Part shown: positions 1 through 64,000 of the stretch, piece after piece | Layout: every line of letters starts with the position of its first letter | Position numbering within the stretch: position 1 is the first letter of the stretch | NCBI GenBank assembly: GCA_965226045.1 | Contig: CBDDBU010000028.1 | Location: 193,387-257,386, forward strand | Length of the DNA: 64,000 nt | DNA from: Alphaproteobacteria bacterium | Lineage (GTDB): Bacteria; Pseudomonadota; Alphaproteobacteria; VGEJ01 | Reading direction: 5' to 3' | Position numbers and translations under genes: made by a program | Notes under the pieces: model-generated | Told to the model about the DNA's origin: nothing | Database searches by the model: none | Seen by the model: the letters and a program-made list of their open reading frames with translations, nothing else

Positions 1-1233
1 GCGTTCGTGAAGGCCTATCGCGGCTCGGGCTCGGCGTCCTATCACCCGAGCATGCTGCTGGGGCTTCTGGTCTACGGCTACGCCACGGGGGTGTTTTCGA
101 GCCGCAAGTTGGAGCGCGCGACCTATGATTCTGTCGCTTTCCGCTTCATCGCGGCCAACGATCATCCCGACCACGATACCATCGCCGCGTTCCGGCGGCG
201 TTTTCTCGACCGGATCGAAGGGCTGTTCGTCGAGGTGCTGCTGCTGGCCCGGGAAGCCGGGGTGCTGAAGCTCGGCACGGTGGCGCTGGACGGCACCAAG
301 GTGCACGCCAACGCGAGCCGGCACAGCGCGCTGTCGTGGAAACACGCCTGCGAGCTCGAAGCCCGGTTGAAGGCCGAGGTGGCGGAGTTGATGGCGTTGG
401 CGGAGGCGGCCGATGGGGCGGATGTGCCCGACGGGATGTCGGTGCCCGAGGAACTGGCCCGGCGCGAGGATCGTCTGGCCCGCATCGCCGAGGCTAAGGC
501 GGTGATCGAGGCGCGGGCGCGCGAACGCCTTGAGCGGGAACGGGCCGAGTACGAGGCGAAGCTCGAGGCGCGCGCGGAGAAGGCCGAGAAGACGGGCCGC
601 AAGCCGGGCGGCCGTCCACCCGAGCCGCCGGTGGCCGGGCCCGGGCCGAAGGACCAGGTCAATCTGACCGACGCGGACTCGCGCATCATGCCGGTGGCCG
701 GCGGCGGCTTCGAACAGGCCTACAACGCCCAAGCCCTGGTGGCGGCCGACAGCCTGCTGGTGGTCACCAACGACGTGGTCCAGGCCCCCAACGACAAGCG
801 GCAAATCGAGCCGGCGCTGGAAGCGCTCGCCCGCCTTCCCGAGGCGCTGGGCGCGCCCGAGACCCTGCTGGCGGACAGCGGCTACTTCAGCGAGGCCAAC
901 GTGAACGCCTGCGCCGAGGCCGAGATCGCGCCGTTGATCACGCCCGGCCGGGAACGCCATCATCTCTCCTGGAAGGACCGCTTCGCCGGCGCGCCGCCGC
1001 CCCCGGAGAACCCGACGCCGCTGGAAGCGATGACACATCGACTGGCGACGCCCGAGGGCCGGCAACTCTACGCCCTGCGCAAGCAAACGCCGGAACCGGT
1101 GTTCGGCATCATCAAATCGGCCATGGGCTTCCGCCAGTTCTCGCTACGCGGCCTGGACAAGGTCACGGGCGAATGGAACCTGGTGACCCTGGCCTGGAAC
1201 ATAAAGAGAATGTTCACCTTGCAATACGCTTGA
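1..1233 (+). CDS. DDE transposase, IS1182/IS5-superfamily (N-terminus outside window)
   Basis: 408-aa partial ORF identical to residues 55-462 of the 462-aa ORFs at 46873-48261 and 57797-59185; typical IS1182-type N-terminal region (SMLLGLLVYGYATGVFSSRKLERA) and coiled-coil/DDE part. Confidence 0.85.
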   Translation, partial: AFVKAYRGSGSASYHPSMLLGLLVYGYATGVFSSRKLERATYDSVAFRFIAANDHPDHDTIAAFRRRFLDRIEGLFVEVLLLAREAGVLKLGTVALDGTKVHANASRHSALSWKHACELEARLKAEVAELMALAEAADGADVPDGMSVPEELARREDRLARIAEAKAVIEARARERLERERAEYEAKLEARAEKAEKTGRKPGGRPPEPPVAGPGPKDQVNLTDADSRIMPVAGGGFEQAYNAQALVAADSLLVVTNDVVQAPNDKRQIEPALEALARLPEALGAPETLLADSGYFSEANVNACAEAEIAPLITPGRERHHLSWKDRFAGAPPPPENPTPLEAMTHRLATPEGRQLYALRKQTPEPVFGIIKSAMGFRQFSLRGLDKVTGEWNLVTLAWNIKRMFTLQYA

Positions 1234-1261
1234 GCAGGCGGCCGGACTCCGTACCTCGCGA

Positions 1262-1400
1262 AAAGGAATAAGAGTATGCTCGCCTTGCGGCACGCGCGAG
1301 CAAGCGAACGTACTTCGTGCCCTCACGAGAGGGCATAAGAGTATACTCACCCTGCGGTACGCGCGGCCAAGCGACCGCACTCCGTGTCCTCACGAAAGGC
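1262..1400 (+). repeat. Two tandem ~66-nt imperfect direct repeats in the 3' non-coding region of the IS (present in all three IS copies)
   Basis: ataagagtatGctcGccTtgcggCacgcgcg...cctcacgaGagg followed by ataagagtatActcAccCtgcggTacgcgcg...cctcacgaAagg; same block at 48290-48428 and 59214-59352. Confidence 0.6.
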
Positions 1401-1475
1401 GCTCGATCCCATGACCTCTCCACATCGCGATCCGTCCACACCCATTCTCGCGGACCTCAGTCCGACAGGCTGCTA

Positions 1476-3460
1476 GGCGCGAGAGCACCGAGGTGCCGTT
1501 GCTGTCGAAAGCGATCGCCGTCCCGGCGTTGGTGAAGGCGCCACCGAATTGGTGCGTCCACACCGTCGCGCCCGCCCAGGTGAGTTTGGTCGCGTACGCG
1601 TCGACCGTCGAGCTCGCCATCTCACCCGCGAACAGGCCGGCGGTGCTGCCTGTGACGTAGATATCGTCGGTGGCAGGATCGATGGCCAGGCCCGATGCGC
1701 GGCCGTCCGCGCTCGTTCCGATGTAACTCACGTAGTCGATGGGGGGGGGTCGTACCGCCTGAGGTTGCTGACCGAGTTGCCGAGATAGTTGACGGTGATC
1801 TGTAGGGTGTCGGACCCGTTGAAGTTCAAGTCGCCGCGATAGATCAGCCCGTCGATCGCCGCGTTGATATCGTCGAGGTTGCCCCGGAAGGTGAGCGTCG
1901 AGTTCTGAGTGCCATCGCCGGTCGTGAACGTTAGGCCGGTGGTATCCGGCAACGTCAGAAGGCCGTCGGTGACCGACAACGTGACTTCCAGATTGCCGCT
2001 GCCCGCGTCGATATCGCCGATACTGAGGCCGGTGATGGTGAGGTCGGTGTCCTCGTCAACGTTTTGCGCGCCCGGGTTGGTGACGGTTGGCGCGGTGTTG
2101 GTCGCGTCGACGACCGAAATCAGCACGCTGTCGCTGGTAACCTGCGCGGCGCCGCCGGTATTGCCCAGATCGTCGATGCTGACGCTGAGTGTGTCCTGGC
2201 CGCTGAAGCCGGGTCGGGGTGTAGACAAGCGCGGCCAGGGCCGCGTTGATGTCGGTGAGGGTGCCCTGGAAGACCATCGACGCATCGGCCGCGCCATCGC
2301 CGGTCGAGAACGTAAGCCCGGTCGTTTGACCGAGGCTGAAGGTGCCATTGGCCACGCTCAGGGTCGCTTGGACACTGGCGGCGCCGGCATCGGTATCACT
2401 GATGCTAAGCCCGGTCACTGTGAGGTTCGCGTTCTCGACCATCTGCTGGGGGCCGGGATTTGCGATTTGCGGCGCGTCATTCGCGGCGCTCACGGTGATG
2501 GCGACCGTGTCGCTGTCGGTGCCGGCGCCGCCGAAGGCGCCGGTATTGGCGAGGTCGCTGACGCCGCTCACGGCGAGTGAGGTGTCTTCGGTCGCCGCCT
2601 GAGCTCCCGGCACCGTGAGGACCGGCGCGGCGTTCACGACACCGACAATCGTAATGGTTGCGGTCGGTCAGCGTGCCGCCGGCGCCGTTGTTGCCGAGGT
2701 CGCTCACGTTGATGGTCACGGTGTTGGCGTCGCCGTCGAAGAAGTTGCTGGAGCTGTAGAACAGGTCGTTGATCGCGGCGTTGATGTCGGCGAGCGAGAC
2801 TTGGAAGGTGGCTGTCGCGTCCGGAGTGCCGTTACCGACCGAGAACGTAAGCCCAGTGGTCTGGGCGAGCGTGATCCGGCCGTCGTTGACCGCGACCGTG
2901 ACCTCGAGATTGCCGGCGGCCACGTCCACGTCGGCGATGCTGATGCCGTTGACGGTCAGATTGGTGTTTTGGGCGACAATCTGAGCGCCGGGATTGGCGA
3001 TGGTCGGTGGGTCGTTCACCGCATTGATAGTGATCGGTACTGAATCGGCGATCGCCAGCGGAGTGCCGGCCGTGATCTGCGCGTCGGTGATGCGCATGAC
3101 GAAGCCATCGAGCGCGCCCGAGTGCGCCTGAACGACCGTGTCGTCCAAGGCCGTGTTGGTGGTCACGCCCGAAACGAAGATCTCGCCAGCCGAGTTGGTG
3201 GCCACGCCGGTGATGTCGCCGCCGGTACCCAACGACCCGAGGTCGACGTTGAACAGAGGGGGATCGTCGGTCGCGGTATTGGTGAACTTGCGCAAAAAAC
3301 CGTTACCGTCGGCGGTGCCGGCGACCAGCACATCGCCCGCGCCCGAGAGGGTGATGGCGGTCGCGACTTCATTGCCGGTGCCGCCGAATTGCTTGTTGTA
3401 GACCAACGTGCCGACGCTGGAGAGTTTGGTGACGAAACCGTCGGTAGCCAACCTCCCAAG
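1476..3460 (-). pseudogene. Remnant of large repetitive secreted adhesin/RTX-like exoprotein (SBBP beta-propeller repeats + ~95-aa cadherin/Ig-like tandem repeats); 5'-truncated, 3' end replaced by IS, >=3 internal frameshifts
   Basis: Minus-strand ORF fragments 1390-1731, 1728-2348, 2056-2637, 2477-3694 lie in three different frames but carry one continuous repeat architecture: NDAPTI(T/A)NPGAQ...TGLSI.D.D...GNLEVTLSV.DG.LTL..TTGLTF..GDGT....TF.G.L.DINAA(I/L).L.Y repeats flanked by SBBP-type motifs (GFVTKL..GTLVYNKQFGG, DAYATKLT..GATVWTHQFGG). No plausible start; N-terminal part of the 2477-3694 ORF is antisense to dksA. Confidence 0.7.
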
Positions 3461-3506
3461 GGATAACCGGTGGCGAGAGGCGAGGGCGCGCCCGGCCTCG
3501 ATTCTC

Positions 3507-3535
3507 TTGCCGACGAAGGGGGGCGCCAATATACT
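3507..3535 (+). promoter_or_regulatory. Putative sigma70-type promoter of dksA (TTGCCG-17 nt-TATACT)
   Basis: ttgccg at 3507-3512, 17-nt spacer, tatact at 3530-3535, ~65 nt upstream of dksA ATG; followed by direct repeat ccgtcgtcgtcccaac x2 in the leader. Confidence 0.35.
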
Positions 3536-3598
3536 CCGCGCCGTCGTCGTCCCAACTGCCGTCGTCGTCCCAACCGTTTGAAAATCAGGGGAGAATGT

Positions 3599-4015
3599 AT
3601 GGTTACGCGCCTCCCTCGAAGTTATCGCCCGTCGGAGAGCGAACGGTTCATGGGGAACAAACAACGGGAGTATTTTCGCCGAAAGCTCATCCAATGGCGC
3701 GATGACCTACGGAGAGAGTCAACCGCGACGTTGCATCACCTACAAGAGGGCAGCAATCAAGAGCCCGACGCCGCCGATCGCGCGTCGACCGAGACCGATC
3801 GCGCCCTCGAACTGAGAACGCGGGAACGCGAGCGGAAGCTGATTAACAAGATCAACACGGCGCTGGAGCGGTTGGCGGGCAAGACCTATGGCTATTGCGA
3901 GGAGACCGGCGAGCCGATCGGCTTGAGGCGGCTTGAGGCGCGTCCGGTCGCGACGTTGTCTCTGGAGGCACAGGAGCGGCACGAGCGCCGCGAGAAGGCG
4001 TATAGCGGCGACTGA
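3599..4015 (+). CDS. dksA: RNA polymerase-binding transcription factor DksA (single-Cys variant, no complete C4 zinc finger)
   Basis: Internal ATG at 3599 preceded by caggggag RBS; protein has DksA/TraR hallmarks (QREYFRRKL, coiled-coil DxxD region, LELRTRERERKLINKINTALERL, YGYCEETGEPIGLRRLEARPVAT). Confidence 0.7.
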   Translation: MVTRLPRSYRPSESERFMGNKQREYFRRKLIQWRDDLRRESTATLHHLQEGSNQEPDAADRASTETDRALELRTRERERKLINKINTALERLAGKTYGYCEETGEPIGLRRLEARPVATLSLEAQERHERREKAYSGD

Positions 4016-4239
4016 GCCGATAGTGGCGGGGTGACGGTGCCACCGGCGCTTGTGGCTGGGTCGGGTGTGTTATGATGGGCGCGTCACGCGCCATAAGTCC
4101 GGCGGTCAGGTGCGGGGTGGCCGCATGGGGCGGGATCGCGGCGGCGTGTTTCCGTTAATGACTCGCGAGGCGGGCCGGTCGCATGCGGTGGCCGCGCTGC
4201 GTTGGTTATTCGGGCGTGAGGACGAGGGGGGAGTCGAGG

Positions 4240-5904
4240 ATGGGTGAGATATCGGGCGGGCACCTGGTCGCCAAGGCGCTGAAGGCCGAGGGTGTAGAAG
4301 TGATCTTCACGCTCTGCGGTGGTCACATCATCGACATATACGATGGCTGCATCGATGCGGGAATCAAGATCGTCGACGTCCGCCACGAGCAGGTCGCCGC
4401 GCACGCAGCCGATGGCTATGCGCGAGTCACCGGCACGCCCGGCTGCGCGGTGGTCACCGCCGGGCCCGGAACGACCGATGCCATTACCGGTGTCGCCAAT
4501 GCTTTTCGGGCCGAGAGCCCGATGCTCCTGATCGGCGGGCAGGGCGCGCTAAGTCAGCACCAGATGGGCTCGCTCCAAGACTTGCCGCACGTCGACATTC
4601 TCAAGCCGATCACCAAATTCGCGTCGAGCGTCCCAAGCATCGAGCGCGTCGCCGATATGGTCAGCATGGCCTTTCGCGAGTGCTTTAACGGCGCGCCCGG
4701 CCCGAGCTTTCTCGAGATCCCGCGCGATGTCCTGGATGCCAAGATCGGCGAGGACAAGGCGCGCATCCCGGCCCCTAACCGCTATCGCGCCTCGACCCGG
4801 CGACAGGCGGATCCCGCCGACATCGAGAAGCTGGCCGAACTGCTCGTCAACTCGGAAAAGCCGTGCGTGTTGTTGGGCACCCAAACCTGGACCTGCCGCG
4901 CCGCCGACGCGGCTCGGAACTTTGCCGAGTCGCTCAACCTCCCGGTTTTCATGAACGGGGCCGGGCGCGGGACTTTGCCCCCCGATCACGCCCACGCCTA
5001 TCAGCTGGCCCGCCGCTACGCCTTCAACAACGCCGATGTGATCGTCATCGTCGGCACGCCCTTCGACTTCCGCATGGGGTACGGGCGCAGGCTGCGCGCC
5101 GAGGCAACGGTGGTGCAGATCGATCTCGACTACCGCACGGTGGGTAAGAATCGCGACATCGATCTCGGCCTGGTGGGCGATGTCGGCGTCATCATGGCGG
5201 CGGTGGCGGAAGCGGCGAGCGCCGGCAAGAACGGCGCCGGCAAGCGGGCGGGCTGGCTACAGGAACTGCGCGCCGAAGAGGACCGCCTGTATGAGGAGCG
5301 GCTCCCGAAGATCAAGTCGGACGCCCAGCCGATCCATCCGCTGCGCCTGTGCTACGAGATCAACGAGTTTCTCACCGATGATTCGGTGTATATCGGCGAT
5401 GGCGGTGACATCGTCACCTTCTCGGGTGGGGTGGTTAAGCCGCACCGCCCCGGCCACTGGATGGACCCCGGGCCGCTCGGCACCCTGGGCGTCGGCATCC
5501 CCTTCGCCATGGCGTCGAAGCTGATGCAGCCAGAGAAAGAGGTCATCACCCTGTTCGGCGATGGCGCCTTCAGTCTGACCGGCTGGGACTTCGACACGAT
5601 GGTGCGGTTCAATTTGCCGTTTGTCGGGGTGGTCGGTAATAACTCGGCCTGGAACCAGATTCGTTTCGGTCAGATCGCCAAGTACGGCGACAACCGGGGC
5701 GATGTCGCGAATGTCCTCAGCAATGTTCACTTCGATCGTTTCGCCGAGATGCTGGGCGGCTATGGCGAAGAGGTCCGCGATCCCGCCGCCATCCGCCCGG
5801 CGCTCGAGCGCGCGCGGGCATCGGGCAAACCGTCGCTGATCAACGTGTGGATTGATCCCGACGCTTATAGCCCCGGCACGATGAACCAGACCATGTACAA
5901 ATAG
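4240..5904 (+). CDS. oxc: Oxalyl-CoA decarboxylase (TPP-dependent)
   Basis: TPP enzyme with N-terminal GGHII../RHEQ..A..A.GYAR, central FAD-like domain and C-terminal GDGAFS..N.. TPP motif; C-terminus SGKPSLINVWIDPDA resembles Oxalobacter Oxc; directly upstream of frc; ATG 4240 with gagggggga RBS. Confidence 0.75.
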   Translation: MGEISGGHLVAKALKAEGVEVIFTLCGGHIIDIYDGCIDAGIKIVDVRHEQVAAHAADGYARVTGTPGCAVVTAGPGTTDAITGVANAFRAESPMLLIGGQGALSQHQMGSLQDLPHVDILKPITKFASSVPSIERVADMVSMAFRECFNGAPGPSFLEIPRDVLDAKIGEDKARIPAPNRYRASTRRQADPADIEKLAELLVNSEKPCVLLGTQTWTCRAADAARNFAESLNLPVFMNGAGRGTLPPDHAHAYQLARRYAFNNADVIVIVGTPFDFRMGYGRRLRAEATVVQIDLDYRTVGKNRDIDLGLVGDVGVIMAAVAEAASAGKNGAGKRAGWLQELRAEEDRLYEERLPKIKSDAQPIHPLRLCYEINEFLTDDSVYIGDGGDIVTFSGGVVKPHRPGHWMDPGPLGTLGVGIPFAMASKLMQPEKEVITLFGDGAFSLTGWDFDTMVRFNLPFVGVVGNNSAWNQIRFGQIAKYGDNRGDVANVLSNVHFDRFAEMLGGYGEEVRDPAAIRPALERARASGKPSLINVWIDPDAYSPGTMNQTMYK

Positions 5905-5940
5905 CCCCCTGGCGGGGCGGCGTGAGGGCGGAGAGCGGCG

Positions 5941-7173
5941 ATGAGCAAAGCGTTGGACGGCGTGCGGATTCTCGACATGACCCACGTGCAATCGGGGCCG
6001 TCGTGCACGCAAATCCTGGCCTGGCTCGGCGCCGACGTGATCAAGGTCGAGCTGCCCGGCCGCGGCGACATCACCCGCACCCAGCTGCGCGACCTGCCCG
6101 ACGTCGACAGCCTCTACTTCACGATGCTCAACTGCAACAAGCGCGGCATCACCATCAATACCAAGACCGACAAGGGCAAAGAGGTCTTCACCGCCCTGAT
6201 CAAGCACTGTGACATCCTGGTCGAGAACTTCGCGCCCGGCGCGCTCGAGCGCCAGGGCTTTAGTTGGGAAACGGTACAGTCGATAAACCCGCGCATTATC
6301 TATGCCTCGATCAAGGGTTTCGGCCCGGGCCCCTACTTCGATCTCAAGGCCTACGAGACGGTCGCCCAGGCGATGGGGGGGGCGATGAGCACGACCGGAT
6401 TCGAGGACGGGCCGCCGACCTCCACCGGCGCCCAAATCGGCGATTCAGGCACCGGCATACATCTCGTCGCGGCCATCCTCGCGGCTCTGTATCAGCGCAC
6501 CAACACCGACCGTGGACAGCGCGTCGAGGTGGCCATGCAGGACGCGGTCCTTAACCTGTGCCGGGTCAAGTTGCGCGACCAGCAGCGGCTGGCCCACGGG
6601 CCCCTGAACGAGTACCCCAACAGCGAGTTCGGCGACGCCGTGCCGCGTTCGGGCAATGCCTCGGGCGGCGGCCAGCCGGGCTGGGCGTTGCGTTGCAAAC
6701 CGGGTGGCCCCAACGACTACATGTACTGCATCATCCAGCCCCAAGGCTGGAAGCCGTGGTTGGAGATAATCGGTCGCCCGGAGTTGATCGACGACGCGGC
6801 CTACGCCACGCCGCGGGCGCGGCTTGACAAGCTCTCCGCCATCTTTGCCATGTTGGAGGAGTGGACGCTTCAGCACACCAAGGCCGAGGTCATGGCGATG
6901 TTGAACGAGCGCGAGATTCCGTGCGGACCGATCCTCGATATGAAAGAACTGATCGAGGATCAGGCGCTGATCGAGCGCGGGATCGTGGTCGATGTGCCCC
7001 ACCCCGAGCGGGGCGGTTTCAAAACCGTCGGTTGCCCGTTGCGGCTCTCCGATTCGCCGGTCGAGATCAAAAGCTCACCGCTCCTGAGCGAGCACACCGA
7101 GGAAATCCTCGCCGAAGTCATGGGCCTCGACAAGGCTGCCGTCGACAAACTCCGCGAAGAGGGCGCGGTCTAG
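5941..7173 (+). CDS. frc: Formyl-CoA:oxalate CoA-transferase (CoA-transferase family III)
   Basis: [33 protein letters not shown]..., [25 protein letters not shown] motif: very close to characterised Frc proteins. Confidence 0.85.
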
Positions 7174-7210
7174 GACCGACCCAAATGGTGCATTTCAGGC
7201 GGCTTCCGCG

Positions 7211-7915
7211 ATGAGAATCCACGCCGGAGCGAGCGGGTTTTCGTACAAGCCCTGGAAGGGGCCGTTCTACCCCGCCGATCTGCCCGATAGGGAGATGCTC
7301 GGCTACTATGCTGGCCGGCTGCCGGCGGTCGAAATCAACAACACCTTTTATCACATGCCCAAGGCCGCCACCCTGGAGAGCTGGGCCGAGCAGACGCCGC
7401 CCGGGTTTCGCTTCGCGCTCAAGGCCGCGCGCCAGATCACCCATTTCAAGCGCCTCAAGGATCCGGCCGAGCCGGTCGCGTACTTCCTCGCCAACGCCGC
7501 GGCACTTGGGCCCAAGCTCGGGCCGGTCCTGTTCCAGCTGCCGCCGAACATGAAAAAGGACCTCGAACGCCTGGAGGCGTTTCTCGCCGTGTTGCCCGAT
7601 GATCAGCGCGCGACGTTCGAGTTCCGCCATCCCTCGTGGTTCGAGGAGGACGTGTTCGCGGCGCTTCGGACCCGCGGCGCTGCGTTGTGCGTCGCCGAAA
7701 CCGATGACGACGACAAGACCGCGCCGCCCGTCGCTACCGCCGATTGGGGCTATTTGCGACTGCGGCGTGCCGCATACGTCGATGCGGACCTCCAGCGCTG
7801 GGCCGGGTGGATCGCCGCGCAATCGTGGACGGAGGCGTTCGTCTTCTTCAAGCACGAGGACAAGGGCACGGCGCCGCGGCTCGCCGAGCGGTTGATGGCC
7901 ATGGTCGCGGGCTAG
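7211..7915 (+). CDS. DUF72 (YecE-like) family protein
   Basis: 234-aa protein with DUF72 pattern (AGASGFSYKPWKG.FYP, EINNTFY, GPVLFQLPP). Confidence 0.65.
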   Translation: MRIHAGASGFSYKPWKGPFYPADLPDREMLGYYAGRLPAVEINNTFYHMPKAATLESWAEQTPPGFRFALKAARQITHFKRLKDPAEPVAYFLANAAALGPKLGPVLFQLPPNMKKDLERLEAFLAVLPDDQRATFEFRHPSWFEEDVFAALRTRGAALCVAETDDDDKTAPPVATADWGYLRLRRAAYVDADLQRWAGWIAAQSWTEAFVFFKHEDKGTAPRLAERLMAMVAG

Positions 7916-7928
7916 CGGAGAGTCGCCC

Positions 7929-8294
7929 GTGCGACCGAGCGCCATGGCTGCTCTAGCGACCGCTGGTCTCTTAATTGACCTGGCGGCGGTCGCGGGTGAG
8001 GCCGATGTCGTCGATGCCGTGGTCAGCGTGCGCGATGGCATCCACGGCTTCGATGTGACGGTTCGACACGCCGATGAAGGTTGGGATCATTACGCCGACA
8101 AGTGGGACGTGGTGGGGCCCGACGGCACTGTCCTTGGCACCCGCGTCCTTTTGCACCCCCACGAGGCGGAGCAGCCCTTCACCCGCTCGTTGCGGTCGGT
8201 CGCCATCCCGGCCGGGGTCACGCGCGTGGTCATCCGCGCCCATGACAGCGTCCATGGTTACGGCGGCGACGAGCTGACGGTCGAGCTACCGTGA
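7929..8294 (+). CDS. Hypothetical small protein with possible N-terminal signal/hydrophobic segment; stop overlaps start of next gene
   Basis: 121-aa ORF, hydrophobic N-term MAALATAGLLIDLAAVAGEA; stop TGA overlaps GTG of 8291 gene (GTGA). Confidence 0.35.
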   Translation: MRPSAMAALATAGLLIDLAAVAGEADVVDAVVSVRDGIHGFDVTVRHADEGWDHYADKWDVVGPDGTVLGTRVLLHPHEAEQPFTRSLRSVAIPAGVTRVVIRAHDSVHGYGGDELTVELP

Positions 8295-8812
8295 GCGACG
8301 CGGCGGACTGGCCAGGCGGCGTCCACCGCGCGCTGAGCCAACTCGGCGTCGGCCAGGTCGCGTTCGTGCCCGATGCCGGACTGACGCGCCTCATCAAGTT
8401 GTGCGAAGCCGATGCCGCCATGCGCACGGTCGTGCTTACTTCCGAGCAGGAAGGGATCGCGCTCGCGGCTGGCGCCTGGCTCGGCGGCGTCCGGGCCGCG
8501 GTGCTGATGCAGAGCAGCGGTGTGGGTAACATCGTCAACATGCTCTCGCTCGCGCGCACGTGCCGTTTTCCCCTGTTCATGCTGGTGACGATGCGTGGCG
8601 AGCGCGATGAGGTGAACGAGTGGCAGAAACCCATGGGTGAGGCGACGCCGCGCGTTCTGGAGCTCGCCGGGGTGGGGGTTCGTCGCGCCGAGCAGGCGGG
8701 CGAGGTCGTCGCGATGGCGGCCCAAGCGGCGCGCGATGCCTACGAGTCCGAGCGCCGCGAGGCGGTCCTGATCGCCCAGGCCGTGATCGGCGTCAAGAGC
8801 TTCGACGAATGA
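8291..8812 (+). CDS. TPP-dependent decarboxylase alpha subunit (sulfopyruvate/phosphonopyruvate decarboxylase ComD-like, TPP-enzyme N-terminal Pyr domain)
   Basis: 173 aa; LTSEQEGIALAAGAWLGG, LMQSSGVGN motifs of TPP Pyr domain; 4-nt overlap (ATGA) with beta subunit gene. Confidence 0.65.
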   Translation: MSDAADWPGGVHRALSQLGVGQVAFVPDAGLTRLIKLCEADAAMRTVVLTSEQEGIALAAGAWLGGVRAAVLMQSSGVGNIVNMLSLARTCRFPLFMLVTMRGERDEVNEWQKPMGEATPRVLELAGVGVRRAEQAGEVVAMAAQAARDAYESERREAVLIAQAVIGVKSFDE

Positions 8813-9390
8813 GCGGGCCGACCCTCGACCGCCGCGCCGTGGTCGCCGCCCTGTTGCAGGATCGGGATGGCGCGCCCGCCGTGCTCGGCCTCGGCGCCTG
8901 CGTTTGGGACGCGGCGGCTGCCGGCGATGATCCTCTGAATTTCGGCCTGTGGGGCGCCATGGGGGGCGCGGTCCCGATCGGACTGGGGCTGGCCCTGGCT
9001 CAACCCGAGCGCCGGGTGCTGGTGATCACGGGCGACGGCGAGATGTTGATGGGCCTCGGCTCGCTAGCCACGGTCGCGGTGCAACACCCGTCGAACCTCG
9101 TCATCGCCGTCATCGACAACGAGTGCTATGGCGAGACCGGCATGCAGCCGACCCATACCGCCCACGGCGTCGATTTGGCCGCGATCGCGGCCGGCGCGGG
9201 CTTTCCCGTGGCCCGCCGGGTCGACGACGCGGCGGGATTGAGCGCGGCGCTGCCGCTGTGGCGCGGCGCGCCCGGTCCGCTGCTCTTGAACATCAAGGTG
9301 AGCGCCGAACCCCAGCCGCTGGTGCTGCCGCCCCGCGACGGCGTGCACCTCAAGAATCGGTTCCGGCAGGCGCTGCTCGGGGCGGCTTAA
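8809..9390 (+). CDS. TPP-dependent decarboxylase beta subunit (ComE-like, TPP-binding PP domain)
   Basis: 193 aa; GAMGGAVPIGLGLALA...ITGDGEMLMGLGSL...DNECYGETG (GDG-x24-N TPP-binding motif). Confidence 0.65.
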   Translation: MSGPTLDRRAVVAALLQDRDGAPAVLGLGACVWDAAAAGDDPLNFGLWGAMGGAVPIGLGLALAQPERRVLVITGDGEMLMGLGSLATVAVQHPSNLVIAVIDNECYGETGMQPTHTAHGVDLAAIAAGAGFPVARRVDDAAGLSAALPLWRGAPGPLLLNIKVSAEPQPLVLPPRDGVHLKNRFRQALLGAA

Positions 9391-9400
9391 GCTCGACCCC

Positions 9401-10306
9401 TCAAAACTCGCGGATGTGGGCGCCGGATTCCGCCGCCAGCACCTCGGCTAGGCACGGCATATGCTGCTCGCCGTGGCCACGCTCCTTGGCGAGGTCGAAT
9501 AGCTGCTTGGCCGCCCGCGCCATCGAGGCTGGGGCGCCCCCTGACTCCGCCGTGCGAATGAAGATGTCGAGGTCCTTGGCGCCGATCGACAGCGCGGCTT
9601 GGAACAGGCTGCCATTGCCCTCCAGCGCCCACGGCAGCATCACGCGAAAGACGCGGCTGTCGCCGCCGCCGACCGAGATCACGTCGTAAAACGTCTGCAG
9701 ATCGATGCCGAGCTTGGCGGCGGCCGCCGTGGCCTCGGCCACCAGCGCCGTGTTGCACATCGAGATCAGGTTGTTGAACAGCTTGAGCTGGTGACCGGCG
9801 CCCTGAGGGCCAATGTAAAACGCGTTCTCGCAAAACGCGTCGAGCACCGGCTTGAGCGACTCGAACAGCGCGCGCTCGCCGCCGACCATGCAGTTCAGCC
9901 GCCCCTCCTCGGCCTCTTTCGGCGTACGGCTGAACGGGGCATCGAGCATGCGCGCGCCACGCGTCGTCAGCGCCGCGGCGATTTTGAGCGTCGAGTCGGG
10001 TTCCGAGGTCGTGCAATCGACGAAGGTGAACCCCTCGCGGGTGGCTTCGAGCACGCCGCCGGCGCCGAACACCACCGCCTCCACCACTGCCGTCGAAGGC
10101 AGGCACGCGAACACAACATCGCAGTCGCGCACCATGGCCGCCACGCTCTCCGCCTCGGTCGCGCCGCGCGCGCACAGATCGTCGATGGGGACCCTGTTGC
10201 GGTTGCCCTTCACCATCAACGGGTAGCCGGCGGCGAGCACATGCTTCGCGGCGCCATGCCCCATCAAGCCGACACCAATCCAGCCGATGCGCGGTTTGCT
10301 ATCCAT
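9401..10306 (-). CDS. NAD(P)-dependent beta-hydroxyacid dehydrogenase (3-hydroxyisobutyrate dehydrogenase/tartronate-semialdehyde reductase family)
   Basis: N-terminal Rossmann IGWIGVGLMGHGAAKHVL, central catalytic region, C-terminal NAD-binding domain of HIBADH family; 301 aa. Confidence 0.8.
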   Translation of the reverse strand: MDSKPRIGWIGVGLMGHGAAKHVLAAGYPLMVKGNRNRVPIDDLCARGATEAESVAAMVRDCDVVFACLPSTAVVEAVVFGAGGVLEATREGFTFVDCTTSEPDSTLKIAAALTTRGARMLDAPFSRTPKEAEEGRLNCMVGGERALFESLKPVLDAFCENAFYIGPQGAGHQLKLFNNLISMCNTALVAEATAAAAKLGIDLQTFYDVISVGGGDSRVFRVMLPWALEGNGSLFQAALSIGAKDLDIFIRTAESGGAPASMARAAKQLFDLAKERGHGEQHMPCLAEVLAAESGAHIREF

Positions 10307-10469
10307 ATCGCCCCCTGGTTCTTCCCGCCCGTCCTCGCCGGCCGATGCTGCGACAGCCGCTCGACAACATCAAGCGTTGGCCCGTCGCCACGAAACGGGA
10401 CCCGTTTGCCGACCCCCTCGCGGCGGCGGTACGGTTGGCTGCGCGCCGCGCCTCGAAGGTAGATCGCCA

Positions 10470-11324
10470 ATGTGCCGCTTCCTGCTGTATCGCGGCTCCG
10501 AGATGTTGATGTCGGACCTCCTGATGCACTCGGAGCAGTCGCTGATCATGCAGAGCTATCGCGCGCGCGAGCGGTCCGAGCCGCTCAACGGCGATGGCTT
10601 TGGCGTGGGCTGGTATGCGCCGGAAATCGACCCCACCCCGTGCGTCTTCACCAGCATCGCGCCGGCCTGGAGCAATCGTAATTTGCGCCGGCTGGCGGAG
10701 AAGACGCGCTCGGGCTGTTTCTTTGCCCATGTCCGCGCCGCCAGCAGCGGACTGGCGGTCGCCGAGACCAACTGTCACCCCTTCCAGCGCCGCGAGCTGT
10801 TGTGGATGCACAACGGCGCAATCGCGGGCTTCCGGCGCGTGCGACGCCTGATCCGCCGTCACCTGGGTGATGACGCCTACGACGAAATCGAGGGCACCAC
10901 CGATTCCGAGCACGCCCTCGCCTTGTTCAGCGACATCCTGGCGGCGCGCGGCGACCGCTCGCTCGCGGGCCTCAAGGCGGCGGTGCTTGCCACCATACGG
11001 CGCATCGACGAACTGGTCGCCGAAACCGGGTCGACCGACAGCTCACAGCTCAACTTCGCCTTGACCGACGGTGAGAACGTCGTGGTCACCCGCTATGCGA
11101 GTCGCGCCGATGCGCCCGCGCAAACGTTGTACGTCGCCCATGGAAAGCGCTTCGAGCGGGTCGACGCTGGCTACCGCATGGCCCAGGACGGGAGCGGCGC
11201 GGGTGCGCTGATCGTGGCTTCCGAGCCGATCAGCGCCGAGCGTTCCGATTGGACCGCCGTGCCGGTGAACCACATCGTCTCGGTTGACGCCGCGCTCAAC
11301 GTCGCGATCGAGCCGATCGATTGA
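10470..11324 (+). CDS. Class II glutamine amidotransferase (Ntn-hydrolase, EgtC/YafJ-like)
   Basis: Starts Met-Cys (MCRFLLYRGSE...) as in class-II GATases; GDGFGVGWY, CHPFQ, WMHNGAI motifs; internal ATG chosen because of the Cys2. Confidence 0.65.
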   Translation: MCRFLLYRGSEMLMSDLLMHSEQSLIMQSYRARERSEPLNGDGFGVGWYAPEIDPTPCVFTSIAPAWSNRNLRRLAEKTRSGCFFAHVRAASSGLAVAETNCHPFQRRELLWMHNGAIAGFRRVRRLIRRHLGDDAYDEIEGTTDSEHALALFSDILAARGDRSLAGLKAAVLATIRRIDELVAETGSTDSSQLNFALTDGENVVVTRYASRADAPAQTLYVAHGKRFERVDAGYRMAQDGSGAGALIVASEPISAERSDWTAVPVNHIVSVDAALNVAIEPID

Positions 11325-11342
11325 GGAAAGAGGAGTGAAACG

Positions 11343-11810
11343 ATGACGGACGCTGCCTTGCGCGCCCTGCACGACCGCCTGGCGGTCATCGACCGCGCGA
11401 CCCAGTATGCGCGCAATCTTGACCGCCAGGACTGGGCCGGTTTTCGCGCCTGCTTCACCGACCAGCTCGAGACCGACTTCTCCGATTTCACCGGCGAGCC
11501 GGCGCGAACGGCGCCCGCCGACGAGTTCGTGGCCTTCGACCAGCGCATCCTCGCCGGCGTTATCACCCAGCATCTGATCGCCAACCACGAGGTGAGCATC
11601 AACGGCGACGACGCGGTGCTGATCGCCGACGCCATCGCCTCTCATCACCGGCCCGCCGAAGCGGGCGGCGGCGACTACGATGTTCACGGCGTCTATCGCA
11701 TGGTGATGGTGCGCCAAGCCGAGGACCGGACGATGGCCGAGAACTGGAAGATCGCCAGTGTGCGCCTGAGCCTGCGCTGGTACGAGGGCGACCGCGACCT
11801 GCTCGGCTAG
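11343..11810 (+). CDS. NTF2-like/SnoaL-like domain protein
   Basis: 155 aa, DRLAVIDRATQYARNLDRQDWAGFRACFTDQLETDF pattern typical of NTF2-like (DUF4440/SnoaL_2) proteins. Confidence 0.5.
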   Translation: MTDAALRALHDRLAVIDRATQYARNLDRQDWAGFRACFTDQLETDFSDFTGEPARTAPADEFVAFDQRILAGVITQHLIANHEVSINGDDAVLIADAIASHHRPAEAGGGDYDVHGVYRMVMVRQAEDRTMAENWKIASVRLSLRWYEGDRDLLG

Positions 11811-11889
11811 CGCGACGCGGCCTGGGGGCCGTGCTAGTGGTGAGTCTGACGCGTTCGGATGGCGAGAACCGACCTATTGCGGGATCATC

Positions 11890-12738
11890 CTACAGTCGTC
11901 TGGCGGCGATCAGCAGGAACATCGGCCGCTCGCGTTCCTCCGCCAGTTCCGGCGTGGCGGCAATTTGGTCGGCCGTCGGACAGAACTCTTCGACATGCTC
12001 GATCGTGAACCCAGATTGCATGAGAAGGTTGAGGGTGGTTCCCATCGTGCGATGATGCTTCACGACCCCTCGGGCAAGCCAGTCGGTCGTTCGCGGCCCC
12101 TCCACCAAATAGCGGTCGACCGGCCATGTTTTTCGCCCCTCGGCGTCGATCGACCAGCCCGGATTCGTTGGCGCCATGTAGATCGGGTGCTCGGTCGAGA
12201 AGATGAAGCGTCCACTGGGAACCAGTGCCCGCTGTATCGTTCCGAACAGCCGTGCGGCGTCCTCGATGTAGTGCAGGGCCAGCGAGCTATAGGCCAGCTC
12301 GAAGCAGGCGTCGGGCAGATAGAGTCGCTCGAGATCGGCTCTCTCGTAGTTGATCGCGCTATCCGCGGTGGTGGCCTTGCCCAGCACGGGCAAGCATCTT
12401 TTCGGATACGTCATCTCCGTGCCAGCGCGCACCCTTCTGCTTGGGCTCGGAGATCCGGCGCCTTCAAGACCACGGGCAAGCATCTTTTCGGATACGTCCA
12501 GGCCCAGGACCCGCGCGGCGCCCCGTTCACACGCCCAGCGACAGAACCAGCCGAAGCCGCAGCCGAGATCAATGACCCTGAGGCCGTTCATATCAGGCAG
12601 CATCGCCCGCAGCGCTGGCCACTCCGCCGCGCCAACCAAGCCTTCGACCGATCGGCTGAGGTGGCTATAGCCTTCGAAGAAATCCGATCGATCGTAGACG
12701 TTTTGCGCCATGTTTGTCTTAGCGCTTTCAGCGGCCAA
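11890..12738 (-). CDS. Class I SAM-dependent methyltransferase (Methyltransf_11-like) carrying an internal ~86-bp duplication
   Basis: VIDLGCGFGWF (motif I), LDVSEKMLAR, ELAYSSLALHYI motifs; extra ~29 aa segment generated by direct repeat 12386-12412/12472-12498. Confidence 0.7.
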   Translation of the reverse strand: MAAESAKTNMAQNVYDRSDFFEGYSHLSRSVEGLVGAAEWPALRAMLPDMNGLRVIDLGCGFGWFCRWACERGAARVLGLDVSEKMLARGLEGAGSPSPSRRVRAGTEMTYPKRCLPVLGKATTADSAINYERADLERLYLPDACFELAYSSLALHYIEDAARLFGTIQRALVPSGRFIFSTEHPIYMAPTNPGWSIDAEGRKTWPVDRYLVEGPRTTDWLARGVVKHHRTMGTTLNLLMQSGFTIEHVEEFCPTADQIAATPELAEERERPMFLLIAARRL

Positions 12739-12768
12739 CCACGGGTACCAAGCGTCAGATCCGTGCCA

Positions 12769-13440
12769 CTAGGCGCTCTCGTCCAGGCCCATCTGCCAGA
12801 ACTGCGCTTCAAGCCGGGTGGCCCGGCTGAACGTCGAGATCAGCGCCGGCAGGCGCGCCTCGCTTAGCCGTCGGCGCGCCATGACGTCGAGTTGTTCGCG
12901 CGCCGCGTGTGCCAGGGACTGGTATTCCTCGCCGGCATAGGCGTCGATCCAGGCGCGATAGGGATTGCCGTCAAGCCGGGTCGCCGGATCGTCGAGGAGT
13001 GCGCGCGCGATCTCGCCGTAGCCGACCACGCACGGCGCGAGCGCGGTGTGCAGGTCCAGCACGTCGCCGGCCATGCCGCCCTCCAACACAAACCGCGTAT
13101 AGGCGATCGTCGCCGTTGCCTCAGGCGCGCCTTCGAGGTCCTCGCGGCTCAGGCCCCATTCGGCGCAGAACCCCACGTGAAGGCCCATTTCGCTGTCGAG
13201 AATGCCGCCGAGGGTGCGCGCGGCGGCGCGCATGTCGTCAATGGTGTCGGCTTTGTAGACGCTCAGGGCGTAGGCGCGGGCGAACTGGATCAGGAACAGA
13301 TAATCCTGCACCAGGTAATGGCGAAAACAGGCCTCCGGAAGCGTGCCGGCGCCGAGTGCGCGGACGAACTGGTGGCCGGTGTAGGCGCGCCACTCCTCGG
13401 CGCAGGCCTCCTTCAGTCGGTCGTACAGCGATGCGTCCAT
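12769..13440 (-). CDS. TenA family thiaminase II / aminopyrimidine aminohydrolase
   Basis: 223 aa; HQFVRALGAGTLPEACFRHYLVQDYLFL, C-terminal EAQFW motifs of TenA/Thi-4 family. Confidence 0.8.
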   Translation of the reverse strand: MDASLYDRLKEACAEEWRAYTGHQFVRALGAGTLPEACFRHYLVQDYLFLIQFARAYALSVYKADTIDDMRAAARTLGGILDSEMGLHVGFCAEWGLSREDLEGAPEATATIAYTRFVLEGGMAGDVLDLHTALAPCVVGYGEIARALLDDPATRLDGNPYRAWIDAYAGEEYQSLAHAAREQLDVMARRRLSEARLPALISTFSRATRLEAQFWQMGLDESA

Positions 13441-13570
13441 GCCGGCGCATCATAGGGCGATGGCGTTGGTCGGGCTATTTCGCGCGTGTCTCGCCGCGTG
13501 GATCGCAGCACGTCCCGCGCCCCGCGCCGGGCTGTTAGAATGCCCGTGCGGCGACAAGGGGGGGGCGACG

Positions 13571-14677
13571 ATGGAGTTCAAGGCCGCGGTCCTGCACGAG
13601 GTCGGCGGGCCGCTCGCGATCGAACGGATCGAGGCCGGCCCGCTCAAGGCCACCGACGTGCTGGTGCGGCTCAAGGCTAGCGGGCTCTGTCACACCGACC
13701 TCGAAGCGATCAACGGCCAGCTCGTCTATCCACTCCCCCTCGTGCCCGGTCACGAGGCGGCGGGCGTGGTCGAGGCCGTGGGCGCGGCGGTGCGATTGGT
13801 CGAGCCGGGCGACCATGTCGTGTGCTCGTGGAACCCAACCTGTGGTCATTGCTTTTATTGCGACCGGGATCAGCCGATCCTGTGCGAGCCGTTCACCACC
13901 CACCAGCCGCGCGGGCGTCTACTCGACGGCGAGTCGCGGCTGCGGTTGAACGGCGCGCGGCTGCACCATTTCATGATGGTCTGCGGTTTCGCCGAATATT
14001 GCGTGGTGCCCGAATCGGGCGCCATTCCGATCCCCGACGACATCGCCTTCGATCGCGCGTGCCTGATCGGCTGTGGCGTGATGACCGGGGTTGGCGCGGT
14101 GTTGCGGGTCGCCAAGGTGGCGGTGGGCGAGAGCGCGGTCGTCATCGGCTGCGGTGGGGTTGGGCTCAACGCCGTGCAAGGGGCTCGGCTTGCCCGCGCC
14201 GAACCGATCATCGCCGTCGATGTCTCGCCCGAGAAGCTGGCGACCGCCAAGGCTTTCGGTGCGACCCACACCATCGATGCGCGGAACCAAGACGCGGCCG
14301 AGGCGGTGCGAGTGCAGACCCGGGGGCGCGGCGCCGACAACGTGTTCGAGGCCGCCGGCAACGAAGCGAGCTTTCGGCTCGCGTTCGAGGCGGCACGGCC
14401 GGGCGGGCGCGTCGTTATCCTTGGCAAGACCAACGTCGATCAGGAAATTCGCTTCCGTTGGGGCACGCTGATGGGCGAGAAGCGGATGGTGCGGTCGAGC
14501 TACGGCGGGGCCCGGCCGCGCGAGGATTTCCCGCTGTTGGTCCGGCTCTACCGTGACGGCGAACTAATGCTCGACGAACTGATCTCCGAGCGCATCAGCC
14601 TCGATCAGATCAACGAGGGCTTCGCCGCGATGGCCAACGGCGAGATTATCCGCGCCGTCATCGAGTTCCCGGACTGA
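13571..14677 (+). CDS. Zn-dependent alcohol dehydrogenase (MDR superfamily, class-III/FDH-like)
   Basis: GLCHTDL, GHEAAGVVEAVG, CGHCFYC structural-Zn motif, GCGGVGLNAVQGA Rossmann motif; ATG 13571 follows G8 tract. Confidence 0.85.
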   Translation: MEFKAAVLHEVGGPLAIERIEAGPLKATDVLVRLKASGLCHTDLEAINGQLVYPLPLVPGHEAAGVVEAVGAAVRLVEPGDHVVCSWNPTCGHCFYCDRDQPILCEPFTTHQPRGRLLDGESRLRLNGARLHHFMMVCGFAEYCVVPESGAIPIPDDIAFDRACLIGCGVMTGVGAVLRVAKVAVGESAVVIGCGGVGLNAVQGARLARAEPIIAVDVSPEKLATAKAFGATHTIDARNQDAAEAVRVQTRGRGADNVFEAAGNEASFRLAFEAARPGGRVVILGKTNVDQEIRFRWGTLMGEKRMVRSSYGGARPREDFPLLVRLYRDGELMLDELISERISLDQINEGFAAMANGEIIRAVIEFPD

Positions 14678-14689
14678 GGGCGCGGGACG

Positions 14690-16936
14690 ATGAAAGTACT
14701 GGGATACAGCGATCGAATAAGCGTCGCGCCGGGCGAGAGCATCCGCTTCCATGTCAGCTGCGATGGCCCCAAGACGTTCCGCGCCGATATCGTTCGGGTG
14801 ATCTGCGGCGATGAGAACCCGGCCGGCCCGGGCTACAAGGAGGAACTGGTCCCGAGCCCCGCCAACCGCCGCTACCCAGGCCGCAAGCAGGACACGTTGG
14901 CCGGCTCTTATGGTCTGGTGCCGCACGGCCCGGTGCTCAGTGGTCTTTCGAGCTTCACCGTCCAGGCGATGGTCTGGCCGACCACGCCGCTGAAGGGCGA
15001 GCAGACCCTCATCGCCCTGTGGTCGGCGCGCGAGAACCACGGCTTTCGGCTGATGCTCGACGAGACGGGCGCGCTCGCGCTTCGGCTCGGCGACGGCGCT
15101 GGCGGAGTCGAGACCGTGGCCACGGGGGTACCGCTCGACGAACGCGAATGGTACGTCATCGCGGCCAGCTACGATGCCACCAGTGGTCGCGTGAGGGTGC
15201 GTCAGGAGGCGCTGGTCCGCCGCGCCTTCACAGAGCCTGTGGCGGCGGCCGAGCGACGGGTGCGCCTGCGGCTCGACGACCTCGGCGCGGCGCCGTTGAT
15301 GTTCGCCGCCCACGCCCAGGGCCTGCGCCACGGGCGCCTCCGCACCACTGGCCACTACAACGGCAAGATCGACGCCCCGCGCCTCGCCAACCGCGCCCTC
15401 GACGCCGCCGAGATCACGGCCCTGCAACACGGCCGGCTCGCCACCGACCTTCGCAATGCCGTGGTTGGCGCCTGGGATTTCTCGCGCGATATTTCGAGCG
15501 AACGCCTCAGCGATACCTCGGGCAACGGCCTCCACGGCGCGACCGTCAATCTGCCGGCCCGAGCCATGACCGGGCACAACTGGGACCGTAGCGAGATGTG
15601 CTGGACCCATGCGCCCGACCAGTACGGCGCCATCCATTTTCACGACGACGATCTCTACGATGCCGGCTGGGAGCCGAGTTTCGAACTCACCATCCCGCGC
15701 ACGATGAAGAGCGGCTGCTACGCCGCGCGTCTGCGCGCCGGGGGCGATGAGGACTATGTCCCCTTCTACGTGCGCCCACCACGCGGCACGGCCACCGCCA
15801 AGATCGCCTATCTGGCCTCGACCGCCTCGTACATGGCCTATGGCAATTATCTGTTCGTGTTCGACTTCCCGGCGGTCGAGTTGCTGACCGACCGGGTGCT
15901 CACGATATATATCTGGGAGATATATCTTAAGGCCCACTCAGAGCTCGCTGGCTCGATGTATGAGTGCCATACGGACGGCAGCGGCATCTGCTATTCATCG
16001 CGCCTGCGCCCGCTCATCAACCACCGGCCCAAGGCCAAGCTCTCGCTTGCCGCCACCGGCTCCGAGCTGTGGGGCTATAACGCCGACACCCACCTCACCG
16101 ACTGGCTCGAGGCCCAGGGTTTCGATTTCGACGTCATCACCGACGAGGACCTCGAGGCCGAAGGCGTGGCGCTCCTCAAGCCCTACCGCGCGGTGCTCAC
16201 CGGCACCCACCCGGAGTATGTCTCGGCCGGGATGTGGGACGCGATCCACACCTACACCGATCAGGGCGGGCGGCTGATGTACATGGGCGGCAACGGCTTT
16301 TACTGGCACATCGCCTATCACCCGACGCTGCCAGGCGTGATCGAGGTGCGCCGGACCGAGGGCTCGACCCGCGCCTGGAAGGCCGATCCCGGCGAGGACT
16401 ATCACAGCTTCACCGGCCAGTATGGCGGCCTCCTGCGCCACCAGGGCCGTACGCCGAACATCCTCACCGGCGCCGGGTTCACGGCCCAGGGCTTCGACTT
16501 CTCGATCGGCTACCGGCGCACCGAGGCGAGCTTCGATCCCCGCATCGCCTGGGCCTTCGACGGCATCGCCGCCGACGAGACGATCGGGGATTTCGGCCTG
16601 ATCGGCAACGGCGCCGCCGGGCTCGAGGTCGACTGCGCCGACTACGCGTTGGGGACGCCGAGCCATGCGTTGATCGTCGCCCGCGCCGATGACTTGAGCG
16701 ACACCTTCATGCTGGTGCCCGAGCAGAGTCTGGTGCCGATGCCCGATCAGCTTGGCACCATGCACGACCAGATTCGCGCCGATCTGGTCTTTCACGAGAC
16801 GCCGAACGGCGGCGCGGCGTTTGCCTTCAGTTCGATGGCCTGGTGCGGCAGCCTCGCCCACAACAACTATGACAACAACGTCTCGCGGCTGACCGGCAAC
16901 GTCTTGCGGCGCTTCGCCTCGGACGAGCCGTTCTGA
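14690..16936 (+). CDS. N,N-dimethylformamidase large (beta) subunit DmfA2 family protein
   Basis: 748 aa; N-term ICGDENPAGPGYKEE, central PRGTATAKIAYLASTASYMAYGNY, C-term EYVSAGMWDAIHTYTDQGGRLMYMGGNGFYWHIAYHP and NNYDNNVSRLTGNVLRRF match the DmfA2 family as recalled; no dmfA1 small-subunit gene adjacent. Confidence 0.7.
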   Translation: MKVLGYSDRISVAPGESIRFHVSCDGPKTFRADIVRVICGDENPAGPGYKEELVPSPANRRYPGRKQDTLAGSYGLVPHGPVLSGLSSFTVQAMVWPTTPLKGEQTLIALWSARENHGFRLMLDETGALALRLGDGAGGVETVATGVPLDEREWYVIAASYDATSGRVRVRQEALVRRAFTEPVAAAERRVRLRLDDLGAAPLMFAAHAQGLRHGRLRTTGHYNGKIDAPRLANRALDAAEITALQHGRLATDLRNAVVGAWDFSRDISSERLSDTSGNGLHGATVNLPARAMTGHNWDRSEMCWTHAPDQYGAIHFHDDDLYDAGWEPSFELTIPRTMKSGCYAARLRAGGDEDYVPFYVRPPRGTATAKIAYLASTASYMAYGNYLFVFDFPAVELLTDRVLTIYIWEIYLKAHSELAGSMYECHTDGSGICYSSRLRPLINHRPKAKLSLAATGSELWGYNADTHLTDWLEAQGFDFDVITDEDLEAEGVALLKPYRAVLTGTHPEYVSAGMWDAIHTYTDQGGRLMYMGGNGFYWHIAYHPTLPGVIEVRRTEGSTRAWKADPGEDYHSFTGQYGGLLRHQGRTPNILTGAGFTAQGFDFSIGYRRTEASFDPRIAWAFDGIAADETIGDFGLIGNGAAGLEVDCADYALGTPSHALIVARADDLSDTFMLVPEQSLVPMPDQLGTMHDQIRADLVFHETPNGGAAFAFSSMAWCGSLAHNNYDNNVSRLTGNVLRRFASDEPF

Positions 16937-17012
16937 GCGGCCGTTCGACTTCGGCCGACCGGTCGAGAATAATCAAGGCACTCAAATAGGCGGGTTTAGG
17001 GGAGTTAGCGGG

Positions 17013-18209
17013 ATGGAAGTCGCCGAGCGCATGCACGGGCTGCCGCGGATCGGTCTCGACATCATGGGCGATCTCGCCAACGAACGGGACACGGCGGCGG
17101 CCGATCGCACGTTTCGCTTGGAGAACGCCGATAGCGACATTCCGCCCCCGGAGATCGCGATCAGGGCGACCCGCGAGGCGGTCGGCAAGGACGAGTACAA
17201 CAGCTGGCTGCCGCTGGTCGGATTGCGCGCACTCCGCGCCGCTGTCGCCGAGCGCATCCGTCGCGAGGACGGACTGACGTACGACGGGGCGAGCGAGGTG
17301 GTGATTACCAACGGCGTGCAGGAGGGGTTGTTGTCCACGCTTTTGGCGCTGTTGAACCCGGGCGATGGGGTGATCACGCCCGAGCCCGCCTATTCCGGCA
17401 TCATCAATCGCATCCGCCTCGCCCACGGCGTGCCCCAATTCGTGCCGTTGCGCGAGGCCGAGGGGTGGCGCCTCGACCTCGATCAACTTGAGCGCCGGGC
17501 CGACGACACCACCAAGGCGATCGTCTTCAACGCCACCAACATGCCGACCGGCGCCACCTTCGCGCGCGAGGATCTGGATGCGATCGCCGATCTCGCCAGG
17601 CGGCGCGATCTCTGGGTGATCTATGACGCGCCCACCTCGCGCCTGACCTTCGATGTCGATCGGACGCTGAACATTGCCACCTGGCCGGGAATGCGCGAGC
17701 GCGCGATCATCCTCGACGGCGTGTCCAAGGATTTCAACATGACCGCCTGGCGGATCGGCTGGGCGGTCGCCGACAAGGCCGTGATCGAGCATATCGGCAA
17801 GGCGCACATGTACAACGGGACTCTGACCAGCGCCTTCGCCCAGGCCGGGGTGATCGCGCTTCTCGAGGATCACGCCGGCTTCGATTTGTATGCCCGGGAA
17901 TGCGCCGGCGTCCTCGCGGAGCGTGGCCGGACCGCCGCCGCGGGAATCAACGCTATTCCGGGGCTGAGCTGCGTGCCGCCCCGGGGCGGATGGTGGTTCC
18001 TGGTCGATCATCGCGAGGTCGAGCCCGACGACGCGAAGTTCGCCCACTACCTCCTGGCCGAGGCCAACGTCGCGGTGACCCCGATGGCCACGTGGGGGCC
18101 CTCAACGGCGGTCGGCCACATCCGCGTCATCTTCTCGAACGAACCAGTCGAACGCTTGACGGAGGCGGTCGAGCGCATCGGCCGCGCGGTCGCCAAGCTC
18201 GGGGGCTAG
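17013..18209 (+). CDS. PLP-dependent aminotransferase (class I/II fold type I)
   Basis: 398 aa; LNPGD, FNATNMPTG, DGVSKDFNMTAWRIGW (Lys of SxxK) motifs. Confidence 0.8.
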   Translation: MEVAERMHGLPRIGLDIMGDLANERDTAAADRTFRLENADSDIPPPEIAIRATREAVGKDEYNSWLPLVGLRALRAAVAERIRREDGLTYDGASEVVITNGVQEGLLSTLLALLNPGDGVITPEPAYSGIINRIRLAHGVPQFVPLREAEGWRLDLDQLERRADDTTKAIVFNATNMPTGATFAREDLDAIADLARRRDLWVIYDAPTSRLTFDVDRTLNIATWPGMRERAIILDGVSKDFNMTAWRIGWAVADKAVIEHIGKAHMYNGTLTSAFAQAGVIALLEDHAGFDLYARECAGVLAERGRTAAAGINAIPGLSCVPPRGGWWFLVDHREVEPDDAKFAHYLLAEANVAVTPMATWGPSTAVGHIRVIFSNEPVERLTEAVERIGRAVAKLGG

Positions 18210-18259
18210 ATCGTGACGACAACAATGTTATCCCAGCCCCCGCCTTTCCCGTTATTCAG

Positions 18260-18452
18260 CCTGGACCCTCGGGTCAAGCCCAAGGGTGACACAGGGGATC
18301 GGTAGTCGGTCCTCCCGTACCCCCGTTGTCATGCTCGCGCTTGACGCGAGCATCCAGAGGCCATCGTAGAGGTGTCAACCATGTCTCCGAACACGCGTTC
18401 ATGTTGCCTCCGCCTCGGCGCCTGGACCCTTGGCTCGGGCCCGAGGGTGACA
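18260..18452 (+). repeat. Intergenic structured element: two ~33-bp imperfect direct repeats (cctggaccct...gggtgacac) flanking a perfect 9-bp-stem hairpin
   Basis: Repeat at 18260-18292 and 18420-18452; hairpin atgctcgcg-cttga-cgcgagcat at 18328-18350. Confidence 0.45.
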
Positions 18453-18502
18453 CTACTGTTGGTGACAGGGGGCCGACGAGGCGATGGCGGAGGTCATCGC
18501 TC

Positions 18503-19591
18503 ATGAGTCCCCCGGTTAGCTATTTCTCGGCCGACTACGCGGAAGCGCGCGGCAAGTTCCTGGATGCCTGCTCGGGCGCCGAGGCGGAGGTGGTCCACCA
18601 TCTCAACTCCCGCGCCACGGGACCGGATGGCGGGGCGCTTTACACCGACGTCGCGCGCATCGGGCCGGCTGACGCCGCGCTCGTGTTCATCGTCGCCTCG
18701 GCGACCCATGGTGTCGAGGGCTTCCTCGGTTCTGGTTGCCAGGTCGGCTATTTGCGCCAGAAATTGTACGAGGAACGGCCGGCCGACAGCTGCTTGCTGT
18801 TCGTGCACGCCATGAACCCGTTCGGGTTCGCTCACGTCCGCCGGGTTAACGAGGACAACGTCGATCTCAACCGCAACTTCCTCGATCACGCCAAGCCGTA
18901 TCCCGACAAGCCCGACTACGAGGTCGTGCACCCCTGGCTCGTGCCGAGCGACTGGGATGGTCCGGCGCGGGCGGCGGCCGACAAAGACATTGCCGCCTAC
19001 ATCAAGGCGCACGGTTTTGCCGCCTACCAGAGCGCGGTCAGCAGCGGCCAGTACACCCACGCCGATGGCGTGTTCTATGGCGGGGTCGGGCCGACGTGGT
19101 CCAACCAGACCTGGCGGCGGCTATTGGCGGACTATGTGCCGGGCGGCCGTCGGGTCGGCTTTCTCGATCTGCACACCGGGCTTGGCCCCTATGGCTACGG
19201 AGAGCCGATGTTTCTGAGCTGGCCCGACATGGCCCAGTACGAGCGGGCGCGGCAGTGGTACGGCGAGGACGTGACAGCGCCAGAGGCCGGCGATTCCACG
19301 TCGTCTGCGGTTCAGGGCGTGGTGGCGGCGGCCTTCGCCGATCTCGCGGCGGATGCGGAGGTGACGGCGATCGCGCTCGAATACGGGACCCTGCCGGTTA
19401 CCGATGTGCTCGAGGCGGTGCGTGCCGACAACTGGCTCTATGCCCATGGCGATCCGACCTCGGCTCGGGGGGCCGAGATCAAGCGCCAAATCCGCGACGC
19501 CTTCTATTGCGATAAGGACGATTGGAAGGGTCTGGTCTGGGAGCGCGCCGTCGATATCCTGCGCAAGGGCCTGACCGGGCTCGGCGGCTGA
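18503..19591 (+). CDS. DUF2817 family protein (M14 metallocarboxypeptidase/succinylglutamate-desuccinylase-like fold)
   Basis: N-terminus VSYFSADYAEARGKFLDA and HAMNPFGFAHVRRVNEDNVDLNRNF match DUF2817 pattern; ATG 18503. Confidence 0.55.
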   Translation: MSPPVSYFSADYAEARGKFLDACSGAEAEVVHHLNSRATGPDGGALYTDVARIGPADAALVFIVASATHGVEGFLGSGCQVGYLRQKLYEERPADSCLLFVHAMNPFGFAHVRRVNEDNVDLNRNFLDHAKPYPDKPDYEVVHPWLVPSDWDGPARAAADKDIAAYIKAHGFAAYQSAVSSGQYTHADGVFYGGVGPTWSNQTWRRLLADYVPGGRRVGFLDLHTGLGPYGYGEPMFLSWPDMAQYERARQWYGEDVTAPEAGDSTSSAVQGVVAAAFADLAADAEVTAIALEYGTLPVTDVLEAVRADNWLYAHGDPTSARGAEIKRQIRDAFYCDKDDWKGLVWERAVDILRKGLTGLGG

Positions 19592-19702
19592 TGATGACGG
19601 ATTGGCGCGGTGGCGCTCGACTTGTTGAAGATGGCGCGATTGGCGGCTAAGCTGTCGTCGGCTTTAGATCAATAAAGCAGACCCGATCCCAGGGAGGGAC
19701 GA

Positions 19703-21274
19703 ATGAGATCATTGTCAATATCCCGGCGGGGGCTTGGCCGGTTGCTTACGGCGGGCCTAGCTGCCGGCGCGCTCATCTTTACCGCCGCCGCGCTCCCGCA
19801 GAGCGCGATGGCACAGAAGGTGGGCGGCACGCTGAAGCTCGCGTTCGACCACGATGCCGGCGGGTTCGATCCGGCCAAGGCGACCTATGGCATGTCGCAT
19901 GCAGTCATCGAGCAGGTGTTCTCGGGCCTGACGGCGCTCGATTCCGACGCCAATCCCTATCCCGATCTCGCCGCGACCATCGATGTGTCCGATGACGGCT
20001 TGGTCTACACCTTCAATCTCAAGAAGAACGTGACGTTCCACGACGGCACCCCCTTCACGGCCGAGGACGTCAAGTACACGCTCGACCATTTGAAGAACGA
20101 GGAAACCGGCTACCCGTACGCCTCAAAGCTGGCGGCGATTGAGGCCACCACCGTGCTCGACACGCACACGGTGCAGGTGCGGCTGTCTGTGTCGGATGGT
20201 CCATTCCTCGTCAATCTGGCATTCCCGGGCAACGCGATCGTCTCCAAGACGCTCGCCGAATCGGGGCATGACATCAACGTGACACCGATCGGGACCGGCC
20301 CCTTCAAGTTCGTGGAGTACCAGCCGGGCACGGTCATCAAGCTGGCGCGCAACCCCGACTTCTACGAGGGCAACAAGCCTTACATCGAGAACCTCGAGTA
20401 TCGGGTGATTTCCGACCAGACCGCGATCACCAACGCGCTGCAATCGGGGGTCGTCAATTTCTCGAACGTGATCCCGGCCAAGGACTGGGCGGCGATCGAG
20501 GCCAATCCTGAGTTGACCAAGGCGCCCGTCGAGGGGAGCCGTTGGTTCTGGCTCGGCCTCAACAACAAAGAGGCGCCGTTGGGCAACTCCTTGGTGCGTA
20601 AGGCCATCGGCCACGCGCTGGACCGCCAAGCCATTGTCGACGCGGTGTTCTATGGCCTCGCCAAGGTCATCCGTGGCGGCGTGGTTCCGGAGTGGAGTTG
20701 GGGCCACGCACCAGACCTTAAGGTCTTCGCACCGGGCGCCGACCCTGAAAAGGCCAAGGCGCTGCTTGCGGAGGCGGGTTTCGCGGATGGCCTCGAAGTC
20801 AACTTCAAGGTCGGTACGGAGTGGCCGCGGCTGATGGCGATGGCGCCGCTGATCCAGGCCAATCTGGCGGCCGTCGGCATTACCGCCAATATCTCGACCA
20901 TGGGCACGACCCAATGGCTGGACGAGGTGTTCACGGCCCGCGAGTACCATATCACCAACATGTTCTGGCTGAGTCCGCTTGCCGATCCCGACGACTTCAC
21001 GACGCTCAACTATCTGTGCGACAGCGAGATGAACTTCCAGGGCTCGTGCAGCGAGGAGATGGATGCGTTGCTGGATGAGGCCCGGTCGGCGACGACGCGG
21101 GACGCTCGCAAGGACGCCTACCGGCGGGTGCAGGAGCTCTCAATGGAGCAAATGACGCTGGTGCCACTGGTGAATGCCTTGATCCTTCATGCGCATACCA
21201 ACAAGCTGATGGGCTTCAAGCCCATGCGCACGGGCTTCCTGAAGACGCTCAAGGACGCCTGGTTCGTGGAGTAG
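19703..21274 (+). CDS. ABC transporter substrate-binding protein, family 5 (peptide/opine/nickel, DppA-like)
   Basis: 523 aa, signal peptide (RRGLGRLLTAGLAAGALIFTAAALPQSAMA), SBP_bac_5 features; aggagggga-like RBS. Confidence 0.9.
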   Translation: MRSLSISRRGLGRLLTAGLAAGALIFTAAALPQSAMAQKVGGTLKLAFDHDAGGFDPAKATYGMSHAVIEQVFSGLTALDSDANPYPDLAATIDVSDDGLVYTFNLKKNVTFHDGTPFTAEDVKYTLDHLKNEETGYPYASKLAAIEATTVLDTHTVQVRLSVSDGPFLVNLAFPGNAIVSKTLAESGHDINVTPIGTGPFKFVEYQPGTVIKLARNPDFYEGNKPYIENLEYRVISDQTAITNALQSGVVNFSNVIPAKDWAAIEANPELTKAPVEGSRWFWLGLNNKEAPLGNSLVRKAIGHALDRQAIVDAVFYGLAKVIRGGVVPEWSWGHAPDLKVFAPGADPEKAKALLAEAGFADGLEVNFKVGTEWPRLMAMAPLIQANLAAVGITANISTMGTTQWLDEVFTAREYHITNMFWLSPLADPDDFTTLNYLCDSEMNFQGSCSEEMDALLDEARSATTRDARKDAYRRVQELSMEQMTLVPLVNALILHAHTNKLMGFKPMRTGFLKTLKDAWFVE

Positions 21275-21296
21275 CCGTGACGCCGCTCGAGATGAG

Positions 21297-21330
21297 CCCT
21301 GGGGAGCCGCGCTCTCCAGGGCTTTCTCTT
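21297..21330 (+). terminator. Rho-independent terminator-like hairpin after SBP gene
   Basis: ccctgggga-gccgcgc-tctccaggg (9-bp stem, 1 mismatch) followed by ctttctctt. Confidence 0.5.
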
Positions 21331-21380
21331 GCGACCCGCGCCGAAATGCCAAGACGCTAAGCCACAACGCCTAACAAGCC

Positions 21381-22337
21381 ATGATCCAGTTCATTGCCGT
21401 GCGGTTGGCGGCTTTCGTGCCCACCCTTCTCGCGATCTCGGCCGTCTTGTTTCTGGCGATCAATGTGATCCCCGGCGGCGCCGCCCAGGCTTCACTTGGC
21501 ATCAGGGCCACGCCCCAGGCGATCGCCCGCTTCAACCGCGAACACGGCCTCGACCGACCACTACCCGAGCAGTACGTGGCCTGGCTTGGCAAGGTGTTGC
21601 AGGGTGATTTCGGCAAGTCGCTTCAGTCGGGCACCCCGGTCGGGCCGGAACTGTTGGTGCGCCTGGCGCTGACGCTGGAGCTGGCGATTCTTGCTTTTCT
21701 CATCGCCAACCTCATCGCCGTGCCGCTCGGCTGCCTCGCCGCCTACCACCACCAGCGAGCCGCGGACCATGCCTTCATTTTGCTGGCGACGATAATGGGA
21801 GCGCTGCCGAATTTTTGGTTGGCGACGCTGCTGATTCTCTTTTTCACGGTCACCCTGCACTGGCTGCCGCCCGGCGGCTACGTGCCGTTCGGCGAGGCCC
21901 CGCTCGAGAACCTCAGCCTCATGCTGATGCCGGCGATCTCGCTGGGCGTCGTTTCGTCGGCGCTGTTGCTGCGCATCATGCGCACCGGCATGATCGAGGT
22001 GATCTCGTCTGACTACATCCGCACGGCGCGCGCCAAGGGCGCGGGCCAGAGCGTCGTGATTTGGCGCCACGCGTTGCGCAACGCGCTGATTCCCTACCTC
22101 ACGGTCGGGGGCGTCGAGTTCAGCTTGCTGTTCGGTGGCGTTGTCATCGTCGAGAACATTTTTCTTCTGCCGGGCGTTGGCCAGTTGGCGTTGGTCGGCA
22201 TCACTCAGAGGGACTATCCGCTGTTGCTCGCGAGCGTGCTGTTGATCGCGGTCGTGGTGCTGAGCGCCAACCTGATCGTCGACGTGGCCGGCGCCTGGCT
22301 CGACCCCAGGCGCGTGCGCACCGTCCGGTCGGCATGA
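21381..22337 (+). CDS. ABC transporter permease (DppB-like)
   Basis: 318 aa, 6 TM, EAA-like loop (SDYIRTARAKGAG). Confidence 0.9.
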   Translation: MIQFIAVRLAAFVPTLLAISAVLFLAINVIPGGAAQASLGIRATPQAIARFNREHGLDRPLPEQYVAWLGKVLQGDFGKSLQSGTPVGPELLVRLALTLELAILAFLIANLIAVPLGCLAAYHHQRAADHAFILLATIMGALPNFWLATLLILFFTVTLHWLPPGGYVPFGEAPLENLSLMLMPAISLGVVSSALLLRIMRTGMIEVISSDYIRTARAKGAGQSVVIWRHALRNALIPYLTVGGVEFSLLFGGVVIVENIFLLPGVGQLALVGITQRDYPLLLASVLLIAVVVLSANLIVDVAGAWLDPRRVRTVRSA

Positions 22338-23179
22338 CGCCGGCGCCGGCGATGCTTGTGCGGATACCGTGGCGGCGGGTCGGATTGCTGTCGATCGGCG
22401 CCACGCTGACGCTCGGCCTGCTCCTCGTGGCGCTGTTCGCGCCGTGGGTCGCGCCGTTCTCGCCCTACGAGATCAACGTTCCGGAACGGTTGCAGTCGCC
22501 TGGTGCGGTGCACTGGCTGGGCACCGACGAGCTCGGGCGCGACACCTTCTCGCGCACCGTCTTCGCCGCCCGCATTTCGGTGCAGGTGGCCGCCGTGGCG
22601 GTCGGCATCGGGCTCATCGGCGGGGTCCTGATCGGCCTAAGTTCGGCTTATTTCGGTGGCGCCTGGGACATGATCTTCATGCGCAACATGGACCTGCTGT
22701 ATGCCTTTCCCGCGGTGCTGCTGGCAATCGTCATCATGGCCGGGCTCGGCACCAGCATGGTCAACGCCATGATCGCGATCGGCATCATCTTCATTCCCGG
22801 CTACGCCCGTCTTTCGCGGGCGACGGCGCAGGTGGTCTTGCGCCAGCCGTTCATCGAGGCGGCGCTCACCATCGGCATGTCGACGCCGCGTATCCTGTTT
22901 CGCGAGATCCTGCCCAACATCGCGACGCCGCTGATGGTGGCCGGGGCGATCGGCTTCGCCTACGCCGTGTTGATCGAATCGGCGCTCAGTTTCCTCGGTC
23001 TCGGCGCCCAGCCGCCAGAGCCGACCTGGGGCGAGATGATCAACTCGGGCCGTGGGCAGATGACCAACGCACCATGGCTCGGCATCGTGCCGGGGGCCGC
23101 CATCTTTATTAGCGTCCTTGGCTTCAACATGTTGGGCGACGGACTGCGAGATTTCTTCGATCCTCAACTGAGGGACTAG
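22334..23179 (+). CDS. ABC transporter permease (DppC-like)
   Basis: Internal ATG 22334 overlaps upstream stop (ATGA); N-terminal TM then LGTDELGRDTFSR, 281 aa. Confidence 0.85.
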   Translation: MTPAPAMLVRIPWRRVGLLSIGATLTLGLLLVALFAPWVAPFSPYEINVPERLQSPGAVHWLGTDELGRDTFSRTVFAARISVQVAAVAVGIGLIGGVLIGLSSAYFGGAWDMIFMRNMDLLYAFPAVLLAIVIMAGLGTSMVNAMIAIGIIFIPGYARLSRATAQVVLRQPFIEAALTIGMSTPRILFREILPNIATPLMVAGAIGFAYAVLIESALSFLGLGAQPPEPTWGEMINSGRGQMTNAPWLGIVPGAAIFISVLGFNMLGDGLRDFFDPQLRD

Positions 23180-23223
23180 ACTGGGCCAACCCCCGGCATA
23201 GCGGGGACGGCGGGAGGACGGCC

Positions 23224-23964
23224 ATGGAAATCAACACATTCTCGATCGTTGGCCGGTGCGGACGTACCGGTCAGGTGGGGGGCGCGGTCGCGTCGGCGGG
23301 GCCGGGGGTGGGCCCGATGTGCCTGTTTGCCAGGGCCGGCGTCGGCGCCGTCTCATCGCAATCTTGGTGCAATCCGTACCTCGCCTATGACGGCCTAGAC
23401 CTGATGGAACAGGGAATGGGCCCGCGGGAGTTGTGCGACAAGCTCCTGGCGGAGGATCCTGGCCGCGAGATCCGGCAGATTGGCTGTGTCGATGCCAAGG
23501 GAAGAAGTGCTGCGTTCACGGGCAAGGAGTGTGCTCAGTGGAACGGCCATATCACCGGCCCCGATTTCTCGTCGCAAGGAAATCTCTTGGTCGGCGAGGA
23601 CACGGTGAAGGCGATGGCCGAGACCTTCCAGCGGCTCGAGGCGCTCGACCTCGCCGAACGGTTGATCGCCGCCCTTGAGGGGGGCGATGCGGCCGGCGGC
23701 GATGCGAGGGGCAAGCAGGGTGCCGCGGTCCTGGTCATGCACAAGGAGCGCTATCCGCTGGTCGACCTGCGCGCCGATGAGCATCGCCACCCGGTGGTCG
23801 AGCTGAGGCGGGTTTATGAGGTGGCGAGGTACCAGAGTCTGCCGTTCGTCGCTCAGATGCCGACCCGTGACAACCCGCTCGGCTCGTTCGCCGCCGACAT
23901 GGCGCACAGCATGAGCGTCGCGCCGGCTTACCGACCCGGTGGTGGCGGCGGCGAGAGCGCCTGA
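23224..23964 (+). CDS. DUF1028 family protein (Ntn-hydrolase-like), paralogue 1 of 3
   Basis: 246 aa; MEINTFSIVGRC..., GGDARGKQ.AA motif; gggagga RBS. Confidence 0.7.
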   Translation: MEINTFSIVGRCGRTGQVGGAVASAGPGVGPMCLFARAGVGAVSSQSWCNPYLAYDGLDLMEQGMGPRELCDKLLAEDPGREIRQIGCVDAKGRSAAFTGKECAQWNGHITGPDFSSQGNLLVGEDTVKAMAETFQRLEALDLAERLIAALEGGDAAGGDARGKQGAAVLVMHKERYPLVDLRADEHRHPVVELRRVYEVARYQSLPFVAQMPTRDNPLGSFAADMAHSMSVAPAYRPGGGGGESA

Positions 23965-23979
23965 GGGAAGGGAGAGAAT

Positions 23980-24720
23980 ATGGAATTCAACACATTCTCG
24001 ATCGTAGGTCGCTGCGAGCGCACCGGCCAGCTCGGCGTCGCCGTCTCGACCGCAGCGCCCGCCGTCGGCGCGTATTGCCCGTTCGCCCGCGCTGGCGTCG
24101 GCGCGGTTTCGTCACAGTCGTGGTGCAATCCGTATCTCGCGTACGACGGCCTCGATCTGATGGAGAAGGGCATGAGCGCCCAGGAAGTCCGTGACAAATT
24201 GTTGGCCGAGGACCCCGGGCGCGAGACTCGGCAGATCGGCTACGTCGATGCCAAGGGGGGCAGCGCCGCGTTCACCGGCAAGGAGTGCGCCAACTGGAAC
24301 GGCCACATCACGGGCCCCAACTTCGCCACTCAGGGCAACCTGTTGATGGGCGCGGGGTGTGTGGCGGGGATGGCGGAGACTTTCCAGAAAGCGGAGACGT
24401 TGGAACTCGCGGAGCGCTTGATCGCGGCGCTCGAGGCCGGCCAAGCGGCCGGCGGCGATGCCCGTGGCAAACAATCGGCCGCGGTCCTGGTGGTCCACAC
24501 CGAGCGCTATCCGTTGATCGACCTGCGCTCTGACGAACACCGCAATCCGATCGCGGACCTCAGGCGCATTTACGGCATCGCCAAGCTCCAGGGCCTGCCG
24601 TTCATCGCCCAGATGCCCACCCGCGACAATCCGCTGGGCAGCTTCGGCGACGACATGCGCTGGGGTTTGAGCGTTGCACCGGCGGTTCGCCCGGGCGGCG
24701 GCGGCGGCAAGGTGGCCTGA
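23980..24720 (+). CDS. DUF1028 family protein, paralogue 2
   Basis: 246 aa; MEFNTFSIVGRCERTG..., same length and end (RPGGGGGKVA). Confidence 0.7.
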   Translation: MEFNTFSIVGRCERTGQLGVAVSTAAPAVGAYCPFARAGVGAVSSQSWCNPYLAYDGLDLMEKGMSAQEVRDKLLAEDPGRETRQIGYVDAKGGSAAFTGKECANWNGHITGPNFATQGNLLMGAGCVAGMAETFQKAETLELAERLIAALEAGQAAGGDARGKQSAAVLVVHTERYPLIDLRSDEHRNPIADLRRIYGIAKLQGLPFIAQMPTRDNPLGSFGDDMRWGLSVAPAVRPGGGGGKVA

Positions 24721-24739
24721 CGGCCGAGAGGCGCCAGCC

Positions 24740-25480
24740 GTGCATCTCAACACATTTACGATCGTTGGCCGTTGCGAGCGTACCGGCATGCTGGGTGTGG
24801 CCGTTTGTACCGCCGCGCCCGGCGTCGGTGGCTACTGCCCATTTGTGCGCGCCAAGGCCGGGGCGGTCGCCACCATGTCGTGGGTCAATCCGTATCTCGC
24901 CATCGACGGGCTCAAGTTGATGGGCGAGGGGATGTCGGCGAAGGACGCGCTCGACAAGCTGATCGCGGCCGACCCGGGTCGCGCCGTACGTCAGGTCGGA
25001 ATGGTCGATGCCAAGGGCGGCGGCGCCGCCTATACGGGCGAGGGCTGCGGGCACTGGTGTGGCCACAAGCACGGCAAGAATTTCTCCGCCCAGGGCAACA
25101 TCCTGGTGGGCGAGGGCACGGTTACGGCGCTGGCGGAGACGTTCCAGAACACGGCCGCGCTCGATCTGCCAGAACGGTTGCTGCTGTCGCTTGAGGCGGG
25201 CATGGCGCGTGGTGGCGATGCCCGCGGCAAACAGTCGGCTGGGCTCCTGGTCCACTGGAAAGAGGAATATCCCTACATCGACCTGCGCGCCGACGAGCAC
25301 CGGCATCCGGTGCCCGAGTTGCGGCGCATCTACCAGGTGGCGCTGCACCAGAGCATACCGTTCGTCGCCCAGATGCCGACCCGCGACAATCCGCTCGGCA
25401 GCTTCAGTGCCGAGATCGAGGCCAGCATGAGCGTCGCGCCAGCCTATCGTCGCGGCGGCGGGGGGGGCGAAAGCGCATGA
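24740..25480 (+). CDS. DUF1028 family protein, paralogue 3 (GTG start)
   Basis: GTG 24740 with gagagg RBS gives (M)HLNTFTIVGRCERTG... and the same 246-aa length as paralogues 1/2; ORF-finder start at 24674 rejected. Confidence 0.6.
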   Translation: MHLNTFTIVGRCERTGMLGVAVCTAAPGVGGYCPFVRAKAGAVATMSWVNPYLAIDGLKLMGEGMSAKDALDKLIAADPGRAVRQVGMVDAKGGGAAYTGEGCGHWCGHKHGKNFSAQGNILVGEGTVTALAETFQNTAALDLPERLLLSLEAGMARGGDARGKQSAGLLVHWKEEYPYIDLRADEHRHPVPELRRIYQVALHQSIPFVAQMPTRDNPLGSFSAEIEASMSVAPAYRRGGGGGESA

Positions 25481-25512
25481 ACCCGACCGCCGCCGGACTC
25501 TGAGGCGAGCGG

Positions 25513-25725
25513 TTGGCGCGCATCGCGCCCGAAGCCCTCGCCGCCCTCTGCGCGGAGGTTTTCGGCCTCGATCTTGATCGCGAGCGCCTTGAGGTGTTGG
25601 CGCCGCAGCTCGAAGTTGTGCTGGCCGAGATCAAGCGCTCGCGCGAACTCGATCTCTCGGCGGTGTCCCCGGCGGTCGTGTTCGATCCGCTGTGCGTCTA
25701 TCCCCCCGGCGAGAATGACGGCTGA
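25513..25725 (+). CDS. Small GatC/AtzG-like (DUF4089-like) protein preceding amidase (TTG start assumed)
   Basis: 70-aa ORF, acidic helical protein (LAPQLEVVLAEIKRSRELDLSAV...), stop overlaps amidase ATG (ATGA at 25715). Confidence 0.4.
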   Translation: MARIAPEALAALCAEVFGLDLDRERLEVLAPQLEVVLAEIKRSRELDLSAVSPAVVFDPLCVYPPGENDG

Positions 25726-27076
25726 GGATATCGCGACCTTGCCGATCGAGGCCTTGGCGCCGCGCCTCCGCGACGGCGAGCTGTTGGCCGCTACGCTGGT
25801 CGAGGCGGTGCTCGCACGGATCGCCCGGCACGACGGCGACCTCAAAGCCTACCGCGGGTTGTCGTTGGGCGCCGTTGAGGCGGCCCGGGCGGCCGATCGA
25901 GAGATCGCCCAAGGACGCTATCGAGGGCCGCTGCACGGCATTCCCGTGGCCCTGAAGGACAATTTCCTTACCGCCGACATGCCCTCGTGCCTGGGCGTCG
26001 ACCTTCCACCGCAAACCTTCCCCCGGCGCGATGCGGCGGCGGTACGGCGTTTGCGCGAGGCCGGGGCGATTATCATCGGTAAGACCCAGATGCACGGCTT
26101 CGCCTGGGGCATCGTCACGCCGCCGACGCGCAATCCCTGGGATCGAGACCGGGTGCCGGGCGGTTCGAGCGGCGGGTCGGCGGCGGCGGTCGTGGCGGGC
26201 CTGTGCGGCGCGGCGTTAGGCTCCGATACCGGCGGCTCGGTTCGCATTCCGGCGAGCCTGTGCGGGTGCGTGGGCTTCAAGCCGACCTATGGATTGATCG
26301 ACAAGGACGGCATCGTCACCCATAGCTGGTCGCTGGATGTGGCGGGTCCGCTCGCGCGCACCGTAGGCGACGCCGCACTCATGCTCGAGGCGCTGGCGGG
26401 GCCCGGCTATGCGGCCGCGCTGGGACAACCGATTGACGGCTTACGGATCGGCGTCTGTCGCCAGCATTTTTTCGACCGTAACGCGCCTGAGGTCCAGAAC
26501 GCCGTCGAAACCGCTGTCGCGCACTTGGCCGGACGTTGCGCCGCGCTGGTGGAGGTGGAGTTGCCGCACCTTCCCTACGGGCTCGGGGCCATAGTGGCGA
26601 TCGAGCTTGCATCCTGCACCGCCGGTCAGGCCGGGCTGTTGCGGCGTGGCATGCAGAAGCGGATGCCGGAGGACGTGCGCACGCTGCTGGAGCTCGGCGC
26701 GTTCGTTTCGGGGGCCGACTATTTGCGGGCCGAGCAGGTCCGGCGTTTGCTGATGGAGGACTTTCGCACCGCCTTTGCGGTGGCGGACGTGATCATCACC
26801 CCAACGACGCCGGTCACCGCCTGGCCCCACGGGGAGACAAATGTGCCGATCGGCGATGGTCAGGAAAGCATACTCTCAGCGGCCTGGCGCCTGACCTACC
26901 CCTTCAACCTCGCGGGGCTGCCGGCCATCACCCTACCGTGCGGTTTTGATTCGCGCGGTTTGCCGATAGGTCTGCAAATCGCTGGCAAACCGCACGCCGA
27001 AAATACGGTGTTGAGCCTTGCTCATGCATACGAAGAGGCCCACGATTGGACGCATCGTCGGCCGGATCTGGCATAG
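25715..27076 (+). CDS. Amidase signature (AS) family enzyme (GatA/AtzE-like)
   Basis: GIPVALKDNF, GGSSGGSAAAVVAG...GSDTGGSVRIPAS AS-family Ser-cisSer-Lys signature; 453 aa. Confidence 0.85.
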   Translation: MTAEDIATLPIEALAPRLRDGELLAATLVEAVLARIARHDGDLKAYRGLSLGAVEAARAADREIAQGRYRGPLHGIPVALKDNFLTADMPSCLGVDLPPQTFPRRDAAAVRRLREAGAIIIGKTQMHGFAWGIVTPPTRNPWDRDRVPGGSSGGSAAAVVAGLCGAALGSDTGGSVRIPASLCGCVGFKPTYGLIDKDGIVTHSWSLDVAGPLARTVGDAALMLEALAGPGYAAALGQPIDGLRIGVCRQHFFDRNAPEVQNAVETAVAHLAGRCAALVEVELPHLPYGLGAIVAIELASCTAGQAGLLRRGMQKRMPEDVRTLLELGAFVSGADYLRAEQVRRLLMEDFRTAFAVADVIITPTTPVTAWPHGETNVPIGDGQESILSAAWRLTYPFNLAGLPAITLPCGFDSRGLPIGLQIAGKPHAENTVLSLAHAYEEAHDWTHRRPDLA

Positions 27077-27503
27077 GGGACCATCGGGCGGTGGAATTGC
27101 GTTGGTCGTGCCACCGCTGCGGCGAGGCGGCGGCCGCGCGCGCTGTTGCCTGTGAGCGCGCTCCGAGGGCGGATGGCGGGGCGCTATTAACACAACTATA
27201 AGGGATACTTTCTCGTCGGAAACACGCGTCGAGACACTATCATTTTGAATAGACATCGATCCCAAGTGTGCAGAACTAAACAACACTTTCAACCGAGGGT
27301 TTTCTTAGTTTGCTCGTGAGATGGTCAAATGGCAGCCTGATCCGCTGGTGTTCGGCGCTCACGGATTTCCTTGTCCATCGGGTTCCAGTGTGTCGAAATT
27401 CCCGCCGAGCCAGCTGCGGAACGCGGCCGCGCGGTCAGCTGCCGATTCGGTGCCGGCGCCCGGTCTGAGTCCGGCCGCGCGCCGCCGGGGCGTTATTGGC
27501 GCG

Positions 27504-28616
27504 ATGACCTGTATTGCGGTGTTTGCGTTCACGATTGGGCTGACGCTGCCGCTGATTTCGTTGATCCTCGACCGTGACGGATGGGACGCGACCACTGTGG
27601 GGTTGAACGCCGCCACCTATGCGATCGCCATGGTGGCGATCTCGCCGGTCGCGCCGTGGTTAGTCCGCGTGGTGGGCGCCGCCAGGCTGATGGGCTTATG
27701 CCTTGCGGTCATTACGCTCAGCGTGAGCCTCTTCCCGGTCTTTCCTGACATCGTCGTCTGGTTCGTTTTGCGCTTCGCGCTGGGGGTCGCCGCTAGCATT
27801 TTGTTTATCGTCGGTGAGGCCTGGATCAACGAGGTCGCCGAGGAGCGCACCCGGGGGCGCGTGGTCGGCATCTATACCGGCGTGCTGTCGGCCGGTTACG
27901 GGGCCGGGCCATTGGTCATTCCGTTGACCGGGATCGACGGCTACGCGCCGTTCGTTGTCGCCGCCATCGTCGTTGCGACCGCGAGCGTACCGTTGATGTG
28001 GGCCGCGCGCACGGCGCCAAGGTTCGACGCCCAGCGCCCGATGCCGATCCTGCATTTCGTCAAGTCGGTGCCGCATTTGCTGATGGCGCTCGTGGTGCTG
28101 GGCGTGGTGTTCGGCGCCTGCGAGGCATTGTTACCGGTCTATGCGGTGCACGAGGGCCGCAGCACGGCGGTCGCCGCCTTGATGCTCTCGGCGTTGGTCG
28201 TCGGCAACACCGTACTGCAAATCCCGCTCGGTCGGTTCGCGGACCGATTCGATCGCGAGACGCTTTTCACTCTGTGCGGCGTGGGGACGCTGGCCGGTTG
28301 TCTGCTGCTGCCGCTGTTGATCCATACGACGGTGGTGCTGTGGCCGGTCCTGTTCGTCTGGGGCGGCGCCATGCTGGGCCTGTTCACCCTCGCGATGATA
28401 TTGCTCGGCGAGCGCTTCAGCGGCTCCGACCTGGTACTTGGCGGCGCGCTCTTCGGCATAGGCTATGGCGTCGGGGGAGTCATCGGTCCGGCCCTCGGTG
28501 GTGCGGCGATGGATTTGTGGGGGCCGGTCGGACTGCCGCTGATGATGGTGGCCGCGAGCGCCCTGTTCGTGACGGCGGCGTTGGCGCGGCGCCGGGGCGT
28601 CGTTCGGCGGGGCTAG
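27504..28616 (+). CDS. MFS transporter
   Basis: 12 predicted hydrophobic segments, MFS-like loops; start uncertain (27321 also possible but encodes non-membrane P/S/A-rich leader). Confidence 0.7.
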
Positions 28617-28645
28617 CGCCCCCTCAACCTGTACGGAGGCGGAGA

Positions 28646-29101
28646 ATGTCCCACGATCAACTGACCCAGCTCGGAACATCGACGGCACTTCCGATCTCGC
28701 CCGACGAAGCGGTTTTGGAGCGGATCGAGAACTCGAACCGGGGTGCGCCCTATATGGTTCGCTTCACCTGTCCCGAGTTCACCAGCATGTGCCCGGTGAC
28801 GGGCCAGCCGGACTTTGCCCATCTTGTCATCGACCTCGTTCCCGATGCCTATCTCGTGGAGAGCAAGTCGCTCAAGCTTTATCTCGGATCGTTTCGCAAT
28901 CACGGCGCCTTTCACGAGGACTGTACCGTGGCCATCGCCAATCGGCTGATCGATGCTATCGCGCCGTCATGGCTGAGGATCGGAGGCTATTGGTTCCCGC
29001 GCGGCGGCATGCCGATCGACGTTTTCTATCAAACCGACGAGCCGCCGGCGGGCGTATGGGTCCCAGACCAAGGCGTGCCAAGCTATCGGGGCCGCGGCTG
29101 A
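28646..29101 (+). CDS. queF: NADPH-dependent 7-cyano-7-deazaguanine reductase (unimodular QueF)
   Basis: [45 protein letters not shown] motifs; ggaggcggag RBS. Confidence 0.9.
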
Positions 29102-29156
29102 GTTCGCGACCCACGCGTTACCTCGGACCGAGCGCGGCCGGCACGAGAGTTGGGGC

Positions 29157-29552
29157 CTAGGGGTCCATCTCGCCGACCTTGTCGGGGGCGACCTTGACGA
29201 TCAGGCGCTGCTCGCCGGGTTGGCGGTAGGGGTATTCGTCGAGACCCATATATTTCTTGGTCATCTGGTTGACATGTGCGTCCGCGCCCTCGGCGGTTAT
29301 TTCAACCACATGCCCGCGGATCATCGCCAGCTGATAGGGATTCTCGGCGTTGTGAATCGTGATGGCGACGCGCGGATCGCGACGCATGTTTCGGGGCTTA
29401 ATGCGCCCCTCGGCTGTGTTGAAGATCAACAGCTCGCCATCTGTGTCGAGCCAGACCACGCTCGCTTGTGGCGATCCATCCGCCATCAGCGTGGCGACGG
29501 TCGCGAAATTCTTACCCTCGGCGAGTCGTCTTGCCAGTGCCGGCAGTGCCAT
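29157..29552 (-). CDS. Pyridoxamine 5'-phosphate oxidase-like (PPOX class / F420-H2-dependent-like) family protein
   Basis: NFATVATLMADGSPQASVVW...DPRVAITIH split-barrel pattern; start at internal Met (MALPALARRL). Confidence 0.6.
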   Translation of the reverse strand: MALPALARRLAEGKNFATVATLMADGSPQASVVWLDTDGELLIFNTAEGRIKPRNMRRDPRVAITIHNAENPYQLAMIRGHVVEITAEGADAHVNQMTKKYMGLDEYPYRQPGEQRLIVKVAPDKVGEMDP

Positions 29553-29619
29553 TAGTGTGCTCCCTTGTCCGATTCTCGTGAATGTCCAAACGGGACGGTA
29601 GGCCATGTCGCCCGGAGAT

Positions 29620-31100
29620 GTCCCGGTCGATGTTGAAAAGTTGAGGTAGGTGTCGCTCTCCTGGAGCCGTTAGGCTCCGGGTGCTGCAAACCCAAGAGGG
29701 AGAACGACACCATGGGAAAGAATATCCGTAGTTCCAGTAGCCCGAAAGCCCTTGCCACCTCGTTTCCTATGCCGCCGCTGGCAGACGCGATGGACGCAGT
29801 CCGTCTCAGCGTGGATCGGTTCTGTCTCCTGGCCGGGGTCGAGGCCTTGGCCGAGATGATGGAGGAGGACGCCACGACCGTGTGCGGGGCCCGACATCGT
29901 CGCCATGGGAACCGTCGGGGTTATCGCTGGGGCCATACGCAGAGCGAGATCGGCTACCACGGCGGCCGCGTGAAAGTGCAGCGGCCACGGGTTCGCGACC
30001 ATGCTGGCAAGGAGGTGGGTTTGGAGAGCTGGCAGGTGCTGCGCGACGGCAACCTGTTGCTCGAGTGGGCGCTCAACCTGATGGTGCTGAACGTGTCGAC
30101 CCGCAAGTACCACCGCGCGGTCCGTCTGCCCGAGGGCGACCTGGCGAAAGCGCGTGGCGACGGCACCTCGAAGTCGGCCGTTTCCCGGCGCTTTGTGGCG
30201 CTGTCGCGCAAGAAGATGAAGGCCTGGCTTGCCTCGGACCTCTCGGAGCTCGACCTGCTGGTCATCCAGATCGACGGTCTGCATGTCGGCGACCATGTCT
30301 TGGTGGCGGCGATCGGCGTCGATGGCAACGGCGACAAGCATGTCCTGGCCGTGGTCGAGGGGGCGACGGAGAACACTGTCGTCGTCCAGGCCTTGCTCGA
30401 CAATCTCCTCGCCAGGGGGCTCGATCCGACGCTGCCCCGGCTGTTCATCGTCGATGGCGCGAAGGCGCTCAGCAAAGCGATCCGCAACACCTTCGGTGTG
30501 GCCGCCGCCATCCAGCGCTGCCAGGTCCACAAGGGCCGTAACATCATCGAGCGCCTGCCCCTGCATTTGCATGCGAGCGTCAAGAAGGCGCTCCGTCAGG
30601 CCTGGGACCAGGACGACGCAGACAAGGCCGAACGGCTGCTGCGCAACCTGGCCCGGCGTCTGGAGCATGAGGAACCGGGCGTCTCGGGCAGCATCCTGGA
30701 GGGGCTGGACGAGATACTCACCGTCATCCGCCTCGGCCTGCCGCACGAACTCCGGCGCTCGCTCGCCTGCACCAACATCGTCGAGAACGCGCTCGGCACG
30801 GTGCGCCAGGTCACCCGCAACGTCAAACGCTGGAGACACGCCGAGATGGCGCTCAGATGGACCGCCGCCGGCCTGCTGGAGGCCCAGAAAACCTTCCGTC
30901 GCCTCAAGGCCTATCGTCAGCTGCCCATCCTCCGAAATGCTCTCCAGGAACACTTGAGAAAGGCTCAGGCCGACAGTGCCATTGAAACCATCATGAAGGC
31001 AGCATAGCATCATCAACCAGCGACGCCTGCCCCACGAATTTCAACAGAGATAGGGACATCGCCTGTCGCCCAGCCTGACCACCCTTTAGATAAGGCGCTA
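29620..31100 (+). mobile_element. Solitary IS element encoding a divergent Mutator/IS256-like transposase; ends not resolved
   Basis: Transposase ORF flanked by short non-coding arms with weak inverted similarity (tgttgaaaagtt / aacagagatagg...ccacgaatttcaaca). Confidence 0.35.
29712..31007 (+). CDS. Transposase, Mutator-type (distant IS256-like)
   Basis: 431 aa; block order and motifs parallel IS256 Tnp at 49858-51045 (QRPRVRD; DGLHVGDH..AIGVDGNGDKHVLAVVEG; QRCQVHKGRNIIERLP). Confidence 0.6.
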   Translation: MGKNIRSSSSPKALATSFPMPPLADAMDAVRLSVDRFCLLAGVEALAEMMEEDATTVCGARHRRHGNRRGYRWGHTQSEIGYHGGRVKVQRPRVRDHAGKEVGLESWQVLRDGNLLLEWALNLMVLNVSTRKYHRAVRLPEGDLAKARGDGTSKSAVSRRFVALSRKKMKAWLASDLSELDLLVIQIDGLHVGDHVLVAAIGVDGNGDKHVLAVVEGATENTVVVQALLDNLLARGLDPTLPRLFIVDGAKALSKAIRNTFGVAAAIQRCQVHKGRNIIERLPLHLHASVKKALRQAWDQDDADKAERLLRNLARRLEHEEPGVSGSILEGLDEILTVIRLGLPHELRRSLACTNIVENALGTVRQVTRNVKRWRHAEMALRWTAAGLLEAQKTFRRLKAYRQLPILRNALQEHLRKAQADSAIETIMKAA

Positions 31101-31190
31101 GAACCGGCGCTCAGCTTGACAGGGCAGTGCCCTAGGTCATAGCGTTCATGCCACCGCTGCCCTGCGCAAGCGGCCCCGGGGAACAGGGAG

Positions 31191-32615
31191 ATGAAAGTGA
31201 AAGATCGAGACATTCAAGCTCACGACAACGCGATGAAGGGCATCGTCCATCATCGCAAGGGCGAGTTGACCCGGCGCCGCATGATGCAGACGTCGGCGGT
31301 CGCCGCTGGTGCGGCGTTGGCGGTTGATTTCGTGCCCAAGGAAGTGCATGCCGACGTGGGCGGCACGATCGTTCACTTCGCCTCATCGGGCAAGCGGCTC
31401 GCCAACTCGTTGCGCGCGGTGAAGCCGTTGTTCGACAAGGTGTTTCCCAATGTCACGCTCGAGGTGGTGTCGAAGCCGATGAGCGACGCGTTGACACAGA
31501 TCAACACCTATATGCGGTCCAAGAGCGACGCGTTCGACGTAATCACCCAGGATCACGCCCAGTTCGCGGCGCTCGATGCCATGGGCGCGCTCACGGATCT
31601 GGGTCCCTACATCGACCCCTCATCGGATTGGTTCAAGGATTACGAGCAGGATGTGCCGGAGCGCTACCGTCACATGTGGAACGTGCCGAAAGGGGCAGCG
31701 CCGCCAGGCTACATCGCCGCATTGGCCCCCGATGGCAACGCGATGATGACGTTCTATCGCAAGGACGTGTTCGAGAAGGCCGGCATCAAGGTGCCGACCA
31801 CGTGGGACGACGCCATCGAGGCGGCCAAGGAGATCCACGATCCAGAGCATGAGCGCTATGCGTACTGCGCGGCGATGGCGCGGAGCTTCTGGGCCGGTTA
31901 TCAGTTCTTCGGTATCCTGCGGAGCTGGGGCGGGGACTACTTCGCCGATGAGGCCAACGGGGACTGGACCCCCACCATCGAATCGGAGGAAGGCTACCAG
32001 TCGCTGCGGATTCTCACTGAATTGCAGAAATATGCCCACCCGGTCTCGCTGAACGCGGGCGAAGACGAGGTCAACCAGGTCTTCGCCCAGGGCCACGCCT
32101 TGTACAGCCCGTTGACCTGGGGCACCGCGACGCTCAACGATCCCACCTACTCCGAGTACCATCAGGATTGGCACATGGACCTCACGCCCAAGGGCACGAC
32201 GCCGAAGTCGGACCACCGGGCGCTGGCGGGCGGTTTCGGTCAGTTCATGCCGACCTGGGGCGGAAACCGCGAGACCGCGTTCGCGTGGATCAAGTTCCTG
32301 AACTCGGGTGACCGCACGGAGTTGGGCGGTGACCCGGCGATCGCCGACGCCATCGTCGGTGCCGGCGGTCAGCTCTCGCGACGCTCCACCCTCAGTCGGT
32401 GGGCCGACCAGAAACCGTTCTTCAATGGGCTTCTCAAGGCCTACCCCGTGGCCGTCGTCAACGCCCCCGTCATTCCAGAGGCCTATGCGATCATGGGCGC
32501 GGTTGGCGAGGAGGTGGCCGACGCGGTCAACGACATCAAGAGCATCGAGGATGCCTTGAAGGACGCCAACAGGCGGACTCAGCGCATCATGGAGGACAGC
32601 GGCTACTACAACTAG
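31191..32615 (+). CDS. ABC transporter extracellular solute-binding protein, family 1 (sugar/polyol), Tat-type signal
   Basis: 474 aa; TRRRMMQTSAVAAGAALAV twin-arginine signal; SBP_bac_1-like; true start may be Met15. Confidence 0.8.
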   Translation: MKVKDRDIQAHDNAMKGIVHHRKGELTRRRMMQTSAVAAGAALAVDFVPKEVHADVGGTIVHFASSGKRLANSLRAVKPLFDKVFPNVTLEVVSKPMSDALTQINTYMRSKSDAFDVITQDHAQFAALDAMGALTDLGPYIDPSSDWFKDYEQDVPERYRHMWNVPKGAAPPGYIAALAPDGNAMMTFYRKDVFEKAGIKVPTTWDDAIEAAKEIHDPEHERYAYCAAMARSFWAGYQFFGILRSWGGDYFADEANGDWTPTIESEEGYQSLRILTELQKYAHPVSLNAGEDEVNQVFAQGHALYSPLTWGTATLNDPTYSEYHQDWHMDLTPKGTTPKSDHRALAGGFGQFMPTWGGNRETAFAWIKFLNSGDRTELGGDPAIADAIVGAGGQLSRRSTLSRWADQKPFFNGLLKAYPVAVVNAPVIPEAYAIMGAVGEEVADAVNDIKSIEDALKDANRRTQRIMEDSGYYN

Positions 32616-32648
32616 GCCGGTCTGTTCCCCGACGGAGGAACTACGGTC

Positions 32649-33629
32649 GTGACCACGACTAGTGGCAAGGCCCGGCTGCCGACTTCGGCCGCTGGGCCCG
32701 CCGCGCCCTCCAAGGAGCCGCGCGCGGGCGCCGTCGCACGCGAGCGTCGGCGCAACGCATATATTTTGCTGGCGCCATGCGTGGTGGTTCTCATCGTGCT
32801 GGCGATCTATCCGATGTTTTTCTCCGGGTGGCTCTCCTTTAGGGTCGACCCTTTGTACAACCCCAACGTCGCTCGCTTCATCGGGTGGCGAAACTACGAC
32901 GATCTATTCCACGACTTCCGCTTTTGGCAGAGCATTCGCCTGACGGTGCTGTGGGCGCTGATCGTCGTCACCATACAAATGGTGTTGGGTTTCTTTTTAG
33001 CCGTTCTGCTGGATCGCAAGATGCGGGGCGCGGGCTTGTTGCGCTCGCTCATCATCATTCCCGTGTTTATCTCGCCGATCGCCATGGGGTTGACGTGGCG
33101 GTTCATTTTCGAGCCCGTCGCCGGCCTTGCCAATTGGATCGTCAGCAAAGGCTTGGGGCTGGAGAAATACTCCTGGCTCTCGCACAAGGACACCGCCCTC
33201 AGCACGTTGATGATTGTCGATTGCTGGCAGTGGACTCCGTTCGTCGCCTTGATCTTGCTGGCGGGGATGCAGAGCATCTCGCCAGAAATTACCGAGGCCG
33301 CGCGTCTCGACCGTATCCGCGGCACGGCCTACTATACGCGGATCGTGATTCCGCTGATCCGGCCGGTCATCATGGTCGTTGTGCTGTTACGACTCGTCGA
33401 TTCAATCCGCATCTTCGATCTCAACTTCATCATGACCAAGGGCGGCCCGGGATCGTCGACGCTCATGGCGAGTGTTTATGACTACACGATCTTCGAGCAG
33501 GGGCACCTCGGTCTGATGGCGGCGTATGGGTTTCTCATACTCATCCTCATCAACATCATCGTGGCCATCTTTCTCAACACCCTCTACCGCGCCGAAAAGG
33601 CGGCGCGACTGGCGGACGCCAAAAACTGA
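32649..33629 (+). CDS. ABC sugar transporter permease (MalF/UgpA-like)
   Basis: 326 aa, 6 TM, EAA loop (ITEAARLDRIRG). Confidence 0.9.
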   Translation: MTTTSGKARLPTSAAGPAAPSKEPRAGAVARERRRNAYILLAPCVVVLIVLAIYPMFFSGWLSFRVDPLYNPNVARFIGWRNYDDLFHDFRFWQSIRLTVLWALIVVTIQMVLGFFLAVLLDRKMRGAGLLRSLIIIPVFISPIAMGLTWRFIFEPVAGLANWIVSKGLGLEKYSWLSHKDTALSTLMIVDCWQWTPFVALILLAGMQSISPEITEAARLDRIRGTAYYTRIVIPLIRPVIMVVVLLRLVDSIRIFDLNFIMTKGGPGSSTLMASVYDYTIFEQGHLGLMAAYGFLILILINIIVAIFLNTLYRAEKAARLADAKN

Positions 33630-34450
33630 TGCGTCAGGATGCAACAGCGCGCGCGATCAACGTGCTGGCCGTGGTCGTGGTCGGCATCTGGCTCATTCCG
33701 GTGCTGTGGGTCGCGCTGACCTCGATCAAGCCGACCAGGGTCATCAACGCGTCCGAACCCACGTTCTATTCGTTCGCGCCGACCAATGAGCACTACATCG
33801 AGATCTTCGACCGGTTCCTGTTCCACCGCGCGATGATCAACAGTCTGGTCACGGTCGGCGTATCCACGTTCATCGTCATGCTTCTGGCGCTGCCGGCGGC
33901 GTATGCGGTTGCGCGAATGGGGTTAGTGGGGGGCGATACCTGGGCCCTTGTCATACTCTCATTGCGATTCATGCCAGGCGTGGTGGTGGTGCTGCCCTAT
34001 TTCAAGATGGCCAACGGGTTTGGTCTAATTGATTCACAGCTCGCCCTCATTATCGTCTACACCGCTTTCGGCTTGCCGTTCGCCGTGTGGCTTCTGCGCG
34101 GATTCCTGTTGGATCTGCCCAAGGAGGTAGAGGAGGCGGGCCGCCTCGACGGGCTGAGTTGGACGGGCATCATCTTTCGCCTGATTCTGCCCATGGCGCG
34201 GCCGGGCATCGCGGTCACCGCCATCTTCACGTTCGTGTTCAGTTGGAACGAGTACCTGTTCGCCCTGTTTTTGACCTATGACAAAGCGACGACCATGCCG
34301 GTCGCGCTGCAAAAGACGATCGATCTTTACAACGTGCTGTGGGGATCGCTCAGCGCCGGCGCGGTCATCCAGCTGTTACCGATGATCCTGGTCGTCTTCT
34401 TGCTGCAACGGCACATCGCCCGCGGCCTCGCCCTCGGCGCCGTCAAGTAG
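33629..34450 (+). CDS. ABC sugar transporter permease (MalG/UgpE-like)
   Basis: 273 aa, EAA loop (VEEAGRLDGLSW); 1-nt overlap with upstream gene. Confidence 0.9.
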   Translation: MRQDATARAINVLAVVVVGIWLIPVLWVALTSIKPTRVINASEPTFYSFAPTNEHYIEIFDRFLFHRAMINSLVTVGVSTFIVMLLALPAAYAVARMGLVGGDTWALVILSLRFMPGVVVVLPYFKMANGFGLIDSQLALIIVYTAFGLPFAVWLLRGFLLDLPKEVEEAGRLDGLSWTGIIFRLILPMARPGIAVTAIFTFVFSWNEYLFALFLTYDKATTMPVALQKTIDLYNVLWGSLSAGAVIQLLPMILVVFLLQRHIARGLALGAVK

Positions 34451-35100
34451 CCGATCTCGAGCTATAAGTCGGTTCAAACTGGCACACATACTGGGTTGAA
34501 CATCTTGGAATTTGATACCAAGGCTAAGATGAACAAAGTCATTAAGGCTATGAATGCCGCCCGTGGCGATGTAGGAGATGCGGGGGGGGGGGGGGTACGC
34601 AGATGTGGGTTTATACCGGGCAAGTCAAAGTCAGCGGCTAACTCCCATCCAGTTTTATTAAAGATCAAATCAACGAAGGAATTCCTATGAGTGCAGGTGT
34701 ATATAGAATTGACTTTTCATCAGCTGATGAAGTGCGACGCCCAGAAAAAACAACCATAGAAATTGTTAATGTAGGAGCTAACAAAGTTATGCGTGTAACC
34801 GCCCAGGCTGGATGGGCCTGGTCCGAATGCATTGCACCAGTGGTAGGTACGGACAGTTGTCAGGTGCACCATCTCGGAGTAGTGCAATCAGGCCAATTAC
34901 ACGTTCAACATGAAGACGGAAGCGAAATCACTTGGGGCCCGGGTGATGTATACGTATGCAAGCCTGGACACCAAGCACAAGTAGTTGGAGATGAGCCTTG
35001 CGTAATGCTTGAGTTTAATAACGAAACGGCCGCGACTTACGCCAAAGGCTAACGGCGCTGCTGGGCGCCACCAAATCTGGCGCGTAGGACCAATGGTGGA
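34451..35100 (+). other. Low-GC (~45%) island between two high-GC operons containing a G13 homopolymer and a cupin gene
   Basis: Composition drops sharply vs ~66% flanks; ggggggggggggg at 34574-34586; AT-rich codon usage in the cupin ORF. Confidence 0.7.
34687..35052 (+). CDS. Cupin-domain small protein (atypical composition, probably horizontally acquired)
   Basis: 121 aa; aaggaa RBS; beta-rich sequence with His/Glu cupin-like motif (QVHHLGVVQSGQLHVQHEDGSEITWGPGDVYVCKPGHQAQ). Confidence 0.55.
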   Translation: MSAGVYRIDFSSADEVRRPEKTTIEIVNVGANKVMRVTAQAGWAWSECIAPVVGTDSCQVHHLGVVQSGQLHVQHEDGSEITWGPGDVYVCKPGHQAQVVGDEPCVMLEFNNETAATYAKG

Positions 35101-35103
35101 GAC

Positions 35104-37017
35104 GTGAAGCGCGGCGGACCCCCAGCGGCCCGAGACAAGAAATCCCGGCTGGCGCCCCCGCGGGAGGTCGTCGACAGGGCGCTGGCCGCGGCGGTTGAGC
35201 AGCACCGGGCCGGGCATACAGCCGAAGCCGCGGCTATCTACCAGGAAATCTTGCACGCGCGGCCAGGTCACGCCGATACGTTACATTTGTTTGGCGTCCT
35301 GAACGCCCAGGCCGGTCGGTTGAGCGAGGCGGTGACGCTGCTTTCCAAGGCGGCCCGCAAGCAGCCGCGCAATGCCGCCTTCTTGAGCGATCTTGGCAAT
35401 GCCCTCAGGCAAGCTAGGCGGTGGGACGAGGCGATCGCGACCTATCGTCGCGCCACCGCTATTGAGAGTGGCGATGCCAGTATCCACTACAACCTTGGCA
35501 ATGCGCTGCGCGACGCGGGCCATCTGGAGCCGGCTACCCAGGCATATCGTAAGGCGCTCTCCCTTCAAGCCGATCATCTGCCCGCCCAATCCCATCTCGG
35601 GCTGGCGCTGTTCCGCATGGGGCGTGGCGAGGAGGCGGTGGCCGTGCTCCGGCGCGCCGTCGAAATAGACCCTGGCGCGGCCGAACCACACTCCAATCTT
35701 GGCAACGCGCTGCGCGACCTCGGTGAGCTTGAGGAGGCCGAGCAAAGCCTGCTTCGGGCGCTCGACATAAAACCAGACTACGCCGCCGCGGCGTGCAATC
35801 TCGGCAATGTCTTACAAGACCTGCATCGATTGGAGGCGGCGGAAGCAGCGTATCGTCGCGCCATCGAGATCGACCCCGACTACGCGACCGCGCACTCGAA
35901 CCTGGGCAACGCGCTCCAGGGCCTGCATCGATTGGACGAGGCGGTGGCCTGTGGCGAGCGGGCGGTCGCCCTTGATCCGCGCCGTGATAGCCACCTCTCG
36001 AATCTTGGTGTTTCCTATGTCGCCGGTGGTCAGCACGACAAGGCGCTCGAGTGTTTGGGGCGCGCCACCGTACTGCGCCATGGCACGCCGCTGACCGTGG
36101 ATGGCATCGAGGCGGGTGAGGCGGGCGATCGCACGGTCGTCCCGTTCAAGCTGAAGCACGATGCCGAGCAGATCCGCTATTTGTGCGTGGCGGGGCAGCT
36201 GCCCACGCCGTTCGAGCGGGTGGCGGCGAGCTATGAGAGTATTCTCGACGCGGCGCCGGCCGATAGCTCCCCTCAAGTGCCGATTCAGCTCAATCGCCAG
36301 CGCTGGCGGGAGATTGGTGCCGTCTACAATCGCCCGCTGCACCTTCCCGGCGCCCCGGCGCTCGAAGGCGGCACGCTGAACCCGGGACTGGACGTGGATG
36401 CGATCGAGGCCGCCTACCTCGGTGGCCAACCCAATGTCGTCTTCTTCGACGATTTGTTGTGCGACGAGGCGCTAGAGCGGCTGTGGCGCTTCTGCCTCGA
36501 TGCGACGATCTGGTATCAGGTGAAGCACGGTTACCTCGGCGCCTACCTCATCGACGGCTTCGGCACGGCACTGACCTTGCAAATCGCCGCCGAGCTGCGG
36601 GCGCGGTTCCCGCACATCTTTGGCGACCATCAGCTGAATCAAATGTGGGCCTACAAGTACGATTCTCAGCTTCAGGGCATCAAAACGCACGCCGACTTCG
36701 CGGCCGTGAATGTCAATTTCTGGGTCACGCCGGATGCCGCCAATCGCGATCCGAACTCGGGCGGGCTGGTCGTTCACAAGGCGGTCGCGCCGTCCGATTG
36801 GGCCTTCCGCAAATACAACAGCGACGGCGCGGCGATGGAGGCATTTCTGAGCACGGTCGACGATGAGCCGCTGGTCGTACCGTACCGCCAGAACCGGGTG
36901 GTGATGTTCGATTCAGATCTGTTTCACCGCACCGACGATCTCGATTTTCACGCCGGCTACGAAAATCGGCGCATCAACGTCACGATGCTGTTTGGCGACC
37001 GCCACGAGGACGGATAG
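35104..37017 (+). CDS. TPR-repeat protein with C-terminal 2OG-Fe(II)-oxygenase-like (ASPH/P4H-like) domain
   Basis: ~8 TPR units (AAAIYQEIL..., YNLGNALRDAG..., SNLGNAL...) then domain with THAD (HxD), GGLVVH, RINVTMLF (facial triad + Arg) pattern; GTG start. Confidence 0.55.
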   Translation: MKRGGPPAARDKKSRLAPPREVVDRALAAAVEQHRAGHTAEAAAIYQEILHARPGHADTLHLFGVLNAQAGRLSEAVTLLSKAARKQPRNAAFLSDLGNALRQARRWDEAIATYRRATAIESGDASIHYNLGNALRDAGHLEPATQAYRKALSLQADHLPAQSHLGLALFRMGRGEEAVAVLRRAVEIDPGAAEPHSNLGNALRDLGELEEAEQSLLRALDIKPDYAAAACNLGNVLQDLHRLEAAEAAYRRAIEIDPDYATAHSNLGNALQGLHRLDEAVACGERAVALDPRRDSHLSNLGVSYVAGGQHDKALECLGRATVLRHGTPLTVDGIEAGEAGDRTVVPFKLKHDAEQIRYLCVAGQLPTPFERVAASYESILDAAPADSSPQVPIQLNRQRWREIGAVYNRPLHLPGAPALEGGTLNPGLDVDAIEAAYLGGQPNVVFFDDLLCDEALERLWRFCLDATIWYQVKHGYLGAYLIDGFGTALTLQIAAELRARFPHIFGDHQLNQMWAYKYDSQLQGIKTHADFAAVNVNFWVTPDAANRDPNSGGLVVHKAVAPSDWAFRKYNSDGAAMEAFLSTVDDEPLVVPYRQNRVVMFDSDLFHRTDDLDFHAGYENRRINVTMLFGDRHEDG

Positions 37018-37031
37018 GCGACCACCGTGCG

Positions 37032-37802
37032 CTACCCGGGGCCCCGCGCCACGAAAAACGGGTTCTCGAAGCCGGGCTTGCCGTAGCGGAGGTCGTCGCC
37101 CTCGAGGGTACGCACGCTGCCGCCCGCAGCGCGCAGGACCGCGTGCCCGGCGGCGGTGTCCCACTCCATCGTCCGGCCGAGGCGGGGATAAAGATCGGCC
37201 TCGCCCATCGCCACCAGGCAGAATTTGAGCGAACTCCCCGCCGCCGCGAAGCTTTTCACCGCCATCGATTCCAGCCATTCGTCGGTGCGCGCGTCGCGAT
37301 GCGAGCGGCTGGCGACCACGACGTAGCCCGCCTCGTCGGGCTCGCGCACCGCGATGGCACGGGTGCCGCCGGCGTCGCGGCATTGTGCGCGGCCCGGCCC
37401 GCTCGCCCAGCAGCTCAGGCCCTTGGCCGGGATGTGAACGACGCCGAGGGTCGGCCAGCCCTCTTCGATCAGCGCGATGTTGACGGTGAATTCTCCGTTG
37501 CGACCGATGAATTCGCGCGTCCCGTCGAGGGGGTCGACCAACCAGAACGGGCCGCCCGACACATCGGGTATCTTGCCGGCCGCGACCGCCTCCTCGGCGA
37601 CGGCGGGGATGTCGGGCGTCAATTCGGCGAGGCCATCGAGAATGACACGTTCGGCGGCGACGTCGGCCAGCGTGACCGGCGATTCGTCGTCCTTGTGCCT
37701 GACCTCGATCTTGCCGTCGTAGTATTTAAGTATGACCTCTCCGGCCCGCACGGCGAGGCTGCGGATCGCCACGGCGAGCTGCTCTCCGTCCGCTATCGGC
37801 AC
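37032..37802 (-). CDS. cysQ: 3'(2'),5'-bisphosphate nucleotidase CysQ / inositol-monophosphatase family
   Basis: WLVDPLDGTREF, GEADLYPRLGRTMEWDTAAG motifs; GTG start at 37802 with ggggga RBS chosen (ORF-finder ATG 37913 gives Arg-rich non-homologous leader). Confidence 0.7.
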   Translation of the reverse strand: MPIADGEQLAVAIRSLAVRAGEVILKYYDGKIEVRHKDDESPVTLADVAAERVILDGLAELTPDIPAVAEEAVAAGKIPDVSGGPFWLVDPLDGTREFIGRNGEFTVNIALIEEGWPTLGVVHIPAKGLSCWASGPGRAQCRDAGGTRAIAVREPDEAGYVVVASRSHRDARTDEWLESMAVKSFAAAGSSLKFCLVAMGEADLYPRLGRTMEWDTAAGHAVLRAAGGSVRTLEGDDLRYGKPGFENPFFVARGPG

Positions 37803-37852
37803 AGGTAGTCCCCCGTTGAAGGTGTCACGACGTGGCGTCGAGGAGGGCGGCC

Positions 37853-38611
37853 TTACCAGCCGCCAGTTACGTCGAGAAGGGCGCGGCTGACGTACGACGC
37901 GTCGTCGCTGCATAACCAGACGATGGTTTTGGCGACTTCTTCAGGGCTGCCCGCGCGTCGCAGCGGTACGTTGGGCGCGAAATCGATGCGGCGGTTGGGC
38001 TCGCCGTATTCGGCATGGATGTCGGTGTCGATCAGGCCTGGATTGACGGCATTGACGCGAATGCCCTCGGGGCCGACTTCCTCGGCGAGGCCAATGGTGA
38101 AGGTATCGAGGGCGCCCTTGGAGGCGGAGTAGGGGATCAGATTCCCAGCGCCGCCGAAGCGTGAGGCGATGGATGAGACGTTGACGATCGAGCCGCCGTC
38201 GCCGCCGTGGGCGGTGGACATGCGGCGGATAGCTTCGCGTGCGCACAGGAAACAGCCGGTGATGTTGACGGCGAAAAGGTTCGTCAGCATTGCCTCGGTC
38301 GCCTCGTCGACACGGCCGGGCTTGCCGATGATGCCGCCGTTGTTGACGAGCGCGGTGATCGGCCCGAGTTCTTTATCTATGGCCTCGAAAATACGGAGGA
38401 CATCGGCCGCCGTGCCAACGCTTCCCTGGACGACGATGGCCCTGCCACCGGCGTCGGTGATGGCGGCCAGAACCTGCTCGGCCTTTTCCTGGCTGCGGTT
38501 GTAGTTGACGCAGACCGCGTAGCCTTGGCGGCCGGCCTCGATCGCGGTCGCGGCGCCTATGCCGCGGCTGGCACCGGTGACCAACATGACGCCACTCATC
38601 GGCTTGCTCAT
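37853..38611 (-). CDS. SDR family NAD(P)-dependent oxidoreductase
   Basis: TGASRGIG, NNGG, S..YSASK catalytic motifs. Confidence 0.85.
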   Translation of the reverse strand: MSKPMSGVMLVTGASRGIGAATAIEAGRQGYAVCVNYNRSQEKAEQVLAAITDAGGRAIVVQGSVGTAADVLRIFEAIDKELGPITALVNNGGIIGKPGRVDEATEAMLTNLFAVNITGCFLCAREAIRRMSTAHGGDGGSIVNVSSIASRFGGAGNLIPYSASKGALDTFTIGLAEEVGPEGIRVNAVNPGLIDTDIHAEYGEPNRRIDFAPNVPLRRAGSPEEVAKTIVWLCSDDASYVSRALLDVTGGW

Positions 38612-38702
38612 GGTCGTGGGATGGGGAGGCGAGTGGACCACTGGGCCAGAATGAGGTCAAGACGATGCGGCGCGGGCTTGACTTGAGGCCTCTCCGGCTT
38701 TA

Positions 38703-38717
38703 GAACAAATAAAGAAC
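38703..38717 (+). promoter_or_regulatory. Alphaproteobacterial LexA (SOS) box GAAC-N7-GAAC upstream of imuA
   Basis: gaacaaataaagaac 23 nt upstream of imuA ATG, overlapping AT-rich promoter-like region (tataat at 38720-38725). Confidence 0.7.
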
Positions 38718-38739
38718 ATATAATATTCAGGACGGAATC

Positions 38740-39537
38740 ATGCCGCCGTTCGTTTCCGCCGCGCGACCGTCTATTCGCCTTCGATCCTCGTCGCTTGCCG
38801 ACCTGCGACGCCGGATTGGGGCCATTGAGCGGCCAGTATTCACCGCCGCCGCCACGGCTCGAACTTTGCCGGTGGGGATCGAGGCCATCGATGCGCGCCT
38901 CCCTGGCGGCGGTCTGCCACTTGGCTGTCTGCACGAAATTATCGGTCGGGATGCCGGCGCTGGCGCCGGCTTCTGCGCGGCTTTGCTGGGGAAACTGGTC
39001 GCTTGCCGTGGTGGGGTCGTCCTCTGGTGTGTGCATCTCGCCAGCGTTCACGAAGCGGGCGGCCTGTATGCACCAGGCTTGGCCGCCGGCGGTCTAAATC
39101 CCGAGCGGCTGATCGTGGTGCGGGCGGCCAAGGCGATAGACGTTTTGTGGGCGATGGAGGAAGGCTTGCGCGGTGATCGGCTCGCCGCAGTGCTGGGTGA
39201 GGTGCGCAAGATCGATCTGAGGGCGAGCAGGCGTCTTCAACTTGCCGCCGAGGCGAGCGGAACGAGCGCCTTCCTATTACGGCCATCGAGTGCCGAAGAA
39301 GGCTCGCCGCCAACGGCCTCCGTCACCCGTTGGCGCTTGGCCGCCGCGCCCGCGCCGGTCGGGCCGTTCTCGCCCTTCGACAGAACGCGCTGGCGTGCCG
39401 AACTCCTGCGCTGTCGCGGCGGCAGACCGGGAGGGGCATGGGTATTGGAGTGGGACCATGAGACGGGCGATCTCGGTTTGGCTGCCGACCTTCGCGACCG
39501 ACCGGTTGTGCCGTCAGACGCCCTCATGGCGATCTGA
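38740..39537 (+). CDS. imuA: ImuA (RecA/SulA-like SOS mutagenesis protein)
   Basis: IEAIDARLPGGGLPLGCLHEI, LWAMEEGLR, ASRRLQLAAEASGTSAFLLRP match ImuA family; first gene of imuA-imuB-dnaE2. Confidence 0.8.
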   Translation: MPPFVSAARPSIRLRSSSLADLRRRIGAIERPVFTAAATARTLPVGIEAIDARLPGGGLPLGCLHEIIGRDAGAGAGFCAALLGKLVACRGGVVLWCVHLASVHEAGGLYAPGLAAGGLNPERLIVVRAAKAIDVLWAMEEGLRGDRLAAVLGEVRKIDLRASRRLQLAAEASGTSAFLLRPSSAEEGSPPTASVTRWRLAAAPAPVGPFSPFDRTRWRAELLRCRGGRPGGAWVLEWDHETGDLGLAADLRDRPVVPSDALMAI

Positions 39538-40999
39538 ACCGCTGGCGACCGCGACCGCGGCGCAGAGCGGCCTGCGGATCATGGCCGCCAACCATGCGGC
39601 GCGGGATGGGGGCATCCTCCCCGGTCTGTTGCACGCCGATGCCCGCGCGCTGATCCCCGATTTGCGGGTCATCGATGCCGACCCGGTTGCCGATGCGAAA
39701 GCGTTGGCCCTGCTCGCCGATTGGTGCGGCCGCTACACGCCCTGGACCGCCGTCGATGGCGTTGATGGCTTGTGGCTCGATATCGCGGGCTGTGCGCATC
39801 TCTTTGACGGCGAGGCCGCGCTTGCCGATGACATCGAGGAGCGCCTGAGGGGGCTCGGTTTCGCGGCCCGCGTCGGTCTCGCCGACAGTCCCGGCGGCGC
39901 TTGGGCGGCGGCCCGATTCCTCGCCGATGAAAAAAAGTTGATCGCCGTCGGCGGCGTGCGCCTTGCTCTGGCCGGTTTGCCGTCGGCGGCATTGCGATTG
40001 CCAATCGACATCGTTGAAGGCTTGGACCGCATGGGCCTGGGCCGAATCGATGATCTTCTCGCGTGCCCACGAGCACCGTTAATCGCCCGTTTTGGCCCCC
40101 TCCTGGGCGAGCGGATCGACCGAGCCCTCGATCGCGTCACGGAGCCGATCTCGCCGCGCCGGCCGGCGCCATGCTGGCGTATCCGCCTCGGCTTTCCGGA
40201 ACCCTTGTGTCGAGAGAGCGACATTGCCGCCGCGACGCGCCGGCTGATCGACCGGTTGTGCACGCGGCTTGCTCTCGATCAGCGCGGTGTGCGGCGCCTC
40301 GAACTCGTGCTGTATCTGGTCGACGGCAAGACCCACGGAGTCGCCGTCGGCACCAGCCAGCCAGAGCGCGATCCCAAGCACCTAATGAGATTGCTGAGTG
40401 AGCATCTTGAGGGCTTCGATCCCGGCTTCGGGGTCGAGGTAGCGGTTTTGGCGGCGCCCCTGACCGAACCGCTGGGCGCAGCGCAACTGACCATGGCTGT
40501 CACGCTCGAGGGCCAGGGCCAGCCCGCCGATGACGCGGCGCTGGCAGCGGCGATCGGCCGCTTGGTCGACAGCTTGAGCAACCGGCTGGGCGCGGGCAAT
40601 GTCAGCTGCTTCGCGGCCAGGGAAAGCCACGTCCCGGAGCGGGCGGTATATTTGCGCCCGCCCCTGGAGACATCGCTGGATACCGGTGCGATCGGCCAGG
40701 CCAACCCGCAAAGGCCGCTGCGGTTATTCCCACACCCCGAACCGGTCGAGGCGGTCGCCTTGGTGCCCGACGACCCGCCGGTGCTGTTTCGCTGGCGCCG
40801 ACGGGCGCATCGAATCGTCCATGCCGACGGACCGGAACGGATCTCCCCGGAATGGTGGCGACACGAGAAACGTGGCGTCGCGCCGCGCGATTACTACCGT
40901 GTCGAGGACAGCGAAGGCCGGCGGTTCTGGCTCTATCGAGAGGGGCTCTACCGGCCCGAGGCCCGGCCGCGTTGGTTCCTACATGGCCTCTTCGCGTAA
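39458..40999 (+). CDS. imuB: ImuB (Y-family DNA polymerase-like, catalytically inactive type)
   Basis: MRRAISVWLPTFATDRL N-terminus typical of ImuB; overlaps imuA 3' end; ~513 aa. Confidence 0.8.
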   Translation: MRRAISVWLPTFATDRLCRQTPSWRSEPLATATAAQSGLRIMAANHAARDGGILPGLLHADARALIPDLRVIDADPVADAKALALLADWCGRYTPWTAVDGVDGLWLDIAGCAHLFDGEAALADDIEERLRGLGFAARVGLADSPGGAWAAARFLADEKKLIAVGGVRLALAGLPSAALRLPIDIVEGLDRMGLGRIDDLLACPRAPLIARFGPLLGERIDRALDRVTEPISPRRPAPCWRIRLGFPEPLCRESDIAAATRRLIDRLCTRLALDQRGVRRLELVLYLVDGKTHGVAVGTSQPERDPKHLMRLLSEHLEGFDPGFGVEVAVLAAPLTEPLGAAQLTMAVTLEGQGQPADDAALAAAIGRLVDSLSNRLGAGNVSCFAARESHVPERAVYLRPPLETSLDTGAIGQANPQRPLRLFPHPEPVEAVALVPDDPPVLFRWRRRAHRIVHADGPERISPEWWRHEKRGVAPRDYYRVEDSEGRRFWLYREGLYRPEARPRWFLHGLFA

Positions 41000-41018
41000 G
41001 AATCTCATGGGAGGAGTC

Positions 41019-41252
41019 ATGGCTGACCTTACGATCCACAACATCGATGCAAGCGTCGTCGCGGGCCTTAAGGCCCGCGCGCGCGCCAACAATCGTTCGC
41101 TTGAAAGCGAAATTCGCGAAATCCTCGCCGCCGCCGTGGACCCCGTACGCGCCCTTGATCTACGTGCGCTTGCCGAACGGATCGCCGCGATGACGCCCGA
41201 GGTGGATCAGACCGACAGCACCGGACTGTTGCGCGACGACCGGCGACGATGA
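41019..41252 (+). CDS. Ribbon-helix-helix protein, FitA/VapB/StbC antitoxin-like, orphan (no adjacent PIN toxin)
   Basis: 77 aa, MADLTIHNIDASVVAGLKARARANNRSLESEIREILAAAV; gggaggag RBS 8 nt upstream; stop overlaps dnaE2 ATG. Confidence 0.65.
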   Translation: MADLTIHNIDASVVAGLKARARANNRSLESEIREILAAAVDPVRALDLRALAERIAAMTPEVDQTDSTGLLRDDRRR

Positions 41253-44200
41253 CCGCCCATATGCCCCGATACGCCGAGTTGCAGGTCACCAGCAATTTCA
41301 GCTTTCTGCGCGGCGCCTCGCACCCTCAGGAGCTTGTCGCCACGGCCGCCGCGCTGGGCCATGACGCCGTCGCGATCGCGGACCGCAACTCGCTCGCCGG
41401 CGTGGTGCGCGCTCATGTGGCGGCCAAGGCGACCGGTATCAAGCTGGTTGTGGGGACACGGCTCGATCTTGCTGAAGGGCCAAGCTTTCTCTGCTTTCCC
41501 ACCGACCGCGCCGCCTATGGCCGGCTGACCCGCTTGCTCACGCTCGGCATGCGCCGGGCGCCCAAGGGGGAATGCTTCATCGGCCGCGACGATGTCGTCG
41601 CCCACGCGGACGGGCAAATCCTGGTGGCGCTCCCGCCACCGCGAACCGACGAGGCTTTCGCCGAGGAGCTCGGTAGCTGGCGTCAGGCGCTGTCCGGGCC
41701 GCTGTTCCTCGCGGCCCATCATCTTTATCGCGGTGATGATCGCAGCCGCATCGCCCGGCTCGCGGACGTGGCGAAGCGCTGTGCGACACCGCTGGTCGCG
41801 ACCAACGACGTCCATGCCCATGTCGCGGCCCGCCGGCCGCTCCAGGATGTGCTCACCTGTATCCGTGAGCGCTGCACGATCGAGGAGGCCGGCTACCGCC
41901 TGTTCACCAACGCCGAGCGCCACCTCAAGCCGGCTGACGAGATGGCGCGTTTGTTCCGGGGCTGGGAAGACGCGGTGGCGCGCACGGTGGCGATCGCCGA
42001 GGCCTGTCGCTTCAGTCTGGATGAATTGCGCTACGAATATCCAGAGGAGGTCGGCGAGGGGCGTTCGGCGCAGGAGGAACTGGAGCGACGGACCTGGGAG
42101 GGCGCCGCCGGTCGCTATCCGGAGGGCGTTCCCGACAGCGTGCGTGAGCTGTTGCGGCATGAACTCGGGCTGATCGACAGTCTCGCCTATGCGCCCTACT
42201 TCCTCACGGTCGATGACATCGTTCGCTTCGCCCGAAGCCAGGATATTTTGTGCCAGGGTCGCGGGTCAGCCGCCAACTCCGCGGTCTGCTATTGCCTCGG
42301 GGTGACCGCCGTCGATCCTGGCCGGATTGGCCTTTTGTTCGAGCGCTTCGTCAGCGCCGAGCGCAAGGAGCCGCCCGACATCGATGTCGATTTCGAGCAT
42401 GAGCGGCGCGAGGAGGTCATTCAACACATCTACGAGAAGTACGGCCGCCATCGCGCCGGGCTTACGGCGACGCTCATCACCTACCGTTCGCGCAGCGCCA
42501 TCCGCGAGGTGGTCAAGGCGTTGGGGCTCTCGCCCGACACGGCGACGGCGTTGAATGGGACGATGTGGGGCTCGAATCGAACCGGCATCGACGAGGCCAA
42601 GGTGCGCGAGGCCGGGCTTGATCCCGCCGATCGCACACTGCGGCTCGCGCTCGTACTGGCCCGCGAGCTGATCGGCTTTCCCCGCCATCTTTCACAGCAT
42701 GTCGGCGGCTTCGTCATCACCCGAGGCCCGCTCTGCGAGATGGTGCCGATCGCGAACGCGGCCATGGACGACCGCACCGTTATCGAATGGGACAAGGACG
42801 ATATCGACGCGCTCGGTATCCTCAAGGTTGACTGCCTCGGACTGGGCATGTTGACCTGTATCCGCAAGGCGCTGTCGTTGCTCGTCGAACATCATGATCG
42901 GGAGCTCGCGTTTTCCGATGTCCCGGCCGAGGATCCAGCGGTCTATGACATGCTGTGCCGGGCCGATTCAATCGGCGTGTTTCAGGTTGAGAGTCGCGCC
43001 CAGATGAGCATGTTGCGGCGCCTGAAGCCGCGCAACTTCTACGACCTGGTGATCGAGGTGGCGATTGTTCGGCCCGGCCCGATCCAGGGCGACATGGTGC
43101 ACCCTTATTTGCGCCGCCGTCGTGGCGAGGAGATGGTTTCCTATCCCTCCGAGGAACTGCGTGAGGTTCTCGGCAAGACCTTGGGCGTGCCGTTGTTTCA
43201 AGAGCAGGCGATGCGAATCGCCATCGTCGCCGCCGGTTTCACGCCCGCAGAGGCCGATTCCTTGCGCCGGGCGATGGCCACGTTCCGCCGCAACGGTCAG
43301 ATCCACATGCTCAAGGAGAAGCTGATCGAGGGGATGGTGGAGCGGAACTATGAGCGCGAGTTCGCCGAGCGCTGCTATCGCCAGATCGAGGGTTTCGGCG
43401 ATTACGGCTTTCCCGAATCACATGCGGCGAGTTTCTCGCTGTTGGTCTATGTCTCGTCCTGGCTCAAATGCCACTACCCGGGCGCATTCGCGTGCGCGCT
43501 TCTTAACAGCCAGCCGATGGGCTTCTACGCGCCGGCGCAGATCGTGCGCGATGCGCGCGAACACGGTGTCGAGGTGCGCCCGGTCGACGTCAACCACAGT
43601 TTCTGGAATTGCACATTGGAGCCGGGCGATGGTGAGAAGCCCGGCGGCGTGGCTCTCAGGCTCGGTTTTCGCCAGATCAAAGGGTTCGCCGAGGACACTG
43701 CGGAGCAACTGACGGCACGCCGTGGTCGCGGCTATCGCGAGGTCTACGAACTGTGGCGGCGCGGTGACCTTGGCCCCGCCATACTCGAACGCCTCGCCCA
43801 GGCCGATGCGTTCACCTCCATAGGCCTCTCCCGTCGCCAGGCGCTATGGGCGGTGCGGGGGCTTGGCCAAATGCCGGGCCTTGGACTATTGCCGCTGTTC
43901 GCGACCTCGGCCAAAGGCGCTGACGAGACGGCGTCACCGCACGAGATCGGGCCAGAGCCGGAGGTCGAGCTGCCCGCCATGACCCTGGGCGAGGAAGTGA
44001 TCAATGACTACAGCTCGCTCAAGCTGACCCTGAAGACGCACCCGCTCGCGCTTCTGCGGCCGATGCTCGCGGCCAAGCGATTCGTGCCCAATCGGACGCT
44101 TGAACGAACCCCGGCGGGGCGGTGGGTTCGGGTTGCCGGTCTCGTGGTCTGCCGCCAGCGGCCCGGGACGGCGAGCGGCGTCATCTTCATGACCATCGAG

Positions 44201-44500
44201 GATGAGAGCGCCATCGCCAACATCATCGTCTGGCCGTGCGTCTTTGAGCGCTTTCGCAAGGTCGTTTTGCGCGGCCGCTTGATCGGGGTCGTCGGCAAGG
44301 TCGAGCGTGAGGGCGCCGTCATCCATGTTATCGCCGACCGGCTGTTCGACTATTCCGACCGACTTGCCCAGCTCGTTCATCTTGAAGCCGTTCACGAGCA
44401 GCTTCCTCAATCGCTTGCCTGGGCCGACGGGGCCCGTGGCGATCGTGGCGACGATCGGCGCATCAGCCCCGCGGACTTTCCCTCGCGCGACTTTCACTGA
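41249..44500 (+). CDS. dnaE2: Error-prone DNA polymerase III alpha subunit DnaE2
   Basis: 1083 aa; PHP domain N-term (YAELQVTSNFSFLRGAS), pol III alpha core, OB fold; downstream of imuAB. Alternative start Met5 at 41261. Confidence 0.9.
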   Translation: MTAHMPRYAELQVTSNFSFLRGASHPQELVATAAALGHDAVAIADRNSLAGVVRAHVAAKATGIKLVVGTRLDLAEGPSFLCFPTDRAAYGRLTRLLTLGMRRAPKGECFIGRDDVVAHADGQILVALPPPRTDEAFAEELGSWRQALSGPLFLAAHHLYRGDDRSRIARLADVAKRCATPLVATNDVHAHVAARRPLQDVLTCIRERCTIEEAGYRLFTNAERHLKPADEMARLFRGWEDAVARTVAIAEACRFSLDELRYEYPEEVGEGRSAQEELERRTWEGAAGRYPEGVPDSVRELLRHELGLIDSLAYAPYFLTVDDIVRFARSQDILCQGRGSAANSAVCYCLGVTAVDPGRIGLLFERFVSAERKEPPDIDVDFEHERREEVIQHIYEKYGRHRAGLTATLITYRSRSAIREVVKALGLSPDTATALNGTMWGSNRTGIDEAKVREAGLDPADRTLRLALVLARELIGFPRHLSQHVGGFVITRGPLCEMVPIANAAMDDRTVIEWDKDDIDALGILKVDCLGLGMLTCIRKALSLLVEHHDRELAFSDVPAEDPAVYDMLCRADSIGVFQVESRAQMSMLRRLKPRNFYDLVIEVAIVRPGPIQGDMVHPYLRRRRGEEMVSYPSEELREVLGKTLGVPLFQEQAMRIAIVAAGFTPAEADSLRRAMATFRRNGQIHMLKEKLIEGMVERNYEREFAERCYRQIEGFGDYGFPESHAASFSLLVYVSSWLKCHYPGAFACALLNSQPMGFYAPAQIVRDAREHGVEVRPVDVNHSFWNCTLEPGDGEKPGGVALRLGFRQIKGFAEDTAEQLTARRGRGYREVYELWRRGDLGPAILERLAQADAFTSIGLSRRQALWAVRGLGQMPGLGLLPLFATSAKGADETASPHEIGPEPEVELPAMTLGEEVINDYSSLKLTLKTHPLALLRPMLAAKRFVPNRTLERTPAGRWVRVAGLVVCRQRPGTASGVIFMTIEDESAIANIIVWPCVFERFRKVVLRGRLIGVVGKVEREGAVIHVIADRLFDYSDRLAQLVHLEAVHEQLPQSLAWADGARGDRGDDRRISPADFPSRDFH

Positions 44501-44593
44501 GGCGACCCGTGAGCCGCCTCGCACGCGCGTTCCGTGCCGCCGCCAGGTCGGCTATCCTCACGCGCGCGCGTTTCGCGAAAATGGGGGCGATAA

Positions 44594-45748
44594 ATGAAGA
44601 TCGCGGACATCCAGACGACCGTAGTTACCGTTCCGACCATCTTTCCCTACGGGTTTTCCCAAGGGTGGTCGGACGGCTTCACGCGGACGATCGTCGAACT
44701 CGAAACGGACGACGGGCTGATCGGCCTCGGCGAGGCACCCTACGCCAAGGCGGCGGCCACGATCACAGGCAAGTTCCTGCCGCGGATTCGCGGCCTCCGG
44801 GTCGAGGAGATCGAGACCGCGCGGCAACGCTGCGTCAAGGACCATAACGATTTCGGTGGCCTGAAGGACAACTCCGAGGAGACGGCGTTCGCGGCCATCG
44901 AAATGGCGCTCTGGGACATCGCGGGCAAGCGCGCGGGCCTCCCCGCCTACCGCATGCTCGGTGGCGCGGCGCGCGAGGCCGCGCCGTTCGTCGCCTATGG
45001 CTCGACGATCGTGCTGGAGCGCGGCAATCATACCGAGAAGGACATTCCGGGCCTCATGGCCGACTACGCGAAGGACGCCGTCGCCCGCAGCGGCGCCTGG
45101 CTCTACGAATTCAAGATCGCGCGCTATTCAGTCGATTGCGACATCGAGAGCACCCGCGCCATCCGCGCGGCGTTGGGCCCCGAGATGGAAATCGCCGTCG
45201 ACATGAACATGGCCTACTCGATCGACCGGTGTCGCCGCTACCTCGATGCCACACGCGAATGCCGGCTCGCCAATCTCGAGGAACCTGTCACGCGTCTCGC
45301 CGATCTCGAACGGTTGCGGCAGGACTACGGCATCCCTGTTTCGAGCCACTGCACCGATTACGAGATGATCATCCACTACCCGCTGATCGACGGTGTGGTC
45401 GGCGATCTTCATGTCCATGGCGGCATCGCCAAGACCTGTCGCGAGGCGGCGATCGCGGCGGCGCACAACAAGCGTTTCTGGCTACGATCGAGCCTTGAGC
45501 TCGGTATTTCGTGGGCGGCGATGTGCCATTTCGGCGTGGTGTGCCGCGAGGCGGATCGTCCCGCTCAAGCGCTCTTTGATTGGGTCGAGGACGACTGCGT
45601 TCTGGGCGAACCGTGGCACGTCAAGGACGGGGGCGTTCGTCCGCCCGAGGCGCCAGGGCTCGGCGTCGAGCTCGATCGCGACGCGGTCGCGAAGTACCAC
45701 GAGTACTACCGGGAGCATGGCGAGATGGGGTGGTACTCGCATCCCTAA
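44594..45748 (+). CDS. Mandelate racemase/muconate lactonizing enzyme family protein (enolase superfamily)
   Basis: 384 aa; capping domain + TIM barrel with metal ligands (DMNMAYS, NLEEP, ...). Confidence 0.75.
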   Translation: MKIADIQTTVVTVPTIFPYGFSQGWSDGFTRTIVELETDDGLIGLGEAPYAKAAATITGKFLPRIRGLRVEEIETARQRCVKDHNDFGGLKDNSEETAFAAIEMALWDIAGKRAGLPAYRMLGGAAREAAPFVAYGSTIVLERGNHTEKDIPGLMADYAKDAVARSGAWLYEFKIARYSVDCDIESTRAIRAALGPEMEIAVDMNMAYSIDRCRRYLDATRECRLANLEEPVTRLADLERLRQDYGIPVSSHCTDYEMIIHYPLIDGVVGDLHVHGGIAKTCREAAIAAAHNKRFWLRSSLELGISWAAMCHFGVVCREADRPAQALFDWVEDDCVLGEPWHVKDGGVRPPEAPGLGVELDRDAVAKYHEYYREHGEMGWYSHP

Positions 45749-45757
45749 AATCGTCCC

Positions 45758-46339
45758 GTGAGTGCTTCACTTGAGGCGCTGCTCGCCGAAGTCCGGGCGT
45801 GCAGAGTGTGCGAGGCGCATCTGCCGCTCGGCCCGCGCCCGGTGCTGGTGGCCTCGACGTCGGCGCGCATCGTGGTCATCGGGCAGGCGCCGGGAACCAA
45901 GGTTCATCGCACCGGCATTCCCTGGGATGACGCCAGTGGCGATCGGCTACGAACCTGGATGGGCGTCGACCGTGAGACCTTCTACGACGGCGAACGCATC
46001 GCCATCATTCCCCAGGGTCTGTGCTATCCGGGACGCGGCAAGGACGGCGATCTCCCACCGCGCCCTGAATGCGCGCCGCTCTGGCATCTACGGTTATTTT
46101 CCCTGCTTCCCCAGTTGGAGCTGTTCGTGCTGGTTGGCCGCTATGCGCACAAGGCCCAACTTGGCGAGAGGTGCGGCAAGACCCTCCACGCCACGGTCCA
46201 GGACTGGCGCTCCTATCTCCCCCGCCACGCACCGATGCCCCACCCGTCGTGGCACAACAATCGGTGGCTGGGTGAGAACCCGTGGTTCGACGGTGAGGCG
46301 GTGCCGGCGTTTCGTCGCGCCATCCACCAACTCTTGTGA
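45758..46339 (+). CDS. Uracil-DNA glycosylase superfamily protein (family 4/5-like)
   Basis: 193 aa; VIGQAPG motif A and HPS motif B (HPSWHN). Confidence 0.7.
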   Translation: MSASLEALLAEVRACRVCEAHLPLGPRPVLVASTSARIVVIGQAPGTKVHRTGIPWDDASGDRLRTWMGVDRETFYDGERIAIIPQGLCYPGRGKDGDLPPRPECAPLWHLRLFSLLPQLELFVLVGRYAHKAQLGERCGKTLHATVQDWRSYLPRHAPMPHPSWHNNRWLGENPWFDGEAVPAFRRAIHQLL

Positions 46340-46364
46340 GTTGAGGGGGCGATGCTCCGCAATC

Positions 46365-46778
46365 TCAGGGATATGGGTCCTTCTTGACGTTGAAGGTGAC
46401 CGAGATGCGGGGCCGGCGCTCTGTGTGGGGGTGCATGATGTAGAGCAGGTAGCTTGGCCAGATGACCATCAGTCCGGGTTCGGGATGGACGATGTAGCGC
46501 GTGGGAATGGCGGACCGATAAAAGTTCATCGATGCGGCCGTGTTCGGATTGAAGAGAGCGAGGGTGCCGCTATAGGGGTTGGTCTTGTCTTCGCTGCCGG
46601 GATCGACGTAGTAGGCGCCGGACCAGGTCGCGCCCGGATGAACGTGACTGCGGTGGAAATCGCTGTTGTCGTATATGTTGGCCCACATCGCGATAGACCA
46701 GTTGCTGCGCTCGGTGCGGCGGTATGTGGCGTAAATCTGGGTGCTCGCCCGCGTCACCATCGCGGCGGCGCGGTTCAT
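46365..46778 (-). pseudogene. 2OG-Fe(II) oxygenase-like (TIGR02466/2OG-FeII_Oxy_5-like) gene, N-terminus apparently displaced by IS copy B
   Basis: 138-aa C-terminal-type fragment (HVHPGATWSGAYYV...VIWPSYLLYIMHPHT); reading frame stays open upstream straight into the IS terminus at 46820. Confidence 0.45.
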
Positions 46779-46819
46779 CAATTCCTGAGCGTACTTGCCC
46801 CCCCCAGTTCTGGTAGTCC

Positions 46820-48504
46820 TAGCAGCCTGTCGGACTTGAGCCGGGAGTCGAAATAGGATTCGATGGTATCAGTTGATTTGCCCGCGCGTGATGGAGGCCG
46901 TCATGAGCAATTTCCGACCGGTCGACCGGGAGACGGGGTTTCTGCTGCCGCCGTCGGTGGAGGAATGGCTTCCCGAGCGGCATCTGGCGCGCTTCGTGGT
47001 CGAGGTGATCGAGCAGTTGGACCTCTCGGCGTTCGTGAAGGCCTATCGCGGCTCGGGCTCGGCGTCCTATCACCCGAGCATGCTGCTGGGGCTTCTGGTC
47101 TACGGCTACGCCACGGGGGTGTTTTCGAGCCGCAAGTTGGAGCGCGCGACCTATGATTCTGTCGCTTTCCGCTTCATCGCGGCCAACGATCATCCCGACC
47201 ACGATACCATCGCCGCGTTCCGGCGGCGTTTTCTCGACCGGATCGAAGGGCTGTTCGTCGAGGTGCTGCTGCTGGCCCGGGAAGCCGGGGTGCTGAAGCT
47301 CGGCACGGTGGCGCTGGACGGCACCAAGGTGCACGCCAACGCGAGCCGGCACAGCGCGCTGTCGTGGAAACACGCCTGCGAGCTCGAAGCCCGGTTGAAG
47401 GCCGAGGTGGCGGAGTTGATGGCGTTGGCGGAGGCGGCCGATGGGGCGGATGTGCCCGACGGGATGTCGGTGCCCGAGGAACTGGCCCGGCGCGAGGATC
47501 GTCTGGCCCGCATCGCCGAGGCTAAGGCGGTGATCGAGGCGCGGGCGCGCGAACGCCTTGAGCGGGAACGGGCCGAGTACGAGGCGAAGCTCGAGGCGCG
47601 CGCGGAGAAGGCCGAGAAGACGGGCCGCAAGCCGGGCGGCCGTCCACCCGAGCCGCCGGTGGCCGGGCCCGGGCCGAAGGACCAGGTCAATCTGACCGAC
47701 GCGGACTCGCGCATCATGCCGGTGGCCGGCGGCGGCTTCGAACAGGCCTACAACGCCCAAGCCCTGGTGGCGGCCGACAGCCTGCTGGTGGTCACCAACG
47801 ACGTGGTCCAGGCCCCCAACGACAAGCGGCAAATCGAGCCGGCGCTGGAAGCGCTCGCCCGCCTTCCCGAGGCGCTGGGCGCGCCCGAGACCCTGCTGGC
47901 GGACAGCGGCTACTTCAGCGAGGCCAACGTGAACGCCTGCGCCGAGGCCGAGATCGCGCCGTTGATCACGCCCGGCCGGGAACGCCATCATCTCTCCTGG
48001 AAGGACCGCTTCGCCGGCGCGCCGCCGCCCCCGGAGAACCCGACGCCGCTGGAAGCGATGACACATCGACTGGCGACGCCCGAGGGCCGGCAACTCTACG
48101 CCCTGCGCAAGCAAACGCCGGAACCGGTGTTCGGCATCATCAAATCGGCCATGGGCTTCCGCCAGTTCTCGCTACGCGGCCTGGACAAGGTCACGGGCGA
48201 ATGGAACCTGGTGACCCTGGCCTGGAACATAAAGAGAATGTTCACCTTGCAATACGCTTGAGCAGGCGGCCGGACTCCGTACCTCGCGAAAAGGAATAAG
48301 AGTATGCTCGCCTTGCGGCACGCGCGAGCAAGCGAACGTACTTCGTGCCCTCACGAGAGGGCATAAGAGTATACTCACCCTGCGGTACGCGCGGCCAAGC
48401 GACCGCACTCCGTGTCCTCACGAAAGGCGCTCGATCCCATGACCTCTCCACATCGCGATCCGTCCACACCCATTCTCGCGGACCTCAGTCCGACAGGCTG
48501 CTAG
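46820..48504 (+). mobile_element. IS5-superfamily (IS1182-like) insertion sequence, complete copy B
   Basis: 1685 bp; terminal inverted repeats (c)tagcagcctgtcggacttgag ... ctcagtccgacaggctgcta(g); CTAG at both junctions; identical to copies A and C. Confidence 0.85.
46873..48261 (+). CDS. DDE transposase, IS1182/IS5-superfamily
   Basis: 462 aa, identical to 57797-59185 ORF. Confidence 0.85.
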   Translation: MICPRVMEAVMSNFRPVDRETGFLLPPSVEEWLPERHLARFVVEVIEQLDLSAFVKAYRGSGSASYHPSMLLGLLVYGYATGVFSSRKLERATYDSVAFRFIAANDHPDHDTIAAFRRRFLDRIEGLFVEVLLLAREAGVLKLGTVALDGTKVHANASRHSALSWKHACELEARLKAEVAELMALAEAADGADVPDGMSVPEELARREDRLARIAEAKAVIEARARERLERERAEYEAKLEARAEKAEKTGRKPGGRPPEPPVAGPGPKDQVNLTDADSRIMPVAGGGFEQAYNAQALVAADSLLVVTNDVVQAPNDKRQIEPALEALARLPEALGAPETLLADSGYFSEANVNACAEAEIAPLITPGRERHHLSWKDRFAGAPPPPENPTPLEAMTHRLATPEGRQLYALRKQTPEPVFGIIKSAMGFRQFSLRGLDKVTGEWNLVTLAWNIKRMFTLQYA

Positions 48505-48783
48505 CCCGATTGCCAGCCGCCGGAGGCTAGAGGCGGCTCGGTGGGCTGTGTCTTGGCCTGCTCGTAATGCGACGCTTGAGAGAGCGGTTCAACGTCGCGC
48601 TGTCGGGCCATCGGTACGTCAGTACAGGCGTCGAAAACAAGTGGATGAGCTTTTCATCCGAGCTATAACCGAATCTTGTGTACGGCGTTGAAATGAAGGC
48701 GGCGTATCCTGGTGATTGTTGATGTCACCACTTGAGCTAAGCCAAGGAAGGATACGCCATGAAAGAGAATACCGTTGAATCGC

Positions 48784-49713
48784 TTATGCACCAGCTTCCG
48801 GCCGGACCAACATGTTGTAGGTGAAGGGCTTGGTGCACACGGCGATGCCGAACAGCGAGCGGAAGGCGGCGTGGCGTGTCCGGCGCCGGTTGAAGCGGAA
48901 CACGAACTCGTCGAGATAGCTTTGCAGGTGCTTGGCGCGCAGCCCGCGATAGACGCCGCGCGCCCAGCCCTTGAGATTGGAGAACACCTGATGGATCCAG
49001 GGCAGCACGAGGTGGGCGGCCATGGAACCGATGACGTGGGGATCGTGGGTCTCGACGGGGGCCGCGGCGTAGCCGGCCCAGCCGTCGGTCTTGGCGGTGC
49101 TGGCGGCGGCGATGTTGTGGCCGATGAAGCGGTTGCGGCTTTCGGCGCCGTAGGACGCGATCTCGGCCAGGCGCAGGCGGCCCGGCGCGTTGCCGTCGCC
49201 GACCTCGACGGCGCCGACGACGAGCAGCTTGCCGTCGTGGCTGCGCCCGGCGCCGCCGGCCACGGGATCATTCTTGGTGCGGAACGCCAGCGCGGTCTCG
49301 TCGACCTCGATGAGGCCCGACAACGGGTCGCGCTCGGGATCGACCATGGCTTTGCGCAGCTTGGCGGCGAGCAGCCAGGCGCTGCGATAAGAACCGATCC
49401 CGAGCTGGTTCTGGAGCTGCAGCGCCGCGATCCCGTTCGAATGCGTCGCCATCAGGTAGGCGGCCCAGAACCAGACGGTGAGCGCGAGCTTGCTGCCGTG
49501 CAGGATGGTCCCCGCCGTCACCGAGGTCTGGCGATGGCAGCGCGCGCACTCGAACGTGTGGGCCTTGCCGCGTAGCGCCCAGCCGTGATCATGACCGCAG
49601 CGCGGGCATTCGAAGCCCTCGGGCCAGCGCACCGAGGCGAGCCACGCCGCGCAGGCGTCGTCGTGCGGGAACATGCGTTGGAAGGCGATCAGACTGTCGG
49701 GGAAGCGATCCAT
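48784..49713 (-). CDS. IS1595-family (ISXO2-like) transposase
   Basis: N-terminal zinc-ribbon (CPRCGH...CARCHRQTS) and DDE domain typical of IS1595/ISXO2. Confidence 0.85.
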   Translation of the reverse strand: MDRFPDSLIAFQRMFPHDDACAAWLASVRWPEGFECPRCGHDHGWALRGKAHTFECARCHRQTSVTAGTILHGSKLALTVWFWAAYLMATHSNGIAALQLQNQLGIGSYRSAWLLAAKLRKAMVDPERDPLSGLIEVDETALAFRTKNDPVAGGAGRSHDGKLLVVGAVEVGDGNAPGRLRLAEIASYGAESRNRFIGHNIAAASTAKTDGWAGYAAAPVETHDPHVIGSMAAHLVLPWIHQVFSNLKGWARGVYRGLRAKHLQSYLDEFVFRFNRRRTRHAAFRSLFGIAVCTKPFTYNMLVRPEAGA

Positions 49714-49857
49714 GGGGCGGCTCCTGGTAATCGAACAAACCAGGAACCAACTATCCTACAACCACGCCCAACGCAACATCTCGTGCCGCCGGAACGTCGT
49801 GCATAAGCGATTACCGTTGTTGCTTTTCAAAACCCATCTGATTTTCAGAAAGATCCG

Positions 49858-51045
49858 TTGACGGAAGTCCTACAAGCTGGAGCTCGCGAGTTGTTGGCCC
49901 AAGCCGTTGAGGCCGAGGTCTCCGTGTTTTTGGGTAGCCATGCGGCGCTTGTTGACGCCGCCGGCCGCCGCCGGGTTGTCCGCAATGGATATCTGCCGGA
50001 ACGCTTCATCCAGACCGGGATCGGCCCGGTGAGCGTGCGCCAACCCCGTGTGCGGGACCGGGGGGACGGCGCCATCCGCTTCACGTCGGCGATCCTGCCG
50101 CGCTATCTGCGCCGCGCCAAGAGCCTGGAAGACCTTTTGCCATGGCTGTATCTGAAGGGCATTTCCACCGGCGACTTCGGGGAAGCCTTGGCGGCGCTCC
50201 TGGGGAGCTCCGCGCCGGGGCTTTCGGCCTCCACGATCACCCGGCTGAAAGAGGTCTGGGGGGTTGAGGCGGAGCGCTGGCAACGGCGCGACCTCACGGC
50301 CAAGCGCTACGTCTATTTCTGGGTGGACGGCATCTATTTCAGCGCCCGCATGGAGGAAGAGAAGCAGTGCATCCTGGTGATCGTCGGGGCCACGGACAAG
50401 GGACAGAAGGAACTGATCGCCATCGCCGACGGCTATCGCGAAAGTGAGCAGTCCTGGCTCGAAGTTCTGCTCGATCTCAAGCGGCGCGGCCTTGAAATGG
50501 GTCCGCAACTGGCGCTCGGCGACGGCGCGCTCGGCTTCTGGAAGGCGCTCCGCCAAGTCTACCCAGGCGCCCGCGAGCAACGCTGCTGGGTTCACAAGAC
50601 GGGCAACGTCTTGAACAAGCTGCCCAAGGGTCTGCAAAAGAAAGCCAAGGGGCGCCTGCAAGACATCTGGATGGCCGAAACCAGGAAGGATGCCGAGAGC
50701 GCCTTCGACTTCTTCCTGGAAGCCTACGGGCCGAAGTACGACAAGGCCGCGGCCTGCCTGGCCAGGGACCGCGACGTCCTGCTGACGTTCTACGACTTCC
50801 CCGCCGAGCACTGGAAGCATGTACGCACGACCAACCCCATCGAGAGCACGTTCGCCACGGTTCGTCTGCGCACCTACCGGACCAAGGGCTGCCTGTCGCG
50901 CAAGACGGCGATGGCCATGGTCTTCAAACTATGCCAGCGCGCTCAGAGAAAATGGAGAAAACTCGATGGATCGAACCATCTCGCCGAGATCATTCGCGGC
51001 GTCAAATTCGTAGATGGAGAACGCCAGGATCGCGCCGCCGCATGA
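49858..51045 (+). CDS. IS256-family (Mutator-type) transposase (TTG start or 5'-truncated)
   Basis: YVYFWVDGIYFSAR, CWVHKTGNVLNKLP, NPIESTFATVR motifs. Confidence 0.85.
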   Translation: MTEVLQAGARELLAQAVEAEVSVFLGSHAALVDAAGRRRVVRNGYLPERFIQTGIGPVSVRQPRVRDRGDGAIRFTSAILPRYLRRAKSLEDLLPWLYLKGISTGDFGEALAALLGSSAPGLSASTITRLKEVWGVEAERWQRRDLTAKRYVYFWVDGIYFSARMEEEKQCILVIVGATDKGQKELIAIADGYRESEQSWLEVLLDLKRRGLEMGPQLALGDGALGFWKALRQVYPGAREQRCWVHKTGNVLNKLPKGLQKKAKGRLQDIWMAETRKDAESAFDFFLEAYGPKYDKAAACLARDRDVLLTFYDFPAEHWKHVRTTNPIESTFATVRLRTYRTKGCLSRKTAMAMVFKLCQRAQRKWRKLDGSNHLAEIIRGVKFVDGERQDRAAA

Positions 51046-51164
51046 TCAGCCCATACACAACTTTTGACAATAGCTCTTTTCATGTAACTACCCAGGTCTG
51101 ATTGGCCCGAGCGTTTGTATGTGAGGGATCGTGGGGGTCCGGGCTGGTAGCGGTGCCGGTGTTC

Positions 51165-52703
51165 TCAGAGGCGCAGTTGGGGGATTAGTTGCATCGGATC
51201 GGGATGCACCAGGGTCTGGAGGACGTTCCAGCCTTGCTTTCGGGCGGTGGCGATGACGGCACGCATTCTGGCGAAGTTGTAGGCACCCCTCTCGGAGCGG
51301 AAGCCACCGGAGATTTTCTGGCGCAGCTTGGCCATTCGGAGGTCACGTTCGGCCTCATTGTTCGTAAACGGCGTGCGCGGGTCGGTGAGGAATCGCAGGC
51401 ATCCCTCCTTGTGCTTGCGGAGGCGGAGCGCGAGGTTATGACCGATGCGGTGTTTCTTTCGTCCGCGCTTGCCGGTCCGGAGCGGCGGCTGCGCCTCGTG
51501 GAAGGCGATGGCGTGGTCGAGGATGCGGGCCCAGGCCCGCGAGATCCGGGCCACCAGGGAGGCGGGCACGTCGCGGCCGTTCTCACGGGAGAAGCGGGTA
51601 GCCCTGTGTGCGCGCTCAAGGAGGCGGTGCATGCTCTTTGCCCAGTCTTCCTTCTCGATGTCGATCAGGGCCTGGAGTTCGCGCAGGTGATGGGCGTTGC
51701 AGGCGCCGTGGCGCACGCCCTTGAGGGTGAAGTAGGCGGCGTAATCGTCATGGATGAGGATGCCTTCGAGGTCCTTTTCGACATCGCCGCGTCCCGCGCC
51801 GATGCGCAGGACGGTCAGGAATGGGGTGCACAGCACGTGGAGCCAGCGGGTACGGGCGGCGATCCGCAGGCCGGTTTCGTCGAGGTGCTTGACCGGGACC
51901 GCTGTGCGGATCACGTCTGCGACATGGGCGAGGAAGGGCTCGAAGCGCCTGGCGGTTCGCCGGCCCATGGCGGTGATCGTGGCTGTGGAGATGGACACTG
52001 CGAAGAGGTCGCTCATGAGTTCGGCCAAGCGCTTCTCGGGAACGAACTGGGCGTACAGCAGGTAGCTCACCCAGGCGGTGATGCGTGGCCCGTACTGGAC
52101 CGGGGCGGTCACGCCGTCCGGGAAGACGGCTCCTGTCACGGTGGCGCAGGCGCCGCAGAGGCAGCGATGGGCGCGGTGTTCGGTGACCTCCAGGGGGCGT
52201 GGCTCGGGCACATCGAAGACCTGTCGACAGACGGGCGCGCGGTGACGGTCGGCGTCCGACAGCGGTGCGCCGCAGCCCGAACAGGCGGAGGGGTCATGAT
52301 CCACAACATGGTCCGGGCTCTCGGTCCGCGCCAGCGTCGTTCCCTTGTGGCCCGGCTGGCCGCCGCTTGGCCTGCCGGACTTGCCGCGCTGGCTTCGGGT
52401 GCGCCTCTGGGTTCCGCTCTTCTTGCGCAGGCCGTCGCTGGCGGGCGGCTTGCTGCTGGTGGTGCTGTCAAGCGCCGCGCTCCGCTCGAGCTCGGCGATG
52501 CGGTCCCGCAGGGTCGCGTTCTCCCGCTCGAGCGCGGCATTCTCCCGGACGAGCGCCGTGGCCAGGCGCAACAGCCCCTGGCCCCATTCCCGGAAGGCCT
52601 TGACGACTGTGGTTGCGAAGGATGAGGGGTCAAGAAGATCTTGCAGGCACGCGAAGGCCTCGTCATGGGCGGCGAGGTCCTCGTGCCAGCGCGACAGCGT
52701 CAC
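51165..52703 (-). CDS. IS66-family transposase TnpC
   Basis: 512 aa; leucine-zipper N-term, CxxC...CxxC zinc ribbon, DDE region (HLDETGLRIAAR...) typical of IS66 TnpC; no tnpA/tnpB upstream. Confidence 0.85.
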   Translation of the reverse strand: MTLSRWHEDLAAHDEAFACLQDLLDPSSFATTVVKAFREWGQGLLRLATALVRENAALERENATLRDRIAELERSAALDSTTSSKPPASDGLRKKSGTQRRTRSQRGKSGRPSGGQPGHKGTTLARTESPDHVVDHDPSACSGCGAPLSDADRHRAPVCRQVFDVPEPRPLEVTEHRAHRCLCGACATVTGAVFPDGVTAPVQYGPRITAWVSYLLYAQFVPEKRLAELMSDLFAVSISTATITAMGRRTARRFEPFLAHVADVIRTAVPVKHLDETGLRIAARTRWLHVLCTPFLTVLRIGAGRGDVEKDLEGILIHDDYAAYFTLKGVRHGACNAHHLRELQALIDIEKEDWAKSMHRLLERAHRATRFSRENGRDVPASLVARISRAWARILDHAIAFHEAQPPLRTGKRGRKKHRIGHNLALRLRKHKEGCLRFLTDPRTPFTNNEAERDLRMAKLRQKISGGFRSERGAYNFARMRAVIATARKQGWNVLQTLVHPDPMQLIPQLRL

Positions 52704-53365
52704 GGGTCCTCGGCATCGACGGCCATCATGGCGGCCAGCACCGCGAGGCGTTCGCCCGCCGGCAAGGCCTTGTAACGCCGGCCCCAGTTGGCCGCCTTAC
52801 GCTTGATGCGCTGGCGGTCGGTGAAGTTCCGGCCTGCGTAGCTCGCCCAATGCACCCGGTCGGGCGCGAAGTTGAACCACACGACCTCGGTCCGCACCTG
52901 GGCCTGGGTCGTCACCTGCAGCGCCAGACTGCGCCAGCCCGCCAGCATCTCGTCATAGAGCGCCGAGGGATGGCCCGAGACCATCACCTGGCAGGGCAGA
53001 TCCTTGAGCAGGTCCAGGAGCGCGACATGGTCGACCTCCTCGTAGTCGAAGCGATAGCGCCGTGCCGAACGGCGGGTCGCGTGCAGATAGGGGGGATCGC
53101 TGTAGACCAGCTCCGGGCCCAGAAACGGGAACGAGGCCAAAAAGGCATGGGCACAGCCATGCACCAACTCGACCGGGTAGTCACAGGCAAAGGCCTCGAG
53201 CGCCTGCGCATCGCGGTCGATGCCGATCGAGCGCACGCCCGTTGGCTTGCGCTTCATCAGCGCACCGCCCCCCAGGTGGCTCTCGATGTAAACGCTGTGC
53301 GGCGGCATCAGCGCAATCAGCGCCTGGCACAGACCGCTCGTCGCCTTCGACCCGAAATATCCCAC
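52700..53365 (-). CDS. DNA N6-adenine methyltransferase, D12 class (Dam-like orphan MTase)
   Basis: GYFGSK (motif I-like), DPPY motif IV, VMVSGHPSALYDEM; 4-nt overlap with IS66 tnpC start. Confidence 0.65.
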   Translation of the reverse strand: MGYFGSKATSGLCQALIALMPPHSVYIESHLGGGALMKRKPTGVRSIGIDRDAQALEAFACDYPVELVHGCAHAFLASFPFLGPELVYSDPPYLHATRRSARRYRFDYEEVDHVALLDLLKDLPCQVMVSGHPSALYDEMLAGWRSLALQVTTQAQVRTEVVWFNFAPDRVHWASYAGRNFTDRQRIKRKAANWGRRYKALPAGERLAVLAAMMAVDAEDP

Positions 53366-53699
53366 GCGCCGCTCCCGTCACACGAGAGCGCAACCCATAG
53401 ACGCCCGATTCTATGGAGTCAAGAGACGATCAACGACGCGGCGGCGGAAACCCGGCCCCGGCGACCACCTACATCATCCTCTCGCGGTCAGGAGCGGGGT
53501 ACCTGGGTAGTTACCTTTTCGATCCTCTATGCTAGCTATGACCAGTTCTGACCTCTATTGCTCGACGGTCAGGTTGCCGCGCGCGACACCATGTTTGAAA
53601 TGGGCTCGTTGGAGACCGATCCTTGTGCCGCATTAGAACGGCTCAACCAAGCCCGTGGTCACCGCCATTCGTGCCGCTCGTTCTTCTTTTGTGCGTAGC

Positions 53700-54650
53700 G
53701 GAACTGGCATCAGCACCCCCCGACAGCAGCTCACGATAATCCGAGCGCGTCCACGGCACAAGCCGGTCTCCTCGGCGCCGGGGACAATGCGCAGTATGTG
53801 AGTAGCGGTGGACGGGCCGCGCCTGTGCGAATCTGGTCGTCGTCCCAGCGCCGCGCGCCATCATCGTGGCCGTTCACCGGCTTCAACGACTACAGCAATG
53901 CCTTTGATCGGGCGGCGACAGCATGGTGGGCGGCGCGCGGCGTTCAGACCTATGCATATGACCAGCGGGGGTTTGGTGCGACTGCGAGGTCGGCATCTGG
54001 CCGGGCTCGGAGGCGTTGATAAAGCCATCTCTGCGCCTTTCTGGTTCTCGTGGGCGCCCGCCATCCGAGTATCAATCGCTTCATCTCCTGGGACTTAGCA
54101 TGGGCGGTGCCGTGGTTCTGGCCTCGGAGGGCGGCGCCGTCTGTCGAAATCGGGTCGCGGTGTCAAACCTTCAATTATTCTGGTCGCTCCGGCCGTCTCC
54201 GCGGGGCGATCGACGCTCGGCCTGATCGCGCGCGCCACGTTGTGGCTGGGCGCCCACGTTCTCACCGCCCTTCACGTCAACGAAAGCGGGCTCCAGATCA
54301 CTCCGTCGGACAATGACGAGGTCCTGAGGGAACTCTCGGCGGAACCGCTGGTCATCAAGAATACGCCATCGATGCCGTGAACGGTCAAAAGGATGGTCAA
54401 TCTCATGGACACGGCACTGCTATCGGCGCCACGCATGAGGACGGAGACGCTTGTTCTCTATGGCGCGCGTGACGAGATCATGGGGATGAGCCGAACCGAC
54501 ACACCGGCCATGATCGCCGCCTGGCGCGGCCCGCTGCCGATTCGCCTTCTATCCAGGCGGTTATCACATGTTGTTGCGTGACCGCGATGCCGAGACCGTC
54601 TGGGGCGACGTGTTGGCCTGGATCGACGATGCGACGGCGCCGCTGCCGTC
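53700..54650 (+). pseudogene. Alpha/beta-hydrolase (lysophospholipase/monoacylglycerol-lipase-like) gene, multiple frameshifts
   Basis: Fragments in three frames: YDQRGFGAT, nucleophile elbow HLLGLSMGGAVVLA, C-terminal LVLYGARDEIM. Confidence 0.55.
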
Positions 54651-54728
54651 GGTCCGATGACCAGTGATTCCATCAGACTGCATGCGCAAGACTCGCGGTG
54701 ATAGCTCGCTGATAGGTGAGAGCCCGCT

Positions 54729-56000
54729 ATGCCGAATTTAAGGGTCAATCAGGATCGGCTGTGGAAAAGCCTGATGGACATGGCGCGGATTGGCGCCACG
54801 GAAAAGGGTGGGGTGTGCCGGCTTGCGCTCACCGAGCTCGATCGGGTCGAGCAGGGACCTGTTTGGTGCTTGGTGCTGTGACGCGGGCTTGCGGCGTCAC
54901 CGTGGACCAGTTCGGTAACATCTTCGCGCGGCGCCCGGGGCGCGACGACACGCTGGCGCCGGTCATGACGGCAGCCACCTCGATAGCCAACCCACGGGCG
55001 GCAGGAAGTCACGGGGCCTACGGTGTGCTCGCGGGGCTTGAGGAAGCTGCGCACGCTGAACTGCCGACTATTTGACGGAGGCGCCGATCGAGGTCGTCGT
55101 CTGGACCAACGGCAGGAAGGCTCACGCTTTTCACCGCCGATGATTGGCTCGGGTGTTTTCGCCGGCCTCTTTGATCGGTCGACGATCACGCGGCCAACAG
55201 CGGACGCCGATGGCCGCATGCAGGATGAGAGGCGCTCGAGGCCATCGGTTACGCGGGCGAGGCGGCTGCCGGGCGAGCGGTCGGCGCCTATCTTCGAGGC
55301 GCATATCGAGCAAGCCGTCCCATCCTCGAAGCAGAGGACAAGGTGATCGGCGCGGTCACCGGAGCCCAGGGCCAGCGCTGGTATTCCGTGGTGGTTCGTC
55401 GGTGAGGAGGCCCACTGGCGCCGACGCACGACGCCCATGCCGAGGCGCAAGGCGCTGCCCTCCTCGGGGCCGCGCGCCTGGTCACGGAGGTCCAGGATCG
55501 CGCTCGCCCATGCGCCCCACGCCTGTCAGGCACGGTCGGCGTGCTCCGTTCGAGCCCGAACTCGCGGAACGTGATCCCGGGTTCGGTGGAGCTTACGGTC
55601 GATCTACGTCATCCCGACGACCGCGAACTCTCCGTCCTCAGACGGCAAGTTGCGTCGCGGCGTGCAGGCGATCGCCGATGAGATCGGCCTGGCGAGACTC
55701 GATATCGAGCAGGACTACGACACCGCGGCGGTTCCGTTCGACGATGTGTGCATCGAGGCTCGTGCGCACCGCCGCCAATGACGCGGCTACACCCATCGCG
55801 ACATCGATCAGCGGCGCTGGGCACGATGCGGTCAACATCTCGCAGCAAGTCGCCCCAACGGGCATGATTTTCATCCCCTGCGAGGCGGCGTCAGCCATAG
55901 CCGGCGAGAGAACGCGCGCTCCGATCACATCGCGGCGGGTGCAACGTGTTGATGGACGCCATGGTGGCGCATGGCCGATCGACGTTGACGCCGAAGAGTC
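54729..56000 (+). pseudogene. Allantoate amidohydrolase / N-carbamoyl-L-amino-acid hydrolase-like (M20 family) gene, heavily frameshifted
   Basis: MPNLRVNQDRLWKSLMDMARIGATEKGGVCRLALTELDRVEQ..., GVTVDQFGNIFARRPGRDDTLAPVMT, GAYGVLAGLEEA, VVWTNGRK..SPPMIGSGVFAGLFDR are in different frames of one collinear homologue. Confidence 0.6.
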
Positions 56001-56379
56001 CTGCGAACCGCATCCGGCGAACGGCTGGCGCCTGCATGATCGCGGTCGACGATGGCGGCCATCTTCCGCGCCGGTGGCGCAGACCGTTCGTGAACCCGAT
56101 ACGACGTCTTTTGAACGACGCGATTTGGCTGGGTTCATCGGACCGTATGGCCGATTTGCTGACCTCCCTGGCTCGCCCGAATATCTACGCAGCGTCGCTC
56201 AGGGTGGGCAACCCTCGTTTTTCGCCCGCCTTGGAAAATTAGCCTTCCGTTCGCCGCACGTTCGTCGTCGGTGGAAGGGCAGGGCGGCTGGGCCTTTCCT
56301 GCAACACCTGCCACCCCAATGGCGGCGCCAATGCCGACTTCTTTGTCGAGGGACTCTCAGATCGTCCCGGCAGCGTCGA

Positions 56380-57312
56380 CGCGAGCCATGCCTTCTGGAA
56401 CCGCCGCGCCGACGATGGCTTCTTCAATCCGGTCAACGTTCCTTCGCTGCGCGGCGTGCGGTTGACCGCGCCCTACGGCCGCGACGGCCGCTTCGCGAGC
56501 CTGGCTGAATTCACACGCCACGTCATCGGTCACCGAGTTGCGGCGGCGATGAACCGGAACCTCTGATTCTTGACGCCCTGGTCGCCTATCAGCTCGATCT
56601 AGCGCTTCTGCCCAACCCTCTAGTGGATGCAGGTGGCCAGCTCGCGGCGGCGGCGCTGCCGCGGGCCCGCGCGGCCGCGGGGCTGTTCGCGCGCGACTGC
56701 GGTGGTTGCCACGGCCCCGACGGCGGCTTCGTCGACGGCCGCCGCCACGATGTGGGAACGGATGGGCACTTCGATACGCCGGTCCTGCTCGGCCTGGCCG
56801 AATCGGCGCCCTACTTCCATGACGGACGCGCCGCCGATCTCGCCGCCGTCGTGGATCATTTCGATGAGGTGTGGTCGCTTGGATACGATCTTGACGAACG
56901 CCGGGCGATGATTGCCTACCTTGAGGCCGTCGGCGCCGTGGACAGACGTCGCGAACCCATCACACTTTCCGCGACCGTGGCCGCATTGCAGGACTTCGCC
57001 GCGCTCGTGAGGGAACCGCTGGAGAGTGAGGACGCCGCGCTCGTAGACCTCGTCGTCGATATGGTTCGTCTCGAGATCGGTCGCCTCCACCAACGCTTTC
57101 CGGCGCCCGAGCACGGTGCGGCGCGGCAAACGATCGCCGGCTGGGCGCACGCGCTGCGCCGCGTCGCGCGCCTGGCGGAGCAGGGAGCATTTCCAGCGGC
57201 CAGAACCGCCCTCGTGGGTTGGCATGCCGACGTGGCGGACTCGTGGCCGTCGTTGGAGACAGTGGCGCGCACGTCTTTGTTCAACCCGCGGGCGATCCCG
57301 CCTGCGGGCTGA
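56380..57312 (+). pseudogene. Di-haem cytochrome c peroxidase/MauG-like gene remnant (C-terminal haem domain readable)
   Basis: Unannotated frame reads FWNRRADDGFFNPVNVPSLRGVRLTAPYGRDGRFASLAEF then stop; ORF 56623-57312 carries CGGCHG haem motif and FDTPVLLGLAESAPYFHDGRAADLAAVVDHF. Confidence 0.5.
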
Positions 57313-57365
57313 TCAGGCGATCGCGACCGTGTAGCCTGGATCCGAACTCGCAGCAGGAGAAAACA

Positions 57366-57746
57366 ATGCCCAGCCAACCCGTGATCCCCAAAGGCGCCGC
57401 GCCGCCGCTCGCGCCGTATTCGCCTGGAACGCGCGCCGGCGACACCGTGTACGTTGCCGGCACTGTCGCCCTCGACGGTGAGGGCAACGTTGTCGGCGTC
57501 GGGGATATCCGGGCCCAGACGCGTCATGTCCTCGAGTCGGTCAAGGCGGTGATCGAGGCGGCGGGCGGAAGCCTCGCCGATGTCGCGTTCAATCAGATAT
57601 TTCTCAAGGACTACGCCGACTACGCCGGCATGAACGAGGTGTACCGCGAGTACTTCTCCGCCGACCCACCAGCTCGCTATTGCATCAAGGCGGACCTCGT
57701 CAAGCCGGAGTTTCTGGTCGAGATCGCCTCGACCGCCCACCTCTAG
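57366..57746 (+). CDS. ridA: RidA family (YjgF/TdcF) reactive-intermediate deaminase
   Basis: 126 aa; [16 protein letters not shown]...ARYCIKADL; aggaga RBS; stop TAG coincides with IS copy C terminal CTAG. Confidence 0.85.
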
Positions 57747-59427
57747 CAGCCTGTCGGACTTGAGCCGGGAGTCGAAATAGGATTCGATGGTATCAGTTGA
57801 TTTGCCCGCGCGTGATGGAGGCCGTCATGAGCAATTTCCGACCGGTCGACCGGGAGACGGGGTTTCTGCTGCCGCCGTCGGTGGAGGAATGGCTTCCCGA
57901 GCGGCATCTGGCGCGCTTCGTGGTCGAGGTGATCGAGCAGTTGGACCTCTCGGCGTTCGTGAAGGCCTATCGCGGCTCGGGCTCGGCGTCCTATCACCCG
58001 AGCATGCTGCTGGGGCTTCTGGTCTACGGCTACGCCACGGGGGTGTTTTCGAGCCGCAAGTTGGAGCGCGCGACCTATGATTCTGTCGCTTTCCGCTTCA
58101 TCGCGGCCAACGATCATCCCGACCACGATACCATCGCCGCGTTCCGGCGGCGTTTTCTCGACCGGATCGAAGGGCTGTTCGTCGAGGTGCTGCTGCTGGC
58201 CCGGGAAGCCGGGGTGCTGAAGCTCGGCACGGTGGCGCTGGACGGCACCAAGGTGCACGCCAACGCGAGCCGGCACAGCGCGCTGTCGTGGAAACACGCC
58301 TGCGAGCTCGAAGCCCGGTTGAAGGCCGAGGTGGCGGAGTTGATGGCGTTGGCGGAGGCGGCCGATGGGGCGGATGTGCCCGACGGGATGTCGGTGCCCG
58401 AGGAACTGGCCCGGCGCGAGGATCGTCTGGCCCGCATCGCCGAGGCTAAGGCGGTGATCGAGGCGCGGGCGCGCGAACGCCTTGAGCGGGAACGGGCCGA
58501 GTACGAGGCGAAGCTCGAGGCGCGCGCGGAGAAGGCCGAGAAGACGGGCCGCAAGCCGGGCGGCCGTCCACCCGAGCCGCCGGTGGCCGGGCCCGGGCCG
58601 AAGGACCAGGTCAATCTGACCGACGCGGACTCGCGCATCATGCCGGTGGCCGGCGGCGGCTTCGAACAGGCCTACAACGCCCAAGCCCTGGTGGCGGCCG
58701 ACAGCCTGCTGGTGGTCACCAACGACGTGGTCCAGGCCCCCAACGACAAGCGGCAAATCGAGCCGGCGCTGGAAGCGCTCGCCCGCCTTCCCGAGGCGCT
58801 GGGCGCGCCCGAGACCCTGCTGGCGGACAGCGGCTACTTCAGCGAGGCCAACGTGAACGCCTGCGCCGAGGCCGAGATCGCGCCGTTGATCACGCCCGGC
58901 CGGGAACGCCATCATCTCTCCTGGAAGGACCGCTTCGCCGGCGCGCCGCCGCCCCCGGAGAACCCGACGCCGCTGGAAGCGATGACACATCGACTGGCGA
59001 CGCCCGAGGGCCGGCAACTCTACGCCCTGCGCAAGCAAACGCCGGAACCGGTGTTCGGCATCATCAAATCGGCCATGGGCTTCCGCCAGTTCTCGCTACG
59101 CGGCCTGGACAAGGTCACGGGCGAATGGAACCTGGTGACCCTGGCCTGGAACATAAAGAGAATGTTCACCTTGCAATACGCTTGAGCAGGCGGCCGGACT
59201 CCGTACCTCGCGAAAAGGAATAAGAGTATGCTCGCCTTGCGGCACGCGCGAGCAAGCGAACGTACTTCGTGCCCTCACGAGAGGGCATAAGAGTATACTC
59301 ACCCTGCGGTACGCGCGGCCAAGCGACCGCACTCCGTGTCCTCACGAAAGGCGCTCGATCCCATGACCTCTCCACATCGCGATCCGTCCACACCCATTCT
59401 CGCGGACCTCAGTCCGACAGGCTGCTA
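57744..59427 (+). mobile_element. IS5-superfamily (IS1182-like) insertion sequence, complete copy C
   Basis: Same 1.68-kb unit and IRs as copy B, CTAG at both junctions. Confidence 0.85.
57797..59185 (+). CDS. DDE transposase, IS1182/IS5-superfamily
   Basis: 462 aa identical to copy B ORF. Confidence 0.85.
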   Translation: MICPRVMEAVMSNFRPVDRETGFLLPPSVEEWLPERHLARFVVEVIEQLDLSAFVKAYRGSGSASYHPSMLLGLLVYGYATGVFSSRKLERATYDSVAFRFIAANDHPDHDTIAAFRRRFLDRIEGLFVEVLLLAREAGVLKLGTVALDGTKVHANASRHSALSWKHACELEARLKAEVAELMALAEAADGADVPDGMSVPEELARREDRLARIAEAKAVIEARARERLERERAEYEAKLEARAEKAEKTGRKPGGRPPEPPVAGPGPKDQVNLTDADSRIMPVAGGGFEQAYNAQALVAADSLLVVTNDVVQAPNDKRQIEPALEALARLPEALGAPETLLADSGYFSEANVNACAEAEIAPLITPGRERHHLSWKDRFAGAPPPPENPTPLEAMTHRLATPEGRQLYALRKQTPEPVFGIIKSAMGFRQFSLRGLDKVTGEWNLVTLAWNIKRMFTLQYA

Positions 59428-59555
59428 GACCGGCGCCCCCTGGATCGAACGCCGCCTAACCTCACCAACCCAGGCGGATGCTTGCGCCGATGGCACCAGG
59501 GGCACAACGGTGATGATGTATATCCGCTATCCGCTGTCGCTGCGCCCGGTTGACG

Positions 59556-60452
59556 CTATCGTCCCATATCGACGGGGCGGCCCATTAAGCCCTGAGGCCG
59601 ATAGAACAGGATCGCGATGACAATGACGATGGTGATCGCCTCGCGATACTCGAGCAGCGAGCGCGGCAGGTAGGCGCGCAGGAACACCTCGACCAGACCT
59701 AACAGGAAGCCGCCCACGACCGCGCCCGGCAGGCTGCCGAGCCCGCCGAGAATCACGGCGATGAACGCCTTTAACACCGGGACCAGGCCCATCGCCGGCC
59801 GCACCCCGCCAGCTTGCGCCACCCATAACATGCCCGCGACCCCGGCCAGCACGCCGGAGAGGGCGAAAGCCGTCGCGATGACGGCGTTGGCGCGAATGCC
59901 CATCAGCCGGGTGGTCTGAAAATCGACCGAGGCGGCGCGCATCGCCAACCCGAGCATGGTCCAGCGCAGGAAAACGGTGAGGCCGACCAGCAGCAGCACC
60001 GTCGCGACGATCGACAATGCCTGAATCGAGCCGATGACCAGCTCGCCGATGGAGAGCGCCTCCTTGAAGAATGCGGGTGTGACGATCGCCTTGCCACGCG
60101 GGCTGATCGCGTTTTGAAACAGAATCTGCAGCAGCGCCGAAATGGCGAAGCTCGTCAGCAGCATCGATGCCGGGCTCGCGTCGCGCACCGGGCGAAACCC
60201 GATCCGTTCCATTAGGACCGCCGCAAGCGCGGTCACGAGAATACCAAGGGCGACGGCCGGCCAGAACGGCAGGGCGAACACGACGAGTCCGGCCAAGATC
60301 GAGTAGCCGCAGATCGTCAAGAGCTCGCCGTGCGCGAAGTTGATCAGCCCCAGGATACCGAACACCAAGGCGAGCCCGAGAGCCAGCAACGCGTAGACGC
60401 CACCGAGGGCGAGCGCGTTGATCAGGTTTTGGAGAAGCTCGCCCACGTTCAA
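59556..60452 (-). CDS. livH: Branched-chain amino acid ABC transporter permease LivH
   Basis: 298 aa, LivH-type TM profile. Confidence 0.85.
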   Translation of the reverse strand: MNVGELLQNLINALALGGVYALLALGLALVFGILGLINFAHGELLTICGYSILAGLVVFALPFWPAVALGILVTALAAVLMERIGFRPVRDASPASMLLTSFAISALLQILFQNAISPRGKAIVTPAFFKEALSIGELVIGSIQALSIVATVLLLVGLTVFLRWTMLGLAMRAASVDFQTTRLMGIRANAVIATAFALSGVLAGVAGMLWVAQAGGVRPAMGLVPVLKAFIAVILGGLGSLPGAVVGGFLLGLVEVFLRAYLPRSLLEYREAITIVIVIAILFYRPQGLMGRPVDMGR

Positions 60453-61162
60453 ACGTCGGCCAGGCCCATATAGGCGCGTTCGACCCCGCTCGAGGCCGCG
60501 AGCTCGTCCGCGGTTCCGGCCATGGCGACCTCGCCGTTGCGCAAGACATAGCCGCGATCGGCGATCTCCAGCGCCAGGTCGACACTCTGCTCGACGAGAA
60601 GGATCGTCAGGCCGCCGTCCCGCAAGCGCGGGATCAGCTCGAAGATCGCATCCACCACCTGTGGCGCCAGCCCAAGCGAGGGCTCGTCCAACAACAACAG
60701 CCGTGGCCGCGACATCAACGACCGTGCGATGGCCAGCATCTGCTGCTCGCCGCCTGAGAGGGTCCCGGCCAGCTGCGAACGCCGCTCCGCCAAAACCGGG
60801 AACAGCGCGAACATCTCGTCGCGGGTCTTCTCCACGCCGTCGCGATCGCGCCGGGTCGCGCGGCCGAGCGCTAGGTTTTCATCGATTGTGAGGTTGGGAA
60901 ACACATGCCGCCCTTCGGGCGTGAGGGTCATGCCGAGGCGGACGATCCGCTCCGGCGCGAGTCCGGCGATGGGGCGCGCCTCGAACGAGACATCGCCACT
61001 CGCCATCGGCACCAGCCCCATCAGCGCACTCAAGGTAGAACTCTTGCCCGCACCGTTGGCTCCGAGCAGCGCGACGATCTCGCCTTCGGAGACTGCGAGG
61101 CTCAAGCCGTGCACCGCCTGTACGGCGCCATACGACACCGCGAGATCGGAAACGGTGAGCAT
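60449..61162 (-). CDS. livF: Branched-chain amino acid ABC transporter ATP-binding protein LivF
   Basis: Walker A GANGAGKSS, signature LSGGEQQML, Walker B LLLLDEPS. Confidence 0.9.
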   Translation of the reverse strand: MLTVSDLAVSYGAVQAVHGLSLAVSEGEIVALLGANGAGKSSTLSALMGLVPMASGDVSFEARPIAGLAPERIVRLGMTLTPEGRHVFPNLTIDENLALGRATRRDRDGVEKTRDEMFALFPVLAERRSQLAGTLSGGEQQMLAIARSLMSRPRLLLLDEPSLGLAPQVVDAIFELIPRLRDGGLTILLVEQSVDLALEIADRGYVLRNGEVAMAGTADELAASSGVERAYMGLADV

Positions 61163-61193
61163 CTCGGTGCGGGCAAAAGCGGTTACAGGCGAC

Positions 61194-62393
61194 CTACTCG
61201 TTGTCGACCGTATAGTTCACGGCCGACGGCGCCACCAAGTCGCCAGCCGGATCAACTTTGGCGAAGCCGACGCGCTGACTGCTCTTGACGCCGACGATGT
61301 AGACCGACCGGATGGGGTTGCGTTCGGTGCCCTTGAAGGTGATTGGACCCGTCACGCCGGGCCAATTCTCCAAGTTGGCGAACGCCGATTTGATCTTGGC
61401 CCGATCCAGCACACCCGCGTTCTCCACCGCCGCCGCGATGGCCTTCACGAGCTCGTAGGCAAGGACGTAGTTCGCCGCGCTCACCTTGTCCCCGGTGCGC
61501 TTTTCGTAGCGGTCGAAAAAGTCGGCGACGTCGGCCGACAGCGACGGATCGGCGCCGGTGGTCAACACGAAGCCTTCCGAGACATCGCCGAGCGCGAAGG
61601 TGGACGCACTGTCGGCGCCGTCACTCCCCACCACCGCGGTCTTGATTCCGGCCTGGCGCAGTTGAGTCAGAAAGGCGCCGATGTCGGGATCGAAGGCCGA
61701 GGTGTGGATCACGTCGGGCTCCTGGTCGAGGTTCTTGATCTTTGTGACCTCGGCGCTGAAGTCTTGCTGCTCGAGGCTGTAGACGCCCCAGCCCACGACC
61801 TCGCCGCCGAGCTTCTCGAACGACCAGGCGAAGTAACCCGGCAGAAGTTCGGTATACGGAATATCATGCGACACCAGCAGATATGCCGTGCGGTAACCCT
61901 GGTCCCACGCGTACTGGGCCATCGCCGCGCCTTGTAGATTGTCGGCCGTGAACCACGTGAACAGGCTGTCGCCGACCATCGCCGGCAGCGTCGGACTGGA
62001 CGCCGATGACGACACGGTGAGGATGCCCAACGGATGGGTGACCTGGGCCACCGCTACCGAGGGATCGACATCGGTGGGCGAGATCACCACATGCGCCCCC
62101 CAATCCGCCATCTCCTGGGCGCACACGGCGCTCGCCGGCACCTCCGAGCGAATGTCTTGCACTCGATAGTCGATCTTCCACTTGCCGGCTATGCCGCCGG
62201 CCGCGTTGATCTCGTCGACCGCCATTTGGGCGCCGTTGGCATTGGGCTCACCGACAATGCCCAAATTGCCGGAGATGCCCTCGCAGAAGCCGAGCTTCAA
62301 GTCCTCGGTCTGGGCCTCGATGGCAAGGCCCATTGTTAGGGTAAATGCGGCAACCGTACCCACCGATCTCGCGAACGTTGTCAGTCGTCTCAT
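61194..62393 (-). CDS. ABC transporter substrate-binding protein (LivJ/K-like, periplasmic binding protein type I)
   Basis: 399 aa with signal peptide; Peripla_BP_6-like. Confidence 0.8.
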   Translation of the reverse strand: MRRLTTFARSVGTVAAFTLTMGLAIEAQTEDLKLGFCEGISGNLGIVGEPNANGAQMAVDEINAAGGIAGKWKIDYRVQDIRSEVPASAVCAQEMADWGAHVVISPTDVDPSVAVAQVTHPLGILTVSSSASSPTLPAMVGDSLFTWFTADNLQGAAMAQYAWDQGYRTAYLLVSHDIPYTELLPGYFAWSFEKLGGEVVGWGVYSLEQQDFSAEVTKIKNLDQEPDVIHTSAFDPDIGAFLTQLRQAGIKTAVVGSDGADSASTFALGDVSEGFVLTTGADPSLSADVADFFDRYEKRTGDKVSAANYVLAYELVKAIAAAVENAGVLDRAKIKSAFANLENWPGVTGPITFKGTERNPIRSVYIVGVKSSQRVGFAKVDPAGDLVAPSAVNYTVDNE

Positions 62394-64000
62394 CGCTCTT
62401 CCTCCTTTTGCACCGCGTCTGACGCGGCCTTCCTATTTCGACGCCCCAGGTACGCTTCGACGACCCGGGGATCGCTCTGCACCGCCGAGGGCGATCCCGT
62501 GGCGATGCGCTCGCCTTTGTTGAGGACCACCACCCGGTCGCACAGCCTCATGATCAGCCTAAGGTCGTGGTCAACAACCAGAAGACCGATGCCGTAGCAA
62601 CGACGGATGCTGTCGAGCCGGTCGAGCAGCTCGTCGGATTCGATCTGGTTCATGCCGGCGCCCGGCTCGTCGAGCAGCAAATAACGCGGTTCGAGGGCCA
62701 TCGCGCGCGCGATCTCCAGCCGCCGTTGCGGTCCATAGGCGAGCGTGCCGGCCATCCGATCCTCTAGACCGGCGAGCCCGAACCCGTGCAAGAGATGGCG
62801 CGCACGCGCCTCGACATCGCGGGAACTCCCCGCTGCCGCGACCGTCACGTTCTCCAGCACCGTCATGTTGCGGAACAGACGGACGTTTTGGAAGGTGCGC
62901 CCGATTCCATGGCGGGCGATGTCGTGAGCACGCCACCCGGTGATATCGACACCATCGAGTATGAAGCGGCCAGCATCGGGGCTGAGGGCGCCCGCGATCA
63001 GGTTCAGCAACGTCGTCTTGCCCGACCCGTTCGGGCCGATCAGCCCGAGAATTTCACCGGGCCGCAGCGATAAACTCACACGGTCGACCGCCTGCAGCCC
63101 GCCGAACGATACCGCCGCGTCCTCGGCAACCAGGGCGCGGTCGCCGACCGGCGGCGGGGCCACAACCTCCGATCCGAGCGGCCCCGCCGCGCTCGGCTCG
63201 GCCGGCGTGGTGGGCCCCGATACCGCGCGTCGCCAGCGGGCAATGTGTTCATCGAGTTCGAGATAACCCATCACGCCCTCGCGGCGGAAATACATCACCA
63301 GCAAGATGGCGATGCTCAGGCCGCCGGTCGTCAGCCCGAAGACTTGGCCGACCTCGATCGGTCCCAGCTCAAAGCCGGTCTCGACCCGGCGCAGGATCTC
63401 GATCACCAACGTGATCACGATGGTGCCGACGACGGCGCCCGAAATGGTCCTCATGCCGCCGACGATCAGCATGGCCAGCAGTTGGAAAGTGAGAATTAAA
63501 TAGAAGCCCTTGGGCGAGATGACCCCGAGGTAGTGGCCAAGCAGGACGCCGGCCACGGCCGCGACGAGTGCGCTCACGACCCACGCGGCAAGCCGCTGCC
63601 TCGGCACATCGACGCCGATCGAGCGCGCCGCGAGCTCGTCCTCGCGTGAAGCGCGCAACTCGCGGCCGGGCCGGGTGTCGCGGTAGACACGGCCCACGAC
63701 GATGGCGACCGCGGCCCAAAAGAATACGGTCAACACGTCGACGGAGGCCGGCAGCCCATAGACTGCTCGCGGGCCGCGGGTGAACTCGTCAGCGCCGATG
63801 ATGACGGCGTGGACCACGACGAGGAACGCGAAGGTGGCGATGGAGGCGGCGATCCCGGCCATTCGCGCGATCGGCAGGCCGACGATGAACGCGACAGCGC
63901 CGACGATCACGACGGTGATCAGGATCGCCGACCACATGTCGGTGTGGAGCTCGACAAAAAACGGCGGCAGCTTCGGCAGAACGCTTTTGATGTTCTCCGG
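62390..64000 (-). CDS. Fused LivM-type permease + LivG-type ATPase (5' end beyond window)
   Basis: N-terminal TM part then Walker A GPNGSGKTT, signature YGPQRRLEIARAM, Walker B LLLDEPGAG; frame open to window end. Confidence 0.8.
   Translation of the reverse strand, partial: PENIKSVLPKLPPFFVELHTDMWSAILITVVIVGAVAFIVGLPIARMAGIAASIATFAFLVVVHAVIIGADEFTRGPRAVYGLPASVDVLTVFFWAAVAIVVGRVYRDTRPGRELRASREDELAARSIGVDVPRQRLAAWVVSALVAAVAGVLLGHYLGVISPKGFYLILTFQLLAMLIVGGMRTISGAVVGTIVITLVIEILRRVETGFELGPIEVGQVFGLTTGGLSIAILLVMYFRREGVMGYLELDEHIARWRRAVSGPTTPAEPSAAGPLGSEVVAPPPVGDRALVAEDAAVSFGGLQAVDRVSLSLRPGEILGLIGPNGSGKTTLLNLIAGALSPDAGRFILDGVDITGWRAHDIARHGIGRTFQNVRLFRNMTVLENVTVAAAGSSRDVEARARHLLHGFGLAGLEDRMAGTLAYGPQRRLEIARAMALEPRYLLLDEPGAGMNQIESDELLDRLDSIRRCYGIGLLVVDHDLRLIMRLCDRVVVLNKGERIATGSPSAVQSDPRVVEAYLGRRNRKAASDAVQKEEER

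Follow-up and report, generated by a model that had tools for sequence, protein, structure and literature searches.

The imuA-imuB-dnaE2 cassette found in the 64,000 nt stretch of DNA analysed here (the window) is not compact, for a gene of 77 codons encoding a ribbon-helix-helix (RHH) protein lies between imuB and dnaE2. The question is whether this gene belongs to the mutasome operon or arrived there by another route. Two answers had been offered by the first-pass annotation: an extra layer of transcriptional or stoichiometric control, or the relic of a toxin-antitoxin (TA) insertion. The evidence presented below favours the latter; with a probability of about 0.7, the gene is an orphan antitoxin in decay, derived from a type II TA module at the imuB-dnaE2 junction, rather than a dedicated mutasome regulator.

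The cassette and its intervening gene

The window contained a DnaE2-type polymerase gene, with imuA and the Y-family-like imuB located 5' of it on the same strand (Table 1). The dnaE2 product included the PHP, DNA_pol3_alpha, finger, HHH_6 and OB domains of Pfam. The ImuB N-terminus, MRRAISVWLP, aligned to its homologues, and a weak Pfam match to DUF6504 fell under the cut-off; the gene overlapped imuA by 80 nt. The score for imuA was short of the NF033429 cut-off (150 bits), and so its assignment combines this weaker match with conserved position, homologues of 36–88% identity being found 5' of imuB in related loci. Searching for GAAC-N7-GAAC produced three matches in the window where 2.1 were expected, so that the count alone says little; the position of the LexA box is conserved, however, since nearly every related locus covering the region had a single box 5' of imuA. 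This motif places a predicted LexA operator ahead of the first cassette gene. The first annotation of the cassette was therefore correct. Its supposed affinity with Rhizobiales was not upheld, as the closest ImuB relatives belonged to Rhodospirillales-type alphaproteobacterial MAGs.

Table 1. Features of the cassette, with positions in the window
Feature	Position	Strand	Evidence and remarks
LexA box, GAAC-N7-GAAC, alphaproteobacterial type, GAACAAATAAAGAAC	38703..38717	.	Read directly; 22 nt 5' of the imuA ATG
imuA, 265 aa	38740..39537	+	NCBIfam ImuA_translesion NF033429, E = 7.9e-25, 87.8 bits
imuB, 513 aa (start codon ATG, 39458)	39458..40999	+	Pfam IMS (1.1e-10) and IMS_C, both above cut-offs
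imuB-RHH spacer, 19 nt	41000..41018	+	Shine-Dalgarno GGGAGGAG at 41009-41016
FitA/VapB-like RHH gene, probable orphan antitoxin, 77 aa	41019..41252	+	PF22513 FitA-like_RHH
RHH core (helix 2), GC-rich, deleted in close relatives	41081..41146	+	DNA alignment of the junction; ambiguous alignment ends make the coordinates approximate
RHH codons 51-77, LAERIAAMTPEVDQTDSTGLLRDDRRR	41169..41249	+	Hallmark motif of the cassette-associated RHH subfamily; most constrained part of the protein
ATGA overlap	41249..41252	+	RHH stop TGA 41250-41252, dnaE2 ATG at 41249
dnaE2, error-prone DNA polymerase, 1083 aa	41249..44500	+	NF004225, 1410.8 bits (cut-off 939)

Comparison of imuB-dnaE2 junctions showed that over 60 loci have a homologue of 77–83 aa at this position, and therefore that the 77-aa reading frame is real and not a chance occurrence. 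Its near-consensus ribosome-binding site, as previously noted, was present; only 2 nt separate GGGAGGAG from the ATG, and the GGAGG core is 4 nt away. The FitA/VapB-type N-terminus that had been recognised by eye was borne out by a profile search, in which residues 2–40 covered the entire 39-position model of PF22513 (E = 8.1e-14, 51.7 bits, against a curated cut-off of 27 bits), although sequence likeness to FitA itself was weak (E = 0.058). The AlphaFold2 model (mean pLDDT 73) had extended residues 1–10, helices at 11–23, 28–40 and 48–58, and a tail of low confidence to which no secondary structure was assigned. The best PDB matches found by Foldseek were all RHH proteins, the first being FitA from the FitAB-DNA complex 2bsq (probability 0.97), although the short length of the protein limits its E-value to 0.29. 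The predicted structure is thus an RHH fold with a C-terminal extension. Within the protein, residues 1–40 comprise the RHH domain (DNA binding and dimerisation), 41–50 a variable linker, and 51–77 a conserved tail that is presumed to bind the toxin.

The described imuA-imuB-dnaE2 architecture does not include the gene, as had been remarked when it was first annotated. The window resembles the Caulobacter crescentus-type cassette in its GAAC-N7-GAAC LexA box, gene order and imuA/imuB overlap, and differs from it in having the extra gene. A 2026 survey of bacterial polymerases dealt with ImuA-ImuB-DnaE2 modules and mentioned no TA component (PMC12926913), and our literature search found no published description of the imuA-imuB-vapB-vapC-dnaE2 arrangement that is described next.

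A toxin gene and a putative operator array in related cassettes

A motif census showed that the RHH subfamily is marked by the C-terminal motif RIAAMTP..QTDS..LLREDRDR and is almost confined to the imuB-dnaE2 junction; every look-up of the context of close homologues returned that junction. When metagenomes were searched with the RHH alignment, 80 loci were found, 45 of which had a full-length RHH match inside the cassette; none of the 29 matches restricted to the N-terminal RHH domain was in a cassette. Directly 3' of the RHH gene, 41 of the 45 cassette loci had a catalytically intact, VapC-type PIN gene (PF01850), while three had none and one was unscored. The PIN gene was also next to the RHH gene in L006, L013, L014, L021 and L052, the first of these being the sister lineage of the window. 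Among 18 PIN sequences, the acidic residues D6, E42 and D116 were invariant and D98 nearly so. In all five pairs that were checked, the RHH stop codon overlapped the PIN start, as GTGA in L013 and as ATGA in the other four loci just listed. Outside the cassette, the RHH-PIN module was observed at two loci (L094 and L108), and distant standalone relatives of the RHH protein are carried by alphaproteobacterial plasmids.

Most PIN-bearing cassette loci also possessed an array of TGCTAGCA palindromes, spaced at 11 bp, 5' of the RHH gene. The imuB-RHH spacer in relatives was 46–105 nt long and usually contained one to four of these palindromes. In 27 PIN-bearing spacers there were 99 TGNNNNCA sites, compared with 5.8 in shuffled sequences, and 39 occurrences of TGCTAGCA; 52 of 72 successive operator-like sites were 11 bp apart. 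These palindromes probably represent an RHH operator and internal promoter. As predicted from these sequences, many Alphaproteobacteria have a VapBC-type module with its own operator at the imuB-dnaE2 junction, which is widespread and position-specific rather than a one-off insertion.

The window has lost both the toxin and the operator. As first reported, no PIN/VapC gene follows the RHH gene, where dnaE2 begins at the RHH stop codon; no PIN homologue was detected in the 64-kb window by tblastn, nor by comparing the cassette-PIN profile with all of its six-frame ORFs (best E = 4.2). Among the best 120 of 3456 PIN-family matches, none came from contigs with the lengths of those carrying the window RHH gene or its 84% identical relative. 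Similarly, there was no TGCTAGCA array in the 64-kb window, and the 19-nt imuB-RHH spacer contained no palindrome. Since toxin and operator are absent, the window contains an antitoxin gene and not a TA system, which is where it departs from FitAB and VapBC. The resemblance to those systems lies in the N-terminal domain with its PF22513 match, in FitA as the best structural match, and in the modelled C-terminal tail; in relatives it extends to the 3' PIN gene, the stop/start overlap, the intact acidic residues and the 5' palindrome array. The subfamily is further distinguished from FitAB and VapBC by its own conserved tail motif and its nearly exclusive address. Neutralisation of a toxin by direct antitoxin binding would fit that conserved tail, which gives it indirect support.

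Selection and decay at the junction

Purifying selection on the solo RHH gene was evident over the longer term. The window and L002, the 84% identical relative, have an identical PIN deletion, and across the split between them, which is the older one, RHH dN/dS was 0.31 (bootstrap CI 0.14–0.68, dS = 0.30); a second, independent solo lineage gave 0.16 (CI 0.07–0.29). The C-terminal 27 residues were the most conserved part of the protein even without a neighbouring toxin; in codons 51–77, omega was 0.16 and 0.05 in the two solo lineages, dS was normal, and the segment was invariant among the intact alleles of the window's clade. This suggests that a partner is still bound by the tail, or was bound until recently.

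Within the window's clade, the intact alleles had omega values of 0.37–0.59 for the RHH gene, against 0.08–0.23 for the N-terminal region of dnaE2. Three independent deletion alleles, each in 3–6 contigs, have destroyed the RHH gene: a 66 nt in-frame deletion in the core (L174-177), a 68 nt core deletion with frameshift (L178-180), and deletions of 2 nt and 9 nt near 41091–41116 (L171-173). In these lineages imuB and dnaE2 were intact, 96–98% identical to the window, and under constraint (omega 0.15–0.46). The junctions can be placed in a decay series, which begins with paired RHH-PIN loci, followed by intact solo genes (window/L002, L007-10, L102, L120 and L128), and which ends with a C-terminally decayed solo RHH gene (L030) and then with tight junctions lacking RHH, such as L011, the sister of RHH-bearing L012. 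Evidence against decay consists of the window gene itself, which is intact with a strong and conserved Shine-Dalgarno, of dN/dS ratios clearly below 1 across the L002 split and in the second solo lineage, and of the conservation of the C-terminal 27 residues.

The low dN/dS ratios and the conserved tail are what might be expected of a functional solo antitoxin, kept because its tail still acts against a homologous PIN toxin from another site in the genome, or against one incoming on cassettes or plasmids, in keeping with the anti-addiction roles proposed for orphan antitoxins (PMC7192599). The RHH-PIN modules outside the cassette and the plasmid-borne relatives make such toxins in trans plausible. 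Yet this explanation is unlikely, given the three independent destructive alleles in the nearest relatives and the lack of a PIN gene both in the 64-kb window and, among the best 120 PIN matches, on the contigs of the window RHH gene and its relative; moreover, with the promoter and operator region of the gene itself lost, it would be expressed only under SOS conditions.

The overlap with dnaE2 raises a different explanation, that of a spacer for translational coupling, for which translation of some ORF up to the start of dnaE2 would be all that matters and the protein would be irrelevant. The ATGA of the window, correctly noted at first annotation, joins RHH to dnaE2 with the same overlap geometry that joins RHH to PIN in relatives. 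In L171, the later ATG (M5 of the window dnaE2) reads ACG, and so the overlapped ATG is the usable dnaE2 start in the window's clade. There is no good Shine-Dalgarno directly 5' of this start, and coupling of dnaE2 to an upstream ORF is plausible because approximately 48 cassettes have tight junctions, in which −13 to +56 nt separate the end of imuB from the start of dnaE2. The last 30 or so codons remained open to the dnaE2 start in all three disrupted alleles. However, the two frameshift alleles stop 23–27 codons after the SD-linked ATG, far 5' of dnaE2, and dnaE2 is still intact and constrained in both; nor would a spacer explain constraint at the amino acid level, with omega well below 1. 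It is improbable, then, that the gene is a spacer only, even if it may well be translationally coupled to dnaE2, as once to vapC.

Least credible of all is the added regulator of the mutasome operon, for despite a DNA-binding fold, predicted co-transcription with the cassette and conservation in several solo lineages, the RHH-family operator is missing from the cassette promoter and the entire window, position 7 of the beta-strand is histidine in the window's clade where most of the subfamily has arginine, and close relatives that keep the cassette have deleted the RHH core.

Proposed history and known parallels

Descent from a TA module, as an orphan antitoxin in decay, would begin with the order seen in relatives: LexA box, imuA, imuB, operator spacer, vapB, vapC and dnaE2, where vapB is the RHH gene with its stop overlapping the vapC start, and vapC is a PIN nuclease with four acidic catalytic residues. 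In the window lineage, one deletion would have reduced the operator spacer to 19 nt with a strong Shine-Dalgarno, and another would have removed the whole PIN gene, possibly through the ATGAC common to the vapC and dnaE2 starts, with the result that the RHH stop codon and the start of dnaE2 overlap. The RHH gene would now be transcribed only with the SOS operon and is probably still translated, ribosomes passing on to dnaE2, with neither a cognate toxin adjacent nor an operator in cis. Constraint on the protein was kept over the longer term, but the gene would now be dispensable, because its closest relatives destroyed it three times while imuB and dnaE2 were unharmed; it probably lacks a function at present. 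Of the two answers first offered, the TA relic prevails, the RHH subfamily and PIN gene occupying the same slot in most relatives, including the sister lineage; the control layer is not supported, loss of the TGCTAGCA array and destruction of the gene in three near-identical lineages speaking against it. Being a TA remnant, the RHH gene should not be counted as a component or regulator of the mutasome.

The closest parallel is the dinB-yafN-yafO-yafP operon of E. coli, where two promoters serve yafNO, the SOS-controlled dinB promoter and an antitoxin-autoregulated one of its own (PMC2814082), and where gene content is reported to vary among strains (PMC3105422). In both cases a TA pair sits within a LexA-controlled operon for an error-prone polymerase; the paired relatives of the window have a similar, predicted two-tier layout (a LexA box 5' of imuA and an operator-bearing spacer 5' of vapB), and gene content at the imuB-dnaE2 junction is likewise variable. 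The differences are that the families are RHH/PIN rather than YafN/YafO (YafN being the antitoxin, and YafO an mRNA interferase that depends on translation and has been studied among the RelE homologues); that the polymerase is the ImuA-ImuB-DnaE2 mutasome rather than Pol IV; that the TA genes are mid-operon, 5' of the catalytic polymerase gene, instead of 3' of the polymerase as in E. coli; and that the window keeps the antitoxin alone, its second promoter/operator tier having been deleted.

The feature in the window is modest, and the conserved, cassette-embedded TA module is the interesting part. The E. coli parallel suggests that error-prone polymerase operons and TA pairs are recurrently linked, perhaps through operon 'addiction', a damage-independent dnaE2 promoter, or growth arrest during mutagenesis. 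It is a tentative and rather doubtful proposition that RHH-PIN and its TGCTAGCA array constitute a conserved, largely co-inherited accessory of the cassette, and more than a selfish passenger. If so, they might provide a second, LexA-independent dnaE2 promoter gated by the antitoxin, or tie SOS mutagenesis to PIN-mediated growth arrest, or both, and solo antitoxins like that of the window would keep a working role, for instance in buffering such toxins in trans.

Orphan antitoxins are common in Klebsiella, and degrading TA pairs are among the explanations offered, as is anti-addiction (PMC7192599). Like those, the window gene has no adjacent toxin and lies in a context where intact pairs are found in other genomes. 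Unlike them, its decay can be traced stepwise in one fixed genomic slot, the imuB-dnaE2 junction providing an unusually clean series from pair to orphan antitoxin, to broken antitoxin, to nothing; and the orphan appears to have inherited the coupling of the toxin, now to the unrelated dnaE2.

The cassette and its additional gene

The first-pass annotation had described an SOS mutagenesis cassette in which a LexA box precedes imuA, an overlapping imuB and dnaE2, and this organisation was borne out by the coordinates and by profile searches. The 77-aa ORF that it had placed before dnaE2, preceded by an RBS-like GGGAGGAG and with its stop codon (TGA) overlapping the dnaE2 ATG, was likewise recovered, and a profile-HMM search placed its product in the FitA-like ribbon-helix-helix (RHH) family. 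Matches to the LexA-box pattern were close to chance frequency across the 64 kb (3 by pattern search, against 2.1 expected), and a second GAAC-N7-GAAC match is therefore probably fortuitous; almost every related locus covering that region had one copy of the box upstream of imuA. Within the cassette, a promoter scan identified no sigma-70-like promoter and a terminator scan returned terminator-like sites at chance level; hence, nothing in these scans pointed to an internal promoter or terminator near the window RHH gene. There were no Rfam matches in the window.

Features of the cassette and of related loci (L numbers); positions refer to the window unless a locus is named
Feature	Position	Strand	Basis or remark
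LexA box GAACAAATAAAGAAC	38703-38717		22 nt upstream of imuA; read from sequence
imuA	38740-39537	+	ImuA_translesion profile match, below its cut-off
imuB	39458-40999	+	ATG within imuA; IMS and IMS_C profile matches
imuB-RHH spacer		+	19 nt, contains GGGAGGAG; read from sequence
RHH ORF, 77 aa	41019-41252	+	FitA-like_RHH PF22513, 51.7 bits vs cut-off 27
RHH codon 7	41037-41039		Arg-to-His replacement
dnaE2	41249-44500	+	NF004225 'error-prone DNA polymerase', 1410 bits
Two divergent long ORFs	48784-51045	- and +	309 aa (-), 395 aa (+); transposase-like in appearance
Second GAAC-N7-GAAC match	49733-49747		flanked by the two transposase-like ORFs
Junction with XRE-type HTH gene and IS66-family element	L006 5631-9018		PIN gene cut to 169 aa
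REP-like repeats	L007-L010 6235-6370		
Cassette PIN	L052 8020-8691		among the loci showing the two PIN length classes
Insert, ~1.1 kb	L101 706-1854		between PIN gene and dnaE2
Insert, ~480 nt, with ORF	L120 745-1227		between imuB and RHH gene
Variant lineage	L129 717-1366		9-nt imuB-RHH spacer, no operator
Variant lineage	L132 4001-4575		9-nt imuB-RHH spacer, no operator
Insert, ~730 nt	L133 1076-1809		between RHH and PIN genes
Standalone RHH-PIN pair	L183 291647-291871		plasmid copy, S. meliloti 1021 pSymA

The AlphaFold2 model of the window RHH, built on 21 sequences (mean pLDDT 73), comprised an extended N-terminus, helices at residues 11-23 and 28-40 and a third helix at 48-58, followed by a tail of low confidence with no assigned secondary structure. 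Its best PDB matches were FitA in the FitAB-DNA complex, mycobacterial VapB-type antitoxins, CopG and Arc, with E-values that were weak because the protein is short.

RHH-PIN pairs in related cassettes

A protein search returned 25 RHH homologues with 60-100% identity, 20 of them full-length (77-83 aa) and a few shortened, and in every context retrieved the gene was located at the imuB-dnaE2 junction. In L001-L005 the RHH was 84-100% identical and had the same dnaE2 overlap; L007-L010, which belong to another genus and have different flanking genes, were 62-66% identical and had a REP-like element of 120-140 nt before dnaE2. In L006, the sister of the window lineage in the ImuB tree, the RHH gene was followed by a PIN gene with an ATGA overlap. 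The L006 PIN gene was truncated by an IS66-family element, and the interval from imuB to the RHH gene contained an XRE-type HTH gene encoded on the other strand; an intact 280-aa form of this PIN, 99% identical, is present elsewhere, and a look-up of that full-length version found no record.

Species-representative genomes were scanned with ImuB and the best 80 alphaproteobacterial loci retained, which did not include the window's own genome; the best match was 55% identical. In this biased sample of best matches, about 48 loci had a tight imuB-dnaE2 junction (-13 to +56 nt), four had RHH and PIN (L013, L014, L021, L052) and one or two had RHH only; the RHH of L030 had a decayed C-terminus and that of L012 lay at a contig end. 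The first-pass annotation had referred to related Rhizobiales, a placement that was not supported: none of the labelled loci was Rhizobiales-like, most being Rhodospirillales-type MAGs, together with Skermanella and Parvibaculaceae.

A metagenome search using an alignment of junction RHHs (A1) yielded 80 loci. Full-length matches flanked by imuB and/or dnaE2 numbered 45, of which 41 had a PIN gene, three did not (L102, L120, L128) and one was cut by a contig end. Two pairs of the same type were found outside the cassette (L094, L108), and of the 29 matches limited to the N-terminal RHH domain none was in a cassette. The cassette-associated subfamily was marked by a tail motif, RIAAMTP..QTDS..L(L/I)REDRDR.

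The PIN partners of cassette RHHs matched PF01850, with D6, E42 and D116 invariant and D98 nearly so, and from these residues they look catalytically competent; their closest solved relative by sequence was PAE0151. Two length classes were observed among cassette PINs (P0027, P0034, P0038, P0042 and others, and L052), of approximately 140 aa and 270-285 aa, the longer carrying an additional C-terminal PF12616 (DUF3775) domain. Pairwise identities of RHH and PIN correlated positively with those of ImuB and DnaE2 (rho = 0.35-0.59; ImuB versus DnaE2, rho = 0.73), a pattern that fits mainly vertical co-inheritance with the cassette and some exchange. Clear discordance was seen between L101 and L103, where PIN was only 53% identical and DnaE2 97% identical, and L052 and L127 shared 91% identity in RHH, 54% in ImuB and 50% in PIN. 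These mosaics suggest that recombination in the conserved flanks has exchanged toxin-antitoxin (TA) alleles among cassettes.

Where a PIN gene was present, the spacer separating imuB from the RHH gene was mostly 46-105 nt, and most of these spacers contained TGCTAGCA, or near matches to it, in 1-4 copies directly upstream of the SD. Across 27 spacers there were 39 copies of TGCTAGCA and 99 TGNNNNCA sites (5.8 in shuffles), with an exact 11-bp spacing in 52 of 72 successive sites; the two non-cassette loci checked (L108, L134) had the same sites. By analogy with other RHH antitoxins, the TGCTAGCA array was interpreted as a putative RHH operator within an internal promoter. No such site occurred in the 19-21 nt spacers of the window and of L002, its relative with an 84%-identical RHH, or in the 22-nt spacers of L007-L010; in the window as a whole there were no paired operator-like sites, and single ones were about as frequent as chance would give (9, with 7.4 expected). 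On the strand presumed to read DNA, residue 7 was Arg in most of the subfamily and His in the window clade. This replacement was specific to the window/L002 clade and coincided with operator loss; L007-L010, the other solo lineage, kept Arg.

Origin of the present junction

The first-pass annotation had noted that no PIN gene follows, and none was found in the 64-kb window. None of the best 120 of 3456 PIN-profile matches lay on contigs of 639,119 or 4,539,446 bp, the lengths of those carrying the window RHH and its 84% relative, which is suggestive of there being no unlinked partner. The window locus is not a TA system, since an adjacent toxin and an operator were both sought and neither was found. 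Two readings had been offered for the gene: that it is the relic of a TA insertion, and that it is an extra control layer. The former is supported; the latter is not.

In all five pairs checked, the RHH stop overlapped the PIN start, as ATGA (L006, L014, L021, L052) or GTGA (L013), and the native dnaE2 genes of relatives also open with ATGACC (MTAYAEL...). Deletion between these short identical stretches at the vapC and dnaE2 starts would excise vapC exactly, and the RHH stop would then overlap the dnaE2 start, as in the window. L002 has the same junction, so the vapC deletion would predate the divergence of the window and L002. The next in-frame ATG of dnaE2 is replaced by ACG in L171; thus, the overlapped ATG at 41249 is the usable dnaE2 start in the window clade. 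Independent insertion of a lone RHH gene was rejected in view of the PIN-bearing sister lineage, the shared ATGA geometry and the tail motif.

At the level of whole systems, the ancestral arrangement most closely resembles E. coli dinB-yafNO, a TA pair within an SOS-regulated translesion polymerase operon, transcribed both from the SOS promoter and from a promoter of its own that the antitoxin regulates (PMC2814082). Genome surveys commonly report orphan antitoxins (PMC7192599). The RHH gene had been considered foreign to the described cassette, and in keeping with this no report of a TA pair at the imuB-dnaE2 junction was found in the literature, of which coverage was partial; none is mentioned in a 2026 survey covering bacterial polymerases and their partners (PMC12926913). 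The window feature is an ordinary evolutionary leftover at an unusual address, and the part worth pursuing is the conserved imuA-imuB-vapB-vapC-dnaE2 variant with its putative operator.

A plasmid collection contained only distant standalone RHH relatives (≤59% identity, and about 42-44% for the matches listed), and no cassette-embedded form in a cultured model was found there. Standalone RHH-PIN pairs on S. meliloti 1021 pSymA (L183) and on a Roseomonas gilardii plasmid (L184), with RHHs approximately 36-44% identical, did not adjoin imuB or dnaE2; the tail of the pSymA copy was related (...QTPSEVLLRESRDER), and TGCTATCA-like repeats lay upstream of it. Plasmid stability modules of this kind may be the source of the cassette subfamily.

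Small selfish elements also use the junction as a general insertion site (L022, L075, L083; L025, L059, L085; L043, L044, L128; L046, L082; L007-L010). Judged by inspection of translations, from which the family names are taken, the inserts resembled DUF559/Vsr-like endonuclease ORFs, GIY-YIG ORFs, REP-associated tyrosine-transposase-like ORFs and REP-like palindromic repeats; in L128, a REP-associated tyrosine-transposase-like ORF occupied the place of the PIN gene.

Constraint and probable decay of the solo gene

The solo RHH gene was constrained over the long term. Its dN/dS was 0.31 between the window and L002 (bootstrap CI 0.14-0.68; dS = 0.30), 0.16 between L007 and L010 (0.07-0.29) and 0.28 between L012 and L102, and paired loci gave 0.05-0.28. 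For the tail (codons 51-77), omega was 0.16 and 0.05 in two solo lineages with normal dS, which indicates constraint on the protein and not on the nucleotides.

Three independent RHH lesions were identified within the window's own species-level clade, in strains whose imuB and dnaE2 were 96-98% identical to those of the window (dS = 0.045-0.10, omega = 0.15-0.46; imuB values come from proper alignments, ungapped comparisons being left out because indels misalign them). These were deletions of 2 nt and 9 nt causing a frameshift and a stop after 27 codons (L171-173), an in-frame 66-nt deletion removing helix 2 (L174-177), and a 68-nt deletion with frameshift (L178-180), each allele being present in 3-6 contigs. 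Among intact alleles (window, P0146, L181, L182), RHH omega was 0.37-0.59, the N-terminal region of dnaE2 gave 0.08-0.23, and all RHH replacements fell within residues 5-44. Given these lesions alongside retained imuB and dnaE2, and an RHH omega above that of dnaE2, the RHH protein is dispensable for upkeep of the cassette and is decaying. In the variant lineage of L129 and L132 the RHH C-terminus was rewritten (...ASMTPEHVRSPVRQGAPRATL) and the PIN-like region was 40% identical, with an in-frame stop in L129; this is possibly another route of decay.

Follow-up and report, generated by a model that had tools for sequence, protein, structure and literature searches.

Does a stretch of chromosome bracketed by two identical insertion sequences (IS) in direct orientation represent a composite transposon, or did the two elements arrive separately? 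The question is raised by a locus within 64,000 nucleotides of alphaproteobacterial DNA (here termed the window), for which a composite-transposon-like structure enclosing a 'gene graveyard' had been proposed. Copy B of the IS occupies 46819–48504 of the forward strand (core 46823–48500, with a CTAG duplication at 46819–46822 and 48501–48504), and copy C occupies 57743–59428 of the same strand (core 57747–59424, with CTAG on each side), its left flank being the ridA site. Exact extension shows that B and C are each 1,686 bp in length and 100% identical, their starts lying 10,924 bp apart. A third copy, A (1–1476, forward strand, right CTAG at 1473–1476), is represented by its 3′ 1,476 bp, the 5′ end lying past the edge of the window; it is 100% identical to the corresponding part of B and C and has the same orientation. 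The positions originally predicted for the three copies were right to within 1 bp, and the suggestion that all have the same nucleotide sequence and orientation is confirmed. In our reading, to which we assign a probability of about 80%, B and C would be independent insertions of a high-copy, CTAG-specific element of the IS1182 family into an IS nest that already existed, the junction at C is a hybrid, and the lesions in the enclosed genes are errors.

The transposase of copies B and C falls into the IS1182 family, with a score of 363.8 bits against NF033551 (NCBIfam; cutoff 270); the same protein falls well short of the cutoffs of IS5-type models. The domains PF05598 (DUF772), PF01609 (DDE_Tnp_1) and PF13751 (DDE_Tnp_1_6) all exceed their gathering scores. 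The gene lies on the forward strand at 46903–48264 in copy B and 57827–59188 in copy C, encoding 452 amino acids plus a stop codon from the ATG at 46903. This ATG, with GGAGG located 5 nt upstream, is the likelier start than the TTG from which a 462-aa product had been predicted. The exact 452-aa protein is on record in 363 contigs, and no called gene with the 462-aa product was found. The core of the element comprises 1,678 bp, and its terminal inverted repeats are perfect over 18 bp with the CTAG included (CTAGCAGCCTGTCGGACT), or (CTAG)CAGCCTGTCGGACT when written with the target. The organization CTAG–IS–CTAG is found at 17 of 17 distinct sites in the window and the fetched loci, with no other repeat seen, and the CTAG is single where the site is empty. 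Copies within this lineage differ by 0–1 substitutions. With a single DDE transposase, short inverted repeats, a length of ~1.7 kb and a short target duplication the element resembles members of the IS1182 family such as ISAzo1 of Aromatoleum aromaticum, from which it differs in having a nucleotide identity of only 69%. The other nearest relative in the plasmid database is carried by a Mesorhizobium sp. plasmid (74%), and because the best plasmid-borne relatives have just 69–74% nucleotide identity the element is, on sequence grounds, an unnamed member of the family.

A 2OG-Fe(II) oxygenase gene starts 38 bp downstream of copy B. The comparison with related genomes for an empty site, proposed with the original prediction, gives a clean result. 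In four related assemblies (L011, L012/L104, L102 and L103) the sequence reads ...GGTAGTC-CTAG-CCCGATT..., with one CTAG and no IS, and the flanking sequences are 99.84–100% identical to those of the window. By this comparison copy B is a recent simple insertion that occurred in the window lineage only. Copy C is inserted into a CTAG that includes the TAG stop codon of a Rid-family gene (RutC type; 57366–57746, forward strand), which is intact as predicted (126 aa; TIGR03610, 178.9 bits, cutoff 169.1). Its empty site is found in L017, with the arrangement ridA-CTAG-nhaD/CitMHS and again a single CTAG. L011, L102 and L103 have the same left flank with an IS1182 element in the same CTAG as C, followed in every case by CitMHS. 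Copy A is present as a full-length element with the same flanks in three related contigs (L098–L100). Judged by this distribution, copies A and C are older than B. The argument that identical copies indicate recent transposition thus holds for B, which is absent from every related assembly, and is uninformative for A and C; old copies are expected to be identical as well, because the whole population differs by only ~0.03–0.2%.

These sites bear directly on the possibility that B, C and the intervening cargo constitute a true compound transposon, which came here as a 12.6-kb unit using its outer ends. B and C are complete, identical and direct, they bracket a segment of DNA, and their outer inverted repeats are intact; moreover compound elements with direct IS copies exist, as in Tn9 with IS1. 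Yet the sequences to the left and right of B are contiguous in the four relatives, joined by one CTAG, and the cargo (IS256 and the hydrolase–M20–MauG–Rid cluster) occupies the corresponding chromosomal position in relatives without B. In these, B alone is missing, and the cargo and C are both retained. C has an empty site of its own, and the block occurs at no other locus among the 112 that were fetched. A compound transposition is therefore scarcely credible, and movement of the whole as a composite transposon is rejected on the separate CTAG duplications, the separate empty sites and the differing ages of the two copies. The resemblance to Tn9 (with direct IS1 copies), Tn10 and Tn5 lies in two complete copies of one IS bracketing DNA. 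Unlike those elements, the B–C unit gives no sign of ever having moved, its arms differ in age, and its cargo is the native chromosomal neighbourhood together with other ISs rather than a captured selectable gene. Later mobilization of B–C as a compound element is conceivable, because both outer ends of the unit are intact.

The interior of the B–C segment contains what had been listed for it, namely IS1595, IS256 and IS66 elements, a methyltransferase gene, three frameshifted genes and the Rid gene. The IS256-family element (48660–51076, forward strand; NF033543, 320 bits) amounts to ~1,375 bp once the IS1595-family element that interrupts it is discounted, and its transposase gene lies at 49858–51045. 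It has the features of its family, i.e. a Mutator-type transposase, imperfect inverted repeats (GAGCTAT...TTGTGTA.GG) and a 9-bp duplication, TTTTCATCC, at 48651–48659 and 51077–51083, the right part of which continues beyond the IS66-family element. It occupies this site in all the relatives, and its transposase is intact (414 aa) in L103. The IS1595-family element (48778–49812, reverse strand; 1,035 bp; inverted repeat AATCGCTTATGCAC; NF033547, 169.6 bits) interrupts the IS256 transposase gene after codon 6 and is flanked by a 7–8-bp duplication, (T)ACCGTTG, as seen by comparison with the uninterrupted L011 and L103. It encodes a transposase of 309 aa (48784–49713, reverse strand; PF12760 and PF12762) with the N-terminal zinc ribbon that, like the inverted repeats and the duplication, is a feature of the family. 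Its presence at this position is private to the window.

The IS66-family element (51084–53514, reverse strand; 2,431 bp; inverted repeat GTAACTACCCAGGT) contains two overlapping open reading frames and scores 291 bits against NF033517 (cutoff 180). It is flanked by an 8-bp duplication, CTTTTCAT, at 51076–51083 and 53515–53523 by comparison with the uninterrupted L011. It is absent from L011 and L102, the same site is occupied in L103, and a copy in L110 matches the element at 100% identity. A TnpC-like transposase (tnp512; 51165–52703, reverse strand; 512 aa; NF033517), inverted repeats starting GTAA and the 8-bp duplication are all traits of the family. No canonical tnpA or tnpB was found upstream of tnpC, nor any match to PF01527 or PF05717. 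The sole other reading frame (orf221; 52700–53365, reverse strand) encodes a DNA-methyltransferase-like protein of 221 aa with a DPPY motif, which matches phrog_56 with E = 9e-20. From these features the element is a non-canonical variant that would work like the IS66 family.

To the right of the IS66-family element lie the remnants of three genes on the forward strand, encoding an alpha/beta hydrolase (53625–54701), an allantoate-amidohydrolase-type M20 enzyme (54716–55988) and a MauG/di-haem-peroxidase-like protein (56052–57312). All are frameshifted in the window; they were mapped via alignment to L011, and their families were assigned on the intact L011 proteins. These are the genes of the supposed graveyard. 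Although the sequence as given does contain the frameshifts, the same genes are intact in three of three long related contigs (345, 415 and 415 aa), and open in L108, a JGI metagenome contig that is 96.3% identical. Over 4.2 kb, 193 differences are private to the window; only four of them lie outside an indel-rich island at 53521–56258, which contains 86 of the 90 lesion clusters at a spacing of ~1 per 32 bp. Both the hydrolase and the M20 genes are destroyed by this island, as is the MauG-like gene at its 5′ end. The island begins 6 bp from the end of the IS66-family element, and ends at an unremarkable point.

The spectrum of the lesions is unnatural. There are 47 insertion events (102 bases, 1–8 nt each) and 15 deletion events (24 bases), few of which are in homopolymers and most of which are not multiples of three. 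These 62 indel events compare with 69 mismatched positions. Isolated substitutions comprise 4 transitions and 18 transversions, compared with 7 and 5 among the relatives. Across these 4,150 bp three relatives, from as many samples, are 4–12 substitutions apart with no indels, and the natural divergence between L108 and L011 in this region amounts to 90 mismatches and one gap. The density of lesions is ~3% per bp (~7% of aligned columns), compared with <0.05%, and no indels, in the flanks and the IS66-family element. The private lesions are thus ~60-fold denser than in the flanks, with a density and spectrum at odds with neutral evolution in the DNA around them. Outside the island, identity between the window and its relatives is at least 99.8%.

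Real pseudogenes, decayed in this lineage by relaxed selection or local hypermutation, would account for the frameshifts at face value; IS nests often hold dispensable DNA, and an imuA-imuB-dnaE2 mutagenesis cassette lies ~10 kb upstream. However, neutral decay cannot outrun that of unconstrained neighbouring DNA of equal age, and the IS66-family element has had the same residence time as the adjacent cargo, as L103 carries this insertion too. Bacterial mutation is biased towards deletions, and the 3 to 1 ratio of insertions to deletions is the opposite. Together with the excess density, the indel-rich and transversion-rich spectrum and the sharp boundaries, this makes true decay very unlikely. 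Since the lesions are indel-rich, insertion-biased, transversion-rich and sharply bounded, and the genes are intact in relatives, the likeliest cause is a local error in the consensus of this sequence record. Two observations count against an artefact. A simple coverage dip does not explain such sharp boundaries, and a contig of 3x coverage, from an assembly with the same IS variant, has ~0.4% indel error compared with the ~7% here. If the island were real it might have arisen in one lineage by localized, insertion-biased hypermutation or error-prone resynthesis, starting where the IS66-family element ends on its right, with the loss of three genes while DNA a few bases from the island stayed pristine. 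This is highly unlikely.

The right flank of copy C has a different origin from the left. It comprises a branched-chain-amino-acid-type ABC transporter operon on the reverse strand (59429–64000; assigned by Pfam), with livH (59556–60452), livF (60449–61162), a transporter binding protein gene (61194–62393) and a livM-livG fusion (62390 onwards). This sequence is 99.94% identical to L013, L105 and L106, where the livH flank follows another IS1182 copy, the other side of which is the otsB/IS256 region. The livH and ridA loci are on different contigs in relatives from two samples. Because the sequence to the right of C flanks another IS1182 copy in the relatives, and is not the ancestral nhaD/CitMHS, the junction is a hybrid, either a product of recombination between two IS copies or an assembly mis-join. 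Mismatched target duplications, the usual signature of IS–IS recombination, give no signal here because all IS1182 copies duplicate an identical CTAG, and since the copies are identical there is no polymorphism by which a crossover could be mapped. A single look-up for the reciprocal inversion junction (otsB side–IS–CitMHS), which returned one contig, did not find it.

An assembler could have jumped through the identical 1.7-kb repeat, which is present at five or more loci, and the true neighbour of C would then be nhaD/CitMHS. This would explain why CitMHS follows this copy in all three of the long related contigs, why the livH flank lies behind another identical copy on other contigs, and why the Rid–IS1182–livH arrangement is private to the window; in addition the low-quality island 1.5 kb to the left of C suggests weak read support in that part of the contig. 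On the other hand 1.7 kb is normally spanned by long-read assemblies. Copy B and the IS1595-family element, which are private and have perfect duplications, cannot be assembly artefacts, and the strain is therefore truly different. IS-rich genomes often undergo IS-mediated inversion, a related contig (ctg123485) also has a large rearrangement near here, and a change of sign in GC skew exactly at 59 kb fits, if weakly, with an inverted segment. A mis-join is quite possible, if less likely than not. Were it to have occurred the B–C bracket would still be real, with the sequence to the right of 59428 derived from elsewhere.

A plausible history starts with insertion of IS256, with its 9-bp duplication, between the oxygenase gene and the hydrolase–M20–MauG-like–Rid cluster. 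Copy C would then have entered the CTAG containing the Rid stop codon, between the Rid gene and nhaD/CitMHS, and copy A likewise ~45 kb upstream. The IS66-family element may have followed, inserting into the right-hand IS256 duplication with formation of its 8-bp duplication. Finally, two insertions would have occurred in this lineage only, the IS1595-family element entering the IS256 transposase gene at codon 6 and B, as a new IS1182 copy, entering a CTAG upstream of the oxygenase gene. The hybrid junction could result from homologous recombination between two identical IS copies, giving an inversion or translocation, if not from a jump by the assembler; its formation by deletion would require the loss of at least ~486 kb.

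Structural polymorphism in the population, as had been predicted, is directly visible between assemblies. Those with ~99.8–99.98% flank identity differ in the presence of B, the presence of the IS66-family element, the position of IS1595 and the right flank of C. The specific products envisaged are not among them; no B–C or A–B deletion junction and no circle junction was observed in the related assemblies. Known IS-expanded genomes include Bordetella pertussis with IS481, Burkholderia mallei with IS407A and Yersinia pestis with IS100. The present region is like these in its many identical ISs, ISs inserted into ISs, presence or absence between strains and exchange of flanks consistent with homologous recombination. 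It differs in belonging to an uncultivated alphaproteobacterial population known from metagenome assemblies alone, where at the level of contigs the rearrangement junction is indistinguishable from a mis-join.

The region is an example of ordinary IS-driven genome churn. Two cautions arise. Identical flanking ISs, where there are two, do not make a composite transposon, and pseudogenes called on one metagenome contig may turn out to be artefacts of the consensus; this contig may also be mis-joined at 59428. The significance is modest. The analysis defines an unnamed IS1182-family element that is very abundant and strict in its CTAG target, and public assemblies alone document IS-driven structural polymorphism at the strain level in an uncultivated alphaproteobacterial population.

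The repeated element in the window is an unnamed new member of the known IS1182 family. Copies B (46819–48504) and C (57743–59428), delimited by exact repeat extension, are each 1,686 bp, stand in direct orientation 10,924 bp apart, and are 100% identical. Copy A (1–1476, delimited in the same way) is identical to the 3′ part of B and C, the window edge cutting off the rest. The original prediction had deduced the identity of the copies from their translations, and both this and the coordinates are correct at the nucleotide level. The termini are perfect 18-bp inverted repeats, with the terminal CTAG counted. The open reading frame scores 363.8 bits on the NCBIfam IS1182-family transposase model (cutoff 270), with DUF772, DDE_Tnp_1 and DDE_Tnp_1_6 domains. 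The start is likely the ATG at 46903, with GGAGG 5 nt upstream, giving 452 aa. Exact-protein look-up of the collection found this form in 363 contigs (380 blocks of the collection) and no called gene for a 462-aa form beginning at TTG, which was rejected as a wrong start. Long antisense ORFs (431 aa) inside the IS lie in 70% G+C DNA and match no family. In the plasmid collection the best matches to the element are 69–74% identical (a Mesorhizobium sp. plasmid; ISAzo1), with no close copy there.

In the ten loci fetched by the 452-aa transposase and in later loci the copies have identical end bases and are 99.5–100% identical. At 17 distinct sites the arrangement is CTAG|IS|CTAG with no other flanking repeat. 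Two independent empty sites have a single CTAG, and the element is thus 1,678 bp in length, its 4-bp target, CTAG, being duplicated on insertion. The window is poor in CTAG (33 sites vs 72–205 expected), and five of the 33 are IS junctions. A literature search on IS1182 target specificity found nothing usable.

Exact-protein look-ups led to the same chromosomal neighbourhood in other assemblies, the source contig of the window not being among the comparators. The 573-aa long form of Oxc returned nothing and was discarded as a wrong start; the Frc query worked. The long relatives are ERZ21829562 ctg257332l (loci L011, L016, L098 and L101), ERZ28669063 ctg5068 (L099 and L102) and ERZ28763718 ctg123485 (L100, L103 and L112). 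There are also short-read contigs (L012/L104 and L017) and the JGI contig Ga0315336_1024212 (L108), which is 96–97% identical. Flanking DNA of window and comparators is 99.8–99.98% identical, and they are strains of one population; the G+C content is ~65%.

Each of the three long relatives has copy A between the same flanks, and this copy is an old insertion. Copy B is a simple insertion private to the window. All four comparators covering its site read ...GGTAGTC-CTAG-CCCGATT... without the IS, and in the window the IS lies between two CTAGs, exactly at the single CTAG of the comparators. Copy B is located 38 bp upstream of a 2OG-Fe(II) oxygenase gene (137 aa). The possibility that B truncates this gene was dismissed, as it is also 137 aa in relatives without B. 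The window contains other repeats, namely three 104-nt repeats at 1840–2860 and, at 23224–25480, three tandem units of ~756–760 bp (64–76% identical) that are three consecutive paralogous ORFs of ~246 aa.

Copy C is an old insertion with a foreign right flank. In the ridA-side loci of the long relatives (L011, L102 and L103) an IS1182 element is found at the same CTAG, always followed by the CitMHS/NhaD gene, and the 98% identical contig L017 has the empty site, ridA-CTAG-CitMHS. A RutC-type Rid gene ends in this CTAG (57743–57746 in the window), its stop codon being the TAG; duplication of the 4 bp restores the stop, so that the gene stays intact. To the right of copy C the window has a livHFK-MG-type ABC operon instead of CitMHS/NhaD. 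In relatives from two samples (L013/L105 and L106) this operon, 99.94% identical, lies behind another IS1182 copy, on the other side of which is an IS256/otsB/otsA region, in contigs other than that of the ridA locus. The two flanks of copy C in the window thus come from two IS loci, the left from one and the right from the other. In these relatives the ABC-transporter operon (window 59.5–64 kb) is bracketed by two inverted IS1182 copies (L106 4198–5883, and L105), and a fourth copy would be expected within ~1 kb past position 64000.

Homologous recombination between identical IS copies would be expected to yield such an exchange of flanks, and we would give this origin a probability of about 0.6. 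Contigs alone present the same picture if the assembler jumped through the 1.7-kb repeat, and a mis-join of this kind is the less probable explanation, though a substantial one. Because the copies of the lineage are identical and all duplicate CTAG, C offers no crossover point and no mismatched duplication to score, and mapping of the crossover within the copy failed for that reason. The reciprocal inversion junction was not found, look-up of the CitMHS/NhaD protein returning only the known ridA-IS-CitMHS arrangement. If the junction arose by recombination, the lengths of the flanking contigs mean that a deletion would have taken out at least ~486 kb; an inversion or translocation is the more plausible event.

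Several further insertions lie between B and C. An IS256-family element (48660–51076), with the 9-bp duplication TTTTCATCC, is at the same site in every relative. Its right-hand duplication is the insertion point of an IS66-family element (51084–53514; inverted repeat GTAACTACCCAGGT, 8-bp duplication CTTTTCAT) that is present in L103 and absent from L011 and L102. Codon 6 of the IS256 transposase gene is followed by an IS1595-family element (48778–49812), whose insertion made a (T)ACCGTTG duplication. Only the window has an IS1595 at this point; in L102 one lies ~200 bp deeper in the gene, and what L011 retains is a 170-bp remnant at a third position. The insertions are independent and nested, and what B and C enclose is therefore native chromosomal neighbourhood with other ISs added. 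A second IS256-family element is located at 29613–31063, with a 431-aa transposase. A copy on ctg257332l (L016 17379–18829), 4.3 kb beyond the CitMHS gene, is 100% identical to it, and one in L001 is 96% identical.

B and C had been proposed to form a composite-transposon-like structure. A compound transposon would be recognized by a single duplication around the whole unit, by the unit at another location, or by an empty site lacking the whole unit. None of these is seen in the loci fetched, and the block stays put in relatives that lack copy B, so that the likeness to compound transposons is one of outline only. The outer ends of both copies are intact and the B–C unit may conceivably be mobilized in future, with no sign of past movement.

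The IS1182 element is itself a target. The octamer TCAGTTGA near its left end (positions 51–58; window equivalent 46869–46876) has taken repeated insertions. These include a full IS1595 in L011 (18126–19162), L102 (2134–3179) and L013 (about 4956–6188), and in L011 and L102 it is the IS1182 at the site of copy C that carries this interruption. A 180-bp MITE-like element is found at the octamer in both orientations (L013 3086–3265; L009 about 9786–9966). Its inverted repeat AAGGCTTATCCCTCTG is related to that of IS1595, and each insertion has a TCAGTTGA duplication. Copies B and C of the window are uninterrupted at this position, and the left end of A lies beyond the window.

The three genes taken to be decayed, the supposed gene graveyard, are intact in all three long relatives. 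They encode an alpha/beta hydrolase (345 aa), an M20 enzyme of the allantoate-amidohydrolase type (415 aa; NF006769, 655 bits) and a MauG/di-haem-like protein (415 aa). Among species-representative genomes the intact M20 protein has only 60–67% relatives, first in Alphaproteobacteria MAGs (Hyphomicrobiales, Rhodospirillales) with some in Beta- and Gammaproteobacteria. Over the 4,150 bp from the IS66-family element to C the relatives differ among themselves by 4–12 substitutions, without a single indel. Differences private to the window number 193 over the same length, all but four within an island at 53521–56258; they comprise 69 mismatches together with 47 insertion events (102 bases, 1–8 nt each) and 15 deletion events (24 bases). 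There are 90 lesion clusters overall, 86 of them in the island at ~one per 32 bp. Isolated substitutions in the window are 4 transitions vs 18 transversions, compared with 7 vs 5 among the relatives. This spectrum is unlike natural divergence, which between L108 and L011 gives 90 mismatches and one gap in this region.

Outside the island, identity between the window and its relatives is at least 99.8%. The adjoining IS66-family element, the same insertion as in L103 and of the same age at the site, is free of indels and matches a copy elsewhere at 100% identity. A lesion density ~60-fold above that of adjacent unconstrained DNA, together with the insertion bias and sharp bounds, cannot come from neutral decay. 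The island is most likely a local consensus error in the record, a stretch of raw-read quality. Sequencing error of the homopolymer type was rejected, accounting for just 8 of the 47 insertions and 4 of the 15 deletions. Two observations sit badly with a consensus error: it does not explain why the island starts 6 bp beyond the IS66-family element, and a contig of 3x coverage with the same IS66-family variant has only ~0.4% indel error. A real, localized hypermutation event nevertheless seems very improbable.

Structural polymorphism of the region, as anticipated in the original prediction, is borne out by direct comparison between assemblies; none of the deletion or circle products foreseen for B–C and A–B was observed. 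On ctg123485 (L100 and L103) the oxc-frc part (window 1–17262) and the dnaE2-to-ridA part (36365–59428) are separated by ~163 kb and inverted relative to each other; the two parts are collinear in the window and two other contigs. The breakpoint is in the interval (window about 17.3–36.4 kb) that holds the second IS256-type element, and the arrangement would indicate a further large rearrangement or a mis-assembly. In L108 the hydrolase gene is fused at its middle (window 54207) to the start of the UDG gene (45832), the junction lying at 1445–1452. The UDG gene, 2OG-oxygenase gene, IS256 site and 5′ half of the hydrolase gene are missing there, by either natural deletion or a short-read chimera.

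The IS66-family element has neither tnpA nor tnpB. A 221-aa ORF overlaps the start of its 512-aa transposase gene by 4 bp, and has the Dam-like motifs ESHLGGGAL and DPPY. It matches the phage DNA-methyltransferase family phrog_56 (E = 9e-20) and, weakly, Pfam D12 and TIGR00571. The ORF pair is kept in all six copies seen (window 51084–53514; L103 5988–8418; L109 9189–11620; L110 433–2862 and 4730–7160; L111 9190–11620), and the exact 221-aa protein is present in 602 contigs. A literature search on IS66-family elements that carry a methyltransferase yielded nothing of use. Between the window copy and the same-site copy of L103 there are 12 substitutions (10 transversions) and not one indel, and ERZ25074053 has a copy 100% identical to that of the window; either gene conversion among the copies or the existence of sample-specific IS variants is suggested.

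The original observation is thus confirmed, and its interpretation supported in part. Taken as a whole, the region is an IS nest in an IS-expanded genome and shows what usually comes with one: ISs inserted into other ISs, polymorphism of presence and absence, and exchange of flanks. The structure is ordinary, and the dead genes, part of what seemed most striking, are probably an artefact. The predicted methyltransferase-like accessory gene of the IS66-family element perhaps deserves separate attention.
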